UHGV virus genome: UHGV-0390922
Direction: 5' to 3' (one strand)
Length of the DNA stretch: 42,516 bases
Source: a virus
How positions within the stretch are numbered: the stretch's first letter is position 1; the number at the start of each line of letters is the position of its first letter. The translations under genes and the position numbers were made by a program. The notes beneath the pieces were generated by a model. That model was not told where the DNA came from. It ran no database searches and was given only the letters and a program-made list of their open reading frames with translations. Shown piece by piece: positions 1 through 42,516 of this stretch.

Positions 1-117
1 CAGCAGGCCAGAGCAGAAATCGTTACTGTAAGTTCACAAGAATCCATGATATCACCTCAGGATAGTATATGTGTTGATATCATGGATAGAACAAATTTAG
101 CCTTTGGAGGAGAAAGA

Positions 118-294
118 TGAAAAACATAGATCGCATAAAAAGCATGAGCGAAGAAGAACTGACGGAATTATTTCATGAAATTCCATTCGATTGTGCGGAA
201 AGATGTCCTGATTTTGGGAATGGCTGCCTTGGAACGTGTACGCATGATGCTGGCCGGGATTTTATACGTGACTGGCTGAATGAAGAAAATTAAG
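118..294 (+). CDS. small Cys-rich hypothetical protein (58 aa)
   Basis: ATG at 118 preceded by GGAGGAG; open frame to TAA at 294; four Cys in the C-terminal half (CAERCPDFGNGCLGTC). Below the 60-aa cutoff of the ORF track. Confidence 0.35.
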
Positions 295-310
295 AATTTT
301 GGAGAATAAG

Positions 311-1051
311 ATGTTGACACATTTAAGTTTGTTCTCCGGCATTGGGGGTCTGGATCTGGCGGTAGAATGGGCCGGAATACAGACGGTGGGCCAGTGTGAA
401 TGGGCGGACTATCCTACAAAGGTGCTTGAAAAGCACTGGCCCGATATACCCCGCTGGAGAGATATAAGGACATTAACGGGAGAAAGTTTCTATGAACGTA
501 CAGGATTACATACAGTTGACATTATTTCAGGAGGATTCCCCTGCCAGCCATTCTCCGTTGCCGGGAAGCGGCGAGGCAAGGAGGATGACCGCTACCTCTG
601 GCCGGAAATGCTTAGAGTTATCGAAGAACTCAGGCCCTCTTGGGTTGTTGGAGAAAATGTTGCTGGAATCGTCAGAATGGCACTCGATAATGTGCTTTCT
701 GACTTGGAAAGCCAAGGTTACACCGCAAGGACGTTTGTACTACCAGCTGCAGGTGTCGGAGCCATGCACAGGAGATATCGGACAGCGATTGTTGCCTACA
801 CTGACTGCATCAGAGTGGAAAGGTGTGGCAAAAAACAGATATTGGGGGAGCCATGCATACCGTTCAGACAAATTAGCGAGCCGTTTCAGGAGGCAGAGCG
901 GGGATATGACACATATCAATCCAGACTATGCCGAAGTTTATATGGGATTTCCCAAGGGGTGGACCGTGTTAGAGCATTAGGCAATGCCGTGGTGCCGCAG
1001 CAGTTCTACCCAATATTTCGGGCGATTACTGACATTGAGAGTAATATTTAA
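311..1051 (+). CDS. DNA (cytosine-5)-methyltransferase, apparently frameshifted
   Basis: Motifs in the main frame: I (FSGIGG), IV (GFPCQPFS), VI (ENV), VIII-like (QGY..RRYR..IVA) and X (GNAV). The TRD (TLTA..KG) and motif IX (YMGFPKGW) lie in the overlapping alternate frame 492..980. ATG at 311 follows GGAG. A likelier start than the TTG at 299. Confidence 0.65.
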   Translation: MLTHLSLFSGIGGLDLAVEWAGIQTVGQCEWADYPTKVLEKHWPDIPRWRDIRTLTGESFYERTGLHTVDIISGGFPCQPFSVAGKRRGKEDDRYLWPEMLRVIEELRPSWVVGENVAGIVRMALDNVLSDLESQGYTARTFVLPAAGVGAMHRRYRTAIVAYTDCIRVERCGKKQILGEPCIPFRQISEPFQEAERGYDTYQSRLCRSLYGISQGVDRVRALGNAVVPQQFYPIFRAITDIESNI

Positions 1052-1121
1052 AATTGAGATTTGAGAAAGGAGACCGGAGCGGTGGCCACCGTAATGGGAT
1101 ATCCCGGCTCTTTCTGGAAAA

Positions 1122-1970
1122 ATGAAATACACAAAAAAAGTAAAATGTGAGATATACAGAGACAATATGCAGAATTACAAAAAATATGCAATCCCTCCAG
1201 CGCAGCTGATTATTGCGGATGTACCGTATAACGTAGGAAATAACTTTTATGGATCGAATCCAATGTGGTACAAAGGAGGGGATAACAGGAACGGGGAAAG
1301 CAAACTGGCGGGTAAGGCGGCATTTAACTCGGACTTCAATTTCAATCTTTTTGAGTATTTCCACTTTTGCTCAAAGATGTTAAAAAAAGATGATGTGAAA
1401 CCGGTGCAGCGTGGCCGCAGCAGTGATAGCCCATGCATGATCGTATTTTGCAGTTTTGAGCAGATCCAGACATTGATTAAGGCAGCAGAAAAACATGGTT
1501 TTGTAAATTACATACCATTGGTTTTCTGTAAGAATTACAGCCCGCAGGTGTTAAAAGCAAATATGCGGATCGTAGGAGCGACAGAATATGCCCTTGTGCT
1601 GTACCGAGACCGGCTGCCAAAATTCAGAAACGGCGTGAGGACGGACGAGAACGGAAAGACGATTCCTGGAACAGGGCATATGGTGTTTAACTGGTTCCGC
1701 TGGGAGAGGGATGGGAAAGACATTCCGAAAATCCACCCGGCACAAAAGCCGGTAAAAGTGTTGAAAAATCTGATAGAAGTCTTTACAGATCCGGGAGATG
1801 TTGTGATTGACCCCTGTGCAGGAAGTGGAAGTACATTACGCGCGGCGTATGAGTTAGGGCGAAGTGCATATGGTTTTGAGATTGACCGTACTTTTTATCG
1901 AAGGGCAAAGGCTGAAATGCTGGCCTGGGAGCCAGCTGATCAGATCAGTATGTTTGATACGGTAAATTGA
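1122..1970 (+). CDS. beta-class DNA methyltransferase (N6-adenine or N4-cytosine)
   Basis: Motif IV-like (IIADVPYN) lies N-terminal. Motif I (HPAQKPVKVL...VIDPCAGSGST...GFEID) lies C-terminal. This is the beta-class permutation. Confidence 0.75.
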   Translation: MKYTKKVKCEIYRDNMQNYKKYAIPPAQLIIADVPYNVGNNFYGSNPMWYKGGDNRNGESKLAGKAAFNSDFNFNLFEYFHFCSKMLKKDDVKPVQRGRSSDSPCMIVFCSFEQIQTLIKAAEKHGFVNYIPLVFCKNYSPQVLKANMRIVGATEYALVLYRDRLPKFRNGVRTDENGKTIPGTGHMVFNWFRWERDGKDIPKIHPAQKPVKVLKNLIEVFTDPGDVVIDPCAGSGSTLRAAYELGRSAYGFEIDRTFYRRAKAEMLAWEPADQISMFDTVN

Positions 1971-2098
1971 GATTTGATGGAGGCGTAAGATGGAGACAAG
2001 TATTTTTGAGCGTGGTGGGAAGACATGGACAAGATTTAAGGTCAAAGTTAAAGAATTGCGGATATATGCTAAATTAAGGTTTAGCGGAGGCGTGAAAA

Positions 2099-2287
2099 AT
2101 GGGAGAACAACTTAAGCTATGTCCGTTCTGCGGCGGAGAAGCAATACTGAAAATTAGCCAAGGATTTAATAAAGAGGTTATTTCAGCTTTTGTGTATTGC
2201 GAGGAATGTGGAGTTGCGACACGGAGCTACCAATTAGAGAAAACAGCAATAGGAGCATGGAACAGGAGAGCGTATGAACAAAACTGA
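2099..2287 (+). CDS. Lar-family restriction alleviation protein
   Basis: 62 aa, CPFCGG...CEECG zinc-ribbon, C-terminal AWNRR. GGAGG RBS 8 nt upstream. Confidence 0.65.
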   Translation: MGEQLKLCPFCGGEAILKISQGFNKEVISAFVYCEECGVATRSYQLEKTAIGAWNRRAYEQN

Positions 2288-2519
2288 CAATTAAGAATTT
2301 GGGGAGGAATTGACCCTGAGCGAAGAAGTGATAGGAATAAAGGAATGCAGAGATTTACGGATGTATATTCATGAGTTTACAAAAGGCTGTGTTCTGACAA
2401 AAGGTGAATATCGGGACATTATGATTGTCCTGGGAAGGGCGGCCGATCGATTGGAGAAGTCAGGACAGGTAATTCCTGAAAACTGACATTTGAAAGAGAT
2501 AGAGGAGGAGCAGAAATCA

Positions 2520-2672
2520 TGATCATGTGGCAGTACACAAACGACCCTAATGATATCAATACAGCGATTCTGGAGAAGGACAGTAATTGGGAAGGTATAA
2601 CAAGTGAAAATATCATCTCCATAACCTTTGATACGAGTCATATGTGCTATGTTGTATTTTGGAGAGTATGAA
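2520..2672 (+). CDS. hypothetical small protein (50 aa)
   Basis: GGAGGAG RBS 8 nt before ATG at 2520. No recognisable motif. Confidence 0.3.
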
Positions 2673-2712
2673 TGGCAAAGTAACTAATCTGACATTTGAG
2701 AGGTGAGAAATA

Positions 2713-2934
2713 GTGCATGATTTTATAAGATATTCAGAGATAGATGAAAACAAAATATTGCCATGTCCATTCTGTGGAGGCCGCGCTGTCTTAATAAAAA
2801 CGTATTGTAAAGATACAAAATACATAGGGTATCACATATTTCACGGGAATTGCTCTCTGGCGGGTGCCCTGAGGACGAGCAGTTTTAATACACCGGAAGA
2901 GGCAATTAAAAAGTGGAATAAAAGGATGGGATAG
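2713..2934 (+). CDS. Lar-family restriction alleviation protein (second paralogue)
   Basis: 73 aa, LPCPFCGG motif, C-terminal KKWNKR. GTG start with GAGGTGA RBS. Confidence 0.6.
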   Translation: MHDFIRYSEIDENKILPCPFCGGRAVLIKTYCKDTKYIGYHIFHGNCSLAGALRTSSFNTPEEAIKKWNKRMG

Positions 2935-3188
2935 TCATGTGGCAGAAGAAAAATCCATACCTGGAATACGCCATAGCCCTGCTGCGGGGCCAGAAAGAAG
3001 GGATACATAATGGGGATTGTAAAAACGGAGGCCCAAAGGAAGGCGAACCGGCTGCGGAGAGAGCGGGCAGTAGCGGCCAGTGACGCAGAGGCGATCCGTG
3101 GGCCGAGGCTGGATGAGTGGTCAGCCCGGATGCCGGCCTATGCGTATACGTCATTATGCCCGGATGAGAGATACAGGAGGTGATACCG

Positions 3189-3596
3189 TTGGAAATGACA
3201 ATAAAGCGCTTGGAAAGCTACAAGAGACTGATGCAGGAAATTGCGATCCTGAGGTGGGAACTGAATGAAATGAATACAACAGATGCAGGGCTGGGGAGCA
3301 GCGTCATAAAAGACTATAGTAAGGGCTTTGAACGTCCGCAGGCAGTGGTGGGCTTTGATGATGAACGATATAGAAGAAAGCGCCGGCTTCTGGATCAGAA
3401 AGAGGCAGAAGCAGAAGAAATTAGAAAGTGGGTTGAGGCAATCGAGGATACGGCTACCAGGAAAGTATTTGAATATTTCTATCTGGATGGGCTGCCATGG
3501 AAAGAGGTTGCAAAAAGACTGGGGTATCGGGATAACCCAGACTATCCGAGGTTACATATCCGAGATAAGTATCTAAAAAGTTGTGGAATTAAGTAA
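3189..3596 (+). CDS. RinA/ArpU-like phage late transcriptional regulator (sigma-70 region 4-like HTH)
   Basis: About 135 aa. C-terminal LDGLPWKEVAKRLGY HTH-like segment. Sits directly upstream of the terminase small subunit, the typical position for this family. Start ambiguous (TTG 3189 or ATG 3195) after AGGAGGTGA. Confidence 0.45.
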   Translation: MEMTIKRLESYKRLMQEIAILRWELNEMNTTDAGLGSSVIKDYSKGFERPQAVVGFDDERYRRKRRLLDQKEAEAEEIRKWVEAIEDTATRKVFEYFYLDGLPWKEVAKRLGYRDNPDYPRLHIRDKYLKSCGIK

Positions 3597-3763
3597 AAAA
3601 GGTCGTTTATGTCGGAAAAGTCGTTTTATAATAAAATCCGAAGCCAAAGGCATACAGCCGACGGCTTGCACTTAGCCCCAGTCGGCCGCCGGGTGTCACA
3701 GCCCCGCGGCCGAATCGTCTGGCTCTGGATTCCGGCCCAGGGCTGGACGTCCCCTTTTTCCTT

Positions 3764-3835
3764 TGTGGGATAGCTCAGCGGAAGAGCGACGGCCTTACAA
3801 GCCGCAGGTCACTGGTTCGATTTCGGTTCCCACGA
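3764..3835 (+). tRNA. tRNA-Val (anticodon TAC), phage-encoded, slightly atypical
   Basis: Hand-folded cloverleaf: 7-bp acceptor stem (U1.G72 wobble), U8, D-arm GCTC/AGCGGAA/GAGC with G18G19, anticodon loop CTTACAA (U33, A37), T-arm ACTGG/TTCGATT/TCGGT with a G53.U61 wobble. Discriminator A, no encoded CCA. Confidence 0.55.
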
Positions 3836-3963
3836 TTCAGTTTCATTTTTTCATGCGTTATTCTCCTTTGTATGGGTCCCTGCTTCGGCGGGGGCTCTCT
3901 TTTTGTCAACATATTGTGGATAATGTGTGGATAAATACAAGATATTGATTGGAGGTGAGCCTG

Positions 3964-4485
3964 ATGGCAACAGGAAAGACGGTCGGAAGGCCGCCTAAAT
4001 ACGAAAGTAAAGAACAGATTGAGGAACTGATCGAACAGTATTTTGAAGCCTGTGAAGGGAAAATACTGAAAGATAGTGAAGGAGATCCGGTTTTTAATAA
4101 ATTTGGACAACCGGTTATCGTGAACCAGAGACCACCAACGGTTACCGGTTTAGCACTTGCACTGGGGTTTTCAAGCAGGCAGGCACTGCTTAACTACCAA
4201 GGCAAAAAAGAATTTAATGACACGATAACGCGTGCGAAGTCTCGTATTGAGCAATACGCAGAGGAAAGGCTGTTTGACCGCGACGGATCCAACGGGGCAA
4301 AGTTCAGTCTGAGCAATAACTTCTCCGGATGGGGTGAGAAGCCTCCATCTGATCTTGATGAGGAAGAGCAGAGAGCCCGCATAGCCCAGATCAAAGCCCA
4401 GACGGATAAGCTGAAAGGGACAGACAATGACGCAGAGCTGAGTCGCCTGGATGAGGTTCTGAGTGGGATCAAAGGGGTTGTGTGA
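3964..4485 (+). CDS. terminase small subunit
   Basis: N-terminal GRPPKY HTH-like motif typical of TerS. GGAGGTGA RBS. Immediately precedes and overlaps the TerL start. Confidence 0.6.
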   Translation: MATGKTVGRPPKYESKEQIEELIEQYFEACEGKILKDSEGDPVFNKFGQPVIVNQRPPTVTGLALALGFSSRQALLNYQGKKEFNDTITRAKSRIEQYAEERLFDRDGSNGAKFSLSNNFSGWGEKPPSDLDEEEQRARIAQIKAQTDKLKGTDNDAELSRLDEVLSGIKGVV

Positions 4486-4486
4486 T

Positions 4487-5743
4487 ATGCCATTTTCCGA
4501 TAAGCAGCAGGAGTTTTTCCAGAACGCAAACCACCGCTGGAATATCAAGGTAGGCGCTACACGTTCTGGAAAGACTTATATGGACTATTATGTAATTCCC
4601 AAGAGAATCCGTGCCAGAGTCGGAAAAGAGGGCCTGGTGGCAATTCTGGGCGTGTCTAAGGGCACGATCCAGCGTAACATCATCGAACCATTACAACGAA
4701 TCTGGGGTACAAATCTTGTGGGAGATATCAATTCCCAGAACATTTGCCCGATGTTTGGCGAGGATGTTTACTGCCTCGGGGCCGAAAAGGTCAGTCAGGT
4801 ATCTAAGATCCGGGGATCTTCACTGAAATACTGCTATGGTGATGAGGTGGTGGATTGGAACCAGGACGTATTTAATATGCTTAAATCCCGTCTTGATAAG
4901 CCATATTCCTGTTTTGATGGGGCGTGCAACCCGGATGCCCCGCAGCACTGGTTTAAGCAGTTTCTGGATTCAGACGCTGATATTTACTGCCAGAAGTATG
5001 AACTTTTTGACAATCCATTTGTAAGCCCTGTATTTGTGGATGAGCTTTGTAAGGAGTACAAAGGGACGGTCCTATATGACCGGTACATCCGTGGGCTGTG
5101 GGTTGCGGCAGAAGGATCTGTGTATAAGCTGATGTGCGACGCAGTATCCAGTGGAGGGGTTAATCCCTTTGCAATCTATGAAAAGCCTAAGAGTATCATG
5201 CAGATCAATATCGGCGTCGACTTTGGCGGTTCCGGCTCCGGCCACGCATTTGTGGCTACAGCATATTCCAGGGCTTACCACAGTATTACCGCCCTTGCCA
5301 GTGAGCGCCATATGAGCAAAAACGGAAGCATTGACCCGGATAAGCTGGGGAATCTGTTCGTAGACTTCTGTCTGAAGATCATTAACCTATACGGCTTCAT
5401 TACTGCTGTTTACTGCGACAGTGCAGAGCAGACGCTGATTGCAGGACTGAGGACGGCTGTCAGGAAGTCGGGGTTTGGATGGATCCGGATCGAGAACGCA
5501 CTTAAGACAACAATCAATGACCGGATACGTTTTACGCAGCGGATGCTCAGCCAGCACCGCTTTTCTTACATGAAAGATCAGTGCCAGACGCTGGAGGATG
5601 CCCTTACTACTGCACTGTGGGATGAGAAAAAGAGTCTTGTGGAAGATGTGAGGCTGGATGATGGTACCAGTGATATAGATACACTGGACGCGTTTGAGTA
5701 CACATTTGAGCGGGATATCAGCCGGTTTATCCGGTATGAATAG
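4487..5743 (+). CDS. terminase large subunit (PBSX/XtmB-like)
   Basis: Walker A GATRSGKT near the N-terminus. Start ATG overlaps the TerS stop. About 419 aa. Confidence 0.85.
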   Translation: MPFSDKQQEFFQNANHRWNIKVGATRSGKTYMDYYVIPKRIRARVGKEGLVAILGVSKGTIQRNIIEPLQRIWGTNLVGDINSQNICPMFGEDVYCLGAEKVSQVSKIRGSSLKYCYGDEVVDWNQDVFNMLKSRLDKPYSCFDGACNPDAPQHWFKQFLDSDADIYCQKYELFDNPFVSPVFVDELCKEYKGTVLYDRYIRGLWVAAEGSVYKLMCDAVSSGGVNPFAIYEKPKSIMQINIGVDFGGSGSGHAFVATAYSRAYHSITALASERHMSKNGSIDPDKLGNLFVDFCLKIINLYGFITAVYCDSAEQTLIAGLRTAVRKSGFGWIRIENALKTTINDRIRFTQRMLSQHRFSYMKDQCQTLEDALTTALWDEKKSLVEDVRLDDGTSDIDTLDAFEYTFERDISRFIRYE

Positions 5744-5754
5744 AGGTGATGAGG

Positions 5755-7134
5755 ATGAAATTTTCAAAAATGCTGACAGCGATCACAGAGATATTGAATC
5801 AGAATTCCGACACGCAGATAGATGTATGCCTGACTTCTCAAATGGCCTCTGCGATTGAGTTATGGACAGCCATGTACGAGAATCATGCTCCCTGGGTAGA
5901 CCGGGAAACAGTCAAGAGCGCACAGATACCGGCAGCTATCGCCTCAGAGATTGCAAGATTGGTGACATTGGAGATGCAGTCGGAGATAACCGGCGGCGCG
6001 GCGGCTGAATATCTGAACCAGGAGTACCAGAAAAAGGTGCTGGCTGATCTGCGGCGCTATGTGGAATACGGGTGCGCAAAGGGCGGCCTGATTCTTAAAC
6101 CGTATATGACTAAAACAGGGCTTGCAATCCAGTATGTGCAGGCAGACAGCTTTTTCCCGCTGTCGTTCGATGATTCGGGCCGGATCATGCAATGCGTGTT
6201 TACGGAACAGTTCCGAAAAGGAAAGAAGATATATACCCGGCTGGAAGTACATACGCTGCAGAATGATGTAATCCACATTACAAACAGGGCTTTCGTGGCT
6301 ACCAACGATTACAGCCTGGGAACAGAGCTCGAGGTCAGCAGCGTGGATCGCTGGTCTGAATTGGTGCCGGAGATATCGCTTGCGGGATCGGACAGGCTCC
6401 TGTTTGGGTATTTCAAGGTACCTATGGCAAATGCGGAGGACACAGACAGCCCGTTGGGGGTATCGGTATATTCCAGAGCAGACGAGCTGGTAGCGGAAGC
6501 GGACCGGAGGTACTCAAATATCTGCTGGGAGTATGAGGGCACGCAGCTTGCGGTTCATATTGCTGAGAGTATGCTGAAATACAACAAGGACAGGGATAAG
6601 TTTGAATATCCGGGAGGAAAAAAACGATTATATCGGGAGTTGAACTACGAGACAGGAGCCACAGACAAGCCGCTTATTGATACATTTTCTCCCGGAATTC
6701 GAGATACCGCCCTGTTTAACGGATTCAATGCCCAGCTGCGGCTGATTGAGTTTGTCTGCAATCTGGCATATGGCACCCTGTCAGATCCCCAGAATGTGGA
6801 TAAGACGGCCACAGAGATCAAGGTCAGCAAACAGCGGTCCTATACATTCGTATCTGACACGCAGATGGCTTTACAGCGAGCTCTGGAAGATCTGGTGTAC
6901 GCAATGAACTTCTGGGCGGTGCTGTATGGCCTGATCCCTCCGGGAAATGATTATCAGGTATCCTTTGTTTGGGATGACAGTATCATCGTGGATGCGGAAA
7001 CGGAGCGGCAGACAGATCGGCAGGATGTGGCTATGGGCGTAATGTCATTGGCTGAGTACCGCAGTAAGTGGTACGGGGAGACGCTGGAAGAGGCGGCAAA
7101 AAATCTGCCGGAACCAGCATTGACAGAGGAGTGA
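5755..7134 (+). CDS. portal protein
   Basis: About 460 aa, immediately downstream of TerL. Size and position fit an SPP1-like portal. Confidence 0.65.
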   Translation: MKFSKMLTAITEILNQNSDTQIDVCLTSQMASAIELWTAMYENHAPWVDRETVKSAQIPAAIASEIARLVTLEMQSEITGGAAAEYLNQEYQKKVLADLRRYVEYGCAKGGLILKPYMTKTGLAIQYVQADSFFPLSFDDSGRIMQCVFTEQFRKGKKIYTRLEVHTLQNDVIHITNRAFVATNDYSLGTELEVSSVDRWSELVPEISLAGSDRLLFGYFKVPMANAEDTDSPLGVSVYSRADELVAEADRRYSNICWEYEGTQLAVHIAESMLKYNKDRDKFEYPGGKKRLYRELNYETGATDKPLIDTFSPGIRDTALFNGFNAQLRLIEFVCNLAYGTLSDPQNVDKTATEIKVSKQRSYTFVSDTQMALQRALEDLVYAMNFWAVLYGLIPPGNDYQVSFVWDDSIIVDAETERQTDRQDVAMGVMSLAEYRSKWYGETLEEAAKNLPEPALTEE

Positions 7135-7209
7135 GGATATGAAAAAAATCAATTACAGTGAGTGTCATTTTGAGTTTACCGTGCCGGACGGCACGGATAG
7201 GATGGTCGT

Positions 7210-9003
7210 ATGACACCTGAGGAACTGGAGAAGTTGCCAAAGCCATTAGAGCGTACCATGACGGCATTGGAATTATCGGTTATGTCTGAGATCATACAGC
7301 GGATCCGGGAAGTGGCTCAGATCACCCCAGTCGCTGATTGGCTGTTGATCCGTATGGATGCTATTGGTAAAAGCAGGAAAGAAATTAAGCGCCTGCTCCG
7401 GGATGGCGTTGGATCGGCGGGGCTTGAGATCGACCAGATCTATGATCAGGCAATCCAGTCCGATTACATCCGCAACAAGGAGATATACGAGGCTGCCGGA
7501 CAGGACTATGTGCCTTATGGGGATAATCAGTGGCTCCAGCAGGTAGCGGAGGCTGTCAGGGAACAGACCAAGGACACCCTAAGGCCTATGGAAAATATCA
7601 CAAAAACCACAGGTTTTAATGTGCATATGGGAGGCAGGAAAGTGTTTACCCCGCTTTCTGAGTATCTGGAGCGCAGTTTGGACAAGGCTATGCTGGGAAT
7701 TACCACAGGCACAAGGACATACAGTCAGGCGGTAGGAGAGGTTATTGACGAGATGACAGCCAGCGGCATACGAACGGTTGATTATGCATCCGGCAAATCG
7801 GATCGGATCGAAGTAGCCGCCCGCCGTGCAGTTATGACAGGAATCGCCCAGATGACGGACAAAGTAAACGAAAAGAACGCAAAAGAACTGGGGACGGATT
7901 ACTGGGAAGTGGACTGGCACATGGGGGCCAGAAACACAGGAACCGGGTATCTGAATCATCAGAGCTGGCAGGGAAGGGTTTATTCTTCTGAGGAGATGAG
8001 AACCGTCTGTGGACTGGGTGAAATGCTGGGATTTGCCGGGATTAACTGCTACCATATCCGCTTTCCATTTCTTCCAGGAATCAGCCAGAGAAAATATACA
8101 GATGAATGGCTGGAAGAGCAGAATCGGAAAGAAAACGAAAAAAGGCAATTTAAAGGGCGTGAATATGATACATATGGAGCCTTGCAGTATCAGAGACGCT
8201 TGGAGCGTACAATCCGAAAGCAGAAACAGGATATTAAGCTTTTAGTGGCGGCTAAGGCTGACCCGGATGATATTACAGCGGCTAAGGGCAGGCTGAGGCT
8301 GACGGATAAGACCTATGTGGAGTTTTCAAAGGAAATGGGGCTTAGGCAGCAGCGGGAACGGCTGAAAATTGGAAAAGATGTATCTGAGAGGGAAAAATCT
8401 TCTATTCAGATTGAAACAGAAAGTGCGAATATTGAAAATCTTCGTAAGGGTAGCAATATTGTTGATCTGAAAAAGATTGAATCCGATTTGTTCAGAAGTA
8501 AATTTACACAACTTACTGGAAATTCAGCAGTAAATGACGCTTTGCGGAAATATGCAAGAGCCATGCTTGTGCATAGAAACGGAAGCGATGGAGAAGATCT
8601 GTATATTATTAGTACCAAAAGCGGAAAAAGACTTTTTTCAAAAACAAATGGATCGAATAATTTGGGAGTAGAATTATCCAAAGAAGAAATTGAGGAAATC
8701 CAGAATTATGCCAGAACAGAGGGAATTATAGGGATGCATAACCATCCAACAAATGTATATCCTACAGGAGGGGATTTTGTTTCCGCTGGAGCAAGAGGAT
8801 ATGATTTTGGAGTGATAGTTACCCATGATGGAAGAGTGTTTCAGTATAAAGCTGGAGACAAACCATTCCGCAGTGAATATTTTAATAAGACTGTTGACAA
8901 ATATGTTTCGAGGCCATACACTTATGACATAGAAGAGGCGCAGTTGACAGCATTGAAAGAATTTGAGAAGGAGTTTGGAATCGAATGGAGGGAATTGAAA
9001 TAA
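7210..9003 (+). CDS. MuF/SPP1 gp7-like head morphogenesis protein with C-terminal RadC/JAB-like domain
   Basis: N-terminal about 300 aa follows the portal as the minor capsid/MuF gene usually does. C-terminal 130 aa contains HNHPTNVYPTGGD (H-x-H...S/T-x2-D, RadC-like JAB signature) with an upstream Glu. An AT-rich coiled-coil linker joins the two. Confidence 0.6.
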   Translation: MTPEELEKLPKPLERTMTALELSVMSEIIQRIREVAQITPVADWLLIRMDAIGKSRKEIKRLLRDGVGSAGLEIDQIYDQAIQSDYIRNKEIYEAAGQDYVPYGDNQWLQQVAEAVREQTKDTLRPMENITKTTGFNVHMGGRKVFTPLSEYLERSLDKAMLGITTGTRTYSQAVGEVIDEMTASGIRTVDYASGKSDRIEVAARRAVMTGIAQMTDKVNEKNAKELGTDYWEVDWHMGARNTGTGYLNHQSWQGRVYSSEEMRTVCGLGEMLGFAGINCYHIRFPFLPGISQRKYTDEWLEEQNRKENEKRQFKGREYDTYGALQYQRRLERTIRKQKQDIKLLVAAKADPDDITAAKGRLRLTDKTYVEFSKEMGLRQQRERLKIGKDVSEREKSSIQIETESANIENLRKGSNIVDLKKIESDLFRSKFTQLTGNSAVNDALRKYARAMLVHRNGSDGEDLYIISTKSGKRLFSKTNGSNNLGVELSKEEIEEIQNYARTEGIIGMHNHPTNVYPTGGDFVSAGARGYDFGVIVTHDGRVFQYKAGDKPFRSEYFNKTVDKYVSRPYTYDIEEAQLTALKEFEKEFGIEWRELK

Positions 9004-9112
9004 GAGGTAAGGATGTCATAGTCCATGAGGAAATGACGGAAGAGGAAAGAAATGCAGAATTAGAACGATTAAAAAAAGAAAGCGAAGCTTTAACCGAATG
9101 GGAAGAAGAGTA

Positions 9113-9148
9113 GATACCACCAGTCAGTAATGGCCGGTGGTTTTTTGT
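9113..9148 (+). terminator. rho-independent terminator after the MuF-JAB gene
   Basis: ACCACC...GGTGGT stem followed by TTTTTTG. Confidence 0.5.
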
Positions 9149-9485
9149 ATGCATTTTTAGGTTGTGCGACGTCGCAACAGGGAGGTGAGGCAATTGATTG
9201 AATGTATGATTCGGTGGTTTCGGCAGAGGCGCTGTCAGCACAGGTACCGTAAGCACTGGAGCCGGGAGGCTGGCGGGTATGTGCGGCGGTGCGTGAGGTG
9301 TGGAAAAATCGAATAAGTCACAGCAAGTCATAGAATTAGTCATAAGCACGCAGGCGGGGCCTGGGTGTTATTTTTATGCCTTTTTCCGGTCAGATGATGA
9401 GACCTAAAACAGTCATTCGTTTGGTGGATGGTTACACACCTATAAATAACCTAACGGCGAATCATGGAAAGAAAGGAAATATGAA

Positions 9486-10019
9486 ATGAAAACAGAAGAT
9501 TTACAGGCAAAAGGTCTGACACAGGAGCAGATCGATTATGTTATGGCCGAGTATGGCAGAGAGCTGAATGGAGTCAAGCAGGACCGCGACAATTATAAGG
9601 CGCAGCTTGCAGCAGCTCAGGCTACACTTAAAAGTTTTGAGGGCGTAAATGTGCAGGAACTTCAGGGAAAGATTACCCAGCTGACTTCTGATCTGGCGGT
9701 AAAAGAAACTGAGTACCAGAAACAGATTGCAGACAGGGATTTCAATGACCTTCTGAAGACAACAGCAGAGGGCTTTAAGCCGCGTGATCTGAAGGCTGTC
9801 ATGCCGTTCCTGGATGTCGAAAAGCTGAAGGCCAGCAAGAACCAGGAGGCAGATATTAAGGCAGCTCTGGATGTTGTAAAGAAGGATAATGCTTATCTGT
9901 TTCAGGATATCAATATCCCCAGGGTGGTTTCCACTACGCCTGGTCCGGGCGGTGCGGCAGCAGAGGACACAAAAGCCAGAGCGAATGCAGCATTAAGAAA
10001 CATTTTAGGAAGAGAATAA
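9486..10019 (+). CDS. phage scaffolding protein
   Basis: 177 aa, acidic and alpha-helical, N-terminal LTQEQIDYVMAEYG. Directly upstream of the capsid gene. Confidence 0.6.
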   Translation: MKTEDLQAKGLTQEQIDYVMAEYGRELNGVKQDRDNYKAQLAAAQATLKSFEGVNVQELQGKITQLTSDLAVKETEYQKQIADRDFNDLLKTTAEGFKPRDLKAVMPFLDVEKLKASKNQEADIKAALDVVKKDNAYLFQDINIPRVVSTTPGPGGAAAEDTKARANAALRNILGRE

Positions 10020-10031
10020 GGAGGAAACAAT

Positions 10032-11225
10032 ATGGCAGTACATATTACAAGCAGGGCCGATGCAGAGGCCATTATCCGTGAACAGGTGGTATCCACTATT
10101 TTTCAGGATGCGCCCAAACAGTCTGTATTCATGTCTTTGGCACGCAAGCTGCCGAACATGACAAGCAATCAGACCCGTATCCGTGTACTGGATTTCCTGC
10201 CAACTGCTTACTGGGTAAACGGTGACACCGGTATGAAGCAGACCAGCAAGCAGGCATGGGATAACGTGTATATCAATGCGGCAGAGCTGGCAGTCATCGT
10301 TCCGATTCCGGAGGCAGTCCTGGACGACGCAGAGTTTGACATTTTTGGAGAAATCACTCCAAGAGTGAATGAGGCAATCGGCCAGAGAGTAGACAGTGCC
10401 GCTATCTTCGGTGTGAACCGTCCGGCAGAATGGCAGAACGATATCGTTACACTGGCCCGTCAGGCGGGCAATAACGTAGCACCTGGAGGCAGTCCCGATT
10501 ATTATGACCTGATTCTTGGAGAAGGCGGCGTGATTTCCAAGGTAGAGGAAGATGGTTATATGTCCACGGGTGCTCTGGCTTCTATGGGAATGAGGGCAAA
10601 ACTGAGAGGGGTTAAATCTACTGACGGAACCCCTATCTTTAAATCCGATATGCAGGGCTCTACAAACTATGCACTGGATGGTGCGCCGATGTACTTCCCT
10701 CAGAACGGGGCATTTGACAATACGATTGCGCAGCTGATCATTGGCGACTTTAAGCAGGCTGTATATGCAATCCGTCAGGATATCACTGTAAAGATTCTGG
10801 ATCAGGGTATTATTCAGGATCCTGCTACAAAGGAGATCGTTTACAACCTGGCCCAGCAGGACATGGTAGCGCTGCGAATCGTGTTCCGTATGGGCTGGGC
10901 GCTGCCGAACCCTGCAACCCGTATGGATGAGGACCGCGTGGGCTGCCCGTTTGCATATCTGGAGCCTGCAACTGCAGTAACCACCCAGAAGGTTACTTTT
11001 ACAGTCAAGGATAACAACAGCGAGCCTAAGGCCGTTGAAGGCGCTATTGTGGATGTGAATGGTTCCCGACTGAAAACCAACGCCGCCGGCGTGGCAGAGT
11101 TCTATTTGCGTCCAGGTACTTATCCGGCAAAGATCAAAAAGAATGGGTATGGCACGATCACGGAGACCGTAACTGTAGACAAGGCTGCGGTACCTAAGGC
11201 GATCACTCTGATCCCCAATGCGTAG
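10032..11225 (+). CDS. major capsid protein (HK97 fold) with C-terminal Ig-like domain
   Basis: 397 aa, strong RBS. Last 90 aa (TFTVKDNN...AKIKKNGYG) resemble a Big/Ig-like decoration domain. Confidence 0.75.
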   Translation: MAVHITSRADAEAIIREQVVSTIFQDAPKQSVFMSLARKLPNMTSNQTRIRVLDFLPTAYWVNGDTGMKQTSKQAWDNVYINAAELAVIVPIPEAVLDDAEFDIFGEITPRVNEAIGQRVDSAAIFGVNRPAEWQNDIVTLARQAGNNVAPGGSPDYYDLILGEGGVISKVEEDGYMSTGALASMGMRAKLRGVKSTDGTPIFKSDMQGSTNYALDGAPMYFPQNGAFDNTIAQLIIGDFKQAVYAIRQDITVKILDQGIIQDPATKEIVYNLAQQDMVALRIVFRMGWALPNPATRMDEDRVGCPFAYLEPATAVTTQKVTFTVKDNNSEPKAVEGAIVDVNGSRLKTNAAGVAEFYLRPGTYPAKIKKNGYGTITETVTVDKAAVPKAITLIPNA

Positions 11226-11234
11226 AAAGGAGCC

Positions 11235-11612
11235 ATGGTGCTGATGAGTTATGCAGATGAAGGATTTTATACGGACCGATACCTGCTGGGGCGTAAGCCG
11301 GCCATCAGCGCCGGTTTTGACTTTTATGCCCGTCAGGCCAGCCAGATCATTGACCACTATACGTTCGGCCGTCTGGAGAATGCGGCCAAGATTCCAGAGG
11401 CAGCGCGTCTGTGCTGCTGCGAACTGGCAGAAACAGAGTATGCCAGGGAAAAGCAGAGGAAAGATGCTGGAGGGAAAACGTCAGAGAAGATAGGAACTTA
11501 TTCTGTCAGCTTCGGAACTACTGGAGAAAGCAATTCTGCGTTTACCAGAGAACAGAGGGCCATCGTGATGAAATGGCTTGGAAATACCGGCCTGTGTTAT
11601 CAGGGGGTGTGA
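11235..11612 (+). CDS. head-tail connector (gp6-like)
   Basis: 125 aa; position after the MCP. Confidence 0.4.
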   Translation: MVLMSYADEGFYTDRYLLGRKPAISAGFDFYARQASQIIDHYTFGRLENAAKIPEAARLCCCELAETEYAREKQRKDAGGKTSEKIGTYSVSFGTTGESNSAFTREQRAIVMKWLGNTGLCYQGV

Positions 11613-11613
11613 T

Positions 11614-11994
11614 ATGTATACCAACGCAGACGTAACGCTGTATCTGTACAGCAAAGAGGGCAAGGATGTACATTATACCCGTGTTCCCATTGAGGGAGTG
11701 TATTGGGAGGATGTGCAGCAGTCCACATTTCTTAAGACAGGGCAGAGGGATGCAGCCTCTGTCCTGTTGGTAATCCCCTATGAGAATCTGGACAGCTCTC
11801 TGCGATTTACCAGAGGCAAGGATCTGGCTGTTAAAGGTGTTGTCTTGGATGAGATTGACTGCGACAGCCAAGAGACCTTGTCGAAATCATTGGCAGCCTT
11901 AAAGGCTGCTTATAACTATGTGACGGTTACTACTGTGGATGAAAGGCTGTATGGCAGCGAATCCGTATGGCATTATGAACTGTCCTGCAAGTAA
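11614..11994 (+). CDS. head closure / head-tail joining protein
   Basis: ATG at 11614 after GGGGGTG. Synteny. Confidence 0.4.
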   Translation: MYTNADVTLYLYSKEGKDVHYTRVPIEGVYWEDVQQSTFLKTGQRDAASVLLVIPYENLDSSLRFTRGKDLAVKGVVLDEIDCDSQETLSKSLAALKAAYNYVTVTTVDERLYGSESVWHYELSCK

Positions 11995-12004
11995 GGAGGC
12001 AGAT

Positions 12005-12427
12005 ATGGAAATTAAATTTGAAATGAAGCCTCCGAAGGATCTTCTGAGAGCCCGTGGGTTACAGGAAGGAGGGCCAGTGCAAAAGCTGGTGGACAGCGAG
12101 TGCATGAGGTACATGGCCCCATATATGCCCCGTAGGCAGGCGGGAGAGCTGGAACGCATGATGGTTATGGCAACAGTGATCGGATCCGGGCAGATTGATA
12201 TCCCTGGGCCGTGTGCTCATTACCTCCATGAGGGCGTCCTGTATGTGTCGCCCAGTACAGGCAGCGCCTGGGCAAAAAAGAATGAGATTAAAGATCCTAC
12301 AGGTAAAGAACTGACCTATGCCGGGGCCCCTATGAGGGGGAAGAAGTGGTTTGAGCGGATGAAAGCAGACCACAAGGATGATATACTCCGGGCGGCACAG
12401 GCTCTGGCAGACAGGAGGGGAAACTAA
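12005..12427 (+). CDS. tail component (HK97 gp10-like)
   Basis: AAGGAGG RBS. Synteny. Confidence 0.4.
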   Translation: MEIKFEMKPPKDLLRARGLQEGGPVQKLVDSECMRYMAPYMPRRQAGELERMMVMATVIGSGQIDIPGPCAHYLHEGVLYVSPSTGSAWAKKNEIKDPTGKELTYAGAPMRGKKWFERMKADHKDDILRAAQALADRRGN

Positions 12428-12882
12428 TGACAATCATAGATTATATGCGCCAGACATTGACGGAGTACCCAAAGATATCTGAGTTTCTGGCCGGGGATGA
12501 GATCCATATTGATTTTACGGAGCCGGAGCCGGTTAACTATGGGTTGTCCAGCAACGGGGACAGCCTGGTAAAAGAGGATGTGCTGGGGAACCAGATCCGG
12601 CAGCATAATTTTGTTATGTATGCGGTCGGTCAGTCTTTTACGGATTATAACCGGCTGGCGAACAGCAACTTCCTTCTGGAGCTGTCGATCTGGCTGGAGC
12701 GGTTGCCATCCAGAGATGGGCTAACATTTCAGGTTGGAGAACAGGAGTTAAAGGGGACTTTTTTAAAGGCAACTACAGCCAATGCAATGAGCATGGGTCT
12801 GATGGGTGAAACCATTGACAGCGGCGTAATGTATCAGCTTCAGATCTACGCCCAGTACAAAATAGAAAGCGAGGAATTTTAA
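12427..12882 (+). CDS. tail completion protein
   Basis: Start overlaps the previous stop (taATGa). Synteny. Confidence 0.4.
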   Translation: MTIIDYMRQTLTEYPKISEFLAGDEIHIDFTEPEPVNYGLSSNGDSLVKEDVLGNQIRQHNFVMYAVGQSFTDYNRLANSNFLLELSIWLERLPSRDGLTFQVGEQELKGTFLKATTANAMSMGLMGETIDSGVMYQLQIYAQYKIESEEF

Positions 12883-13401
12883 ATGCCAGGAACAGTAACA
12901 GGGAAAATCAAGCGTAAATTCATGGCACACTATATTGATGCGGCAGCGCCGGCAGCTTCCGGGGGTACGGCGAAATATGTCCGCTTAGGCAAGGACCTGG
13001 AAGAGTTTAACGTGGAAATGAATGCCAACGTGGAAACCAAGAATAATATCTTAGGTGAAACCTCTGTAAATCTGGACAGCTATCAGCCCCAGGCATCCGC
13101 CGAGCCGTATTATGCAGAGATTGGGGATCCTTTGTTTGGGCGTTTGCAGACCATTATTGATGAGCGTCAGACCCTGGATGATCTGAAAACCTCTGTAGTA
13201 GAGGTACATCTTTGGGAAGAGCATGAGACCAAGACCGGTTCTTATGTTGCGTATAAGGAAGATGCTATTATTGAGGTTTCCAGCTATGGCGGTGATACAA
13301 CCGGATACCAGATTCCATTTAATGTACATCATACCGGGAATCGGGTCAAGGGACTGTTTGCATTAGCAACTAAGACGTTTACAGAGGATGGAAAGGAATG
13401 A
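12883..13401 (+). CDS. major tail protein
   Basis: 172 aa. Precedes the chaperone pair and tape measure. Confidence 0.6.
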   Translation: MPGTVTGKIKRKFMAHYIDAAAPAASGGTAKYVRLGKDLEEFNVEMNANVETKNNILGETSVNLDSYQPQASAEPYYAEIGDPLFGRLQTIIDERQTLDDLKTSVVEVHLWEEHETKTGSYVAYKEDAIIEVSSYGGDTTGYQIPFNVHHTGNRVKGLFALATKTFTEDGKE

Positions 13402-13415
13402 AGGGGAGAAGGTAA

Positions 13416-13865
13416 ATGATGCAGAGTATCAATTTTGATGAGGGAATAAAAACATTTTCTATCAATGGGGACGAGGCAAGGGTGATTCGTATCAATCCAG
13501 GAGATCTGAACTTGCTCGTCCGATCAGAAGAGGCGCAGAAACATATAGCAGAATATCAGGAGCAAATTAAAAGAATCCCATTAAATTCAGACGGAACGCC
13601 TGTAGATGGATCAGAAGAATCGTCAGACGCTTTACGATCATTTAATTCCATGATGCGGAAGGAACTGAACTATATATTTAATGCAGACGTTTATGACACT
13701 GTGTTTGCTGGACAGTCCCCTTTATGTACTGTGGGGAAGGAAAAGATGTTCCTTTTTGAAGCCTTTATGCTTTCCATGATGTCGATTATCAAAAACGAGA
13801 TTGCTGAATTTAATGCCGCCAGTCAGGCGCGTGTGAAAAAATATACTGGAGGATATTCAAAATGA
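13416..13865 (+). CDS. tail assembly chaperone
   Basis: Position between the major tail protein and tape measure. Acidic. Confidence 0.5.
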   Translation: MMQSINFDEGIKTFSINGDEARVIRINPGDLNLLVRSEEAQKHIAEYQEQIKRIPLNSDGTPVDGSEESSDALRSFNSMMRKELNYIFNADVYDTVFAGQSPLCTVGKEKMFLFEAFMLSMMSIIKNEIAEFNAASQARVKKYTGGYSK

Positions 13866-14422
13866 TAGGCAGGCTGCCGACGTCCTTAACTGTGTCAGGC
13901 AGTGTTCTTGATATCAGAACCGATTTCCGTGATATCCTCGTTATCATGCAGGCGTTTAATGATCCAGAATTATATTTGGATGAACAGTATGAAGTGATGC
14001 TGACCATACTGTATGGGGACTTAAACTGTATCCCCCCAGACGCTTTTCCAGAAGCTATCAAGCAGGCGCTGTGGTTTCTGGACTGTGGACAGCAGGAAGA
14101 GGATAAAAAAAGTCCGGTAAAAGTAATGGATTGGGAGCAGGATGAGGCGATCATATTTCCGGCAGTAAACAAAGTTGCCGGATGTGAGGTAAGGGGGAAA
14201 GAATACGTCCATTGGTGGACATTTATGGGATATTTTATGGAAATAGAAGAAGGAACGTTTTCTACGGTTCTTGGCATTCGCCAGAAAAGAGCAAAGGGAA
14301 AGAAACTGGAAAAATGGGAGCAGGAATTTTACCGGAATAATAAAAGACAGTGTGATTTGAAACGTAAACACACAAAAGAAGAACAGGCAGAAATTGACTA
14401 TTGGAATAGGCTATTGGGGTAG
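13862..14422 (+). CDS. tail assembly protein (second chaperone-like ORF)
   Basis: Overlaps the previous stop and has its own GGAGGA RBS, so likely translated independently. Confidence 0.45.
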   Translation: MIGRLPTSLTVSGSVLDIRTDFRDILVIMQAFNDPELYLDEQYEVMLTILYGDLNCIPPDAFPEAIKQALWFLDCGQQEEDKKSPVKVMDWEQDEAIIFPAVNKVAGCEVRGKEYVHWWTFMGYFMEIEEGTFSTVLGIRQKRAKGKKLEKWEQEFYRNNKRQCDLKRKHTKEEQAEIDYWNRLLG

Positions 14423-14468
14423 GCGTCGAAAGGCGTCTTATTTTTATACCCGGAAATGAGGTGAGAGC

Positions 14469-17264
14469 ATGGCATCAGATGGCAGCTTAATATTTGACAC
14501 GAAGATTGATACCTCTGGTTTTGAAACTTCCAGTCTGGAAAAGGCGGTAGATAGGCTTTCTGCGTTGGTAGACAGTTTATCTGCAAAATTGGACAAAACG
14601 TTTTCAGATTCAGGGACTGCAGTGTCTGCAACCTCCCGTAAAGTAGACGGCATGGCAGAAGCTGCCAAAAAGGCAGCAGACGAGATGGAGCGGCTCAGGA
14701 AAGAGAAAGCGTCAGTATTTTCAGGAACCATCACGAACAACAATGCGTCTGTATTGGCAACACCAGACAATGGAAAACGGTATGATATCTATGGAAATGA
14801 TGTAGATGTTATGATTGCTAAAAATAAGGAACTGGAAGAGGCAGCGCGGCAGGCATCAACTGCGGTCACTGCCGAAACACAGAAGGAAGAAAAGAGTGTG
14901 TCCAGTTTTAAGGATACTGTGTTTTTGGCGGTTAATGCTTTCAAACATTTTCCCAGAAATATTTCTGCGCTTTTTAACCGCGTTGGAGAATCTATTGGCA
15001 GTACAGATTTTAAGTTCCGTACACTGCAGGATGAGTTAGACCATTATCAAGAAAAACTGTATTATGCAGAGCGAAAAGGGCTTGGTCTGGGAGATGCAGA
15101 GTATGATAAGGCATACAGGGGACTGATGTTGGCTAAAAAAGCGGCAGAGAAATATAAAAGTTCTCTTTTGAACGCAGATCAGGGGCAGAAACGGGTCGAC
15201 AAATCCGCAAATCAAATGAGAAATTCCCTAAATAAAGCGGGGAAGTCCGCAAAAAGCACTGGGAAAGGATTAAATACCCTGGGGCGTTCCATTATTTTTT
15301 CACTGGTTTTTCGTTCTATAAGCATGATCGAGAATCAGATAAAAGAAGGTTTCCAGAATCTGGCCCGGTACTCAGACGAGACCAATAAAAGCGCATCCCT
15401 GCTTATGTCAGCTAATACGAGGCTTAAAAACAGCTTTGCAACGGCATTTGCGCCGGCATTACAGGTGGCAGCCCCCGCATTAAAGCAGATTATTGATCTG
15501 TTATCTATGGGGGCGACCTATGCAGGGCAGTTTATCGCTGCCCTGACAGGAAAAAGTACCTTTGTAAAGGCTGTGGATGTGGAGGAAGATTATGCAGCCT
15601 CTTTAAAAGAATCCAATGATGAATTAAAAGAGAAGGAAAAGGCAACTAAAAAACTGACATTTGCATTTGATGATCTGATACAGGCACAGGGAAGTGATAC
15701 TCAGTCAGCAGAAACATACAAACCTCCAACACCGGATCAGATGTTTGAAACTGTAGAGATTGAAACGGATATCGTAAAATTTGCGGATAGGGTAAAGGAA
15801 ATCCTTTCCGGGCTTTTTGACCCTATGCAGCAGTCCTGGGATGAAAACGGATCTGCAGTTATGGACGCAGCAGAATTTGCCCTTAACCAGCTAAAAAAGT
15901 TGGGCAGCGATGTAGGCAGTACATTTATGACTGTGTGGGAAAAAGAGGGCTACGGGAAGGCTGTAACGGATGACGTTCTGATTTCTATTTCCAATCTCTT
16001 ATATACAGTTGGGAACTTGGCACAGGGATTTGATGAGGCATGGACAAGTGGGAATACAGGCCTGCTTATCATGCGCCATCTGGGCGATCTTTTGCTGGAG
16101 GTAACTGGATTTTTTCGTGATGCAACAGGGGAAATTAGAACATGGTCGGCGACCCTTGATTTTTCTCCGCTCCTTGTGTCCTTTGATGGGGTATTAGTGA
16201 ATATGCGCCCCATAGTGAATGCAATAGGTGAGTTGCTTTTGTGGTTTCTCAGTGACGTGCTTCTCCCGATGGCAAAGTGGGGATTGGAGAATGCCGTGCC
16301 CGCCGCTTTTGATTTGATATCGGCAGCTTTAAAGGTACTGTCCTCAATTTTGAATGCGCTGAAACCATTGGCATTATGGTTATGGGATGAATTCCTGCAG
16401 CCGCTTGGACAGTGGACGGGGCAGCTTATCATAGCAGCCCTTGAAAAACTGGTAGAATGGCTTACAAGATTCTCTGATTGGATTTCACAGAATCAGACCT
16501 TGATAGCCAATATAACGTTGGCGGTGTTGGCGTTTTTTGCGGCATGGAAAATCACGGAATTTGTTACAGGGATAGCTAAACTCATAAGTGGACTGGGCGG
16601 TTTCATAACAATTGGCGAACAGGTGATCGTTATGTTATCTCGGACTGTATCAAGTATAAGCCCTTTGACACTTGCTATATCCAGTATTATTTCTTTAATT
16701 TCTGTATTGGCTCTGAATTGGGACTCTATGACTCCAACAGAGAAAGTTATTACCGGTGTACTGGCGCTGGCATCCGCCGCGGGAATTCTGGCAGTTGCTC
16801 TGGGAGCGTTATCTGGCCCAGCTGGAGCAGCCGTGATGGCAGCCTCTATCGCAGCTGGAGTTGCTGCCGCTGTAATAGCTATCAACGCAGGTAAGCGTGC
16901 CGCGTCGTCTGGATATTCCAATAGTGGGTCCAGAGGCAGAAACGGCTATCCTGTATCAGCTTATGAACTGTCACTACACGGAATCCCCCGTTTGGCTACA
17001 GGCACGGTAGTACCTCCGCGTGCGGGAGAATTTGCGGCTATATTGGGAGATAATAACCGTGATACAGAGATTGTCAGTCCGATCCCTGCCATGAAACAGG
17101 CTTTTAAAGAAGCAATCGAGGAAATGGGTGGAGTCGGTGGAAATAATACACTGCGGGCAGACTTGATTATAGATGGGACAAAGTTTGGACAGTTGGTTTA
17201 TAAATTTAATAATCAGGAGAAACAACGCGTTGGTGTGAGAATGGTGGTGGAAGGGCAAGCATGA
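14469..17264 (+). CDS. tail tape measure protein
   Basis: 931 aa, coiled-coil N-terminal half, hydrophobic Ala/Gly-rich TM segments in the C-terminal third. Confidence 0.85.
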   Translation: MASDGSLIFDTKIDTSGFETSSLEKAVDRLSALVDSLSAKLDKTFSDSGTAVSATSRKVDGMAEAAKKAADEMERLRKEKASVFSGTITNNNASVLATPDNGKRYDIYGNDVDVMIAKNKELEEAARQASTAVTAETQKEEKSVSSFKDTVFLAVNAFKHFPRNISALFNRVGESIGSTDFKFRTLQDELDHYQEKLYYAERKGLGLGDAEYDKAYRGLMLAKKAAEKYKSSLLNADQGQKRVDKSANQMRNSLNKAGKSAKSTGKGLNTLGRSIIFSLVFRSISMIENQIKEGFQNLARYSDETNKSASLLMSANTRLKNSFATAFAPALQVAAPALKQIIDLLSMGATYAGQFIAALTGKSTFVKAVDVEEDYAASLKESNDELKEKEKATKKLTFAFDDLIQAQGSDTQSAETYKPPTPDQMFETVEIETDIVKFADRVKEILSGLFDPMQQSWDENGSAVMDAAEFALNQLKKLGSDVGSTFMTVWEKEGYGKAVTDDVLISISNLLYTVGNLAQGFDEAWTSGNTGLLIMRHLGDLLLEVTGFFRDATGEIRTWSATLDFSPLLVSFDGVLVNMRPIVNAIGELLLWFLSDVLLPMAKWGLENAVPAAFDLISAALKVLSSILNALKPLALWLWDEFLQPLGQWTGQLIIAALEKLVEWLTRFSDWISQNQTLIANITLAVLAFFAAWKITEFVTGIAKLISGLGGFITIGEQVIVMLSRTVSSISPLTLAISSIISLISVLALNWDSMTPTEKVITGVLALASAAGILAVALGALSGPAGAAVMAASIAAGVAAAVIAINAGKRAASSGYSNSGSRGRNGYPVSAYELSLHGIPRLATGTVVPPRAGEFAAILGDNNRDTEIVSPIPAMKQAFKEAIEEMGGVGGNNTLRADLIIDGTKFGQLVYKFNNQEKQRVGVRMVVEGQA

Positions 17265-17647
17265 CCGAAACGATATTTTCTATAGATGGCGTAGAACTTA
17301 GGGTGAATGTAATGAGTCTCGAAAGGGGATTCTCGGTAACGGATACGAAGAACTCAGGACGACTTCAAAACTACGGTATGTATCGGGAAGTGGCCGGTAC
17401 TTTTTATAATTACACGCTGGAGATTGAACCTTATCCGGGATATAGGGATGACTATGATACATTTTATGAAATCATATCCGCTCCTGTCAGATCCCATCAG
17501 ATGACATTTCCTTACGCGCAGAGGAATCTAACATTTGAAGCCTATGTGACACAGGGGAAAGATAAAATGAAACGGATCAAAGGGAAAAACCTGTGGAGCG
17601 GGTTGTCCATATATTTTGTAGCCATGGAACCACAGAGGAGGCCATGA
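17261..17647 (+). CDS. distal tail protein-like
   Basis: Immediately after the tape measure. Confidence 0.4.
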   Translation: MTETIFSIDGVELRVNVMSLERGFSVTDTKNSGRLQNYGMYREVAGTFYNYTLEIEPYPGYRDDYDTFYEIISAPVRSHQMTFPYAQRNLTFEAYVTQGKDKMKRIKGKNLWSGLSIYFVAMEPQRRP

Positions 17648-17650
17648 GAG

Positions 17651-19444
17651 ATGTTCCTGAAAGAGTCAATCCGCTCAGACGCGGCAGAAAATACAGAAGG
17701 GTTAAAGATTGTATATGACGATGTGGCGCCATACGCAAAAGAGCACAGCAGCCCTCAGGTGATCCAGTCCGGCCTGCGCCCACGGAAGGTGCTGTATCCA
17801 GGCAATGGGCTGGTGCCGCAAAAGACAGTCGTCCAGAAGGCATTTCCAGAACTTAAAAGAGATGACCTGATCTATCCAGGGTACTCCTTGTGCCTTCCGA
17901 GATTTGCGTTGATGAATGGTAAGTATGTCAATTTTCCTGATGATGCAGAAAATTACGGGTATATATCGGATGAGGTGTCAGATGAAAACGGCCGTCTGGC
18001 AAAGATAATAAATTCTGCAGGCGTGCGCCCAAGCAAAAAGCTCAAACCAGGCCTGTTTGTATTTCCATCCAGTACATTGCGACAGGTGACCAAATCCCCA
18101 GAACTTACCGTAATGTTTAGCCAAAAATTTACAAGTGTTGGCCTTCTGTTGACGTTTAATATGATGTCAGGCGATTACTGTACAAAGCTGAGGGTTAAAT
18201 GGTATTCGGAAGGCAAACTGCTGTCCGACATGGAATTTATGCCGGATGCAGTACGGTACTTTTGCAGTAATTATGTGCAGCTGTACGATAAAATTGTGAT
18301 TACGTTTTACGAAACATCACAACCATTTCGTCCGGTATTTATTACAAGGATTGATTATGGGATATACCGTGATTTCTTTTCCGATGAACTTTTAACAACC
18401 TCCTGCTTACAGGAAGTCAACGCAATCAGCGAAAATATCAGTGTCAATACACTGAATTTTACGGTACGGACAGAAACCAATATACCGTTTGACTTTCAAA
18501 AGAAACAGAAACTTGCGGTGTATTTTAACGGGCAGAGGATCGGAAACTTTTATCTGAAAAACGGTGCCAGAAAAAACCGGACAGACTACCAGATGGACAG
18601 TCATGATGCTATTGGCGTGCTGGATGGAAATGAATTTACTGGAGGGATTTACACCGGACAGACAGCGGCAGTGGTGATCGGGCAGATATTTGACGGGGAA
18701 GATTTTGGCTATCTTCTGGATGATACGTTGTCAGATATTCCATTGTTCGGACACATCCCATATACAACGAAACGAAACGCTCTGGTACAGGTTGCCTTTG
18801 CGATTGGGGCAGTGGTAGATACGAGTAATTATGATGGGGTCATGATTTATTCGCAGCAAACGGAATTGTCAGGGACATTTACCCAGGCAGATGCATTTGA
18901 TGGTTTGACGCTGGAACACAGCGATGTAGTTACAGGTATAAGGATTTCTGTGCATACATACCAGCCATCAGAGGAGATAGAAGAACTTTATAATGATGTG
19001 TTAAATGGTACAGCGGAAGTTATTTTTTCAGAACCGCATTATGATTTGTCGGTTACTGGCGGAGAACTGGTTAAGCATGGCGATAACTATGCCGTGATTA
19101 AAGGCACAGGGGAGACAGTGATTCTTAGGGGCAAAAAATATACGCACTTGACGACATCGCTTTTAAAAGAGAACCCTGCTATTGTGTTCAATAAAAATGT
19201 AAAAGAGGTGTCAAGTGCTACTCTGGTACATACAGGCAATGCAAAAGAAGTTCTGAACCGTGTGTATGAATATTACCAGCGTGCTGAAAACGTAAGGGGT
19301 GACGTACTTTTGTCAAATAAGATGCTGGGACAAGTAGTAGGTGTTGATACTGCATATGATGGACAGAGGGAAGGAACGATCGAAAGCATATCATATCAGT
19401 TTGGAATAAAAGAAATCCGGGCGGAGGTGGTAATACATGAGTAA
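17651..19444 (+). CDS. tail tip / baseplate protein (putative host-specificity protein)
   Basis: 597 aa; position after the Dit-like gene. Confidence 0.45.
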   Translation: MFLKESIRSDAAENTEGLKIVYDDVAPYAKEHSSPQVIQSGLRPRKVLYPGNGLVPQKTVVQKAFPELKRDDLIYPGYSLCLPRFALMNGKYVNFPDDAENYGYISDEVSDENGRLAKIINSAGVRPSKKLKPGLFVFPSSTLRQVTKSPELTVMFSQKFTSVGLLLTFNMMSGDYCTKLRVKWYSEGKLLSDMEFMPDAVRYFCSNYVQLYDKIVITFYETSQPFRPVFITRIDYGIYRDFFSDELLTTSCLQEVNAISENISVNTLNFTVRTETNIPFDFQKKQKLAVYFNGQRIGNFYLKNGARKNRTDYQMDSHDAIGVLDGNEFTGGIYTGQTAAVVIGQIFDGEDFGYLLDDTLSDIPLFGHIPYTTKRNALVQVAFAIGAVVDTSNYDGVMIYSQQTELSGTFTQADAFDGLTLEHSDVVTGIRISVHTYQPSEEIEELYNDVLNGTAEVIFSEPHYDLSVTGGELVKHGDNYAVIKGTGETVILRGKKYTHLTTSLLKENPAIVFNKNVKEVSSATLVHTGNAKEVLNRVYEYYQRAENVRGDVLLSNKMLGQVVGVDTAYDGQREGTIESISYQFGIKEIRAEVVIHE

Positions 19445-19877
19445 ATATCTGGATGCGCTGATTTTTGACCGTGTGGCGGCAGATGTACAGGAACTGACAG
19501 ACAAAGCGTATATTGATTACAGGGATTTAAATCGTATTGAGTCAGCGATCAAATGGGTTTCTTATGTATTAAACAAATATGGATACAGGAATGTTACAGA
19601 TAACAAACTTAACTGGAAACCCGAAGACCGACGAACAGATAGGGAAATGGATCGGCTGCGAACTAATCTTATAACAATTCGAGAGGCTTACTATACGCTT
19701 CCCAGTACCCCGCAGACCCCAGAGAAAATCACGTTTGCGTCTGTTTATCAGGCGAATTTTATTGAAAAGATTATATTTGATATAGGAGATTTGATTGAAA
19801 AATCATTTCCTGGTCCATATAGATTATCCTTTCATTTGGGAAAACGTACATTTGGAAACAGGAGCATAAACATATGA
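19437..19877 (+). CDS. hypothetical tail-fibre associated protein
   Basis: Synteny only. Confidence 0.3.
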   Translation: MSKYLDALIFDRVAADVQELTDKAYIDYRDLNRIESAIKWVSYVLNKYGYRNVTDNKLNWKPEDRRTDREMDRLRTNLITIREAYYTLPSTPQTPEKITFASVYQANFIEKIIFDIGDLIEKSFPGPYRLSFHLGKRTFGNRSINI

Positions 19878-20374
19878 GTTTAAAGACTACTTACAGAGAT
19901 GATAAATTTTCAGGACGCCGCAAATACCGGATGATCGAGAATGAAGATGGTACTATCAGCTTTGATGATGTAACGGACTATGCAGAGGAAGGGGATATAT
20001 TTTCTTCTAATGATATCAATGTAACAAACAAAGCGATCAATGATGCAAATGAGAAAATAAAAACAACAAAAAAACAGATCGAAGATCTGGATGCAGAACT
20101 AAAGGGGCAGAGTGTGGTAAATGTACCTGCCAATAATTGGAGTCAATCTGTTCCATATTCGCAAAAAATATCTGTTCCAGGGATTACGGCAGAGGATAGC
20201 CCGTCGGTCGGGGGGCCCTGGCTTGGGGATTCTCCGTCTGTAGATGTGGCCAAAAACAGAAAAAAGGCGTTTGGGTATGTGGATCGTGCTGTGAGTGGAG
20301 AAGGAACTATAATGCTGTATTGCTATGGTTCAAGGCCCACTGTAGATTTTTCAATCATGATAAAGGGGGTATAA
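19874..20374 (+). CDS. hypothetical tail-fibre associated protein
   Basis: Synteny; internal coiled coil. Confidence 0.3.
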   Translation: MSLKTTYRDDKFSGRRKYRMIENEDGTISFDDVTDYAEEGDIFSSNDINVTNKAINDANEKIKTTKKQIEDLDAELKGQSVVNVPANNWSQSVPYSQKISVPGITAEDSPSVGGPWLGDSPSVDVAKNRKKAFGYVDRAVSGEGTIMLYCYGSRPTVDFSIMIKGV

Positions 20375-20377
20375 ATT

Positions 20378-20782
20378 ATGGCAGAGTGCCGGGTATATAA
20401 CGGAAGTGCTTTTAACAATGAAATCTTAACTGCAAAAAGGGAAGATGTTCTGCCTCCGTATATTTTTGTAGGAAATGAAAGTGAGAATGCAGCAGTTGGC
20501 AGTATGGTAGAAAATGGTACAGTTCAAGCAGAACTTCCCATCAATGGGACCTATACGATCCCGGAAGGCCACGCCAGCTCTGTGAAAGTGACGCAGGAAA
20601 TTCCGGTAATTGGACCACAATATATAGTTCCAACAATCAATGGACTAAAGGCAGGAGTGAAAGGGGCATATATGACTGGAAATGTGGTCATAGCTGCTAT
20701 ACAGGGAATATCGGAAGATGTAATAAAAAAAGGTGTGCAGATAGGTCCGTATACGGGAAAATTTGAAGGCTTCGTAGATTAG
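20378..20782 (+). CDS. tail fibre module protein (paralogue A)
   Basis: Shares VTQEIPVIGPQYIVPT and KGAYMTGNVVIA..IKKGVQIGPYTG segments with the next gene. Confidence 0.4.
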   Translation: MAECRVYNGSAFNNEILTAKREDVLPPYIFVGNESENAAVGSMVENGTVQAELPINGTYTIPEGHASSVKVTQEIPVIGPQYIVPTINGLKAGVKGAYMTGNVVIAAIQGISEDVIKKGVQIGPYTGKFEGFVD

Positions 20783-20795
20783 GTGGTGAAAACTG

Positions 20796-21728
20796 GTGGA
20801 GTGTATAATAAAGAATACAGGTGCGGCTTTAGACATCCGTGGATTGACGGCTAAGCCAGGGTATGTAAAAAAGGGCAAAACTTTTATTGGACAGGGCAGC
20901 GATGAAGAACAGATAGGCACCATGCCTATCATTGATGCCGCTGATCATGTCTTGACAATTAACGGGGAGTATCAGTCGGCAGCAGGCTACTATGCCGCAG
21001 GCAGCAGGATTGTGCAAAACATTCCGACCATGGGACAGCAATATATAATTCCTAGCGGCGAGCAGCAGACAGTAGAGACAAAGGATAAATATATGATAGA
21101 AGATGTAGTCATAGCAGGGCTACCAAATCTAAATGCCTTTAATATAAAAAAGGGGGCAGTTATAAAACTTGGTGACTACACAATTATCGGAGCTTATGAA
21201 GGGTATGAGAACAACGATCCTATGGTTCCATATTATAATGGCGTATTTGCTCCTGGCCAATCGATAAACTCTTTTCCTGCATTTGGAAGAAAAGCCGGAG
21301 AATATTATGTGGGAGATGTGACGTTCGGACGCGATAATCTGCATCTTGAAAATCCGCTGGATACACGTTATGTAACAACGGCAATCGTTTTTAACAGGCC
21401 ATTGAATTTTGACGAAATCAATGAGATTGAATTGCGGTATTCTCTGGATAATGCAACAGGTGGATGTTCGGTTCTGGCAGCGACAGGATATGAAACGGAG
21501 TATATTTATAGAAGGGCTGATAGTGGCTCTGGAAAAACTTATCACGAAGGACTTGGAACTTACTGGCAGCGTGAAATACCAGACACAAATGGCAATGTCA
21601 GCAACCGTACGCTTAATGTGGCATCAGTTACAGGAAGCAGGTACCTATACATATCGCTTAGTATGCGTACTACGTCAAGTATAGCGATTGCCAATCTGAC
21701 ATTACGAGAGTTGAAGTGTAAAAAGTAA
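20796..21728 (+). CDS. tail fibre / receptor-binding protein (paralogue B with extra C-terminal domain)
   Basis: N-terminal 140 aa is paralogous to 20378..20782. An additional ~170-aa C-terminal domain follows. Confidence 0.4.
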   Translation: MECIIKNTGAALDIRGLTAKPGYVKKGKTFIGQGSDEEQIGTMPIIDAADHVLTINGEYQSAAGYYAAGSRIVQNIPTMGQQYIIPSGEQQTVETKDKYMIEDVVIAGLPNLNAFNIKKGAVIKLGDYTIIGAYEGYENNDPMVPYYNGVFAPGQSINSFPAFGRKAGEYYVGDVTFGRDNLHLENPLDTRYVTTAIVFNRPLNFDEINEIELRYSLDNATGGCSVLAATGYETEYIYRRADSGSGKTYHEGLGTYWQREIPDTNGNVSNRTLNVASVTGSRYLYISLSMRTTSSIAIANLTLRELKCKK

Positions 21729-21739
21729 GGAGAGAAAAC

Positions 21740-22312
21740 ATGGCAGAGAAGGAATATATACCTACACATTGGGTGAATGATTCAGAACCAGATATTGATG
21801 CGGAACATTTGAACAATATGGAAGAAGGAATTCAAGGTCTGTATAAACCGGAATTTGACGATAGTGGAACGGTAGAAGGGATTACAAGCTTTCCAGCATT
21901 CCTTGAGAAGGTAGTCAGTAAAATGAATCCTATTACATTTTACAAGAACTTTAAAGCTGGAATGTCATTTATCCTTCATGCTGGCCAGCTTGTAAATAAT
22001 GGCTTGTGCAACGAACCGGGAAAGTATCCACTTGATGCTGCTTTTGGAAAGAATCTCCAGGATCAGATCACTCAACAAAATAGCAATTTCAATAAATTAC
22101 ACCCAGTTCCACATCAAATTGCAACAGAACCAGACACCTCCAGCGGAACCAAGTGGGACATATATACATGGGGAGCCGGTTATCTGCGGACCATATTTGC
22201 AAATGGCAACATGGTTGATATAGTAATCACCGAAACTGATATTTCAGCTGTTAAATATGATAAAACAACGGGGCAAAGCAACAGAAAAGTTCTGGCTAAT
22301 TTTACGGAATGA
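21740..22312 (+). CDS. hypothetical tail fibre-associated protein
   Basis: 190 aa; last gene before the terminator. Confidence 0.3.
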   Translation: MAEKEYIPTHWVNDSEPDIDAEHLNNMEEGIQGLYKPEFDDSGTVEGITSFPAFLEKVVSKMNPITFYKNFKAGMSFILHAGQLVNNGLCNEPGKYPLDAAFGKNLQDQITQQNSNFNKLHPVPHQIATEPDTSSGTKWDIYTWGAGYLRTIFANGNMVDIVITETDISAVKYDKTTGQSNRKVLANFTE

Positions 22313-22648
22313 TTATCCTGCAGCTATGATAGCTTTTTAGTAAAATTAGTCTGGTCGTAGCTTGTAAAGATCATACTCCAAGCATCCCCGGTCCATTTGC
22401 TCAGTATCAAAGCTGATATCACCGAATATACATCATCAGCCATAATGAAGGCAACAAAATGACCATTCCCAAAAATGGAATCTGCATCGCCCGTAATACG
22501 AAAATGGTAAACGGTATTCTTAGCTTTTCTAAGGATCCCGCTCTCGGATGATAGATTGTTTTTAAAAAGCGAATAGACAGATTCTGAATGTTCAATGGTG
22601 TCAACATTGATTTGGATATTGCTATATCATTTAGTCTACAGCGTCAAA

Positions 22649-22680
22649 AGTTGAAAATTAGGGTCTATTAAGGCCCTTTT
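22649..22680 (+). terminator. rho-independent terminator at the end of the tail operon
   Basis: AGGGTC tattaa GGCCCT followed by TTTTTG. Confidence 0.5.
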
Positions 22681-22725
22681 TGTATATTTATCCATAACAA
22701 AAAGTAAAGAAAGAGAGGAAAAGAA

Positions 22726-23106
22726 ATGAAAGACACAATGATTTTAAAGGATGGAACCACAGTGGAATTGGAGGCGGGTGCGTCTCTTGCAGCGATCCAG
22801 GTAGCAGCAGCTGACAGAACGGCAATGCTGCAGGTCTGGCAGAAACTGACCGAGGAGAACCTGGCAGAGGTACAGATCAAGAACGGAAGCGGGCTGACAG
22901 TTGGAACGTATACAAATCTTATGCTGGTATCTGAAACATCCACAGTGGATGCGGATGGAGCCGTAACCACTACCTACAATCTGCGGGAAAAAAGCGCGAT
23001 AGAAAAGCGTCTGGACAGCGTTGAGACTGGTCAGAAGATTCAGGATGGCGCTATCGGAGATCTGGGAGAAACGGTTGGGTCGCTTGCAGAGGGAGGTGAG
23101 GTATAA
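22726..23106 (+). CDS. XkdW-like hypothetical protein
   Basis: 126 aa, strong RBS. Immediately upstream of the XkdX-like and holin genes. Confidence 0.3.
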   Translation: MKDTMILKDGTTVELEAGASLAAIQVAAADRTAMLQVWQKLTEENLAEVQIKNGSGLTVGTYTNLMLVSETSTVDADGAVTTTYNLREKSAIEKRLDSVETGQKIQDGAIGDLGETVGSLAEGGEV

Positions 23107-23219
23107 TGGGGGCTTTTTATGGAACACAGATCCAGGCAGGAGAGATCACGCTGGAAGATGTACCTAAATTCTGGCGTAAGAAAACAGAAAAATGGATGAA
23201 AGAAAATTCTGAAAAATAA
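23106..23219 (+). CDS. XkdX-like small protein (37 aa)
   Basis: ATG overlaps the preceding TAA. GEITLEDVPKFW segment resembles the XkdX family. Confidence 0.35.
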   Translation: MGAFYGTQIQAGEITLEDVPKFWRKKTEKWMKENSEK

Positions 23220-23235
23220 GAATGAGAGGTATAAG

Positions 23236-23700
23236 ATGAAAGCTAAAGCAATCGAATACACAATAAGTGCAGCTATCGGAGCGTTTTTCAGTTTCTTTGG
23301 AGTGCTGGCAATCCCGTTAGCTTTGCTGATCCCCTGCAATATCATTGACTACTTTACAGGGATGGCAGCATCAAAGGTGAATGGGGAAAAGATTACAAGC
23401 GAAAAGTCATTTGCGGGTATTGTGAAAAAAGTAATGATGTACATACTGATTTTTGTGGGATATGGAGTAGACTGTATGATTTCCTACGTAGCAGCCAACT
23501 TACATATTGAAATGGCGTTTCCGCTGCTGTTCTCCGCGATGGTGGCGTCCTGGCTGGTAATCAATGAGTTGATCAGTATTACGGAGAATTGTGAGGCGAC
23601 AGGAGTGGCAATTCCTGTATTAAGTCCGGTATTACGTTTTATAAAGAAAAAGATTGAAACGGTAGTGGATACCCCAGAAGAGGGAATAAAGAAAGAATAA
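23236..23700 (+). CDS. holin (holin 4_1 / TcdE-like family)
   Basis: 154 aa, three hydrophobic helices, WLVINELISITEN motif typical of this family. Directly upstream of the lysis region. Confidence 0.7.
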   Translation: MKAKAIEYTISAAIGAFFSFFGVLAIPLALLIPCNIIDYFTGMAASKVNGEKITSEKSFAGIVKKVMMYILIFVGYGVDCMISYVAANLHIEMAFPLLFSAMVASWLVINELISITENCEATGVAIPVLSPVLRFIKKKIETVVDTPEEGIKKE

Positions 23701-23762
23701 GTAGAGTTGTGCGACGTCGCAACGCAGACAGGCCCAGGGGATTCCTGAGGTCTATACTTTGA

Positions 23763-23791
23763 TTGCGGCATAATTGCTGCTGTGCTATAAT
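23763..23791 (+). promoter_or_regulatory. promoter of Fst-like toxin 1
   Basis: TTGCGG, 17-bp spacer, TGcTATAAT extended -10. The 5' UTR contains CCTCC 18 nt upstream of the GGGAGG SD, a possible SD-sequestering hairpin. Confidence 0.5.
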
Positions 23792-23839
23792 GCTAACGTT
23801 ACCGCCTCCGAATCTGGTGACAGAAGGGAGGTGTTTCAT

Positions 23840-23926
23840 TTGGATCACATTCTATCGTTTATCGTCGCTGTTGCGGCTGGTGTAGCCTGCCACTACATCA
23901 TCAAATGGTTGGACGGCGACAAGTAA
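23840..23926 (+). CDS. Fst/Ldr-like type I toxin peptide (28 aa)
   Basis: TTG start 6 nt after GGGAGGTG. LDHILSFIVAVAAGVACHYIIKWLDGDK. Hydrophobic helix plus KWLD charged tail resembles Fst (APIFVGLVLEMISRVLDEED). Confidence 0.5.
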   Translation: MDHILSFIVAVAAGVACHYIIKWLDGDK

Positions 23927-23960
23927 TCGGTAACCAGCCTACAGATGCCTGACTGTATAA

Positions 23961-23999
23961 AATCGGAAGAACCCCCAGAAGGTGTGAGCTTCTGGGGGT
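23961..23999. terminator. bidirectional intrinsic terminator shared by toxin mRNA and antisense RNA
   Basis: GAACCCCCAGAAG gtgtgag CTTCTGGGGGTTC, T-run downstream and A-run upstream. Confidence 0.6.
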
Positions 24000-24036
24000 T
24001 CGTTTGTTTCATTTGGAAACATCCTATCGTTTGCCT
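23961..24036 (-). ncRNA. putative antitoxin sRNA (RNA II-like) of TA locus 1
   Basis: Convergent - strand promoter at 24043..24071. Transcript would cross the direct-repeat copy at 23995..24030 (about 85% identical to the toxin translation-initiation region) and end at the shared terminator. This is the par/Fst architecture. Confidence 0.45.
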
Positions 24037-24042
24037 ACTGGC

Positions 24043-24071
24043 ATTATAGCATATGCAGATTTTAAATGCAA
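24043..24071 (-). promoter_or_regulatory. promoter of antitoxin sRNA 1
   Basis: On the - strand: TTGCAT, 17-bp spacer, TATAAT. Confidence 0.5.
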
Positions 24072-24134
24072 GATACCTGAAAATGATTTTTGTCCGGTTT
24101 TGTGCCGGGCTTTTTTATTTGGAGGCAAAGACAT

Positions 24135-24926
24135 ATGGAAAACGCAGTAAAGAAACTCATTGATCAGGCCGCCCATTGGGATGGCTATCTGGAAAAGAAA
24201 AGCAACGCCCAGCTGGATGATTTTACGGCCAATGCCGGCAGCGGCAATTTCACTTGCTTTGCCAGGGACTATAAGACACATACCGGTCAGAACCTGCAGG
24301 CCCAGCCCTGGTGTGCCATGTTCGTATCAGAGGTATTTGTGCAGGCATTTGGGCTGGAGGCGGCTAAGAAACTTCTGGGCGGCAGCCTGTACCATTATTG
24401 CCCCACAGGGGTCAACCAGTTTAAAAAGGCAGGCCGGTGGGCCGCGGTGCCGGAGCCTGGGGCAGTGATCTTTTTTACCAACGGCCAGAGAGCCTATCAT
24501 ACAGGGATCGTTACAGAGGTGACGGCAACGCGGATCAAGACCATTGAGGGTAATACGTCCGGTGCATCCGGTGTGATTGAAAACGGCGGCGGGGTGTGCC
24601 GGAAGGCTTACAGCCGGTCTTATGGGAAAATTCTTGGCTACGGGCTGCCGGACTGGTCGATTGTCAGCCAATCAGAATACGTATTAGGCTGGCACCATGA
24701 CAGTAACGGATGGTGGTACGCAGACACGTCCCACACCTATTATAAGTCCTGCTGGCAGGTGATTAACCATCACAAGTATTATTTTAACCAGGATGGCTAC
24801 GCATTGACAGACTGGCATCAGATCGATGGGAAGTGGTATTATTTTGAGTCGGCGGCAGGCCACCCGTTGGAATGTGCTTTGTATGTAACCGACGCCAGCG
24901 GGGTACAGGGGCCGGGTGAGTTTTAA
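24135..24926 (+). CDS. endolysin: CHAP/amidase_5-like Cys-His peptidase plus CW_binding_1 repeats
   Basis: Catalytic Cys in QPWCAMFVSEVF and His in AYHTGIVTEV. C-terminal GWHHDSNGWWYAD / DGKWYYFESAAG choline-binding-type repeats. GGAGG RBS. Confidence 0.75.
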   Translation: MENAVKKLIDQAAHWDGYLEKKSNAQLDDFTANAGSGNFTCFARDYKTHTGQNLQAQPWCAMFVSEVFVQAFGLEAAKKLLGGSLYHYCPTGVNQFKKAGRWAAVPEPGAVIFFTNGQRAYHTGIVTEVTATRIKTIEGNTSGASGVIENGGGVCRKAYSRSYGKILGYGLPDWSIVSQSEYVLGWHHDSNGWWYADTSHTYYKSCWQVINHHKYYFNQDGYALTDWHQIDGKWYYFESAAGHPLECALYVTDASGVQGPGEF

Positions 24927-25013
24927 ACCGGATCAAACAAGTGAATATGGAATGTTCAGCCTTGGGATGTTTCCCAGGGCTTTTATTGTACGAAAAATAA
25001 ACGCATAGGAAGG

Positions 25014-25697
25014 ATGGAGTTTATGTTAGTAGAAATTACACAGAGAAACAACGAAGAGGTTTTAACCGCCAGCAGCAGACAGGTAGCAGATAAATTCGAG
25101 AAGGAGCACAGGCACGTACTGGAATCCATTGATAAAATGAAAGAACAGTTGAGTACAGCCGAATTTTCGGCTCTATTCATGGAAGGTAAATATGTGGCGT
25201 CTAATGGGAAGAAGAACAAAGAGTATCTCATGACCCGTGACGGATTCTCACTCCTGGTGATGGGGTTCACCGGAGAAAAGGTGTTGCGCTGGAAACTGGA
25301 CTACATTAAGGCCTTCAATGAAATGGAGAAGGAGCTGAAACGCCTGTATTCAGAGAGACAGAAGTGGGAGATTGAGAGGCAGAAGGGTATCCTGGTGCGT
25401 CACATACTGACCGACACCATTAAAATGAAAGTGACCGACAGTCCTCATAAGAAATTCATGTACCCCAATTACACCAAGCTTATCTACAAGACCATCTTCG
25501 GCAAGACCATGAAGGAACTACAGGAGCAGTATGGGGTGAAGGGGAAGGAGAGTATTCGGGAATATGTGACGGCGGACGAGCCTAAAATGATTGAGGACAT
25601 GGAAATGCTTGTGAGCAGCCTGATAAGCTGCGGCTGGGGGTATGACCAGATCAAGGGATTCATCCAGGAGAACTCGGCGAAGATGTTGGCGGGTTAA
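25014..25697 (+). CDS. phage regulatory protein Rha family
   Basis: VLTASSRQVADKFEKEHRHVLESID...LMTRDGFSLLVMGFTGEKVLRWKLDYIKAFNEME matches the Rha N-terminal domain. Confidence 0.7.
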   Translation: MEFMLVEITQRNNEEVLTASSRQVADKFEKEHRHVLESIDKMKEQLSTAEFSALFMEGKYVASNGKKNKEYLMTRDGFSLLVMGFTGEKVLRWKLDYIKAFNEMEKELKRLYSERQKWEIERQKGILVRHILTDTIKMKVTDSPHKKFMYPNYTKLIYKTIFGKTMKELQEQYGVKGKESIREYVTADEPKMIEDMEMLVSSLISCGWGYDQIKGFIQENSAKMLAG

Positions 25698-25903
25698 GGT
25701 ACTGTGGGAGCTTCCGCCACAGAAGGAAGAATGTATTGTTATCCTTTGAATCCAGATGTCGATTTATTCTGTTAGACTGGTGCCTGGATTAGGACGGGGT
25801 GTTGCGGTGGCCTGGACTCATTGAGTAAAAAATATATGGCGAAGTAAAAGCAGTTATGGTATAATCTGGATGTTGTCCTACCGATACCCGGCAACGGGAG
25901 GAG

Positions 25904-26011
25904 GTGATCGTCATCGAAGCATTGTTTACCTTTATTATTTCTGTCGGAGCAGGTGTGGCTTGCCACCTCATCTGTAAATGGCTAGACAGAAAAGAAAAGG
26001 ACAACAAATAG
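25904..26011 (+). CDS. Fst/Ldr-like type I toxin peptide, paralogue 2 (about 30-35 aa)
   Basis: ...EALFTFIISVGAGVACHLICKWLDRKEKDNK. Start uncertain (GTG 25904 abuts the SD; TTG at 25922 is possible). TGgTATAAT extended -10 at 25857..25865. Confidence 0.45.
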   Translation: MIVIEALFTFIISVGAGVACHLICKWLDRKEKDNK

Positions 26012-26046
26012 CCTAGTGGGTGCTTTGCCACTATAAAAGAAAAGAG

Positions 26047-26111
26047 GAAGCCCTCAACTGTGGTGCAACACGGTTGGGGGCTTCACTCTTTTGTCATCGA
26101 AATACTGCTTA
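26047..26111 (-). ncRNA. putative antitoxin sRNA of TA locus 2
   Basis: Terminator GAAGCCCtCAAC...GTTGgGGGCTTC, then a direct-repeat copy (gtcatcgaaatactgcttacctttt). The convergent promoter is nearly identical to that of locus 1. Confidence 0.45.
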
Positions 26112-26117
26112 CCTTTT

Positions 26118-26146
26118 GCCTACTGGCATTATAACATATGCAATTC
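26118..26146 (-). promoter_or_regulatory. promoter of antitoxin sRNA 2
   Basis: On the - strand: TTGCAT-17-TATAAT. Surrounding ~45 nt (tgcctactggcattata.catatgca) is conserved with locus 1. Confidence 0.5.
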
Positions 26147-26159
26147 TGAAATGCAATAT

Positions 26160-26595
26160 TCTTGAAGTTTTTTATATATCTATAGATATACAGAGATAAG
26201 AGGGTAGGCAATGTCTACCATTTGTCAACCTTGAACAGATTCGGCTATAATATATATGATGATATTATAGGTCTATAGATTTTTTGAAATGTAGATATAT
26301 ATTAACAAACAAAGGGTCGTAGATGATTCCATAACACGCATAAACCATGTTAAATGCTACAGCTGAACTTGGGCAACAACCCCATGGTTGGTGCTACAGT
26401 GGCCGTGGCTGTAAGTATCGAGGAGGCAGCTAAGGAAGGCAAGTTTTAATAAAAGACCTTGGATTTACAAGGAAAAATGAAATTTTAAACTTGGAGGGGA
26501 ATCGCTTTTGAGCGGTTCCTCTTTTGCGGTCTTAGGGATACAAATGCTGTTTTGTCAACCATTTGTCAACCCTTTTTTGAGCGGTAGACAAATTA
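26160..26595. promoter_or_regulatory. attP-like AT-rich region with repeated TTTGTCAACC sites
   Basis: TTTGTCAACC at 26221, 26551 and 26562 (tandem pair abutting the 3' end of int). AT-rich palindromic tracts (tatatatctatagatata). Position between the lysis genes and int. Confidence 0.4.
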
Positions 26596-27786
26596 CTATT
26601 CGATTTGATTTAAAATATCAATCGTATGTGCGGCCATGCGAGGGGTAGCATGGCTGTATATATTAAGAGTAATATCAATATGTTTGTGCCCTAATCTTTT
26701 CTGAACATCTTTTATATCGGCGCCGGCCTCCAGCAGCATAGTTGCATGAGTATGCCTGAGGGAATGGTAGTCAAAATCTTTAAAGCCAAGATTGTAATGG
26801 ATAACACGGCAACAGTGCTGCATAACTCTGGGTTGAATATAAGTGCCGTTTTCACGGCAATTTACCATATTGATAGGCTTTCCGTGCCCATTGGCATTAA
26901 GAACGTGATTATCATCTATATAGAGCTGAGTGTAATATTGTCCATAAAATTCCTTTGCCTTTGCCTGATGATTATATGCGTTACGCAGCAGGCTGAGAGT
27001 CTTGCCATCTAATTCAATCGTGCGAAAGCTATCATATTTTGGGTTGCTGAATACCCAGGAGCCATTTGTGTTCTGAATCTGCTGATTAACACTTAAAGTG
27101 CTGTTTTTGAAATCGATATCGTCCCAGGTAAGTGCAAATGCTTCCCCGAGCCGTAAGCCGCAGCGATATGCAAGCTGCAGGGGGATATGGCAGGAATGTC
27201 CTTCCGGGAATCTGCTGATAATGGTGTTCCATTCTTCGGTGGATATAGAAGTACGGTTCTTTTTTCGAGAAGGTATCTGGGAAGTTGCCCTTTTTGGTGG
27301 TAGTTTTGTACTTTTGGCAGGATTGTATTTAATGAATTGCATAGGCTCTACAGCATAGTCGAGAGCACCTGTCAGAAGTCCTTTGAGCACGGATAGTGTA
27401 TTTCGGCTATACCCTGCATTGAATTTATCATTTATGAAACCCTGTATAATGGCAGGGGTCAGAGATTTTAAATAATAGCTTCCCAGAACCGGAGTGATGT
27501 GAAGAGATATTTTTTTCTTATAATTCAAATAGGTATCTATTTTGAGATTTGTTTTGCAATATTCTTCCAACCAAAGCTCATAGAAATCAGATACAGATAT
27601 CTCAGACGGTACAAAGTGAGATCCGGCGTTATCATACTCCGCCTTTGCCTGTGTTCCGGCGGCCAGAGCTTCCGCTTTAGTGCGGTATCCGCCCTTGCTG
27701 ATGGAATTACGCTTGCCGTTGATACGCGCGCCCTCAAAAGACCATTCCCAGGTCGATCCACGTTTGCGAGTTCTTAATTGTCCCAT
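26596..27786 (-). CDS. int: tyrosine-type site-specific integrase
   Basis: C-terminal RLGEAFALTWDDID...HSLRHTHATMLLEAG...LGHKHIDITLNIYSH (R..HxxR..Y catalytic signature). Start at ATG 27786, 7 nt after GGAGG. Confidence 0.85.
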   Translation of the reverse strand: MGQLRTRKRGSTWEWSFEGARINGKRNSISKGGYRTKAEALAAGTQAKAEYDNAGSHFVPSEISVSDFYELWLEEYCKTNLKIDTYLNYKKKISLHITPVLGSYYLKSLTPAIIQGFINDKFNAGYSRNTLSVLKGLLTGALDYAVEPMQFIKYNPAKSTKLPPKRATSQIPSRKKNRTSISTEEWNTIISRFPEGHSCHIPLQLAYRCGLRLGEAFALTWDDIDFKNSTLSVNQQIQNTNGSWVFSNPKYDSFRTIELDGKTLSLLRNAYNHQAKAKEFYGQYYTQLYIDDNHVLNANGHGKPINMVNCRENGTYIQPRVMQHCCRVIHYNLGFKDFDYHSLRHTHATMLLEAGADIKDVQKRLGHKHIDITLNIYSHATPRMAAHTIDILNQIE

Positions 27787-28026
27787 AATCATTCCTCCTT
27801 AATTTGTTGCGACGTCGCGCATTTTTGGGTACCAAAATACACCTGTACAGGTGCACGGAGGTATGGTACAATATGGGTGTTCAGATTATATTGTATTGGC
27901 CTCCGGGCCTGTACAGAAATTTATTTAAAGCCGTTCCTGTTGGCGCAGGGGCGGTTTTTATCTTTGAAGCGATGATAATAATAGCAATACTAAATGTGGT
28001 CTCGCTAGTTTGAACTTATGTGGGGA

Positions 28027-28947
28027 CTATTGTATCCACTCTCCGTTCTTATTGACTCTGTAACCATCGGGAGTGGTAGTATCTTCTAACATAGCTCCAT
28101 TGTGATCCATAAAATAATACGCATTGTTGATTAAATTCCACCCAGTTACCATTTCACCGTTTGACTTTAAGTAATACCATTTTCCTTCAACTTTCTTCCA
28201 ACCTGTTATCATATTTCCTTCAGTATCAAATAGATACCACTTGTCTTGGATATATGCCCATTGTGACGTTGCCATTAAATTATTACTTAATCTAAGGTGC
28301 CAATTATTATTTTTGTGTTCCCATTGCCCTTCGTATATATGGGGGCCTTTTATAATTAGACCATTATCCCAAATTGCAGACGATGAACTAGAAGAACTGT
28401 TGTATTCTGGTTCAGAATATCCAGAATAAACAGTTGGGATAATTCGGATTTTATTTGAATCTATCCAGCAGAATCCATTGGGGTTTGTATCATAATCAAT
28501 GATAACAGAAACATAGCATTGTCCCTCTTCGCCGTATCTATTTGATGGAGTTCCTGCTATTGCTGATTTAAAATCCATACGTCCATTCAATCCAGATGGG
28601 CTATCATAAATACCTACTTTTATTGATATCCCATCTGGATCAGGAAGGCAATTACGAATATAGGAGCGGACGGAGTTTTTTGTGTTAGCAACAGACATAG
28701 AAATTCCATCATTTTCAAGGGTCTGTAATTTCTCTTTGCATATTTCAATAGTTTCATTAAACAGTATCTCTAAATGATCAGTTTCGGTTACATCTGTATA
28801 TTTACCAGACGGTACTTCTACTACATCTGCATTTGAAGGTGTCATTGTGCCTGCTCCAAAAGAAGATAAAGTAAAAAGCGCAGAAAACCCTACAGTTAAA
28901 ATCGTTTGGGAAAAGGTTTTTAAGTTACTTGTTTTCTTTATGCTCAT
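28027..28947 (-). CDS. secreted protein with C-terminal cell-wall-binding (CW_binding_1) repeats; moron
   Basis: Signal peptide MSIKKTSNLKTFSQTILTVGFSALFTLSSFGAG. C-terminal WYLFDTEGNMITGWKKVEGKWYYLKSNGEMVTGW repeats. GGGAGGA RBS. AT-rich. Sits between the repressor and int in the same orientation. Confidence 0.6.
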   Translation of the reverse strand: MSIKKTSNLKTFSQTILTVGFSALFTLSSFGAGTMTPSNADVVEVPSGKYTDVTETDHLEILFNETIEICKEKLQTLENDGISMSVANTKNSVRSYIRNCLPDPDGISIKVGIYDSPSGLNGRMDFKSAIAGTPSNRYGEEGQCYVSVIIDYDTNPNGFCWIDSNKIRIIPTVYSGYSEPEYNSSSSSSSAIWDNGLIIKGPHIYEGQWEHKNNNWHLRLSNNLMATSQWAYIQDKWYLFDTEGNMITGWKKVEGKWYYLKSNGEMVTGWNLINNAYYFMDHNGAMLEDTTTPDGYRVNKNGEWIQ

Positions 28948-28982
28948 AGTATCCTCCCTTTTATTAAAACGCCAGAGGCGAT

Positions 28983-30236
28983 TCAATATATTACTTTTCC
29001 GATTACTTTCCCCATACAAACCACATTGTCGTTTTCACGTATGGGAATATTTTTATATTCCTTATTTTTGGAAATAAGTTCCTTTTCGCCTAATTCTTTA
29101 ATAAAAGCATCCCCATTCACTATAAACACGCCAATATCTCCAACATACATTTCAGCATCCCTTTGTACCAGAGCAATGTCCTCATTGAAAAAATCAGGTT
29201 CCATGCTGTCACCATTCACATCAATAGCAAAATCAGCCGCTTCGTACTCTGGCAGAGCCGGAAGCTCTATTTCGTCCTCTGCCTCATTTCCAAGAATAAA
29301 GATCCCTGTTCCTGCGGATGCGCCGGCCCGGAAGTAAGGGAGGGCAATAATCTTGCTTTCCTGCTTAGGGTGAAATTCAACAATGGTGGCAGAAGTTGGG
29401 GACTGGATGTACTTATATCCTTGTTCTTCTTCCATTTTTTGAACTGCCAAAAGGCTGTTAGAGTAGTCAATAACCTTCTTTTTGTTAAGATCTGAAAGCT
29501 GTTCGTAGTTTTCCATGAGTTTTTTTGCCCCACCATAGAATTTAAGAAGATTTTGTGCCGGTTTAATGACTTTCTCGTCAGACGCTTCTTTGCCAGAGCA
29601 GGATTCATCAAATCTTGTCAATCCCATAAGATAAGCGGGAGTTGTTTCAAGAACATGAGCAAATTCAAATACCTTACTTTGAACTATGTCATTTGTCCCA
29701 TTTTCTATTTTAGCTATAGTTGTTTTACTTTTGTAGCCAAGCTTTACTGCAAGTTCTTCTTGTGTCATTCCAAGTTCTTCACGTCTTGCGCGTATTCTCT
29801 TTCCTATTTCTGGCATATTGGAATCTCCCGTCTCATGCAATTCAGATAGCTGTAGATACATCTTTTCGAAGACTTTTGATGCACGCTTCGATACTTCTGG
29901 CAGAGTCTGTTTTAAGGCTTCTTGTTCTTCAGCTGTCAAGTCATAATTATTATTTTGTAATTTTTTTAATGCAGAATTAAAAGGACAGGTAGTAGGTGTT
30001 TCATTAAAATTGATTGTTTTTGCTCGTTCCATAGGAACGTCTGCACCCATAAGCCATGCTTCATTAACATTTAACGCTTGCGCTAAGAGAAAAATATTAT
30101 TCTGTTTTGGCTCATACCGGCCAGAAAGGTATGAACTTAGAGCACCTTTGTTTATGCCAGTTTTTTCAACGACATCGGCTTGTCGTAATCCTCTAATAGT
30201 CATCCCTTCTTTAAGCCTATCAGCTAGTGTCTTCAT
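28983..30236 (-). CDS. CI-like repressor: two XRE-type HTH domains plus S24 (LexA-like) peptidase
   Basis: Two HTH segments (LRQADVVEKTGINKGALSSYLSG and MTQEELAVKLGYKSKTTIAKIENG). C-terminal GDSMEP...K peptidase S24 motif. GGAGGT RBS. Confidence 0.8.
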   Translation of the reverse strand: MKTLADRLKEGMTIRGLRQADVVEKTGINKGALSSYLSGRYEPKQNNIFLLAQALNVNEAWLMGADVPMERAKTINFNETPTTCPFNSALKKLQNNNYDLTAEEQEALKQTLPEVSKRASKVFEKMYLQLSELHETGDSNMPEIGKRIRARREELGMTQEELAVKLGYKSKTTIAKIENGTNDIVQSKVFEFAHVLETTPAYLMGLTRFDESCSGKEASDEKVIKPAQNLLKFYGGAKKLMENYEQLSDLNKKKVIDYSNSLLAVQKMEEEQGYKYIQSPTSATIVEFHPKQESKIIALPYFRAGASAGTGIFILGNEAEDEIELPALPEYEAADFAIDVNGDSMEPDFFNEDIALVQRDAEMYVGDIGVFIVNGDAFIKELGEKELISKNKEYKNIPIRENDNVVCMGKVIGKVIY

Positions 30237-30406
30237 TTGGAATACCTCCATTAACTCCATATTAGCATAAATGTTCAGAAAACACAACAATCAAATCAGA
30301 TAAACCAACAAAAAGTTTTGAAAACTAAAAACAAGTATTGACAAGAGAGAAGACGGGTGCTAAAATCATGTTGTTTAGATAACTAAACGAAAGCGAGGTG
30401 ATAGAG
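30237..30406. promoter_or_regulatory. divergent repressor/cro promoter-operator region
   Basis: + strand TTGACA-17-TAAAAT at 30338..30366. - strand TTGTGT-17-TAATAT. Near-palindromic AAAGTTTTGAAAACTAAAAAC at 30311..30331, repeated after cro at about 30612..30632. Confidence 0.5.
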
Positions 30407-30622
30407 ATGGCGTGGGACTACAGAATGCTGAGGGGGAAAATTCGAGAAGTATGTGAAACGCAAGACATATTTGCAGATAAGCTTGGAATTGGTCGAGTTT
30501 CACTAAGTCAACGCTTAAATAATAAGCTGGAGTTTTCACAGGATGAAATTTTTAAAGCGTGTGAGATACTCGGTTTGTCTCAAGCGGAGATTCCTACATA
30601 TTTTTTTAATCAAAAAGTTTAG
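30407..30622 (+). CDS. Cro-like HTH regulator
   Basis: 72 aa, divergent from the repressor, HTH-like DIFADKLGIGRVSLSQRLNN. Confidence 0.55.
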   Translation: MAWDYRMLRGKIREVCETQDIFADKLGIGRVSLSQRLNNKLEFSQDEIFKACEILGLSQAEIPTYFFNQKV

Positions 30623-30651
30623 AAAACTAAAACCGAAGGAGGACACATAAA

Positions 30652-31491
30652 ATGCATGAGTTAATGATTTTTGAAGGCCACGAAGTAGAAGTATTCGAAC
30701 TGAATGGAGCCGTACTTTTTAATCCGTATCATGTGGGGGAGTGTCTTGATATGGCACCTGGAACTGTGAAGGATCACATGAGCAAGATGAATAAAAAGCA
30801 GGTTGTAAAGGTAAAAAATTCGGATGTCGGTTTAACCAACTTCCGAAAATTGAACAACGCAGGTGAGAATTTCCTTACCGAGAGCGGCGTGTATAAGTTG
30901 GTTTTTAAAAGCCGCAAACCAAATGCAGAAGCCTTTACCGATTGGGTAACTGATGAGGTTCTTCCAGCGCTGCGTAAGACTGGTACATATGAAATGCCAA
31001 AAGCTAAAAAGAACAAATCGAACCGTACCGCATTATCCTCAGCTAACATGATGGTTAAAAATGTCATGAGCGTTTTGGAAAAGGCAAAAGTTGAACCTGT
31101 ATTTATTGCTGCTGAGGTAAAACGCCTGTATACAGATCTGGGATACGAGGTAAAGGCTCCTCTGGTAACGGATAAAGAGACCATGCCAAAGCTTTATGAT
31201 TGTACAGAGATAGCCAGGGAACTGGGGATCTATTCCACTAATAACAATCCACATAATCAGGCCGTAAGCGTTATTATCAAGAAATTACATATACCAGACA
31301 GCGAGATCATCATTACAGCATTTAGTCGGAATGGACATGATGATGTAACGATTCAGTACAAGCCATCCGTTTTGAAAGATATGAGATCGTGGCTGGCAGA
31401 AAACAACTACCCAACAAGAATTCCTTATGAAAATTCAAAGGGAAATCAAAAGGTTTGTACAGTAGTGTACCGCAATGCAGGCAGAGGCTGA
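30652..31491 (+). CDS. antirepressor with Bro-N domain
   Basis: N-terminal LMIFEGHEVEVF...FTDWVTDEVLPALRKTGTY matches the Bro-N/AntA signature. Confidence 0.7.
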   Translation: MHELMIFEGHEVEVFELNGAVLFNPYHVGECLDMAPGTVKDHMSKMNKKQVVKVKNSDVGLTNFRKLNNAGENFLTESGVYKLVFKSRKPNAEAFTDWVTDEVLPALRKTGTYEMPKAKKNKSNRTALSSANMMVKNVMSVLEKAKVEPVFIAAEVKRLYTDLGYEVKAPLVTDKETMPKLYDCTEIARELGIYSTNNNPHNQAVSVIIKKLHIPDSEIIITAFSRNGHDDVTIQYKPSVLKDMRSWLAENNYPTRIPYENSKGNQKVCTVVYRNAGRG

Positions 31492-31511
31492 GGAAAGGGA
31501 GGTAATACAGC

Positions 31512-31730
31512 ATGGTAGCACCATATCAACCATTATACACGGTTAAAGAAGCGTCGCTGGTTTTGCGGGTCAATACCTCAAAGGTATATGAGCTGATAAA
31601 CACTGGACAGCTGCCCTACCTGTTATTAGGGCAGAAAAAGATCCGGGGTTCGGATCTGGAGAGATTCATTGAGAAATATCCGGTCGCAGAGCCGGCAGTA
31701 GGAGGAGACAATGGAAGCAATCAAACATAA
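31512..31730 (+). CDS. excisionase-like HTH_17 (MerR-like) DNA-binding protein
   Basis: YTVKEASLVLRVNTSKVYELINTGQLPYLLLGQKKIR motif. Confidence 0.55.
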   Translation: MVAPYQPLYTVKEASLVLRVNTSKVYELINTGQLPYLLLGQKKIRGSDLERFIEKYPVAEPAVGGDNGSNQT

Positions 31731-31932
31731 CCCCCAGCCAGAGGCCCCCATCACCATCACCCCGGAGGAATATGACGACATCCTGGCACTGGGCGGCCTG
31801 GTAGGGGATGAGCTTCAGAGATACCGCCAGGACAACCGCTGGGCGTGGAACCTGGCCGCGGCGATGGCGTTCCTGCTGGGAGCGGAATCAGTGGTGCTGT
31901 TTCTGGTGGCGTATGGCGTGATCGCGCTGTGA
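31711..31932 (+). CDS. hypothetical small membrane protein
   Basis: C-terminal hydrophobic helix. Confidence 0.3.
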   Translation: MEAIKHNPQPEAPITITPEEYDDILALGGLVGDELQRYRQDNRWAWNLAAAMAFLLGAESVVLFLVAYGVIAL

Positions 31933-31948
31933 AGGGAGGTGAGGAAGG

Positions 31949-32272
31949 ATGAATCAGAGATTGAAGCGTAAGGCGAAGAAACGCAGGAGGCAGCAGATCT
32001 GCGAGGCCCTGGATCTGTGTTTGCAGATCAACGGGCTGCAGAAGAGTAAGCGGAGTCTTACAGGGGATCACCCCACAGCGTTCTTTAGTTTTAGAGGTCA
32101 TGTCGCAGAGGTGACGGTGGAAACTTATGCGACTGGCTGGGAGCCTGGTATGGATGCAGATAAGTACCTTGATGCATATCTGGACAGCCCAGGCCAGATG
32201 GACAAGCTGTTCAAGGATCTTAAGCAACTGAAAAAGGACCTGCACAGCGGGAACTGTGATGGGTCCAGATAA
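31949..32272 (+). CDS. hypothetical protein
   Basis: Basic N-terminus. GGAAGG RBS. Confidence 0.35.
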   Translation: MNQRLKRKAKKRRRQQICEALDLCLQINGLQKSKRSLTGDHPTAFFSFRGHVAEVTVETYATGWEPGMDADKYLDAYLDSPGQMDKLFKDLKQLKKDLHSGNCDGSR

Positions 32273-32333
32273 CAAATAGTACACCCTTATTATAAGGGAG
32301 AATGAGCGAGGAATCAAGGAGGATTTTAAGACA

Positions 32334-32792
32334 ATGACAATGACAGTAACATTTAACAGCTTCGATGAGATGGTGGACTTTGCAAAAAACCTGGCAGGAC
32401 AGGGACACGAATCCGTGAAACAGCCGACCTTTGTCCAGGAACCCGCACAGCCGGCGGCACCGATGGTCCCGACAACTCCAGTAACGTCTGCCCCAGCAGC
32501 ACCTGCTGCGCCCGCACCTTTCCCAACAGCACCAGCGGCTCCGGCAGCGATTCCCACAACGCCAGTGCCGCCAGCTCCCGCAGCGACGGTTCCTACGGCT
32601 GTACCGACATCCACCCACACCTATACACCGGATGATCTGGCGAAAGCAGCCATGCTGCTGATGGATTCCGGTAAACAGCAGGAACTGATCGCGCTTCTGG
32701 GACAGTTCGGCGCTGCAGCGATCCCGGAACTGCGGCCGGAGCAGTACGGGGCATTTGCGACAGCGCTTCGCGGAATGGGGGCGCAGATCTGA
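32334..32792 (+). CDS. hypothetical protein with central Pro/Ala-rich linker
   Basis: N- and C-terminal globular segments joined by a PAAPA/PTTPV repeat tract. Confidence 0.4.
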   Translation: MTMTVTFNSFDEMVDFAKNLAGQGHESVKQPTFVQEPAQPAAPMVPTTPVTSAPAAPAAPAPFPTAPAAPAAIPTTPVPPAPAATVPTAVPTSTHTYTPDDLAKAAMLLMDSGKQQELIALLGQFGAAAIPELRPEQYGAFATALRGMGAQI

Positions 32793-33991
32793 TGGGACAC
32801 GCAGAGAGAAAACATTCCCTTCTCAGCCCGTCTGGGGCGTACCAGTGGATGGCCTGCACGCCGAGCGCCATGCTGGCAAGGCAATTCCCGGATACCGGAT
32901 CGCCGGCGGCGGCTGAGGGGACGCTGGCCCATGAGCTGGCGGAACTGAAGATCCGTAACTATGCTCACACCGTCGAGTTTGGAAAGAGGAAACTTACAGC
33001 TGCCATAAAAAAGCTTAAGGAAAATGAACTCTGGGACGACGAGATGATGCGCTACACGGATGATTACCTGGATTACATCAAGGCCATTGCCCTGAAATTC
33101 CCCGCTTCCCCCCATGTGGATATTGAACGGAGGGTGTCCCTGGACAGGTACATACCGCACCTTCCGGATGAGGGTGAGGCCTCTGGGTCTGCGGACTGTA
33201 TCCTGGTTGGGAACGGGATTATCCATGTGATTGATTTTAAATATGGGAAAAGCCCGGACGGCCGCGTAAGCGCGGAATGGAACCCGCAAATGCTGCTGTA
33301 TGCGCTGGGTGCGTATGAAGCCTACCGGGTCCTGTACCGGATCGAAACCGTCCGTATGAGCATCGTACAGCCCCGGCTTCCAGACGGGCTCTCTGAGTGG
33401 GAGTGCTCCCTGGATGAGCTGCTGCAGTTTGGGGAGTATGTAAAGGAACGGGCTGCGCTGGCGATCAAAGGGGAAGGGGAGTTCAAGCCAGCCCCAAAAA
33501 CCTGTAGGTACTGCCGTGCAAGAGGGGAGTGCAAGGCCCGCGCAGAAAAGAACGTGGAACTGGCATTTTTAACCGGGACAGATCCCACCCTTATTTCCGA
33601 CACGGAGATGGGGGATTATCTGAGGAAAGGCAGGGACGTGGCCCGCTGGCTGTCGGATATCCAGGAGGCGGCGCTTAAAAAGTGCCTGGCCGGAAAGATG
33701 GTCCCGGGATGGAAGGCAGTGGAGGGCAGGAGCACCCGGGTATGGACCGACGTGGATGAGGCATTTGGTATTCTCGAGTCCAGAGGGGTACCCCAGGAGA
33801 TCCTGTGGGAGAGAAGGCCGCTTACCGTAGCCCAGGCGGAAAAGGTACTGGGGAAAAAGGAGTTTGCCGAGAAGGCAGAAGACTGTGTTGTAAAGAAACC
33901 GGGAAATCCGGCGTTAGTGGAGGAGTCCGATAAACGGCCGGCAATCACAAACAAAGTAAGCGCCGCTGAGGCGTTCAAGGAGGAATGCTGA
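32792..33991 (+). CDS. PD-(D/E)xK nuclease, DUF2800 / Cas4-like
   Basis: N-terminal ERKHSLLSPSGAYQWMACTPS and C-terminal CRYC...GEC cysteine cluster. Conserved partner of DUF2815 and PolA in phage replication modules. Confidence 0.7.
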   Translation: MGHAERKHSLLSPSGAYQWMACTPSAMLARQFPDTGSPAAAEGTLAHELAELKIRNYAHTVEFGKRKLTAAIKKLKENELWDDEMMRYTDDYLDYIKAIALKFPASPHVDIERRVSLDRYIPHLPDEGEASGSADCILVGNGIIHVIDFKYGKSPDGRVSAEWNPQMLLYALGAYEAYRVLYRIETVRMSIVQPRLPDGLSEWECSLDELLQFGEYVKERAALAIKGEGEFKPAPKTCRYCRARGECKARAEKNVELAFLTGTDPTLISDTEMGDYLRKGRDVARWLSDIQEAALKKCLAGKMVPGWKAVEGRSTRVWTDVDEAFGILESRGVPQEILWERRPLTVAQAEKVLGKKEFAEKAEDCVVKKPGNPALVEESDKRPAITNKVSAAEAFKEEC

Positions 33992-34102
33992 TGTGTGAAA
34001 TGATTTGGCGCAGGTTTGAACTGACTACACAAAATGAACAGGAAAAAAAGGAACTGGAAAGGATCCTGGATGAGAAAAACCTTTCCAGAAAGGAACTTGC
34101 GG

Positions 34103-34402
34103 CTATATTGTTTGGTCTTCGCGTTCAACCCGGATTTTCTCGGAAAGATTTTGGTATTTAAAGGCATAATGCCCCAGAGCATCTTTCAAGAACTTTACGG
34201 GAATATCGTGGTAAATGCCAACTAACATACGCGGATTTTCTTTCCAGATATATAAGCTGCATTTCCCGGAAACAGACTGAATACCGGAGATTTCAAATTC
34301 ATAGCCGTTATCCAACCTCCGGTAAATGATAGATTCCCGATCCAATCTCCGTACTATATACGGATTGCCAAGAGAAGATACAAGTTTTTGCAATAGTGAC
34401 AT
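34103..34402 (-). CDS. hypothetical protein, antisense-oriented insert with its own promoter
   Basis: ATG at 34402 with AAAGGAGGG RBS. - strand TTGATA-17-TACAAT promoter at about 34410..34450. AT-rich island between GC-rich neighbours. Confidence 0.45.
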   Translation of the reverse strand: MSLLQKLVSSLGNPYIVRRLDRESIIYRRLDNGYEFEISGIQSVSGKCSLYIWKENPRMLVGIYHDIPVKFLKDALGHYAFKYQNLSEKIRVEREDQTI

Positions 34403-34478
34403 GGTAAAAACCCTCCTTTGAATTTTAGCACCATTGTAAATTGATTCTGAGAGGATATCAACAGAAAGGAAGAATAAC

Positions 34479-35168
34479 ATGAATGAATTAACAAACGTAA
34501 CAACCGGAGAAGTAAGACTGGGCTATGTGCATCTGTTCAAGCCCTATGCGGCCATGCAGGGGCAGGAGGAGAAATACAGCTGCACGATCCTAGTACCAAA
34601 GACGGACACAGACACCATGGCCCGGATCAACGCTGCCATTGAGGCGGCCAAGCAGAGGGGGATCTCTGACAAATGGGGCGGTGTATGCCCGCCGATCGTA
34701 CCAACCCCGGTCTATGATGGCGACGGTGTAAGGCCGTCTGACGGTATGGCCTTTGGCCCGGAGTGTAAAGGGCACTGGGTATTCACAGCCAGCGCAAAGG
34801 CCGATTACCCGCCGGAGATCGTGGACCGCATGGCAAACCCGATTATCAACCAGTCTGAGGTTTACAGCGGGATGTACGGTCGTGTGAACGTAACCTTCTT
34901 CCCGTATGCGTTCGGCGGCAAGAAGGGGATCGGCTGCGGCCTGGGTCCGGTCCAGAAACTGCGTGACGGGGAGGCTCTGGGCGGAAGTGCCCCGACAGCT
35001 GCACAGGCCTTCGGGACCCCGCAGCCCCAGACAGCGGCCCCTCAGTACGTGGCCTCTGCGGGAGCACAGAATCCCGCAGAGGCACAGGCACCGTGGGGGC
35101 AGCCGGCACAGGCACCGTGGGGGCAGCCGGCAGGCGGGGTCAACCCGCTGACAGGTATGCCGTATTAA
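34479..35168 (+). CDS. DUF2815 ssDNA-binding-like protein
   Basis: N-terminal VRLGYVHLFKPYA signature. C-terminal repeated AQAPWGQPA tail. Confidence 0.65.
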   Translation: MNELTNVTTGEVRLGYVHLFKPYAAMQGQEEKYSCTILVPKTDTDTMARINAAIEAAKQRGISDKWGGVCPPIVPTPVYDGDGVRPSDGMAFGPECKGHWVFTASAKADYPPEIVDRMANPIINQSEVYSGMYGRVNVTFFPYAFGGKKGIGCGLGPVQKLRDGEALGGSAPTAAQAFGTPQPQTAAPQYVASAGAQNPAEAQAPWGQPAQAPWGQPAGGVNPLTGMPY

Positions 35169-35217
35169 ACAGAAAGGTATGAGGGCCGTAAGGCCCTCAT
35201 TATGACAGGAGGAAGAT

Positions 35218-37206
35218 ATGACAGAACACCATTTGAGCATAGACATTGAAACGCGCAGCAGCGTGGATATCGGCAAGGCAGGGCTCTATAAATACGCCCA
35301 GTCCCCTGATTTCAGCGTCCTCCTGTTCGCTTACCAGATCGATACGTTTCCCGTAGAGATTATAGACCTTTCCTGCGGGGAAACGATACCGGAACGCATC
35401 AAGCGGATGCTGGACGATCCGGGAGTGGTCAAGCACGCTTACAATGCGGCATTTGAGTGGTACTGTCTGAACCGGGCAGGCTACAAAACACCACTGGGAC
35501 AGTGGCGCTGTACCATGGTCCATGGACTGTACTGCGGGTATACAGCCGGGCTGGACGCCACCGGAAAGGCCATCGGACTGCCGCAGGATAAGCAGAAGCT
35601 TTCCATCGGCAAGGCGCTGATCCGGTACTTCTGCGTCCCCTGCAAGCCCACCAGGGCCAACGGGAACCGCGCCTGGAACCAGCCGCACCACGCACCGGAG
35701 AAATGGCAGCTGTTCAAGGAATACTGCAAGCAGGATGTTGTGACAGAACATGAGATCTTAAAACGGCTGGACCAGTTCCCCATGCCGGAGGCGGAACAGC
35801 ACCAGTGGAGGCTGGACGTCATTATGAACGCATACGGGGTCCGTGTGGACACAAAGCTGATCGAGGGCGCCCTGTATATGAACGATATCAGTACCCGGGA
35901 GCTGACGGAGGAAGCCGTCCGGATCACCGGTCTGGGGAACCCGAACAGCGGGGCCCAGCTGGTACCATGGTTAAATGAGAAGTGCGGCAGGGAGCAGTTC
36001 GCGGATATCCAGAAAGCCACCGTGGCAGAAGCCCTGGAGAGCCGGGAGGAATATCCGGAGGACGTACAGCGTATGCTTGAGATCCGGCAGCAATTGGGAA
36101 AGACATCCATTAAGAAGTATACCGCCATGGACACAGCAAAAGGGGAGGGAGACCGGGTGCGGGGCCTGACCCAGTATTACGGGGCCAACCGGACCGGACG
36201 CTGGGCCGGGCGTCTGGTGCAGATGCAGAACCTTCCCAGGAACTATCTCAAGACCTTGGATTATGCCAGGGGATTGGTGAAGCGGAAGGATTATGCAGGG
36301 CTCCGCCTGCTGTACGGAAACGTGCCCGACACGCTGTCCCAGCTGATCCGCACAGCGTTCATCCCTTCGGAGGGGCACAAGTTCGTTGTATCGGATTTCT
36401 CTGCTATTGAGGCCCGTGTGATTGCCTGGCTGGCGGGGGAACAGTGGGTCAATGAGGTATTTGCCACCCATGGGAAGATCTATGAGGCAACCGCGGCACA
36501 GATGTTTGGCGTGCCGGTGGACCGGATCGCAAAGGGCAACCCGGAATACTCCCTCCGCCAGAAAGGAAAGGTGGCAACGCTGGCCCTTGGCTACCAGGGA
36601 GGGACTTCGGCCCTGATCGCCATGGGGGCCCTGAACATGGGCCTTACAGAGGACGAACTCCCGGACATCGTAACCCGGTGGAGGCAGGCCAACCCGCGGA
36701 TCCGGGACCTGTGGTATGCAGTGGAGAACGCGGCCCTTGCGGTGATGCAGACCGCGCAGCCCCAGGCTATCTATGGCCTGATCTTCGCCCTTGAGGGGGA
36801 CATCCTGTACGGCCAGACCTTCCTCACCGTGCGCCTGCCAAGCGGCAGGAAATTGTTCTACCCGAAACCGTTTTTAAAAGAGAACCCGTTCGGGAAACTG
36901 GCGCTTCATTATTACACAGTGGGCCAGCAGACAAGGAAGTGGGAGGTGGCGTCCACCTACGGCGGGAAACTGACGGAGAACATTGTGCAGGCGATTGCGC
37001 GGGACTGCCTGGCAGTTACGCTGGAACGGATCGCAGAAAAGGGCCTGCAGGTGGTATTCCATGTGCACGATGAGGTGATCATTGACGCCCCTATGAAGAC
37101 CACAGTGGAAGAGATCTGTGATCTGATGGCAGAACCGATTGACTGGGCTCCGGGCCTGATCCTAAAGGGCGCAGGCTTTGAGAGTAGTTATTACATGAAG
37201 GATTAA
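35218..37206 (+). CDS. family A DNA polymerase with 3'-5' exonuclease domain
   Basis: Exo I DIETRS. Motif A DFSAIEARV. Motif B RQKGKVATLALGYQGG. Motif C HVHDEVI. Confidence 0.9.
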   Translation: MTEHHLSIDIETRSSVDIGKAGLYKYAQSPDFSVLLFAYQIDTFPVEIIDLSCGETIPERIKRMLDDPGVVKHAYNAAFEWYCLNRAGYKTPLGQWRCTMVHGLYCGYTAGLDATGKAIGLPQDKQKLSIGKALIRYFCVPCKPTRANGNRAWNQPHHAPEKWQLFKEYCKQDVVTEHEILKRLDQFPMPEAEQHQWRLDVIMNAYGVRVDTKLIEGALYMNDISTRELTEEAVRITGLGNPNSGAQLVPWLNEKCGREQFADIQKATVAEALESREEYPEDVQRMLEIRQQLGKTSIKKYTAMDTAKGEGDRVRGLTQYYGANRTGRWAGRLVQMQNLPRNYLKTLDYARGLVKRKDYAGLRLLYGNVPDTLSQLIRTAFIPSEGHKFVVSDFSAIEARVIAWLAGEQWVNEVFATHGKIYEATAAQMFGVPVDRIAKGNPEYSLRQKGKVATLALGYQGGTSALIAMGALNMGLTEDELPDIVTRWRQANPRIRDLWYAVENAALAVMQTAQPQAIYGLIFALEGDILYGQTFLTVRLPSGRKLFYPKPFLKENPFGKLALHYYTVGQQTRKWEVASTYGGKLTENIVQAIARDCLAVTLERIAEKGLQVVFHVHDEVIIDAPMKTTVEEICDLMAEPIDWAPGLILKGAGFESSYYMKD

Positions 37207-37222
37207 GAGGAGGAAAGGGAAG

Positions 37223-39637
37223 ATGCAGTATAACAGGATGCTGCGGATCAGCACCGCGGGGAGCAGGAAGGCCACACACTGGCCTAAAAGTGAGATCCTG
37301 TGGTCCGAGTTCGTGGAAAAACTGAAAACACCGGTCCGGGGCGTGGAAACCCTGGAAGAGTACCTGGCCCTCCCAAAGTCCAGGCAGGACGAGTTAAAGG
37401 ATGTAGGCGGCTTTGTGGGAGGCACCTTTGCCGGGGACCGCAGGAAGGCCGCCAACGTGGAAGGTCGTGACCTGGTCACTCTGGATCTCGACAATATCCC
37501 CGCCGGACAGACGGAGGGTATCCTGCGCCGCGTGGAAGGGCTGGGCTGTGCAGCAGCCGTCTACAGTACCAGAAAGCACGCAGGCTATGCTCCGAGGCTC
37601 CGTGTGGTGGTCCCCCTGGACCGGACGGGTACGGCAGATGAGTATGAACCGGCGGCACGGAAACTGGCGTTTTTAATCGGGATTGGCTTTTGTGACCCGA
37701 CCACCTTTGAGGCCTCCAGGCTGATGTACTGGGCCAGCTGCTGTGCGGACAGCCAGTATGTGTGTGAATCCTATGACCGGCCGTTCTGCAGCCTGGACGG
37801 GCTCCTGTCCATGTATGGGGATTGGCATGATATCGCCCAGTGGCCCCAGGTGCCGGGCAGTGAAGCAGTAGAACGGCGCCGGCTGGCAAAGCAGGAGGAT
37901 CCAACCCGGAAACGGGGGGTGATCGGAGCCTTCTGCCGCACCTACAGCATCACGCAGGCCATGGAGCACTTTATCCCTGGAATGTACGAGGAGACCAGCA
38001 TCCCGGGGAGATACACCTATACAGGGGGCTCCACAGTGGGCGGCGCCGTAGTCTATGACGGGGATCTGTTTTTATATTCCCACCATGCAACCGACCCGTG
38101 CAGCGGGCAGCTGGTCAATGCGTTCGATCTGGTGCGCCTGCATATGTATGGGGACCGCGACAGCGAGGCAAAGGAGGGTACGCCGGCCAGCAAGATGCCG
38201 TCTTTCATGGCTATGAGCCGGCTGGCGCTGGAGGATAAGCAGGTGTCCGACCTGATATCCGTGGAACGCCTTGAGAAGGCGAAGCAGACGTTCCAGGCAC
38301 CGGAGAACCCGCAGGCAGACAGCGGGCCGGACTATGACCTGTCCTGGCTGCCGAAGCTTACAAAGGACAGCCAGGGAAGATATGAGAAGACGATCAATAA
38401 TGCCGTGGTCGTACTGGAGAATGACCCGCTGTTAAAAGGCCGGATCGTGACGGATGAATTTGCCAGCTGCGGCATGATCCTGGGACGTGTCCCGTGGGAT
38501 CAGAGAGAAGAAAAACGGCGCTGGAAGGATGTGGATGACGCCGGGTTCTACCGCTATGTGGAAGTATTCTATGGCCTTACGGGCCGTGAGAAACTGGACA
38601 ATGCGCTGATGCTGGTAAGCGCCCAGAACCGGATCAATGACGTAAAGCAGTATCTGCAGGGCCTTACATGGGACGGAGTGAAACGCCTGGACACGCTGCT
38701 GTCAGAATACCTGGGGGCGGAGGATACGGCCTACACCCGGGCCGTGATGCGCAAGTCCCTGTGCGCGGCGGTAGGCCGGGCAGTGACCGGAGGGATCAAG
38801 TATGATTATATGCCGATCTTTACGGGGCCGCAGGGCATTGGGAAGAGCACGTTCCTGCGGATCCTCGGGAAGGACTGGTTCAGCGATTCCCTGACAACGT
38901 TTGAGGGGAAGGAGGCGGCGGAGCTGATCCAGGGGACATGGATCAACGAGATCGGGGAGCTGAGTGCCTTCACAAAGCAGGAGACCCAGGTCATTAAACA
39001 GTTTTTAAGCAAGACGGATGATATCTACCGGGCAGCATACGGCCGGAGGACGGACAAGTACCCCAGACGGTGCGTGTTCTTCGGTACATCCAATGACAGC
39101 GAGTTTTTAAAAGACGCCACGGGGAACCGGCGTTTCTGGCCGGTGGATGTGGGCGTCCATCCCGCGAAAAAGTCCGTGTGGAACCAGCTGCCGCTTGAGG
39201 TAGACCAGATCTGGGCGGAGGCCTATCTGTACTGGACCATGGGGGAACCCCTGTATCTGCCAAATGAGATCGAAACCCTGGCGAAGGACCAGCAGGAAAA
39301 ACACAGGGAATCATCGGGAAAGGAAGGCATTATCCTGGACTTTCTGGAACGGGAGATCCCTTCAAACTGGGAAACCCTGGATCTTCAGAAACGGAGGATC
39401 TTCTGGAATGGAAACATGAGGCTGGAGGATGGAGTAGAGCTGATTCCCAGGGAAAAGGTTTGTGCAGCGGAAATCTGGGTGGAGTGTTTCGGGAGTGAAC
39501 TGAAATACATGAAGCGGTCAGACAGCACAGAGATCAACAATATCCTGCTGTGCCTGAAAGGGTGGGAGCGGATTAAAACCCCGCGGAGATTTGGGACTTA
39601 TGGACAACAGAGAGGATTTGAACGAGTGACTACATAG
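37223..39637 (+). CDS. primase-helicase (VirE / P4-type, P-loop NTPase)
   Basis: 804 aa. Walker A GPQGIGKST. VirE-like C-terminal region. N-terminal primase-like domain. Confidence 0.75.
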   Translation: MQYNRMLRISTAGSRKATHWPKSEILWSEFVEKLKTPVRGVETLEEYLALPKSRQDELKDVGGFVGGTFAGDRRKAANVEGRDLVTLDLDNIPAGQTEGILRRVEGLGCAAAVYSTRKHAGYAPRLRVVVPLDRTGTADEYEPAARKLAFLIGIGFCDPTTFEASRLMYWASCCADSQYVCESYDRPFCSLDGLLSMYGDWHDIAQWPQVPGSEAVERRRLAKQEDPTRKRGVIGAFCRTYSITQAMEHFIPGMYEETSIPGRYTYTGGSTVGGAVVYDGDLFLYSHHATDPCSGQLVNAFDLVRLHMYGDRDSEAKEGTPASKMPSFMAMSRLALEDKQVSDLISVERLEKAKQTFQAPENPQADSGPDYDLSWLPKLTKDSQGRYEKTINNAVVVLENDPLLKGRIVTDEFASCGMILGRVPWDQREEKRRWKDVDDAGFYRYVEVFYGLTGREKLDNALMLVSAQNRINDVKQYLQGLTWDGVKRLDTLLSEYLGAEDTAYTRAVMRKSLCAAVGRAVTGGIKYDYMPIFTGPQGIGKSTFLRILGKDWFSDSLTTFEGKEAAELIQGTWINEIGELSAFTKQETQVIKQFLSKTDDIYRAAYGRRTDKYPRRCVFFGTSNDSEFLKDATGNRRFWPVDVGVHPAKKSVWNQLPLEVDQIWAEAYLYWTMGEPLYLPNEIETLAKDQQEKHRESSGKEGIILDFLEREIPSNWETLDLQKRRIFWNGNMRLEDGVELIPREKVCAAEIWVECFGSELKYMKRSDSTEINNILLCLKGWERIKTPRRFGTYGQQRGFERVTT

Positions 39638-39870
39638 GCCTGACTACAAAGGAGATTTGTTTGTAGTCATGTAGAAAGTGAAAACTACAGAACTACAACT
39701 TGTAGTCAGTGTTTGTAGTCGGCGCAAAGCCTTATAAACAAAAGGAATTATACTATATGACTACATTGACTACAAACTTCTATATAGAGTTAAAAAATAT
39801 ATAAAAATATAGTACATACGCATACATACACACACATAAATAAAACACACACATACACGTGTACGTGAGG
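39627..39870. repeat. putative origin: TGACTACA iterons, AT-rich stretch, CA-rich tract
   Basis: At least 8 copies of TGACTACA(A) or its inverse TTGTAGTCA between 39627 and 39780. AT-rich aaaaatatataaaaatata. (CA/CATA)n tract 39813..39867 ending in ACACGTGTACGTG. Confidence 0.5.
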
Positions 39871-39884
39871 AAGGTAGTCAAAGC

Positions 39885-40223
39885 ATGAGAGAAAAGGACA
39901 TTGAGAAGGTCCTGGTGGCCGAAGTAAAGAAACTGGGCGGCCGGGCCTATAAATGGACAAGCCCCGGCAACGATGGTGTGCCGGACCGGATTGTGATCTT
40001 CCCGGGCCGGGCCCCGGTATTTGTGGAACTGAAAACGGATACAGGGAAACTGAGTGCCCTGCAGAAGGTCCAGATTGGCCGGCTGAGGGAACTGGGACAG
40101 AAGGTATATGTGGCCTACGGGATTGAGGGAGTCCGAACGTTCTTCCTGGCATCGGGATTCGAGGAAACCAGCAGGGAATTAGGCGCCCGATACGGATTGG
40201 GGAGGACGAGGAATGGAATTTAA
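39885..40223 (+). CDS. VRR-NUC domain nuclease
   Basis: GVPDRIVIFPG...VELKTDTGKLSALQKVQIGRLRELG matches VRR-NUC. Confidence 0.75.
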   Translation: MREKDIEKVLVAEVKKLGGRAYKWTSPGNDGVPDRIVIFPGRAPVFVELKTDTGKLSALQKVQIGRLRELGQKVYVAYGIEGVRTFFLASGFEETSRELGARYGLGRTRNGI

Positions 40224-41601
40224 GCCGCATGCCTACCAGCAGCACTGCATTGACAAGATCATCGAGATCAAGAAGCTGGGGCTTTTTCTGGATATGGGAC
40301 TCGGCAAGACGGTTACAACTCTGACCGCCGTGAAGGAGCTTAAATACAACCGGTTCCTGGTGCGCAAGGTGCTGGTGATCGCACCCAAGAAGGTGGCAGA
40401 AGGAACCTGGACAAGGGAGGCGGCCAAATGGGGTCACACGCAGATGTTGAGAGTATCGCCGGTACTGGGGAGCCAGACAAAGCGGATCCGGGCGCTGAAC
40501 ACCCCGGCAGACCTGTACATCATCAACCGGGAGAATGTCTGCTGGCTGGTGGACTACTACCGGAACGCATGGCCCTTTGACATGGTTGTAGTGGATGAGA
40601 GCAGCAGCTTTAAGAGCCACAGCGCCAAGCGGTTTAAGGCCCTGGCGAGTGTGGGAGACCGCATCGACCGTATGGTGGAACTGACCGGGACCCCGTCGCC
40701 AAACGGACTTGAGGACCTGTGGAGCCAGATCTTCCTGCTGGATGGGGGAGAACGCCTGGGAAAGCGATATACCCAGTTTAGGGAGAGGTATTTCCAGCCG
40801 GATAAGAGAGGGGCGGACGGCATGGTGTACAGCTATGAGGCCAAGCCGGGAACGGAAGCAAGCATCCTGGAAAAGATCTCCGATATCTGTATCAGCATGA
40901 AGGCGGAGGACTATCTGCAGCTGCCGGATATCACCTATCACGAGATCCCGGTGGAGCTGGATTCAAAATCCCTGAAAGCCTACTGCGAACTGGAGCGGGA
41001 GATGGTGCTGCAGCTGCCGGAGGATGATGAAACGATCAGTGTTACCAGTGCGGCGGCTTTGAGCAACAAGCTCCTGCAGCTGGCAAACGGGGCCTTGTAT
41101 GGTGAGGACCGCCAGGTACATGAAGTACACAGCTGCAAGGTCGAGGCCTTTTTGGAGCTGATCGAATCCCTGCAGGGAAAACCGGCCTTGGTGTTCTACA
41201 ACTACCAGCATGACCGGACACGGATACTAAAGGCCCTGGAGAAGTCGGGGCTGGCTGTAAGGGAGCTTAAGACTACACAGGATGAGGATGACTGGAATGC
41301 AGGAAAGATCCAGATCCTTCTTACCCATCCGGCCAGCAGTGCCTACGGGCTGAACCTGCAGCAGGGAGGGAACCATGTGATCTGGTTCGGCCTTACATGG
41401 AACTATGAATTATATACCCAGGCCAACAAACGCCTGCACCGCCAGGGACAGAAGGAGAAGGTGATCATCCACCACCTGGTATGCAGCGGGACCCGGGACA
41501 CGGATGTCATGCAGGCCCTGCAGCGTAAGGATGACGTACAGAGCTGGGTCATGGAATCGCTGAAAGCAAGGATCCGTAAGATCCGGGAGGGAACCTTATG
41601 A
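40213..41601 (+). CDS. SNF2-family helicase
   Basis: Motif I DMGLGKT. Motif II VVDESSSFKS. LTGTPSPNGLEDLW. C-terminal helicase motifs QANKRLHRQGQ. Confidence 0.85.
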   Translation: MEFKPHAYQQHCIDKIIEIKKLGLFLDMGLGKTVTTLTAVKELKYNRFLVRKVLVIAPKKVAEGTWTREAAKWGHTQMLRVSPVLGSQTKRIRALNTPADLYIINRENVCWLVDYYRNAWPFDMVVVDESSSFKSHSAKRFKALASVGDRIDRMVELTGTPSPNGLEDLWSQIFLLDGGERLGKRYTQFRERYFQPDKRGADGMVYSYEAKPGTEASILEKISDICISMKAEDYLQLPDITYHEIPVELDSKSLKAYCELEREMVLQLPEDDETISVTSAAALSNKLLQLANGALYGEDRQVHEVHSCKVEAFLELIESLQGKPALVFYNYQHDRTRILKALEKSGLAVRELKTTQDEDDWNAGKIQILLTHPASSAYGLNLQQGGNHVIWFGLTWNYELYTQANKRLHRQGQKEKVIIHHLVCSGTRDTDVMQALQRKDDVQSWVMESLKARIRKIREGTL

Positions 41602-41798
41602 CAGACAAACAGAAGAAAACCATTATGATGCGTACACTGGGCCAGACCTGCTGCCAGGGATGCGGGAAGGTGATCCATCCGGAAACGGATGACCTGTCCC
41701 GTGTTGAATACGTGAAGACCAAAAGAGGAGACCACTGGTTTTTCCATACGGCCTGTGCGGGAAATGTGTGGGGCAGAAAGATCAGCTGGGAAAAGTAA
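41598..41798 (+). CDS. small zinc-ribbon protein
   Basis: CCQGCGK...HTACAG. Confidence 0.35.
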   Translation: MTDKQKKTIMMRTLGQTCCQGCGKVIHPETDDLSRVEYVKTKRGDHWFFHTACAGNVWGRKISWEK

Positions 41799-41808
41799 AG
41801 GGGGACCG

Positions 41809-41952
41809 ATGCAGATAAAATACATACGCAATGAAGGCCGCCCGGGAATAAGAGGATTTTATTATTACGGGACAAATGTGTACTACAAAAATTTGAGTGC
41901 GACAGGAAAGATTATTGCACTGATAAGGCCGAGGAAAGGAAATGAGTCATGA
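41809..41952 (+). CDS. hypothetical small protein (47 aa)
   Basis: GGGGGA RBS. Stop overlaps the next start. Confidence 0.25.
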   Translation: MQIKYIRNEGRPGIRGFYYYGTNVYYKNLSATGKIIALIRPRKGNES

Positions 41953-42377
41953 AGAGATTAACACAGAAAGATGAGCAGGGAAATTGGTGCTTGGAGGGAG
42001 TGTCATGGGAACAGCTGCATGAAGGACAGGTAATCACCAAGCCTTTACGGGAGCGGCTGTATGGAGCCCTCTGGAAGTTGATGGAGTATGAGGATACCGG
42101 TCTGGCACCGGAAGAAATCAAGGCGTTAAACGCGAACAGAAAAACATCGGAGCACCGCTGGATCCCAGTGGATGAGCGGCTGCCGGAAGATGATAATTAT
42201 ATTCTACTATCGTTCAGCAATTTCTCTCTTCCGCTGATTGGAAGATATGAGGCTGATAATGATGGTGGAGGAGCGTTCTATCTGGGCGATAATGATGAGG
42301 GAGATACCTGTCTATCAGAGGATCTGTATGTTAATGCCTGGCAGCCGCTGCCGGAGCCATACCGGCCAGAGGAGTGA
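41949..42377 (+). CDS. DUF551-like phage protein
   Basis: WIPVDERLPEDDNYILLSF...VNAWQPLPEPY matches the DUF551 signature. Confidence 0.45.
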   Translation: MKRLTQKDEQGNWCLEGVSWEQLHEGQVITKPLRERLYGALWKLMEYEDTGLAPEEIKALNANRKTSEHRWIPVDERLPEDDNYILLSFSNFSLPLIGRYEADNDGGGAFYLGDNDEGDTCLSEDLYVNAWQPLPEPYRPEE

Positions 42378-42392
42378 GTTTCTCCCAAGGAA

Positions 42393-42516
42393 TTACTTGG
42401 TATCCTTGGGAGCACAGAGGGCCTGATGTGCAGCCATAGTGGCCAGAGAGTCACCAAGCTGCATAAAGATGGAACTGATCAGGGCGATCTCTTCCGGAGA
42501 CTTGCCATCCGCGATG
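42393..42516 (-). CDS. partial small ORF running off the window end (C-terminal 41 codons)
   Basis: Open - strand frame ...IADGKSPEEIALISSIFMQLGDSLATMAAHQALCAPKDTK*. Continues in frame into positions 47..1 if the ends are joined. Confidence 0.3.
   Translation of the reverse strand, partial: IADGKSPEEIALISSIFMQLGDSLATMAAHQALCAPKDTK

What the first reader, a model, noticed from the sequence alone, without database searches (positions are those of the whole stretch)
23759..24075. Fst/par-like type I toxin-antitoxin locus between holin and endolysin
A 28-codon ORF (LDHILSFIVAVAAGVACHYIIKWLDGDK) resembles Fst-family toxins: a hydrophobic helix followed by a KWLD charged tail. It has an extended -10 promoter, and an anti-SD (CCTCC) sits upstream of its GGGAGG SD. 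It is followed by a strong bidirectional terminator. Beyond the terminator lies a direct-repeat copy of the toxin translation-initiation region (gtttcatttgga..ctatcgttt). Beyond that, a convergent - strand TTGCAT-17-TATAAT promoter. This is the RNA I/RNA II layout of the pAD1 par locus, where a short antisense RNA pairs at the direct repeats and at the terminator. A type I TA inside a lysis cassette is unusual. It could act in prophage retention or abortive infection, or in timing lysis.
Basis: partly seen in the sequence, partly recalled or inferred. Interest (0 to 1): 0.8.

Follow-up and report, generated by a model that had tools for sequence, protein, structure and literature searches.

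The report
Fst/par-type toxin–antisense RNA module
Between the holin and endolysin genes of a temperate gut-Clostridia phage sits a small membrane-toxin gene that is probably silenced by a convergent antisense RNA. It belongs to the known Fst/par "type I toxin-antitoxin" family, has a second independent copy 2 kb away, and recurs at this spot in many related phages.

Summary
Window 23763-24071 contains these parts:
- an extended -10 promoter
- a Shine-Dalgarno (SD) site masked by an anti-SD
- a 28-codon ORF
- a perfect 13-bp bidirectional terminator
- two direct repeats of the translation-initiation region placed just after the terminator
- a convergent TTGCAT-17-TATAAT promoter

Predicted toxin-mRNA/antisense duplexes are -37.7 and -32.5 kcal/mol for cognate pairs. 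Cross pairs and shuffles give about -12 to -13.

Across 141 related loci the convergent promoter is kept in 140. Each locus's repeats match its own initiation region (duplex -36.8 versus -18.4 kcal/mol for non-cognate pairs).

The toxin mRNA matches Rfam RF02442 (SpF66). That RNA maps to the Streptococcus pneumoniae Fst-A/B locus, where Fst-B was shown to be toxic and to have an antisense RNA. Profile comparison links the peptide to Fst/PepA1/Ldr. Curated Fst protein models do not detect it.

This is a new member of a known kind. The added points are:
- the module recurs, co-oriented, between holin and endolysin (three holin families by three endolysin families)
- it is swapped as a cassette
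- the two copies in this phage are predicted not to cross-pair

Its function (prophage retention, defence or lysis help) is untested.

The parts
23763..23791 (+). Locus 1 toxin promoter: -35 TTGCGG (23763-23768), 17-nt spacer, extended -10 TGcTATAAT (23783-23791)
   Evidence: Sequence. TGnTAnnnT is kept in most of 141 related loci, usually 55-57 nt upstream of the start codon.
23798..24012 (+). Locus 1 toxin mRNA (RNA I equivalent, about 210 nt). The 5' end GUUACCG (23798-23804) pairs with CGGUAAC (23928-23934). Anti-SD 23805-23809 pairs with the SD 23826-23831.
   Evidence: Full-length match to Rfam RF02442 SpF66, 40.9 bits (gathering score 42), E 1.4e-8; relatives pass the gathering score. 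Six-helix model: 90.9% of cells paired versus 36-57% in slid controls; 200 compensatory cells versus 63±12 in shuffles. MFE -77.9 kcal/mol, z -3.8.
23840..23926 (+). Locus 1 toxin ORF: TTG start, 28 aa, (M/L)DHILSFIVAVAAGVACHYIIKWLDGDK
   Evidence: 162 homologues found and 873 cluster representatives. pN/pS 0.23 for core codons 6-26. A family member is predicted as a single helix, pLDDT 88.5.
23832..23860 (+). DRa (23832-23844, spans the start codon) and DRb (23847-23860, codons 3-7): target of the antisense RNA
   Evidence: duplex -37.7 kcal/mol versus -12.9±2.9 for shuffles (0 of 500 as low).
23969..24001 (.). Bidirectional intrinsic terminator shared by both RNAs: 13-bp perfect stem, 7-nt loop
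   Evidence: Stem co-variation across 67 loci (helix 6).
24005..24032 (+). DRa' (24005-24017) and DRb' (24019-24032): repeat copies that, read from the - strand, form the 5' tail of the antisense RNA
23960..24036 (-). Predicted antitoxin RNA (RNA II equivalent, about 77 nt): largely open 5' tail plus terminator hairpin
   Evidence: Ends inferred from the promoter and terminator. Fold. The homologous S. pneumoniae locus gives a 65-75 nt antisense RNA on Northern blot (PMC2887945).
24043..24071 (-). Antitoxin promoter: TTGCAT (24071-24066), 17 nt, TATAAT (24048-24043)
   Evidence: TTGnnn-17-TATAAT is present in 140 of 141 related loci, with a perfect TATAAT in 138 and a 17-nt spacer in 139.
25857..25865 (+). 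Locus 2 toxin promoter: extended -10 TGgTATAAT
25873..26094 (+). Locus 2 toxin mRNA. The 5' UUGUCC (25873-25878) pairs with GGACAA within GGACAAC (25999-26005), a compensatory variant of the locus 1 helix.
   Evidence: Rfam RF02442, 20.6 bits, E 0.008. Alignments A1 and A6.
25904..26011 (+). Locus 2 toxin ORF: 35 aa from GTG 25904 (MIVIEALFTFIISVGAGVACHLICKWLDRKEKDNK). The family-equivalent start would be ATC 25913. Contains SxxxG and KWLD motifs.
   Evidence: Weak hit to phrog_9421 (E 2.4e-4).
25910..25933 (+). Locus 2 repeat in the initiation region (GTCATCGAAGCATTGTTTACCTTT)
   Evidence: Duplex -32.5 kcal/mol versus -13.1±2.8 for shuffles. Cross-pairing with locus 1 gives -11.9 and -13.0.
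26047..26084 (.). Locus 2 bidirectional terminator
26040..26156 (-). Locus 2 antitoxin gene: promoter TTGCAT (26156-26151), 17 nt, TATAAT (26133-26128); repeat copy at 26093-26116; predicted RNA about 87 nt (26126 to 26040)
23236..23700 (+). Context: holin (PF05105 Phage_holin_4_1)
   Evidence: E 7.5e-24.
24135..24926 (+). Context: endolysin (CHAP domain plus choline-binding repeats), preceded by a second + strand terminator at 24092-24110

Best explanation
Both loci are type I toxin-antitoxin modules of the Fst/par kind. The steps below are inferred from sequence and comparison unless marked otherwise.

1. A constitutive extended -10 promoter makes a toxin mRNA of about 210 nt.
2. That mRNA is held translationally silent in cis. 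An anti-SD pairs with the SD, and the 5' end pairs with the 3' UTR just after the stop codon. Co-variation supports both helices.
3. A convergent promoter makes an antisense RNA of about 75-85 nt. It shares the bidirectional terminator. Its open 5' tail is complementary to two repeats that span the toxin start codon and codons 3-7, so pairing should block ribosome loading.
4. The product is a 28-35 aa single-helix membrane peptide with a conserved small-xxxG motif, Cys-His, and Trp followed by an acidic or charged tail. By homology with Fst, Fst-Sm and S. pneumoniae Fst-B, it should damage the membrane when made.
5. If the antisense RNA is the less stable partner, as in par, then loss of the element or a shut-off of transcription releases the toxin.

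The most likely role is retention of the prophage, and of the plasmids and satellites that carry relatives, by addiction. I put this at about 0.45. Abortive-infection defence is about 0.2 and help with lysis about 0.15.

The two copies in this phage have different pairing sequences. They are predicted to act independently.
For: Anatomy.

Paralogue with the same layout but different repeats.

Cognate-only duplexes:
- locus 1: -37.7 kcal/mol
- locus 2: -32.5 kcal/mol
- cross pairs: -11.9 and -13.0
- shuffles: about -13±3, with 0 of 500 as low as the cognate values

Family-wide evidence from 141 unique loci:
- Antisense promoter kept in 140.
- Own-repeat score 12.7, versus 7.0 for cross-locus pairs and 6.6 for shuffles.
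- Duplex -36.8 versus -18.4 kcal/mol; 95% of cognate pairs fall beyond the cross-pair 5th percentile; 99 distinct initiation-region sequences.

mRNA structure co-variation.

The ORF is coding: pN/pS is 0.23 in the core and 0.66 in the repeat zone.

Link to an experimentally studied locus:
- RF02442 hits at 40.9 bits in the window and 42.5-102.9 bits in relatives.
- F66 lies between SP2168 and SP2169 (PMC3395615). Read as fcsR and adcA (my gene assignment), these are the genes Fozo et al. give as flanking Fst-A/B.
- At that locus a 65-75 nt antisense RNA was detected, and Fst-B was toxic in E. coli (PMC2887945).

Peptide similarity to Fst/PepA1/LdrD by hhalign: probability 88% and E 3e-6, and 69% and E 4.5e-5 for the Lachnospiraceae clade alone. 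Re-run in my own script, the clade-only score was 22.3 versus a null of 7.6±1.8, with 0 of 200 shuffles as high.

Single helix, pLDDT 88.5.

Carriers are typical of an addiction module:
- prophage ends next to integrases
- small plasmids of 2.4-7.3 kb
- satellite phages
- chromosomes

Precedent for type I modules stabilising a clostridial prophage: PMC7699646.
Against: - No expression, toxicity or RNA-stability data exist for this clade. Transcript ends are inferred.
- The curated Fst models and a PDB sequence search do not detect the peptide.
- Locus 1 lacks the Pro/Asp/Ser/Thr of the family's xXXXG motif. In Fst(pAD1) the Pro is essential for toxicity (PMC7472228).
- The strict co-orientation with, and position inside, lysis cassettes is not predicted by a pure addiction role.
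- The 160 sampled loci are the closest relatives in each collection, not an unbiased sample.
Confidence: 0.82

Rival explanations
1. The module is a working part of the lysis programme rather than, or as well as, an addiction module. In lysogens the antisense RNA keeps the peptide off. After induction, late transcripts reading out of the holin gene run through the co-oriented toxin gene. They collide with and titrate the antisense RNA. The depolarising peptide is then made and triggers or advances holin firing, or lets endolysin out on its own.
For: - The module lies between holin and endolysin in the window and in at least 8 further cassettes, combining three holin families (PF05105, PF16079, PF04531) with three endolysin types (CHAP, Phage_lysozyme, Peptidase_M15_4).
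- Among about 130 non-redundant neighbours on each side, 12 upstream are holins, about 17-23 upstream are endolysins and about 22 downstream are endolysins.
- No holin or endolysin family appears among the families listed for the minus-strand neighbours.
- No terminator is predicted between the holin stop and the toxin gene.
- Precedent in another toxin family: hokW-sokW raises Sp5 phage release about two-fold (PMC8621323).
Against: - The module is dispensable for the cassette. CHAP-endolysin relatives of 75% identity (L178) and of 62% or lower lack it; 72 of the 80 endolysin-relative loci fetched lack it.
- The same module occurs with its own promoters on small plasmids, in satellites and in chromosomal non-phage contexts. 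In the window it also sits next to the integrase (locus 2).
- Co-orientation with the late operon is usual for phage morons in general (general knowledge, not tested here).
Confidence: 0.15
2. The module is a prophage-encoded abortive-infection or superinfection defence. An incoming phage shuts off host transcription, the short antisense RNA decays, the toxin is translated, and the infected lysogen dies before the invader completes its cycle.
For: - The architecture would respond to transcription shut-off (inference).
- The pairing core is diverse and swapped as a cassette (99 distinct initiation regions; L176/L177). This is expected under conflict between elements.
- There are two non-cross-pairing copies per phage.
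- hok-sok is reported to reduce T4 plating (cited in PMC8621323).
Against: No direct evidence. Diversification of the pairing core is equally expected from competition between addiction modules. The PADLOC defence library was not searched.
Confidence: 0.2
3. The + strand transcript is a non-coding regulatory sRNA, as its Rfam entry 'SpF66 sRNA' implies, and the 28-codon ORF is not translated.
For: Rfam files RF02442 as Gene; sRNA. The RNA has conserved structure.
Against: - The peptide core is under purifying selection (pN/pS 0.23).
- An SD with at least 4 of 5 core matches precedes the chosen start in 163 of 170 loci, and ATG, GTG and TTG starts interchange at the same position.
- KWLD and Gly are invariant across the clades aligned.
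- The S. pneumoniae homologue was toxic when expressed (PMC2887945).
Confidence: 0.03

Closest known systems
S. pneumoniae Fst-A/Fst-B loci (Fozo et al. 2010), whose toxin mRNA is Rfam RF02442 SpF66 / srn502
   Same: - RNA-level homology over the full transcript.
- Peptide of about 30 aa ending in CKWLDG plus a charged tail (consensus).
- 3'-convergent antisense RNA of 65-75 nt.
- Repeats spanning the start codon.
- Loci occur in pairs.
   Different: - The host clade is Lachnospiraceae and their phages, not streptococci.
- The transmembrane motif is A/S/TxxxG followed by a conserved Cys-His, rather than DxxxG.
- The streptococcal loci lie in a fixed chromosomal site (fcsR-adcA). This clade is largely on prophages, plasmids and satellites.
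par of Enterococcus faecalis plasmid pAD1 (Fst, RNA I/RNA II)
   Same: - Convergent promoters.
- DRa/DRb repeats covering the initiation region.
- A shared bidirectional terminator.
- A 5' structure that masks the SD, plus a helix involving the 5' end.
- A short single-helix toxin with a charged C-terminus (PMC7472228, compared).
   Different: - No detectable match to PF13955 or NF033608.
- No Pro in the motif.
- Trp is present here, whereas Fst(pAD1) has Val at that position.
- The partner of the 5' end is the 3' UTR directly after the stop codon.
- A loop U-turn (YUNR) as the first contact point was not tested.
Fst-Sm/srSm of Streptococcus mutans
   Same: A chromosomal par-like locus with DRI/DRII over the start codon, a toxin mRNA of about 200 nt and an antisense RNA of about 70 nt (PMC3543317).
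   Different: Fst-Sm has the APUU(A/V)GUU motif. It has no phage or lysis-gene context.
Clostridioides difficile prophage type I modules (CD0977.1-RCd11 and others)
   Same: Type I modules on prophages of a clostridial host, shown to help keep phiCD630-1 in the cell (PMC7699646).
   Different: A different toxin family: about 50 aa with a Lys-rich tail, model NF047374. Among the peptides scanned, only the streptococcal SpF66 peptide hit that model, at 14.4 bits against a cut-off of 60. The RNA layout also differs.
hokW-sokW of EHEC prophage Sp5
   Same: A prophage type I module whose toxin is made after induction and raises phage release (PMC8621323). This is the precedent for the lysis-helper reading.
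   Different: Hok family, Gram-negative host, with a mok/sok 5'-overlap mechanism. The passages read do not place it between holin and endolysin.

Membership tests
Fst/Ldr superfamily of type I toxins (Fozo 2010; Weaver 2020) | Short peptide (about 27-35 aa) with one hydrophobic transmembrane helix | tested here: met
   28 and 35 aa. AlphaFold model of the locus 2 peptide, built with the family alignment: one helix, residues 3-33, pLDDT 88.5.
Fst/Ldr superfamily of type I toxins (Fozo 2010; Weaver 2020) | [quoted passage not shown] | tested here: met
   K-W-L-D is invariant in alignments A2 and A3 and is followed by GDK, SDRKDNK or RKEKDNK tails. hhalign places this Trp on the Trp of PepA1/Ldr.
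Fst/Ldr superfamily of type I toxins (Fozo 2010; Weaver 2020) | P/D/S/T-xxx-G(C) motif inside the helix | tested here: inconclusive
   The Gly is invariant. Locus 2 has SVGAG (SxxxG), bajarodino virus 15 has TVTAG (TxxxG), and the streptococcal relatives have DVIAG/EVIAG. Locus 1 and most of its clade have AVAAG (AxxxG), which is outside the listed set. A Cys follows at G+3, not G+1.
Fst/Ldr superfamily of type I toxins (Fozo 2010; Weaver 2020) | Recognised by the curated family models (Pfam PF13955 Fst_toxin; NCBIfam NF033608 type_I_tox_Fst) | tested here: not met
   No hit for either window peptide at E up to 10.

Scores against NF033608 (cut-off 26 bits):
- Fst(pAD1): 34.7 bits
- PepA1: 58.3 bits
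- LdrD, an accepted superfamily member: 13.8 bits, so it also fails
- SpF66 peptide: 18.9 bits (E 1e-3)
- Javan542 peptide: 12.3 bits
Fst/Ldr superfamily of type I toxins (Fozo 2010; Weaver 2020) | Profile-level sequence similarity to bona fide members | tested here: met
   hhalign against an alignment of PepA1, Fst(pAD1) and LdrD: probability 88%, E 3e-6, 28 columns for A2; 69%, E 4.5e-5, 20 columns for the Lachnospiraceae-only A3. In my own hhalign run the A3 score was 22.3, versus 7.6±1.8 (max 13.9) for 200 column-shuffles. They were checked against the curated models, where each hit its own family model.
par-type (RNA I/RNA II) locus organisation | Convergent promoters, with toxin mRNA and antisense RNA sharing a bidirectional terminator | tested here: met
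   for the window. 140 of 141 related loci keep TTGnnn-17-TATAAT on the opposite strand just beyond the repeats. Transcripts themselves were not observed.
par-type (RNA I/RNA II) locus organisation | Direct repeats (DRa/DRb) present in the initiation region and again beyond the terminator, giving antisense complementarity over the start codon | tested here: met
   the matches are locus-specific, and cognate duplexes are about 18-25 kcal/mol more stable than non-cognate ones.
par-type (RNA I/RNA II) locus organisation | Intramolecular structures in the toxin mRNA that mask the SD and involve the 5' end | tested here: met
   Anti-SD/SD helix 98% paired; 5'-end/3'-UTR helix 97% paired, with compensatory changes. 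Both are present in the window's MFE fold.
par-type (RNA I/RNA II) locus organisation | Toxin toxic on expression; antisense RNA less stable than the toxin mRNA | not testable with these tools
   Needs experiments. Known only for homologues (PMC2887945, PMC3543317).
Rfam RF02442 SpF66_sRNA | Covariance-model score at or above the gathering score of 42 bits | tested here: inconclusive
   Window locus 1: 40.9 bits, full length, E 1.4e-8. Locus 2: 20.6 bits. Relatives pass: L004 (same peptide as the window) 42.5; L030 51.3; L052 52.2; L036 61.7; Streptococcus L002 102.9.
C. difficile type I toxins (NF047374) and TxpA/BsrG-type 'holin-like toxins' | Match to the family model | tested here: not met
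   No hit for the window peptides in NCBIfam or Pfam at E up to 10.

The most novel reading that the evidence does not exclude
The Fst-type module has been recruited into the lysis cassette as a regulated trigger. The toxin gene is always co-directional with holin and endolysin, and the antisense promoter faces the late operon. Late read-through transcription after induction would therefore override the antisense RNA. The depolarising peptide would then set off the holin, or release endolysin without it, tuning lysis time. In the lysogen the same module would act as an addiction or defence device. This would explain why the module sits exactly between holin and endolysin in cassettes built from three holin and three endolysin families.
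Probability: 0.15. Interest if true: 0.7.

Novelty: new member of a known kind. Interest (0 to 1): 0.4.

Why it matters
The kind of system is textbook. Three points may be useful.

1. A large clade is essentially unannotated. It has at least 568 loci in species-representative genomes, 135 in IMG/VR and 873 cluster representatives. No Pfam or NCBIfam model detects it, and its mRNA is filed in Rfam as a streptococcal "sRNA". Annotation pipelines for gut Lachnospiraceae and their phages therefore miss a potentially lethal gene and its antisense RNA.

2. The module is a natural set of RNA-RNA pairs, many of them probably non-cross-reacting. There are 99 distinct pairing cores among the 141 loci, two copies predicted not to cross-pair in one phage, and a clean cassette swap between the two conserved promoters. 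This offers material for studying how antisense specificity diversifies.

3. The module recurs, co-oriented, between holin and endolysin. That makes the question of whether a type I toxin helps phage lysis directly testable in Gram-positive phages. So far this has been shown only for hokW-sokW in E. coli.

Tried and rejected
- Pfam, NCBIfam and PHROGs scans of the two peptides gave nothing useful. The only hits were a sub-threshold XapX match and a weak hit to phrog_9421 of unknown function.
- A PDB sequence search with family profiles found no Fst or PepA1 hit.
- The search for homologous proteins refuses queries under 40 aa. I used the 50-aa extended ORF instead.
- The look-up of encoding contigs on P0001 found nothing on record.
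- A literature search for "SpF66" was swamped by the malaria vaccine of the same name. The supplements of Fozo 2010 are not held, so I could not read the C. bolteae sequence.
- RNAalifold on alignment A6 returned only a partial structure, with a competing 5'-end/SD pairing. I tested my own six-helix model explicitly.
- I considered that the antisense RNA might also mask the endolysin SD, because a third DRa-like copy (TTTTTTATTTGGA) lies at 24111-24123. I rejected this: the resemblance is not kept in L003 or L007, which have the same cassette. It is explained by a terminator T-run next to an SD.
- I considered that the module might be essential to the cassette. I rejected this because 72 of the 80 CHAP-endolysin relative loci fetched lack it.
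- No fold search was run. A lone helix would match anything.
Full report
**1. Observation**

- Toxin promoter: extended -10 TGCTATAAT at 23783-23791, with a weak -35 TTGCGG 17 nt upstream.
- Anti-SD CCTCC at 23805-23809.
- SD GGGAGG at 23826-23831.
- ORF: TTG start at 23840, 28 codons ending at 23926.
- Terminator: a perfect 13-bp hairpin (23969-23981 with 23989-24001) followed by a T-rich tail.
- Two direct repeats of the initiation region lie immediately after it: TGTTTCATTTGGA (23832 and 24005, 13/13) and ACATyCTATCGTTT (23847 and 24019, 13/14).
- Minus-strand promoter: TTGCAT-17-TATAAT at 24071-24043.

The generic promoter scan lists neither promoter, because both -35 boxes match TTGACA at only 3 of 6 positions. 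Their support is comparative (section 3).

**2.

About 2 kb downstream, at 25857-26156, lies a paralogue with the same parts in the same order.
- Extended -10 TGGTATAAT.
- SD GGGAGGAGG.
- A 35-codon ORF (MIVIEALFTFIISVGAGVACHLICKWLDRKEKDNK).
- A hairpin at 26047-26084.
- A 24-nt repeat of the initiation region (25910 and 26093, 83% identical).
- The same block TTGCCTACTGGCATTATArCATATGCA...AAATGCAA, which carries the minus-strand promoter.

The repeat sequences differ between the two loci, yet each matches its own initiation region.

Predicted duplexes between the initiation region and the antisense 5' tail:

| Pair | kcal/mol |
|---|---|
| Locus 1, cognate | -37.7 |
| Locus 2, cognate | -32.5 |
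| Dinucleotide shuffles | about -13 ± 3 (0 of 500 as low as cognate) |
| Cross pairs | -11.9 and -13.0 |

So the two modules are predicted to be independent of each other.

**3. Family-wide test**

A search with the 50-aa extended ORF found 162 homologues. None has a Pfam domain, and the core F[IL]VAVAAGVACHYIIKWLD is nearly invariant. Pattern scans confirmed 135 loci in IMG/VR. Most of the 80 listed genome contigs are labelled Lachnospiraceae or related gut Clostridia, such as Lachnoclostridium, Blautia, Dorea, Enterocloster, Roseburia and Mediterraneibacter. A profile search of 1.84 billion representatives gave 873 hits at E ≤ 1e-3.

On 141 unique loci with enough flanking sequence:
- The opposite-strand TTGnnn-17-TATAAT is present in 140, with a perfect TATAAT in 138 and a 17-nt spacer in 139.
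- TGnTAnnnT is found upstream in most loci, usually 55-57 nt before the start codon.
- Each locus's initiation region matches its own downstream region. The mean best-segment score is 12.7, versus 7.0 for unrelated loci and 6.6 for shuffles.
- Cognate duplexes average -36.8 kcal/mol versus -18.4 for non-cognate pairs. 95% of cognate pairs lie beyond the non-cognate 5th percentile.
- There are 99 distinct sequences at positions +4 to +21.

This is co-variation between two sites about 170 nt apart. It is what an antisense interaction predicts.

The ORF is coding. pN/pS is 0.23 for codons 6-26 and 0.66 for codons 2-5, which lie in the repeat. ATG, GTG and TTG interchange at the same start position, behind an SD.

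**4. Toxin mRNA structure**

On a 67-sequence alignment I tested a six-helix model.
- 5' end with the 3' UTR just after the stop codon.
- Anti-SD with SD.
- A hairpin inside the coding sequence.
- The Trp-Leu codons with the 3' UTR.
- A 3'-UTR hairpin.
- The terminator.

The model has 90.9% of cells paired, versus 36-57% when the partners are slid. It has 200 compensatory cells versus 63 ± 12 in shuffles (0 of 500 as high). The alignment shows that locus 2, L001 and L036 carry compensatory versions of the 5'/3' helix: GUUGUCC/GGACAAC and GUUGCC/GGCAAC.

The window's own minimum-free-energy fold contains these helices (-77.9 kcal/mol, z -3.8). The predicted antisense RNAs have a largely open 5' tail and a terminator hairpin.

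These features parallel the SD-masking stem-loop and the 5' helix of par RNA I (PMC7472228).

**5. What it is related to**

Locus 1's + strand from 23798 to 24012 matches Rfam RF02442 (SpF66 sRNA) over the full model. The score is 40.9 bits, just under the gathering score of 42, with E 1.4e-8. The match starts 7 nt after the -10 box. Relatives pass the threshold: L004 (same peptide as the window) 42.5, L030 51.3, L052 52.2, L036 61.7, and a Streptococcus satellite phage 102.9.

The Rfam consensus encodes MSLILELVLTIIADVIAGIILYFVCKWLDGKE.

F66 lies between SP2168 and SP2169 in S. pneumoniae TIGR4 (PMC3395615). I read these as fcsR and adcA, the genes Fozo et al. (2010) give as flanking the tandem Fst-A/Fst-B genes. 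At that locus they detected a 65-75 nt antisense RNA and showed that Fst-B is toxic in E. coli (PMC2887945). The neighbouring F67/srn503 is annotated as Fst family in PneumoBrowse (PMC12323649).

Weaver's review defines the superfamily by two features: a Trp between the helix and a charged tail, and a P/D/S/TxxxG motif. It notes a DxxxG clade in S. pneumoniae.
- The window peptides have the Trp (KWLD) and the Gly.
- Locus 2 has SxxxG.
- Locus 1 has AxxxG.

The curated models PF13955 and NF033608 do not detect the window peptides. They do detect my positive controls, and they hit the streptococcal bridging peptides weakly, at 18.9 and 12.3 bits. LdrD, an accepted superfamily member, also fails NF033608.

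Profile-profile comparison with PepA1/Fst/LdrD gives 88% probability (E 3e-6) for the mixed alignment. For the Lachnospiraceae clade alone it gives 69% (E 4.5e-5). In both, Gly and Trp are in register. In my own hhalign run the clade-only score was 22.3. That exceeds all 200 column-shuffled controls (7.6 ± 1.8).

[quoted passage not shown] So a Lachnospiraceae branch was known in silico. I found no experimental work on it.

**6. Context**

The window is a temperate phage.

| Coordinates | Strand | Feature |
|---|---|---|
| 23236-23700 | + | holin (PF05105) |
| 23763-24071 | | TA locus 1 |
| 24135-24926 | + | endolysin (CHAP plus choline-binding repeats) |
| 25014-25697 | + | Rha |
| 25857-26156 | | TA locus 2 |
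| 26596-27792 | - | integrase |
| 28983-30290 | - | CI-like repressor |

The location is not peculiar to this phage. Among about 130 non-redundant neighbours on each side of sampled family loci:
- Downstream: Phage_lysozyme 14, CHAP 4, Peptidase_M15_4 4.
- Upstream: holins 12 (three Pfam families).
- Upstream endolysin domains: Amidase_2 8, VanY/M15 7, glucosaminidase 4, GH25 2, CHAP 2.

Checked one by one, holin-TA-endolysin sandwiches combine three holin families (PF05105, PF16079, PF04531) with three endolysin types (lysozyme, M15 peptidase, CHAP).

No holin or endolysin family appears among the families listed for minus-strand neighbours. Those are mostly integrases, resolvases and repressors. 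So the toxin gene is co-oriented with the lysis genes. It often marks the junction with the lysogeny module.

Other members lie:
- directly after the endolysin at the prophage end
- in non-phage chromosomal sites
- on plasmids of 2.4-7.3 kb
- on small circles labelled Inovirus
- in streptococcal satellite phages

These samples are the closest relatives per collection, so the proportions are indicative only.

**7. Accessory and modular**

Of the 80 loci fetched for CHAP-endolysin relatives, only 8 have the module upstream. One relative at 75% identity (L178) lacks it, and has a small putative holin ORF ending about 80 nt before the endolysin gene.

L176 and L177 have a 98-99% identical endolysin. 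Their flanks are nearly identical to the window's, including both promoters. But they carry a different core: peptide MTEFVVSLLTTILGGVACHYIIKWLDSGDDDN with its own matching repeat. The pairing core is therefore exchanged as a unit between the two conserved promoters.

**8. Mechanism and role**

Supported by sequence and comparison:
- the two convergent transcription units
- the locus-specific complementarity over the start codon
- the cis-masking structure
- a conserved coding peptide predicted as one helix

Inferred from homologues:
- membrane toxicity
- translational block by the antisense RNA
- an unstable antisense RNA

For the biological role I favour addiction of the prophage or plasmid. 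This is supported by the carriers and by the C. difficile precedent (PMC7699646). Abortive-infection defence and help with lysis are live alternatives. The lysis idea fits the co-oriented position inside lysis cassettes, and has a precedent in hokW-sokW (PMC8621323). Against it are the module's dispensability and its occurrence outside phages.

**9. Open points**

- How the endolysin is transcribed is unclear. It lies behind two + strand terminators, 23969-24001 and 24092-24110.
- The meaning of the conserved GATACC beyond the antisense -35 is unknown.
- Which codon starts locus 2 is uncertain. GTG 25904 is only 2-3 nt from the SD core. The family-equivalent position is an ATC at 25913.

**10. 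Verdict**

This is a new member of a known kind: a Lachnospiraceae/phage branch of the Fst/par type I toxin-antitoxin family. The clade is poorly annotated, and its position in lysis cassettes recurs without explanation. Interest is moderate.

Noticed in passing
window 24092-24110: A second + strand intrinsic terminator (GTCCGGTTTTGTGCCGGGC followed by TTTTTTATTT) ends about 10 nt before the endolysin SD. The endolysin therefore lies behind two terminators with no visible + strand promoter. The hairpin is kept in the CHAP-type cassettes (L003, L007, L086, L130, L176). It is absent in the lysozyme-type ones, where the endolysin ribosome-binding site follows the antisense -35 within about 10-20 nt.
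   Followed up: partly
L176 1080-1520 (and L177): The flanks and both promoters are nearly identical to the window, and the endolysin is 98-99% identical. The toxin/antisense core is a different allele with its own matching repeats. This is a clean cassette swap between the two promoters.
   Followed up: partly
window 25904-25915; also L115, L141: At the family's usual start position, locus 2 has an Ile codon (ATC 25913). The only canonical start, GTG 25904, lies 2-3 nt after the SD core. Two other loci also lack a canonical start at that position. This may mean non-canonical or deliberately weak initiation.
   Followed up: no
window 24066-24080 and the equivalent position in related loci: The sequence ...TGCAAGATACC... 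is conserved, so GATACC lies just beyond the antisense -35 box in every locus printed, whatever the flanking gene. It could be an UP-like element or a binding site.
   Followed up: no
window 9388-9453 (+) and 3764-3835 (+): The Rfam GP20-b cis-regulatory motif (44.1 bits, above its gathering score) lies just upstream of ORF 9486-10019. A tRNA gene lies at 3764-3835.
   Followed up: no
L036, L038, L110, L113, L119, L129, L146: Two copies of the module lie within about 0.4-1.7 kb of each other on one contig. This echoes the tandem Fst-A/Fst-B of S. pneumoniae and the two copies in this window.
   Followed up: partly
plasmids NZ_CP128649.1 (4.5 kb, Mogibacterium neglectum), HG796411.1 (2.4 kb), HM560024.1 (7.3 kb); bajarodino viruses 15/29/68 (L001): The same peptide family occurs on very small plasmids, where it is unannotated, and on 7-8.5 kb circular elements from rodent faeces labelled Inovirus. 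In bajarodino virus 15 the full par-like layout is present with its own repeat sequence, and no gene is annotated under the match.
   Followed up: partly
window 28027-29019 (-) and 28983-30290 (-): A protein with choline-binding repeats, but no recognised catalytic domain, lies next to a 435-aa repressor with two HTH domains and an S24 peptidase domain. The two longest ORFs overlap by 37 nt.
   Followed up: no
L104 4001-4264: The toxin stop codon is lost, giving an 87-aa read-through ORF across the terminator and the antisense gene. This is probably a decayed copy.
   Followed up: no

What the first reader, a model, noticed from the sequence alone, without database searches (positions are those of the whole stretch)
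25835..26150. Second, paralogous Fst-like type I TA locus between the Rha gene and attP/int
The peptide (..EALFTFIISVGAGVACHLICKWLDRKEKDNK) shares the (S/T)FI.V.AGVACH.I.KWLD core with locus 1. The architecture is the same: extended -10 promoter, partially sequestered SD, hairpin terminator, direct repeat gtcatcgaa...ttacctttt after the terminator, and a convergent promoter. About 45 nt around the antisense promoter (tgcctactggcattata.catatgca...aaatgcaa) is nearly identical between the loci, while the toxin ORFs have diverged. Two paralogous type I TAs bracketing the lysin and Rha genes suggest selection for distinct toxin/antitoxin specificities, or for cross-regulation.
Basis: partly seen in the sequence, partly recalled or inferred. 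Interest (0 to 1): 0.75.

Follow-up and report, generated by a model that had tools for sequence, protein, structure and literature searches.

The report
Second Fst/par-like toxin–antisense RNA cassette
This temperate gut-phage genome carries two diverged copies of a small membrane-toxin gene silenced by a convergent antisense RNA, built like the classic Enterococcus par/Fst addiction module; the family is widespread but unannotated in Lachnospiraceae and their phages, so this is a new member of a known kind, not a new kind of system.

Summary
Window 25835-26165 is a compact cassette. It has an extended -10 promoter, a structured leader, a strong SD, a 32-codon ORF (…FTFIISVGAGVACHLICKWLDRKEKDNK), a bidirectional terminator, a second copy of the start-codon region after the terminator, and a convergent near-consensus promoter. 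A diverged copy (locus 1, 23767-24080) lies between holin and CHAP lysin. Locus 2 lies between Rha and the integrase.

I aligned 96 non-redundant relatives from gut viral contigs and Lachnospiraceae genomes. Across them the two repeat copies co-vary within each locus, a 5'-end/stop-codon helix co-varies, the terminator shows many compensatory changes, and the ORF shows a coding signature. This is the par(pAD1)/Fst architecture.

The peptide carries the Fst/Ldr signature (S/AxxxG, Trp, charged tail, same register as PepA1) and hhalign gives 92% probability. It fails the curated Fst models. It links to Rfam SpF66.

Predicted toxin/antisense pairing is cognate-specific (-33 to -38 kcal/mol against about -16), so the loci look orthogonal rather than cross-regulating. 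They belong to different subfamilies and are not a local duplication.

Diverged pairs recur in related phages. Locus 2 has ATC at the conserved start position, so its translation is the main uncertainty. Nothing is shown experimentally.

The parts
25857..25865 (+). Locus 2 toxin promoter: extended -10 TGgTATAAT, with a weak -35
   Evidence: Read directly from the sequence. TG and TA..T are invariant or nearly invariant in 96 aligned loci.
25870..26094 (+). Predicted toxin mRNA 2 (about 225 nt). The ends are inferred from the -10 element and the terminator U-run.
   Evidence: MFE -91.4 kcal/mol, z = -6.5 against shuffles. Weak Rfam SpF66 match at 25873-26094, 20.6 bits, E 0.05.
25872..25879 (+). 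5' end strand GUUGUCCU of the long-range 5'-3' helix
   Evidence: Pairs with AGGACAAC 25998-26005 in the MFE structure. A cognate helix of 7 or more Watson-Crick bp is found in 65/96 loci, against 16% of non-cognate combinations.
25998..26005 (+). 3' strand AGGACAAC of the 5'-3' helix. It overlaps the last codons (K-D-N) just before the stop codon.
25896..25906 (+). Shine-Dalgarno region GGGAGGAGGTG. It is paired in the predicted full-length fold.
   Evidence: GGnGGTG is conserved in the family alignment.
25913..26011 (+). Toxin ORF 2: (M/I)EALFTFIISVGAGVACHLICKWLDRKEKDNK, read from ATC at the conserved start position. The alternative in-frame GTG 25904 abuts the SD.
   Evidence: Hydrophobic residues 3-21, tail 8/11 charged, and coding signature in relatives.
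25910..25933 (+). Repeat copy 1, covering the start codon and codons 2-7. This is the predicted target of the antisense RNA's 5' tail.
   Evidence: 20/24 identical to copy 2. Cognate against non-cognate test.
26014..26033 (+). Small 3'-UTR hairpin AGUGG…CCACU
   Evidence: The hairpin varies compensatorily within the subfamily (AGTGG/CCACT against GGTGG/CCACC) in alignment A3.
26047..26084 (.). Bidirectional intrinsic terminator shared by both RNAs
   Evidence: 16-bp stem with a U-run on both strands. 13 pairs show many compensatory changes across 96 loci.
26093..26116 (-). Repeat copy 2. Transcribed on the - strand, it forms the 5' tail of the antisense RNA and is complementary to copy 1.
26128..26156 (-). 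Antisense (antitoxin) promoter: TTGCAT, 17 nt spacer, TGtTATAAT
   Evidence: Read directly from the sequence. The block is 84% identical between the two loci. It is conserved in more than 150 loci, including ones found by protein identity only.
26036..26121 (-). Predicted antitoxin RNA 2 (about 86 nt): an unstructured 5' tail followed by the terminator hairpin
   Evidence: Fold. Duplex with toxin mRNA 2 is -122.6 kcal/mol, against -38.6 for antisense RNA 1 on the same mRNA; on toxin mRNA 1 antisense RNA 2 gives -56.9 against the cognate -112.3. The ends are inferred.
23767..24080 (+). Locus 1, the partner cassette. Promoter TTGCGG-17-TGcTATAAT, with the -10 at 23786-23791. SD 23826-23833. TTG start at 23840. 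ORF to 23926 (MDHILSFIVAVAAGVACHYIIKWLDGDK). Terminator 23969-24001. Repeat copies at 23832-23860 and 24005-24032. Antisense promoter 24043-24071 on the - strand.
   Evidence: Rfam SpF66 40.9 bits, E 1e-8.

Best explanation
Locus 2 is a par/Fst-type type I toxin-antitoxin cassette.

Proposed mechanism (inferred from sequence and covariation, by analogy with par of pAD1):
- A constitutive extended -10 promoter makes a stable, highly folded mRNA of about 225 nt for a 32-residue single-helix membrane peptide.
- In the full-length fold the 5' end is locked to the stop-codon region and the SD is paired, so translation is low.
- A convergent, near-consensus promoter makes an antisense RNA of about 86 nt.
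- The antisense terminator hairpin is fully complementary to the toxin mRNA terminator.
- Its single-stranded 5' tail, the reverse complement of repeat copy 2, pairs with repeat copy 1 across the start codon and blocks ribosome binding.
- If the less stable antisense RNA is no longer supplied, for example after loss or excision of the prophage, the toxin is translated and damages the membrane. This stabilises the element. Exclusion of other phages is an alternative pay-off.

Relation to locus 1: it is a separately acquired member of another subfamily with a different repeat sequence, so the two act independently.

Shown here: the sequence elements, the covariation and the distribution. Inferred: that both RNAs are made, their relative stabilities, toxicity of the peptide, and use of ATC (or GTG) as the start.
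For: Anatomy: read directly.

Repeat covariation: cognate score 19.3 against 8.9 (sd 2.7), and the cognate copy is best in 32/38 loci. Cognate duplex energy averages -42 kcal/mol against -23 for non-cognate.

Within the window, 5'-tail duplexes are -37.7 and -32.6 kcal/mol for cognate pairs and -15.7 and -16.4 for crossed pairs.

Terminator: compensatory pairs, for example columns 250/268 with AU 29, CG 24, UA 16 and GC 13.

5'-3' helix: 7 or more bp in 65/96 cognate cases against 16% non-cognate.

mRNA fold z = -6.5. The antisense RNA folds with a free 5' tail.

Coding signature: entropy by codon position 0.86/0.38/1.00, p = 0.004, and no in-frame stop in 95 loci.

Peptide: the family profile against Fst/PepA1/LdrD gives hhalign probability 92% over 30 columns, in register. 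The family HMM against the SpF66-encoded peptide gives 30 bits, with 0 of 2000 shuffles as good. That peptide hits NF033608 at E 1.5e-3.

Distribution: 61 viral contigs and 107 of 120 sampled genomes, mostly Lachnospiraceae. The cassette is also on plasmids, in an inovirus, in a mobilisable element and at a core chromosomal site. This matches what is described for Fst-family loci (PMC7472228).

The par features were taken from PMC7472228 and PMC3543317.
Against: - There is no canonical start codon at the conserved position (ATC 25913), and GTG 25904 has no usable spacing to the SD.
- The window peptides miss Pfam PF13955 and NCBIfam NF033608, while the Fst and PepA1 controls hit both.
- The family HMM does not score Fst or PepA1 above shuffles.
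- No Rfam family for a par/Fst antitoxin RNA appeared among the listed matches at E up to 10.
- The proline shown to be essential in Fst and Lpt is replaced by Ser in locus 2 and Ala in locus 1.
- I saw no YUNR U-turn in either terminator loop.
- There are no expression or toxicity data.
- hhalign scores for short hydrophobic peptides can be inflated by composition.
Confidence: 0.8

Rival explanations
1. Locus 2 is a toxin-dead or strongly attenuated copy. The peptide is no longer, or barely, translated because the start codon is lost. The cassette persists mainly for its antisense RNA, for example as an anti-addiction or immunity RNA against incoming elements with the same repeat specificity, or it is simply decaying.
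For: ATC sits at the start position, where 73/95 relatives have ATG, TTG or GTG, and about ten more have a start one codon upstream. Clearly decayed second copies exist in relatives: L032 has a 5' deletion and L013 has lost the start region.
Against: The ORF, SD, repeats, terminator and both promoters are intact. Two further lineages, L017 and L100, share ATC, and ATA recurs in L070, L087 and L058. pN/pS between ATC-bearing lineages is 0.35-0.41, and the GV.CHLICKWLD core is unchanged. On general knowledge, near-cognate AUC/AUA codons support low-level initiation.
Confidence: 0.15
2. The small peptides are lysis accessories of the phage (holin-, antiholin- or pinholin-like membrane peptides) and not addiction toxins. 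The antisense RNAs time their expression during the lytic cycle.
For: Locus 1 sits exactly between the holin (PF05105) and the CHAP lysin. Type I toxins and holins are physically similar (PMC2887945). Late transcription must cross this cassette to reach the lysin.
Against: The same cassette, with the same promoters and repeats, occurs where no lysis module exists: downstream of cysS-rlmB-sigH on a chromosome, in a RepA_N/Mob_Pre element, on 4.5-20 kb plasmids and in non-lytic inoviruses. Only a minority of loci lie near lysin or holin homologues: 13 and 5 of 163. Locus 2 is outside the lysis cassette.
Confidence: 0.04
3. The + strand RNA is a non-coding regulatory sRNA, as its Rfam relative SpF66 is filed, and the short ORF is incidental.
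For: Rfam lists SpF66 as 'Gene; sRNA'. The RNA is highly structured.
Against: The codon-position pattern shows coding constraint, K-W-L-D is invariant, and there are no stops in 95 loci. SD and start spacing are conserved. The SpF66 consensus itself translates to a homologous peptide, MSLILELVLTIIADVIAGIILYFVCKWLDGK.
Confidence: 0.01

Closest known systems
par locus of Enterococcus faecalis plasmid pAD1 (Fst toxin mRNA RNA I / antitoxin RNA II) and its chromosomal paralogue par_EF0409
   Same: - Convergent promoters, a shared bidirectional terminator and direct repeats on both sides of the terminator, transcribed in opposite directions so that the antitoxin covers the start codon.
- A structured 5' leader that hides the SD and the 5' end.
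- RNA sizes of about 210 and 65 nt there, against about 225 and 86 nt predicted here.
- A peptide of about 30 residues with one TM helix, an xxxG motif, an aromatic or Val residue followed by Leu-Asp, and a charged tail.
- Two paralogues can coexist in one cell without cross-protection because their repeats differ (PMC7472228).
   Different: - Ser/Ala replaces the essential Pro.
- A conserved Cys-His pair lies inside the helix.
- I saw no U-turn motif in the terminator loop.
- The 5'-closing helix reaches the stop-codon region.
- The host range is Lachnospiraceae and other gut Clostridia and their phages.
- The peptides fall below the curated Fst models.
SprA1/SprA1AS (PepA1) of Staphylococcus aureus and Fst-Sm/srSm of Streptococcus mutans
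   Same: The peptide register is identical to PepA1: position 10, G14, W23, L24. Fst-Sm has the same direct-repeat layout over the start codon, a toxin mRNA of about 200 nt and an antitoxin of about 70 nt (PMC3543317).
   Different: SprA1AS acts in trans through a non-overlapping region. Sequence identity to the window peptides is only about 20%.
Rfam RF02442 SpF66 sRNA (Streptococcus)
   Same: Locus 1 matches the full-length model at 40.9 bits (gathering score 42), and locus 2 at 20.6 bits. The model consensus encodes a peptide ending in CKWLDGK that scores 30 bits against the family HMM.
   Different: It is filed as an sRNA with no toxin annotation in the description shown by the tool. Its peptide has DxxxG. 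The Weaver review reports a DxxxG motif in one S. pneumoniae Fst clade.
Prophage-borne type I TA modules of Clostridioides difficile (phiCD630-1/-2) and Bacillus subtilis (SPbeta bsrG/SR4, yonT/SR6)
   Same: Several type I modules sit in one prophage, the toxins are small hydrophobic peptides with charged tails, and the proposed role is prophage stabilisation (PMC6563280).
   Different: The toxin families are unrelated and the antisense geometry differs. I found no similarity apart from a weak, below-cut-off hit of the SpF66 consensus peptide to NF047374.

Membership tests
par/Fst-type type I TA locus (RNA architecture) | Convergent promoters for the toxin mRNA and a short antitoxin RNA | tested here: met
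   TGgTATAAT at 25857-65 (+), and TTGCAT-17-TGtTATAAT at 26156-26128 (-). Both elements are conserved in 96 loci. Promoter activity itself was not tested.
par/Fst-type type I TA locus (RNA architecture) | Shared bidirectional intrinsic terminator between the two genes | tested here: met
   Stem at 26047-26084 with a U-run on each strand. Extensive compensatory covariation.
par/Fst-type type I TA locus (RNA architecture) | Direct repeats on both sides of the terminator, giving antitoxin complementarity to the toxin's translation-initiation region | tested here: met
   25910-25933 against 26093-26116, 20/24 identical. Cognate score 19.3 against non-cognate 8.9 across 38 loci.
par/Fst-type type I TA locus (RNA architecture) | [quoted passage not shown] | tested here: met
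   The 5' GUUGUCCU pairs with AGGACAAC at the ORF end, and this helix covaries. The SD is paired in the MFE and centroid structures. In locus 1 the SD pairs with the upstream CGCCUCC.
par/Fst-type type I TA locus (RNA architecture) | YUNR U-turn in the toxin terminator loop | tested here: not met
   The loops are GUGCAA (locus 2) and UGUGAGC (locus 1) and contain no YUNR. The review notes that not all homologues have this motif (PMC7472228), so it is not strictly defining.
Fst/Ldr toxin superfamily (peptide) | [quoted passage not shown] | tested here: met
   W23 follows the hydrophobic residues 3-21, and the tail KWLDRKEKDNK has 8/11 charged residues. K-W-L-D is invariant in the 23-peptide alignment A2.
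Fst/Ldr toxin superfamily (peptide) | P/D/S/TxxxG(C) motif in the TM helix | tested here: met
   Locus 2 has S10-V-G-A-G14 and relatives have S/T/A at position 10. Locus 1 has AxxxG, which is outside the published list. Pro, essential in Fst and Lpt, is absent (PMC7472228).
Fst/Ldr toxin superfamily (peptide) | Match to the curated family models (Pfam PF13955 Fst_toxin, NCBIfam NF033608) | tested here: not met
   No hit at E up to 10 for either window peptide. Controls Fst and PepA1 hit NF033608 at 34.7 and 58.3 bits. The SpF66 peptide reaches 18.3 bits, below the cut-off.
Fst/Ldr toxin superfamily (peptide) | Detectable remote homology by profile comparison | tested here: inconclusive
   hhalign of A2 against Fst+PepA1+LdrD gives probability 92% and E 6e-7 over 30 columns, in register. 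The family HMM against the single sequences is not above shuffles (Fst 299/2000, PepA1 956/2000, LdrD 8/2000). Composition bias in TM peptides is a caveat.
Type I toxin-antitoxin system (functional definition) | The peptide is toxic when expressed, and the antisense RNA neutralises it | not testable with these tools
   This needs expression experiments.
Rfam RF02442 SpF66 | Score at or above the gathering threshold (42 bits) | tested here: not met
   Locus 1 scores 40.9 bits (E 1e-8), just below threshold. Locus 2 scores 20.6 bits (E 0.05).

The most novel reading that the evidence does not exclude
The cassettes could be wired into the phage life cycle rather than being plain addiction modules.

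Locus 1 sits between holin and endolysin. Late transcription must therefore run through its terminator and collide with the antisense promoter. That collision would lower antitoxin RNA and release a membrane-depolarising peptide at the time of lysis.

The almost invariant antisense-promoter block (-35, TRTG, -10, then GCCAGTAGGCAA, with the palindromes TGCC-N4-GGCA and GCATATGC) could be a common operator. A conserved host or phage factor could then switch many otherwise orthogonal antitoxins at once.

The recurrent AUC/AUA start codons would be a built-in way to set toxin dose.
Probability: 0.12. Interest if true: 0.65.

Novelty: new member of a known kind. Interest (0 to 1): 0.4.

Why it matters

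This cassette family is present in at least 107 species-level genomes, mostly Lachnospiraceae, and in 61 gut viral contigs. It also occurs on plasmids and in inoviruses. Public records call it 'hypothetical' or do not annotate it at all.

Recognising it gives:
- an annotation rule: the KWLD peptide plus the conserved antisense promoter;
- a natural set of mutually orthogonal toxin/antisense pairs, useful for plasmid or prophage stabilisation tools in hard-to-engineer gut anaerobes;
- a case for reclassifying Rfam SpF66 as a toxin mRNA.

Conceptually it extends the known par/Fst family and does not change it.

Tried and rejected
- Pfam and NCBIfam scans of the peptides gave nothing meaningful.
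- A PDB sequence search with the family profile gave no hit.
The 50-aa ORF version worked but returned only unnamed homologues.
- An exact-sequence contig look-up of the 50-aa ORF found nothing on record.
- Megablast against isolated phages found only rodent-gut inoviruses, so the window's own phage is not among cultured records.
- A full-text search for 'SpF66' returned only malaria-vaccine papers. 'KWLD' plus 'toxin' found nothing relevant. No supplement is held for Fozo 2010, so I could not check whether its C. bolteae 'Fst-like' sequence belongs to this family.
- Column-wise covariation counting for the 5'-3' helix was abandoned because MAFFT puts the two subfamilies 3 columns out of register. 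I replaced it with a per-sequence cognate against non-cognate helix test.
- A local 5' hairpin (GTTrYC with GGyAAC just before the SD) shows no cognate excess and is not claimed.
- The neighbour survey by homology to the window's holin, lysin, Rha and integrase was uninformative: 142 of 163 loci have none nearby.
- The idea that the two loci arose by in-situ duplication is rejected. They are 40-60% identical outside the promoter block, and each has closer relatives elsewhere.

Full report
**Setting.** The window reads as a temperate siphovirus-type genome in packaged order. Structural genes occupy about 4-22 kb. They are followed by a holin (23236-23700, PF05105), a CHAP and choline-binding lysin (ATG 24135-24926) and a Rha protein (25014-25697). 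Then come an intergenic stretch, a tyrosine integrase on the minus strand (26596-27792), a cell-wall-binding protein, a CI-like HTH/S24 repressor on the minus strand, and rightward early genes. The finding lies between Rha and the integrase. The attP site itself was not mapped.

**Observation.**
- an extended -10 promoter, TGgTATAAT, at 25857-65;
- a strong SD, GGGAGGAGGTG, at 25896-906;
- an ORF ending at 26011;
- a 16-bp GC-rich hairpin at 26047-84 with U-runs on both strands;
- a 24-nt segment across the start region (25910-33) that recurs after the terminator (26093-116), 20/24 identical;
- a minus-strand promoter, TTGCAT-17 nt-TGtTATAAT, at 26156-26128.

The simple promoter scanner missed both promoters because their -35 hexamers match TTGACA at only 3/6 positions. 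The extended -10/TRTG motif is nonetheless nearly invariant in relatives.

Aligning locus 2 with locus 1 (23767-24080) shows the same order of parts. The block around the antisense promoter is 38/45 identical. The 5' UTR, ORF, 3' UTR, terminator and repeat regions are only 40-56% identical, and the toxin -10 region is 60%. A profile of the cassette finds exactly these two copies in the window.

**Relatives.** The 17-mer TGCCTACTGGCATTATA spans the antisense -10 and the first transcribed bases. In 107 of those 120, nhmmer confirms the whole cassette. The other 13 are chance hits, as expected for a 17-mer in 596 Gb.

Hosts are overwhelmingly Lachnospiraceae: Blautia, Dorea, Roseburia, Enterocloster, Acetatifactor and 'Ruminococcus'. 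The family also occurs in:
- rodent-gut inoviruses;
- small plasmids of Mogibacterium and Lactococcus raffinolactis, which have the same architecture with a perfect TTGACA-17-TATAAT antisense promoter;
- a RepA_N/Mob_Pre/serine-recombinase element;
- a core chromosomal site downstream of cysS-rlmB-sigH.

Loci found by protein identity alone also carry the exact 17-mer, so its conservation is not only a product of how I searched. Protein homologues in the 5.8-billion-sequence collection are unnamed or 'hypothetical'. One is called 'toxin', and none has a Pfam domain.

**Evidence that it works through antisense pairing.** If the post-terminator repeat is transcribed from the convergent promoter, its RNA is complementary to the toxin's initiation region. 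In that case the two copies must co-evolve within a locus while differing between loci. That is what is seen.
- In 38 distinct loci the cognate repeat alignment scores 19.3 on average, against 8.9 (sd 2.7) for non-cognate pairs. The cognate copy is the best match in 32/38 loci. Predicted duplex energies average -42 kcal/mol against -23.
- The terminator stem shows many double substitutions that keep pairing.
- The first 7-8 nt of the predicted mRNA (GUUGUCCU in locus 2, GUUACCG in locus 1) pair with a segment at or just after the stop codon (AGGACAAC, CGGUAAC). A Watson-Crick helix of 7 or more bp is present in 65/96 cognate combinations but in only 16% of non-cognate ones.
- Toxin mRNA 2 folds far better than shuffles (z = -6.5) with its SD paired. 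The predicted antisense RNA has a free 5' tail and a terminator hairpin.

These are the features that define par of pAD1 and its homologues: convergent promoters, a bidirectional terminator, DRa/DRb over the initiation region, and 5'-end and SD sequestration (PMC7472228, PMC3543317).

**The peptide.** Across 95 loci the ORF has no in-frame stop. The second codon position is the most conserved and the third the most variable (0.38 against 1.00 bits, p = 0.004). K-W-L-D is invariant in the 23-peptide alignment A2.

Read from the conserved start position, locus 2 encodes (M)EALFTFIISVGAGVACHLICKWLDRKEKDNK. This is a hydrophobic helix (residues 3-21), then Trp, then a tail with 8/11 charged residues.

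This is the published Fst/Ldr signature: Trp between the helix and a charged tail, plus P/D/S/TxxxG(C). Locus 2 has SxxxG and locus 1 has AxxxG. The register is identical to PepA1 (position 10, G14, W23, L24). I verified my remembered Fst and PepA1 sequences against PDB entries 2KV5 and 4B19.

The sequence-level tests give mixed results:
- Profile-profile comparison with Fst+PepA1+LdrD gives 92% probability over 30 columns.
- The curated models (PF13955, NF033608) do not detect the window peptides, although they detect the controls.
- The family HMM does not score Fst or PepA1 above shuffles.

A bridge exists. Locus 1 nearly reaches the gathering score of Rfam SpF66 (40.9 against 42 bits). The SpF66 consensus encodes …ADVIAGIILYFVCKWLDGK. 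That peptide scores 30 bits against this family and hits NF033608 weakly, at E 1.5e-3.

My conclusion is that this is a distinct clade of the Fst-like family. It works like par, and its membership by curated model fails. Fozo et al. [quoted passage not shown] I could not check whether those belong to this clade.

**The start codon.** At the position where 73/95 relatives have ATG, TTG or GTG, locus 2 has ATC. About ten more relatives start one codon upstream. The in-frame GTG at 25904 is part of the SD and has essentially no spacing.

ATC recurs in L017 and L100, and ATA in L070, L087 and L058. Between ATC lineages pN/pS is 0.35-0.41 and the conserved core is intact. The closest pair (window against L017) has too few differences to be informative.

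This favours low-level initiation at a near-cognate codon over decay, but the evidence is weak. It is the main reason I keep a 15% rival.

**Two loci in one phage.** The loci are not a recent duplication. Locus 1 belongs to the GUUACCG/…GDK subfamily and is 93% identical to L027. Locus 2 belongs to the GUUGUCC/…KDNK subfamily and is 87% identical to L017.

Predicted pairing is specific:
- 5'-tail duplexes are -37.7 and -32.6 kcal/mol for cognate pairs, against -15.7 and -16.4 for crossed pairs.
- Full-length duplexes are -112 and -123 kcal/mol for cognate pairs, against -57 and -39 for crossed pairs.

This mirrors the documented lack of cross-protection between par_pAD1 and par_EF0409 (PMC7472228).

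Pairs recur in relatives:
- L045 has the same holin-TA1-lysin-Rha-TA2 order, cut by the contig end.
- L029 has TA1-lysin-TA2-attP region-int, with a second copy of yet another subfamily.
- L032 has a decayed second copy at the same place.
- L019, L064 (three copies), L109, L123, L156, L167 and the L008 group carry tandem or nearby copies.

Multiple orthogonal cassettes at the lysis/attachment end of these phages are therefore a recurring, modular feature.

**Function.** By analogy with par and with the prophage-borne type I modules of C. difficile and B. subtilis (PMC6563280), the most likely role is stabilisation of the element. A possible added role is exclusion of competing phages. This is inference.

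The position of locus 1 inside the lysis cassette suggests a link to lysis. So does a further terminator-like hairpin at 24092-24110, just before the lysin. I rate that link unlikely, because the identical cassette type lives in non-lytic and non-phage contexts.

**Verdict.** This is a new, unannotated and widespread clade of a known kind of system, and nothing in it is categorically new. Interest is moderate.

Noticed in passing
window 24092-24110 (+), with 23969-24001: A second terminator-like hairpin (GTCCGG…CCGGGC followed by TTTTTTATTT) sits directly before the lysin SD and ATG (24135). Between holin and lysin there are therefore two + strand terminators and a convergent promoter. Lysin expression would need read-through, antitermination or its own promoter.
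   Followed up: no
window 24029-24073 and 26114-26158; L183-L186: The antisense-promoter block is far more conserved than the rest of the cassette. Beyond -35, TRTG and -10 it includes GCCAGTAGGCAA (the discriminator and first transcribed bases) and the palindromes TGCC-N4-GGCA and GCATATGC. The exact 17-mer is also present in loci retrieved by protein identity only. This could be an operator, or it could be a recombination anchor.
   Followed up: partly
L183/L185/L186 against L184 (about 5860-6260 in each): An identical cassette of about 330 bp lies in two unrelated contexts: after cysS-mrnC-rlmB-sigH on a chromosome, and after a serine recombinase in a RepA_N/Mob_Pre element. The flanks differ right up to the cassette ends. 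The cassette seems to move as a discrete unit by an unknown route.
   Followed up: partly
window 26160-26595: The attP-side intergenic region has a strong promoter-like site (TTGTCA-18-TATAAT, 26222-26251, +), AT-rich 'tatagatat' repeats and a small ORF (26354-26449, MLQLNLGNNPMVGATVAVAVSIEEAAKEGKF). Positions 26194-26453 are 81% identical in L029 and L032, next to their integrases. The ORF might be the replaced 3' end of the host target gene. The attP core was not mapped.
   Followed up: no
window 9388-9453 (+) and 3763-3836 (+): An Rfam GP20-b cis-regulatory RNA motif (44 bits, above the gathering score) lies upstream of the head genes. The phage also carries a tRNA-Val(TAC).
   Followed up: no
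L062 (PQ006183.1), PQ006166.1, PQ006100.1: Rodent-gut inoviruses (bajarodino viruses 15, 29 and 68) carry the same cassette, either unannotated or lying under a gene annotated with an unrelated function. A type I TA module in filamentous phages of presumably Gram-positive hosts is unusual.
   Followed up: partly
Rfam RF02442 (match at window 23798-24012): The SpF66 'sRNA' consensus contains a complete ORF, MSLILELVLTIIADVIAGIILYFVCKWLDGK, homologous to this family. The Rfam family is probably a type I toxin mRNA and not a non-coding sRNA.
   Followed up: partly
L032 4343-4464; L013 4662-4961; L065, L108, L142: Several relatives are visibly decayed, with a 5' deletion, a lost start region or no start codon, while keeping the terminator and antisense promoter. 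Toxin loss with antitoxin retention does occur in this family.
   Followed up: partly

Follow-up and report, generated by a model that had tools for sequence, protein, structure and literature searches.

The replicon of the SaPIs (Staphylococcus aureus pathogenicity islands) reportedly consists of Pri and Rep, or of a fused PriRep, plus an ori (Ubeda et al. 2007). The same composition is given by Qiao et al. (2022, PMC9371898), with the ori placed immediately downstream of rep; there, 6–12 iterons of opposite orientations are arranged around an AT-rich centre, two or more per side, and are read by a winged-helix domain (WHD) in the C-terminal domain (CTD). The locus described here was found in the UHGV virus genome UHGV-0390922, of which the whole 42,516-nucleotide stretch was analyzed (the 42.5-kb window). 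It resembles the SaPI replicon by its self-loading SF3 helicase, whose C-terminus is a winged helix (SaPI1 Rep, PDB 7PDS, phmmer E-value 5.5e-78; CTD TMq 0.72), by the fusion of the primase to the helicase, as in SaPI5 PriRep5, by the placement of the putative ori immediately 3' of the initiator gene and by short iterons of opposite orientation on both sides of an AT-rich core. Unlike a SaPI, the window is a full temperate phage with Lachnospiraceae-type hosts, whose genes include an integrase, a CI-type repressor and its own PolA, SSB, DUF2800 nuclease, VRR-NUC and SNF2; its 8-bp iterons are strongly asymmetric, with about 9–10 copies to the left of the AT block and a single one-mismatch inverted copy to the right, where SaPIs have at least two per side; and its first iteron lies inside coding sequence. 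To our knowledge, a second repeat set and an alternating purine-pyrimidine tract, both present here, are not known from SaPI origins.

The α protein of the satellite phage P4 is also a primase-helicase, and its C-terminal winged helix reads 8-bp iterons (TGTTCACC) in both orientations; its primase domain is of the bacterial type, and it also depends on another, distant site, crr. P4 α was absent among the PDB sequence and fold matches of the initiator of the window. In the oriV of the IncQ plasmid RSF1010, the inverted primase start sites ssiA and ssiB are recognized by a primase of the AEP type that includes a helix-bundle domain (PMC8567376). The resemblance to our locus is one of functional logic, with initiator-bound iterons, a helicase-opened AT-rich region and separate sequence-specific priming sites (PMC8567376), whereas RepC, RepA and RepB' are separate proteins where the window has a single polypeptide, the ssi sites are 40-nt hairpins and not 9–10-bp direct repeats, and the iterons of RSF1010 are direct repeats of 20 bp. 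In ORF904, from the Sulfolobus plasmid pRN1, sequence-specific template recognition is conferred by the helix-bundle domain (PMC2965215, PMC13469122). ORF904 shares with the initiator of the window the domain order prim/pol (AEP), helical domain and SF3 helicase, and offers a model for how the region of residue 323 might read the second repeats, the helical modules being equated by position only; unlike our protein it is archaeal, it recognizes the word GTG and it gives no detectable sequence match.

In the iteron plasmids (RepE, TrfA, π), the initiator binds the repeats of the AT-rich element on one strand and in a sequence-specific manner (PMC4081077, PMC10602881). Their iterons adjoin an AT-rich unwinding element, as in the window, and such DUE repeats bound as single-stranded DNA provide an alternative role for the second repeats. 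Their initiators, in contrast, are WH-WH proteins devoid of helicase or primase activity, while that of the window is a helicase-primase, and their 17–22-bp direct repeats, usually accompanied by DnaA boxes, differ from the 8-bp repeats of mixed orientation seen here. The classical iteron-plasmid combination of 17–22-bp tandem repeats, a WH-WH Rep and DnaA boxes is not that of the window; a search for the DnaA box TTATCCACA at up to one mismatch found none in 39600–39900, the nearest being at 38530. A putative origin was proposed by the same reasoning in the 2026 genome paper of the Enterococcus phage Abitsa (Efquatrovirus), which belongs to a lytic phage group and has different repeats; that paper contains neither a comparative or co-variation analysis nor a second repeat set. 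From sequence comparison, our locus would be a SaPI-type origin with extra conserved modules.

The primase-helicase gene and the repeats at its 3' end

The initiator gene (37223–39637, + strand) encodes an 804-residue protein composed of an AEP primase domain (about residues 1–300), a helical module (residues 300–357), an SF3 helicase (residues 377–729) and a winged helix (residues 730–804), as assigned by Pfam, PHROG, PDB and fold searches. It matches a VapE-like domain in Pfam (3.7e-79) and the DNA helicase/primase category in PHROG, and phmmer aligns residues 377–729 to positions 19–378 of the 7PDS chain. The model of the N-terminal part (pLDDT 88) has the AEP domain of the S-2L PrimPol (PDB 6ZP9) as its top fold match, with a probability of 1.0. 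For the CTD model (residues 690–804, pLDDT 90.6), the best matches are six chains of 7PDS, with TMq values of 0.68–0.73 and a probability of 1.0, followed by the winged helices of forkhead, RepE and ORC proteins. Based on the secondary structure of this model, a recognition helix (residues 765–777) and a wing (residues 781–801) are predicted, encoded at 39515–39625 (+ strand). The helical module, which carries residue 323, matched no solved DNA-binding domain, and a search with the N-terminal 400 residues found the AEP core only.

The iteron element occupies the whole 247-bp gap 3' of this gene, up to the VRR-NUC nuclease gene (39885–40223, + strand; identified as an ORF with domain and PHROG matches), which forms its right boundary. 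A word search of the window located exact copies of TGACTACA at 39627, 39641, 39758 and 39767 on the + strand and at 39662 and 39701 on the − strand; the cluster thereby holds 6 of the 9 exact matches of the window, for an expectation of 0.87 in the window as a whole. At up to one mismatch, eight matches are present in 266 bp, whereas 2000 shuffles gave 0.23 on average and never more than 3. The count of at least eight copies in both orientations, made in an earlier note on this DNA, thus holds when the degenerate copies are included (six exact, eight at up to one mismatch). The remaining exact copies, at 21104, 21173 and 34022, are inside coding sequence and look incidental.

Iterons 1 and 2 (39627–39648, + strand) are direct and 14 bp apart. 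The former (39627–39634), which the earlier note had overlapping the primase stop, lies over the final codons of the gene and ends directly before its TAG stop codon (39635–39637). Iteron 3 (39662–39669, − strand) is exact and inverted, and a further inverted copy with two mismatches starts at 39670. They are followed by two degenerate direct iterons with two mismatches each (39682–39697, + strand), AAACTACA at 39682 and GAACTACA at 39690, and by two inverted iterons (39701–39721, − strand), one exact (39701–39708) and one with a single mismatch, CGACTACA (39714–39721). A spacer element, GCAAAGCCTTATAAACAAAAGG (39724–39745), is conserved across lineages, with a family consensus of about GAAAACCNCATAAA in the alignment of 61 distinct intergenic regions. 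It precedes a tandem direct pair, TGACTACAT TGACTACA (39758–39774, + strand), which has a 9-bp period, abuts the AT block and is kept in relatives. On the right flank, the inverted iteron TGACTACC (39873–39880, − strand), with one mismatch, overlaps what is likely the ribosome-binding site of the VRR-NUC gene. The cluster as first described, ending at 39870, leaves out this last copy.

Conservation in relatives and the origin reading

In its nucleotide sequence the element has diverged too far for a direct search: compared with 50,697 phage records, the gap DNA gave nothing but a 52-nt match of no relevance. Relatives were therefore reached through the primase protein, using the best 80 of each scan out of about 1,200 detected. 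The gap layout is common to about 140 relatives and comprises mixed-orientation iterons, the tandem pair, the AT block, the second repeats, the purine-pyrimidine tract and the inverted iteron. Relatives with this layout include cultured phages of Enterococcus, Clostridium, Paenibacillus and Acutalibacter. It is seen, in the same gap, in 61 distinct IMG/VR relatives, in four cultured phages whose primases are 42–53% identical and whose records carry no annotation there, and in prophages from Lachnospiraceae, Oscillospiraceae, Paenibacillus, Clostridium and Fusobacterium; relatives of the phage are also found integrated in chromosomes.

The tandem pair is at the same place in 61 of 61 close relatives, each time in the lineage's own word, and cultured and prophage relatives have it too. 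In relatives, the word of the lineage likewise overlaps the primase stop codon, and in most lineages it recurs inverted 93–111 nt to the right of the tandem pair. This right-flank inverted iteron is also seen in phiFL4A, phiCT453A, Pd_22F and Fontainebleau; many relatives, e.g., L038, L068, phiFL4A and phiCT453A, have two right-flank iterons where the window has one. The orientation pattern of the left array varies by lineage (++-++--++, ---+++++ or +------++). Absence of the repeats in relatives with the same primase had been set beforehand as grounds for abandoning the origin, and all relatives compared keep repeats at this place.

The lineage words, among them GACTACA, AACTACA, GTCAACA, GTAAAC, GTTGCC, GTACCC and GTGAACA, change jointly in all their copies, including the copy at the stop codon. 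The iteron word appears to track the wing of the winged helix of the adjacent initiator: when the 804 columns are ranked by mutual information (MI) with the iteron class, columns 787 and 795 occupy ranks 1 and 2 and column 769 is in the top 10, this co-variation being confounded by shared ancestry. The primases of the window and of L001 differ at eight residues, three of which are in the wing, and the tandem pair of L001 reads GACAACA. Class-specific wing motifs are present in close relatives, and the same class-specific wings are found in distant relatives, where the mapping of word to wing is not one-to-one.

On account of the SaPI Rep homology, the repeats conserved in relatives and the repeat word co-varying with the wing, we read 39627–39880 as the replication origin of a temperate phage of a gut bacterium, recognized by the primase-helicase whose gene ends inside it, with a probability of about 0.8. 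An origin made of iterons beside a primase-helicase gene, as initially proposed from the letters of the window, is strongly supported by this comparison of homology, layout and wing co-variation. The cumulative GC and AT skews rise monotonically across the window and are uninformative, because nearly all genes face one way.

The gap also separates two co-oriented genes, its right-flank repeat covers a ribosome-binding site and its conserved CTATATA..AAAAATA block is loosely −10-like, features that would suit a transcriptional control region in which the repeats are operators of a phage regulator and the AT block is the promoter of the VRR-NUC/SNF2 operon, with no origin function. We regard this as unlikely. 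A sigma-70-type promoter scan of the region found none, although a promoter of another type could still be present. In addition, it is the wing of the neighboring initiator, not a separate regulator, with which the repeat word co-varies, the first repeat is within the primase coding sequence in every lineage, the layout fits the published SaPI ori (PMC9371898), and the small extra gene that is inserted after the element in some relatives leaves the element unchanged.

The joint word changes could in principle be compensatory, if the inverted repeats formed the stems of a structured RNA or single-stranded DNA element, and the RNA fold of 39638–39884, with stems made of the inverted iterons, indeed has a z-score of −3.0 versus shuffles. 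This explanation is very improbable: the direct tandem pair changes in step though unable to self-pair, the words co-vary with protein residues, and the copy number and orientation of the left array differ between lineages. These differing patterns imply that no single secondary structure is kept, on which ground the RNA reading was rejected. A scan of the region with Rfam 15 identified no family, the best match having 22 bits, for a gathering score of 90, and an E-value of 0.31.

Clustered short repeats in both orientations are also seen at parS/parC and cos sites, and a partition (centromere-like) or packaging (pac/cos) site could be built of such repeats. For the window we give this very little credit: no gene of the ParA/ParB type lies close by, the phage encodes an integrase and a CI-type repressor and has chromosomally integrated relatives, the terminase and portal genes are 35 kb away from the repeat region, and in every relative the element accompanies the primase-helicase gene.

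The AT-rich block and the CA-rich tract

The AT-rich stretch that had been described after the iterons is present, with a GC content of 0.23 over 39750–39849 and 0.5–0.6 on either side. Its core is a block of 11% GC (39775–39811, 4 G/C in 37 bp) that begins with the family-conserved AACTT(T)CTATATA and, from its composition and alignment, is a putative unwinding element. The block is followed by the second repeat set, in its CATA(A) allele (39812–39842, + strand), delineated by TRF and by alignment to relatives and corresponding to the CATA tract of the earlier note; three units about 10 bp apart carry CATA at 39815, 39825 and 39835. Further right, an alternating purine-pyrimidine tract (39845–39867) contains the palindrome TACACGTGTA (39854–39863), which also accounts for the terminator-like matches of the promoter scan, on the minus strand.

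The CA/CATA tract is indeed unusual, as first noted: purines and pyrimidines alternate over at least 14 nt in the window only at 39812–39838 (27 nt) and 39845–39867 (23 nt), whereas the longest run in whole-window shuffles averages 15.3 nt and reaches at most 23 nt. Both are long uninterrupted alternations of the Z-DNA-prone kind, and might form non-B DNA, as the earlier note proposed. In relatives, alternating runs of 13–31 nt occur at the same region, e.g., ACGCGTGCGTGCGTGCGCGCGCG in L052. The alternation is itself conserved: in 53 of 61 relatives, no run of this kind elsewhere in the locus is longer than the one found here.

That the tract would be a hypermutable microsatellite (contingency locus) whose length changes by slippage, as its low-complexity composition and short (CA)4–5 runs had suggested, is very improbable, given that TRF finds a period of 10 bp (4.9 copies, 69% matches) and not of 2, outside the 1–6-bp units of microsatellites, that the span between anchors is an identical 78 nt in four near-identical contigs, which show substitutions only and no length polymorphism, and that the tract aligns position by position with the non-CA second repeats and purine-pyrimidine tract of relatives. 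The second repeats align with the (G)CGTACATAA or NNGCCTAAT repeats of relatives, and in CCTAA-type relatives they are also arranged as inverted TTAGG...CCTAA groups, comparable to the inverted ssi sites of RSF1010. As judged from these alignments, the CATA tract represents the CATAA allele, as opposed to CCTAA, of a second repeat set; rather than a slippery microsatellite, the CA-rich tract forms a second, conserved component of the putative origin.

Residue 323 and the second repeats

The allele of the second repeats is tracked by a single residue of the helical module, Ser323 in the window (codon 38189–38191, + strand; motif AKEGTPxSK(M/L)PSF). Among 59 sequences, residue 323 is Asn in 25 of 25 CCT-type loci and Ser, Ala or Val in 34 of 34 CAT-type loci, the residue having been picked from a scan of 804 columns and the two repeat classes defined by eye beforehand. 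Its MI with the repeat allele is 0.98 of 0.983 bits, the next column reaching 0.55, and residue and allele change jointly five times on the tree. Within the roughly 1,860 columns of five neighboring proteins, SSB, PolA, VRR-NUC, SNF2 and DUF2800, none exceeds 0.74 and none equals residue 323.

In an independent set, the tandem word CCT[AG] was found in 28 of 53 Asn loci and in 2 of 20 non-Asn loci (p = 0.001), an association that is only partial, about half of the Asn loci having no cleanly detected tandem CCT word. Residue 323 was read there from the alignment, a strict regular expression of the motif missing half of the distant relatives, and the words were scored with an 8–11-nt tandem spacing, C-x-T-R-A counts without spacing being too noisy. 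The automatic tandem-pair anchor was misplaced in distant loci, including L108, L133, L144, L146, L153 and L164, and the out-of-sample numbers for residue 323 are therefore conservative. Loci with Gly323 carry CTTAA and those with Ser, Ala or Val carry CATA; Thr323 loci are mixed, with CCTAA in L156.

These data suggest, tentatively and with the odds somewhat against it, that the origin might hold two independent recognition codes read by separate parts of one initiator: the wing would read the iterons and the helical module, next to the AEP core, the C-x-T-A-A repeats spaced at 9–10 bp, residue 323 setting base x (Asn for C, Ser/Ala/Val for A, Gly for T). If so, sequence-specific priming or single-strand anchoring sites would be built into the origin, resembling the RSF1010 ssi sites fused into a SaPI-type replicon, and the specificity of the origin would evolve through exchanges of single residues that are simple and predictable; the conserved purine-pyrimidine tract would then be a third, structure-based module aiding opening. 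The pairing of residue 323 with the repeats would thereby provide a one-residue, one-base hypothesis for the choice of start site by AEP primase-helicases.

We infer a scheme of iteron binding, melting, priming and origin firing. The winged helix, mainly through its wing (residues 781–801) and recognition helix, would bind the 8-bp TGACTACA iterons in the mixed-orientation array, in the tandem pair at the AT block and in the inverted copy about 105 bp further right. Helicase hexamers, assembled on these two flanks of opposite orientation, would melt the AT block of 37 bp, and the adjoining, easily deformed purine-pyrimidine tract would probably melt with it. The second repeats (CATAA, about 10 bp apart) may be read by the N-terminal half of the initiator, around residue 323, and serve either as the site where the primase starts or, within the unwinding element, as repeats for single-strand anchoring. 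The PolA and SSB of the phage would then extend from the primed site.

Such an origin could be annotated across hundreds of genomes, and a readable origin code would predict cross-activation or initiator competition among co-resident phages and satellites. One gene plus about 250 bp may also constitute a compact replicon for poorly tractable gut anaerobes. The PolA/VapE-primase/VRR-NUC/SNF2 module is common in Bacillota phages and prophages, including those of gut Lachnospiraceae and Oscillospiraceae and phages of Enterococcus, Clostridium, Clostridioides, Listeria and Paenibacillus.

The candidate origin gap and its layout

We regard the 247-bp gap between the gene of the VapE-like primase-helicase (ORF 37223-39637, 804 aa), hereafter the initiator, and the VRR-NUC gene (ORF 39885-40223) as the probable replication origin of the phage, at a confidence of about 0.8. 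The repeat cluster, the AT-rich stretch and the CA-rich tract on which an earlier note had based an origin are all present in it. Exact copies of the iteron, TGACTACA, are located at 39627+, 39641+, 39662-, 39701-, 39758+ and 39767+, so that six of the nine exact matches of the window fall at the origin, while 0.87 are expected for the whole window. Copies with one mismatch are found at 39714- and 39873-, and copies with two at 39682+, 39690+ and 39670-. Those with at most one mismatch number eight in 266 bp (mean 0.23, maximum 3 in 2000 shuffles), and the GC content drops locally to 0.23 at 39750-39849. The three outlying exact copies, 21104-21111 (-), 21173-21180 (+) and 34022-34029 (+), are each within coding sequence and look incidental; the first two lie within ORF 20796-21728, inverted relative to each other and separated by 69 bp.

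The best 80 IMG/VR contigs, with primases 71–99% identical, yielded 61 distinct gaps, all of which have one layout in common. It starts with a lineage-specific word overlapping or abutting the primase stop codon, followed by an array of this word in mixed orientation, a conserved spacer (about GAAAACCNCATAAA), two direct copies of the word in tandem at 9-bp spacing, a conserved AT block (AACTTTCTATATA..AAAAATA), two to three direct repeats 9–10 bp apart, and a tract of alternating purines and pyrimidines that is often a palindrome (ATACGCGTAT, TACACGTGTA, or (CG/TG)n, up to 31 nt). Most lineages have, in addition, one or two inverted word copies 93–111 nt to the right of the tandem pair. The lineage words are GACTACA, AACTACA, GTCAACA, GTAAAC, GTTGCC, GTACCC, GTGAACA, CACCCAA and ACTACC. 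A matching layout, with its own word each time, occupies an unannotated 280–360-bp gap in cultured phages with 42–53% identical primases (Enterococcus phiFL4A, Clostridium phiCT453A, Paenibacillus Pd_22F and Acutalibacter Fontainebleau), and is also observed in the best 80 prophage loci from GTDB genomes (primases of 46–78% identity), the nearest hosts being the Lachnospiraceae Hominiventricola, Parablautia, Bariatricus and Muricomes. The repeats, whose absence from relatives with the same primase the earlier note would have counted against an origin, are thereby kept. Phages with this putative type of origin form a large family with Bacillota hosts.

The spacer at 39724-39745, about GAAAACCNCATAAA(T/A)NC, which separates the tandem pair from the iteron array, is retained at the corresponding place in all relatives, whatever their iteron class, and might be a host-factor site. 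Some relatives (L010-L013, L021, L039, L048, L050, L072, L073 and L080) carry an extra small ORF (~65–70 aa) that separates the putative origin from the VRR-NUC gene, ~270–480 nt past the primase stop, with a conserved C-terminal ending ...ELK.ARK.LGVKT(F/Y)HQ and an unaltered origin layout.

The proposed initiator and its winged helix

Residues 377–729 of the initiator match SaPI1 Rep (PDB 7PDS) with an E-value of 5.5e-78. The model of residues 690–804 (pLDDT 90.6), with a helix at 765–777 and a wing at 781–801, superimposes best onto the C-terminal domain of 7PDS (TMq 0.68–0.73, prob 1.0), the next fold matches being forkhead, RepE and ORC winged helices. The model of residues 1–400 (pLDDT 88) comprises an archaeo-eukaryotic primase core followed by helices at 300–357, and its best fold match is the AEP domain of cyanophage S-2L PrimPol (prob 1.0). 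SaPI Rep serves both as the initiator and as a self-loading helicase and recognises penta- or hexanucleotide iterons through a winged helix at its C-terminus, and the SaPI ori, directly downstream of rep, has 6–12 iterons in opposite orientations around a central AT-rich region (PMC9371898); similar reasoning was applied to an Enterococcus phage in a 2026 genome paper (PMC13517437).

When primase C-termini are sorted by iteron word, the wings are class-specific: IKTPR goes with ACTACA, NKSVRR with GTAAAC, KSSxR with GTCAAC, NRSKRR with GTTGCC, and NKDKR with both GTACCC and CACCCAA. Mutual information with iteron class, scored over 804 alignment columns, peaks at wing columns 787 and 795, and 769, in the recognition helix, is within the top ten, an association that is co-variation rather than proof of binding and is inflated by shared ancestry. 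The primases of the window and of the related locus L001 differ at only eight residues, three of them in the wing (786, 787 and 792), and the tandem pair reads GACTACA in the window and GACAACA in L001. Distant relatives show a like trend, e.g. at x of G-x-Q-(R/K)-G-F, just before the conserved Q.

The element is best described as a putative SaPI-type origin, with iterons that the winged helix of the self-loading primase-helicase would recognise; the homology to SaPI Rep, the broadly SaPI-like layout, the repeats kept in relatives and the wing co-variation all favour the origin first proposed. That the gap is instead a promoter/operator region is unlikely, as the promoter scan gave no sigma-70 match and the iteron word is tied to the initiator's wing. 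An RNA-structure element, with which a fold z of -3.0 would agree, is less probable still: there is no Rfam match, and the reading fails because even direct repeats vary in concert, and because lineages differ in the orientation pattern of the left array. A partition or packaging site, with no matching genes nearby, is equally improbable. The origin gap contains no DnaA boxes, and GC skew across the window is uninformative on origin position. Two perfect DnaA-box consensus words (TTATCCACA), 11 bp apart, occur at 3915-3934 (-; top strand TGTGGATAATGTGTGGATAA), in an intergenic position that follows a terminator-like GC hairpin and precedes the ORF located upstream of the large terminase gene; a third copy is at 6795-6803.

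Two further modules of the candidate origin

Alignment with relatives places two more conserved modules in the putative origin: a second set of repeats at 39812-39842, which tracks a residue of the primase, and a tract of alternating purines and pyrimidines at 39845-39867. We know of no description of either for SaPI origins. NNCCT(A/G)A and NNCAT(A/G)A are the two main alleles of the second repeats, present in 25 and 34 distinct loci, respectively, and assort independently of the iteron word. In a post hoc scan of primase alignment columns against this allele, residue 323 alone stood out. This position, within the motif AKEGTPx[N/S]K(L/M)PSF, is occupied by Asn in 25/25 CCT loci and by Ser, Ala or Val in 34/34 CAT loci (mutual information 0.98 of 0.983 bits; next primase column, 0.55). 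On a primase tree built without residues 300–345 and 690–804, residue and allele each change five times, always jointly. Simple linkage explains this poorly, since codon 323 lies 1.6 kb upstream of the second repeats and the wing and iterons, which assort independently, are located in that interval. No column exceeds 0.74 bits among the ~1,860 of SSB, PolA, VRR-NUC, SNF2 and DUF2800. Residues 41, 60 and 272 of PolA (35218-37206) reach 0.71–0.74 bits, below primase 323 and above every column of the other four proteins, perhaps owing to linkage or to a functional connection of the polymerase with the start site.

An independent prophage and cultured set supports the association in part: tandem CCT(A/G) occurs in 28/53 Asn and 2/20 non-Asn loci (p = 0.001). 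On visual inspection, (C/T)CTAA repeats are present in nearly all Asn loci with a correct anchor; CATA is found in the Ser/Ala/Val loci L085, L089 and L151, CTTAA in the Gly loci L102 and L158, and CTATA in Ile and His loci, whereas Thr loci are mixed, L156 being an exception. Direct reading of the second repeats by the region around residue 323 is a tentative proposal, which we rate at less than even odds because the association is post hoc and the fold search of residues 1–400 has so far given no structural match for the domain holding residue 323. Precedents that would fit are the helix-bundle domains of pRN1 ORF904 and RSF1010 RepB', which give sequence-specific priming (PMC2965215, PMC13469122, PMC8567376), the RepB' sites ssiA and ssiB being two 40-nt inverted repeats inside oriV (PMC8567376), and the plasmid Rep proteins that bind unwinding-element repeats as single strands (PMC4081077, PMC10602881). 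In CCTAA-type relatives the second-repeat words also form inverted TTAGG...CCTAA groups, which would provide one site per strand.

The earlier suggestion that the CA-rich tract might be a slippage-prone microsatellite is not borne out: its period is 10 bp (TRF) rather than that of a dinucleotide array, and it aligns with the second repeats of relatives. No length polymorphism was seen among four near-identical contigs, whose anchor-to-anchor span is identical (78 nt) with substitutions as the sole differences, and thus there is no sign of slippage. Alternating purine-pyrimidine runs of at least 14 nt occur just twice in the 42.5-kb window, at 39812-39838 (27 nt) and at 39845-39867 (23 nt). In 53/61 relatives the longest such run of the 8–10-kb locus falls in the origin region, where alternation is conserved though the sequence itself is not. 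A structural role, e.g. easy unstacking or a supercoil-dependent left-handed form, is plausible.

The phage and its replication module

The window is a temperate phage, with terminase, portal, CHAP lysin, Rha, integrase and a CI-type HTH-S24 repressor. Its replication module is ordered DUF2800 nuclease, Enc34-type SSB, family-A polymerase, VapE primase-helicase, gap, VRR-NUC and SNF2 helicase. The GC content is 0.54–0.585 in this module (32500-42516) versus 0.39–0.51 elsewhere in the phage (1-32500), which suggests that the module is mosaic in origin. Choline-binding (cell-wall-binding) repeats are carried by two proteins, encoded at 24090-24926 (+) and 28027-29019 (-): one is the CHAP lysin, and the other, a 330-aa minus-strand ORF beside the repressor, is possibly a lysogeny-expressed surface or exclusion protein.
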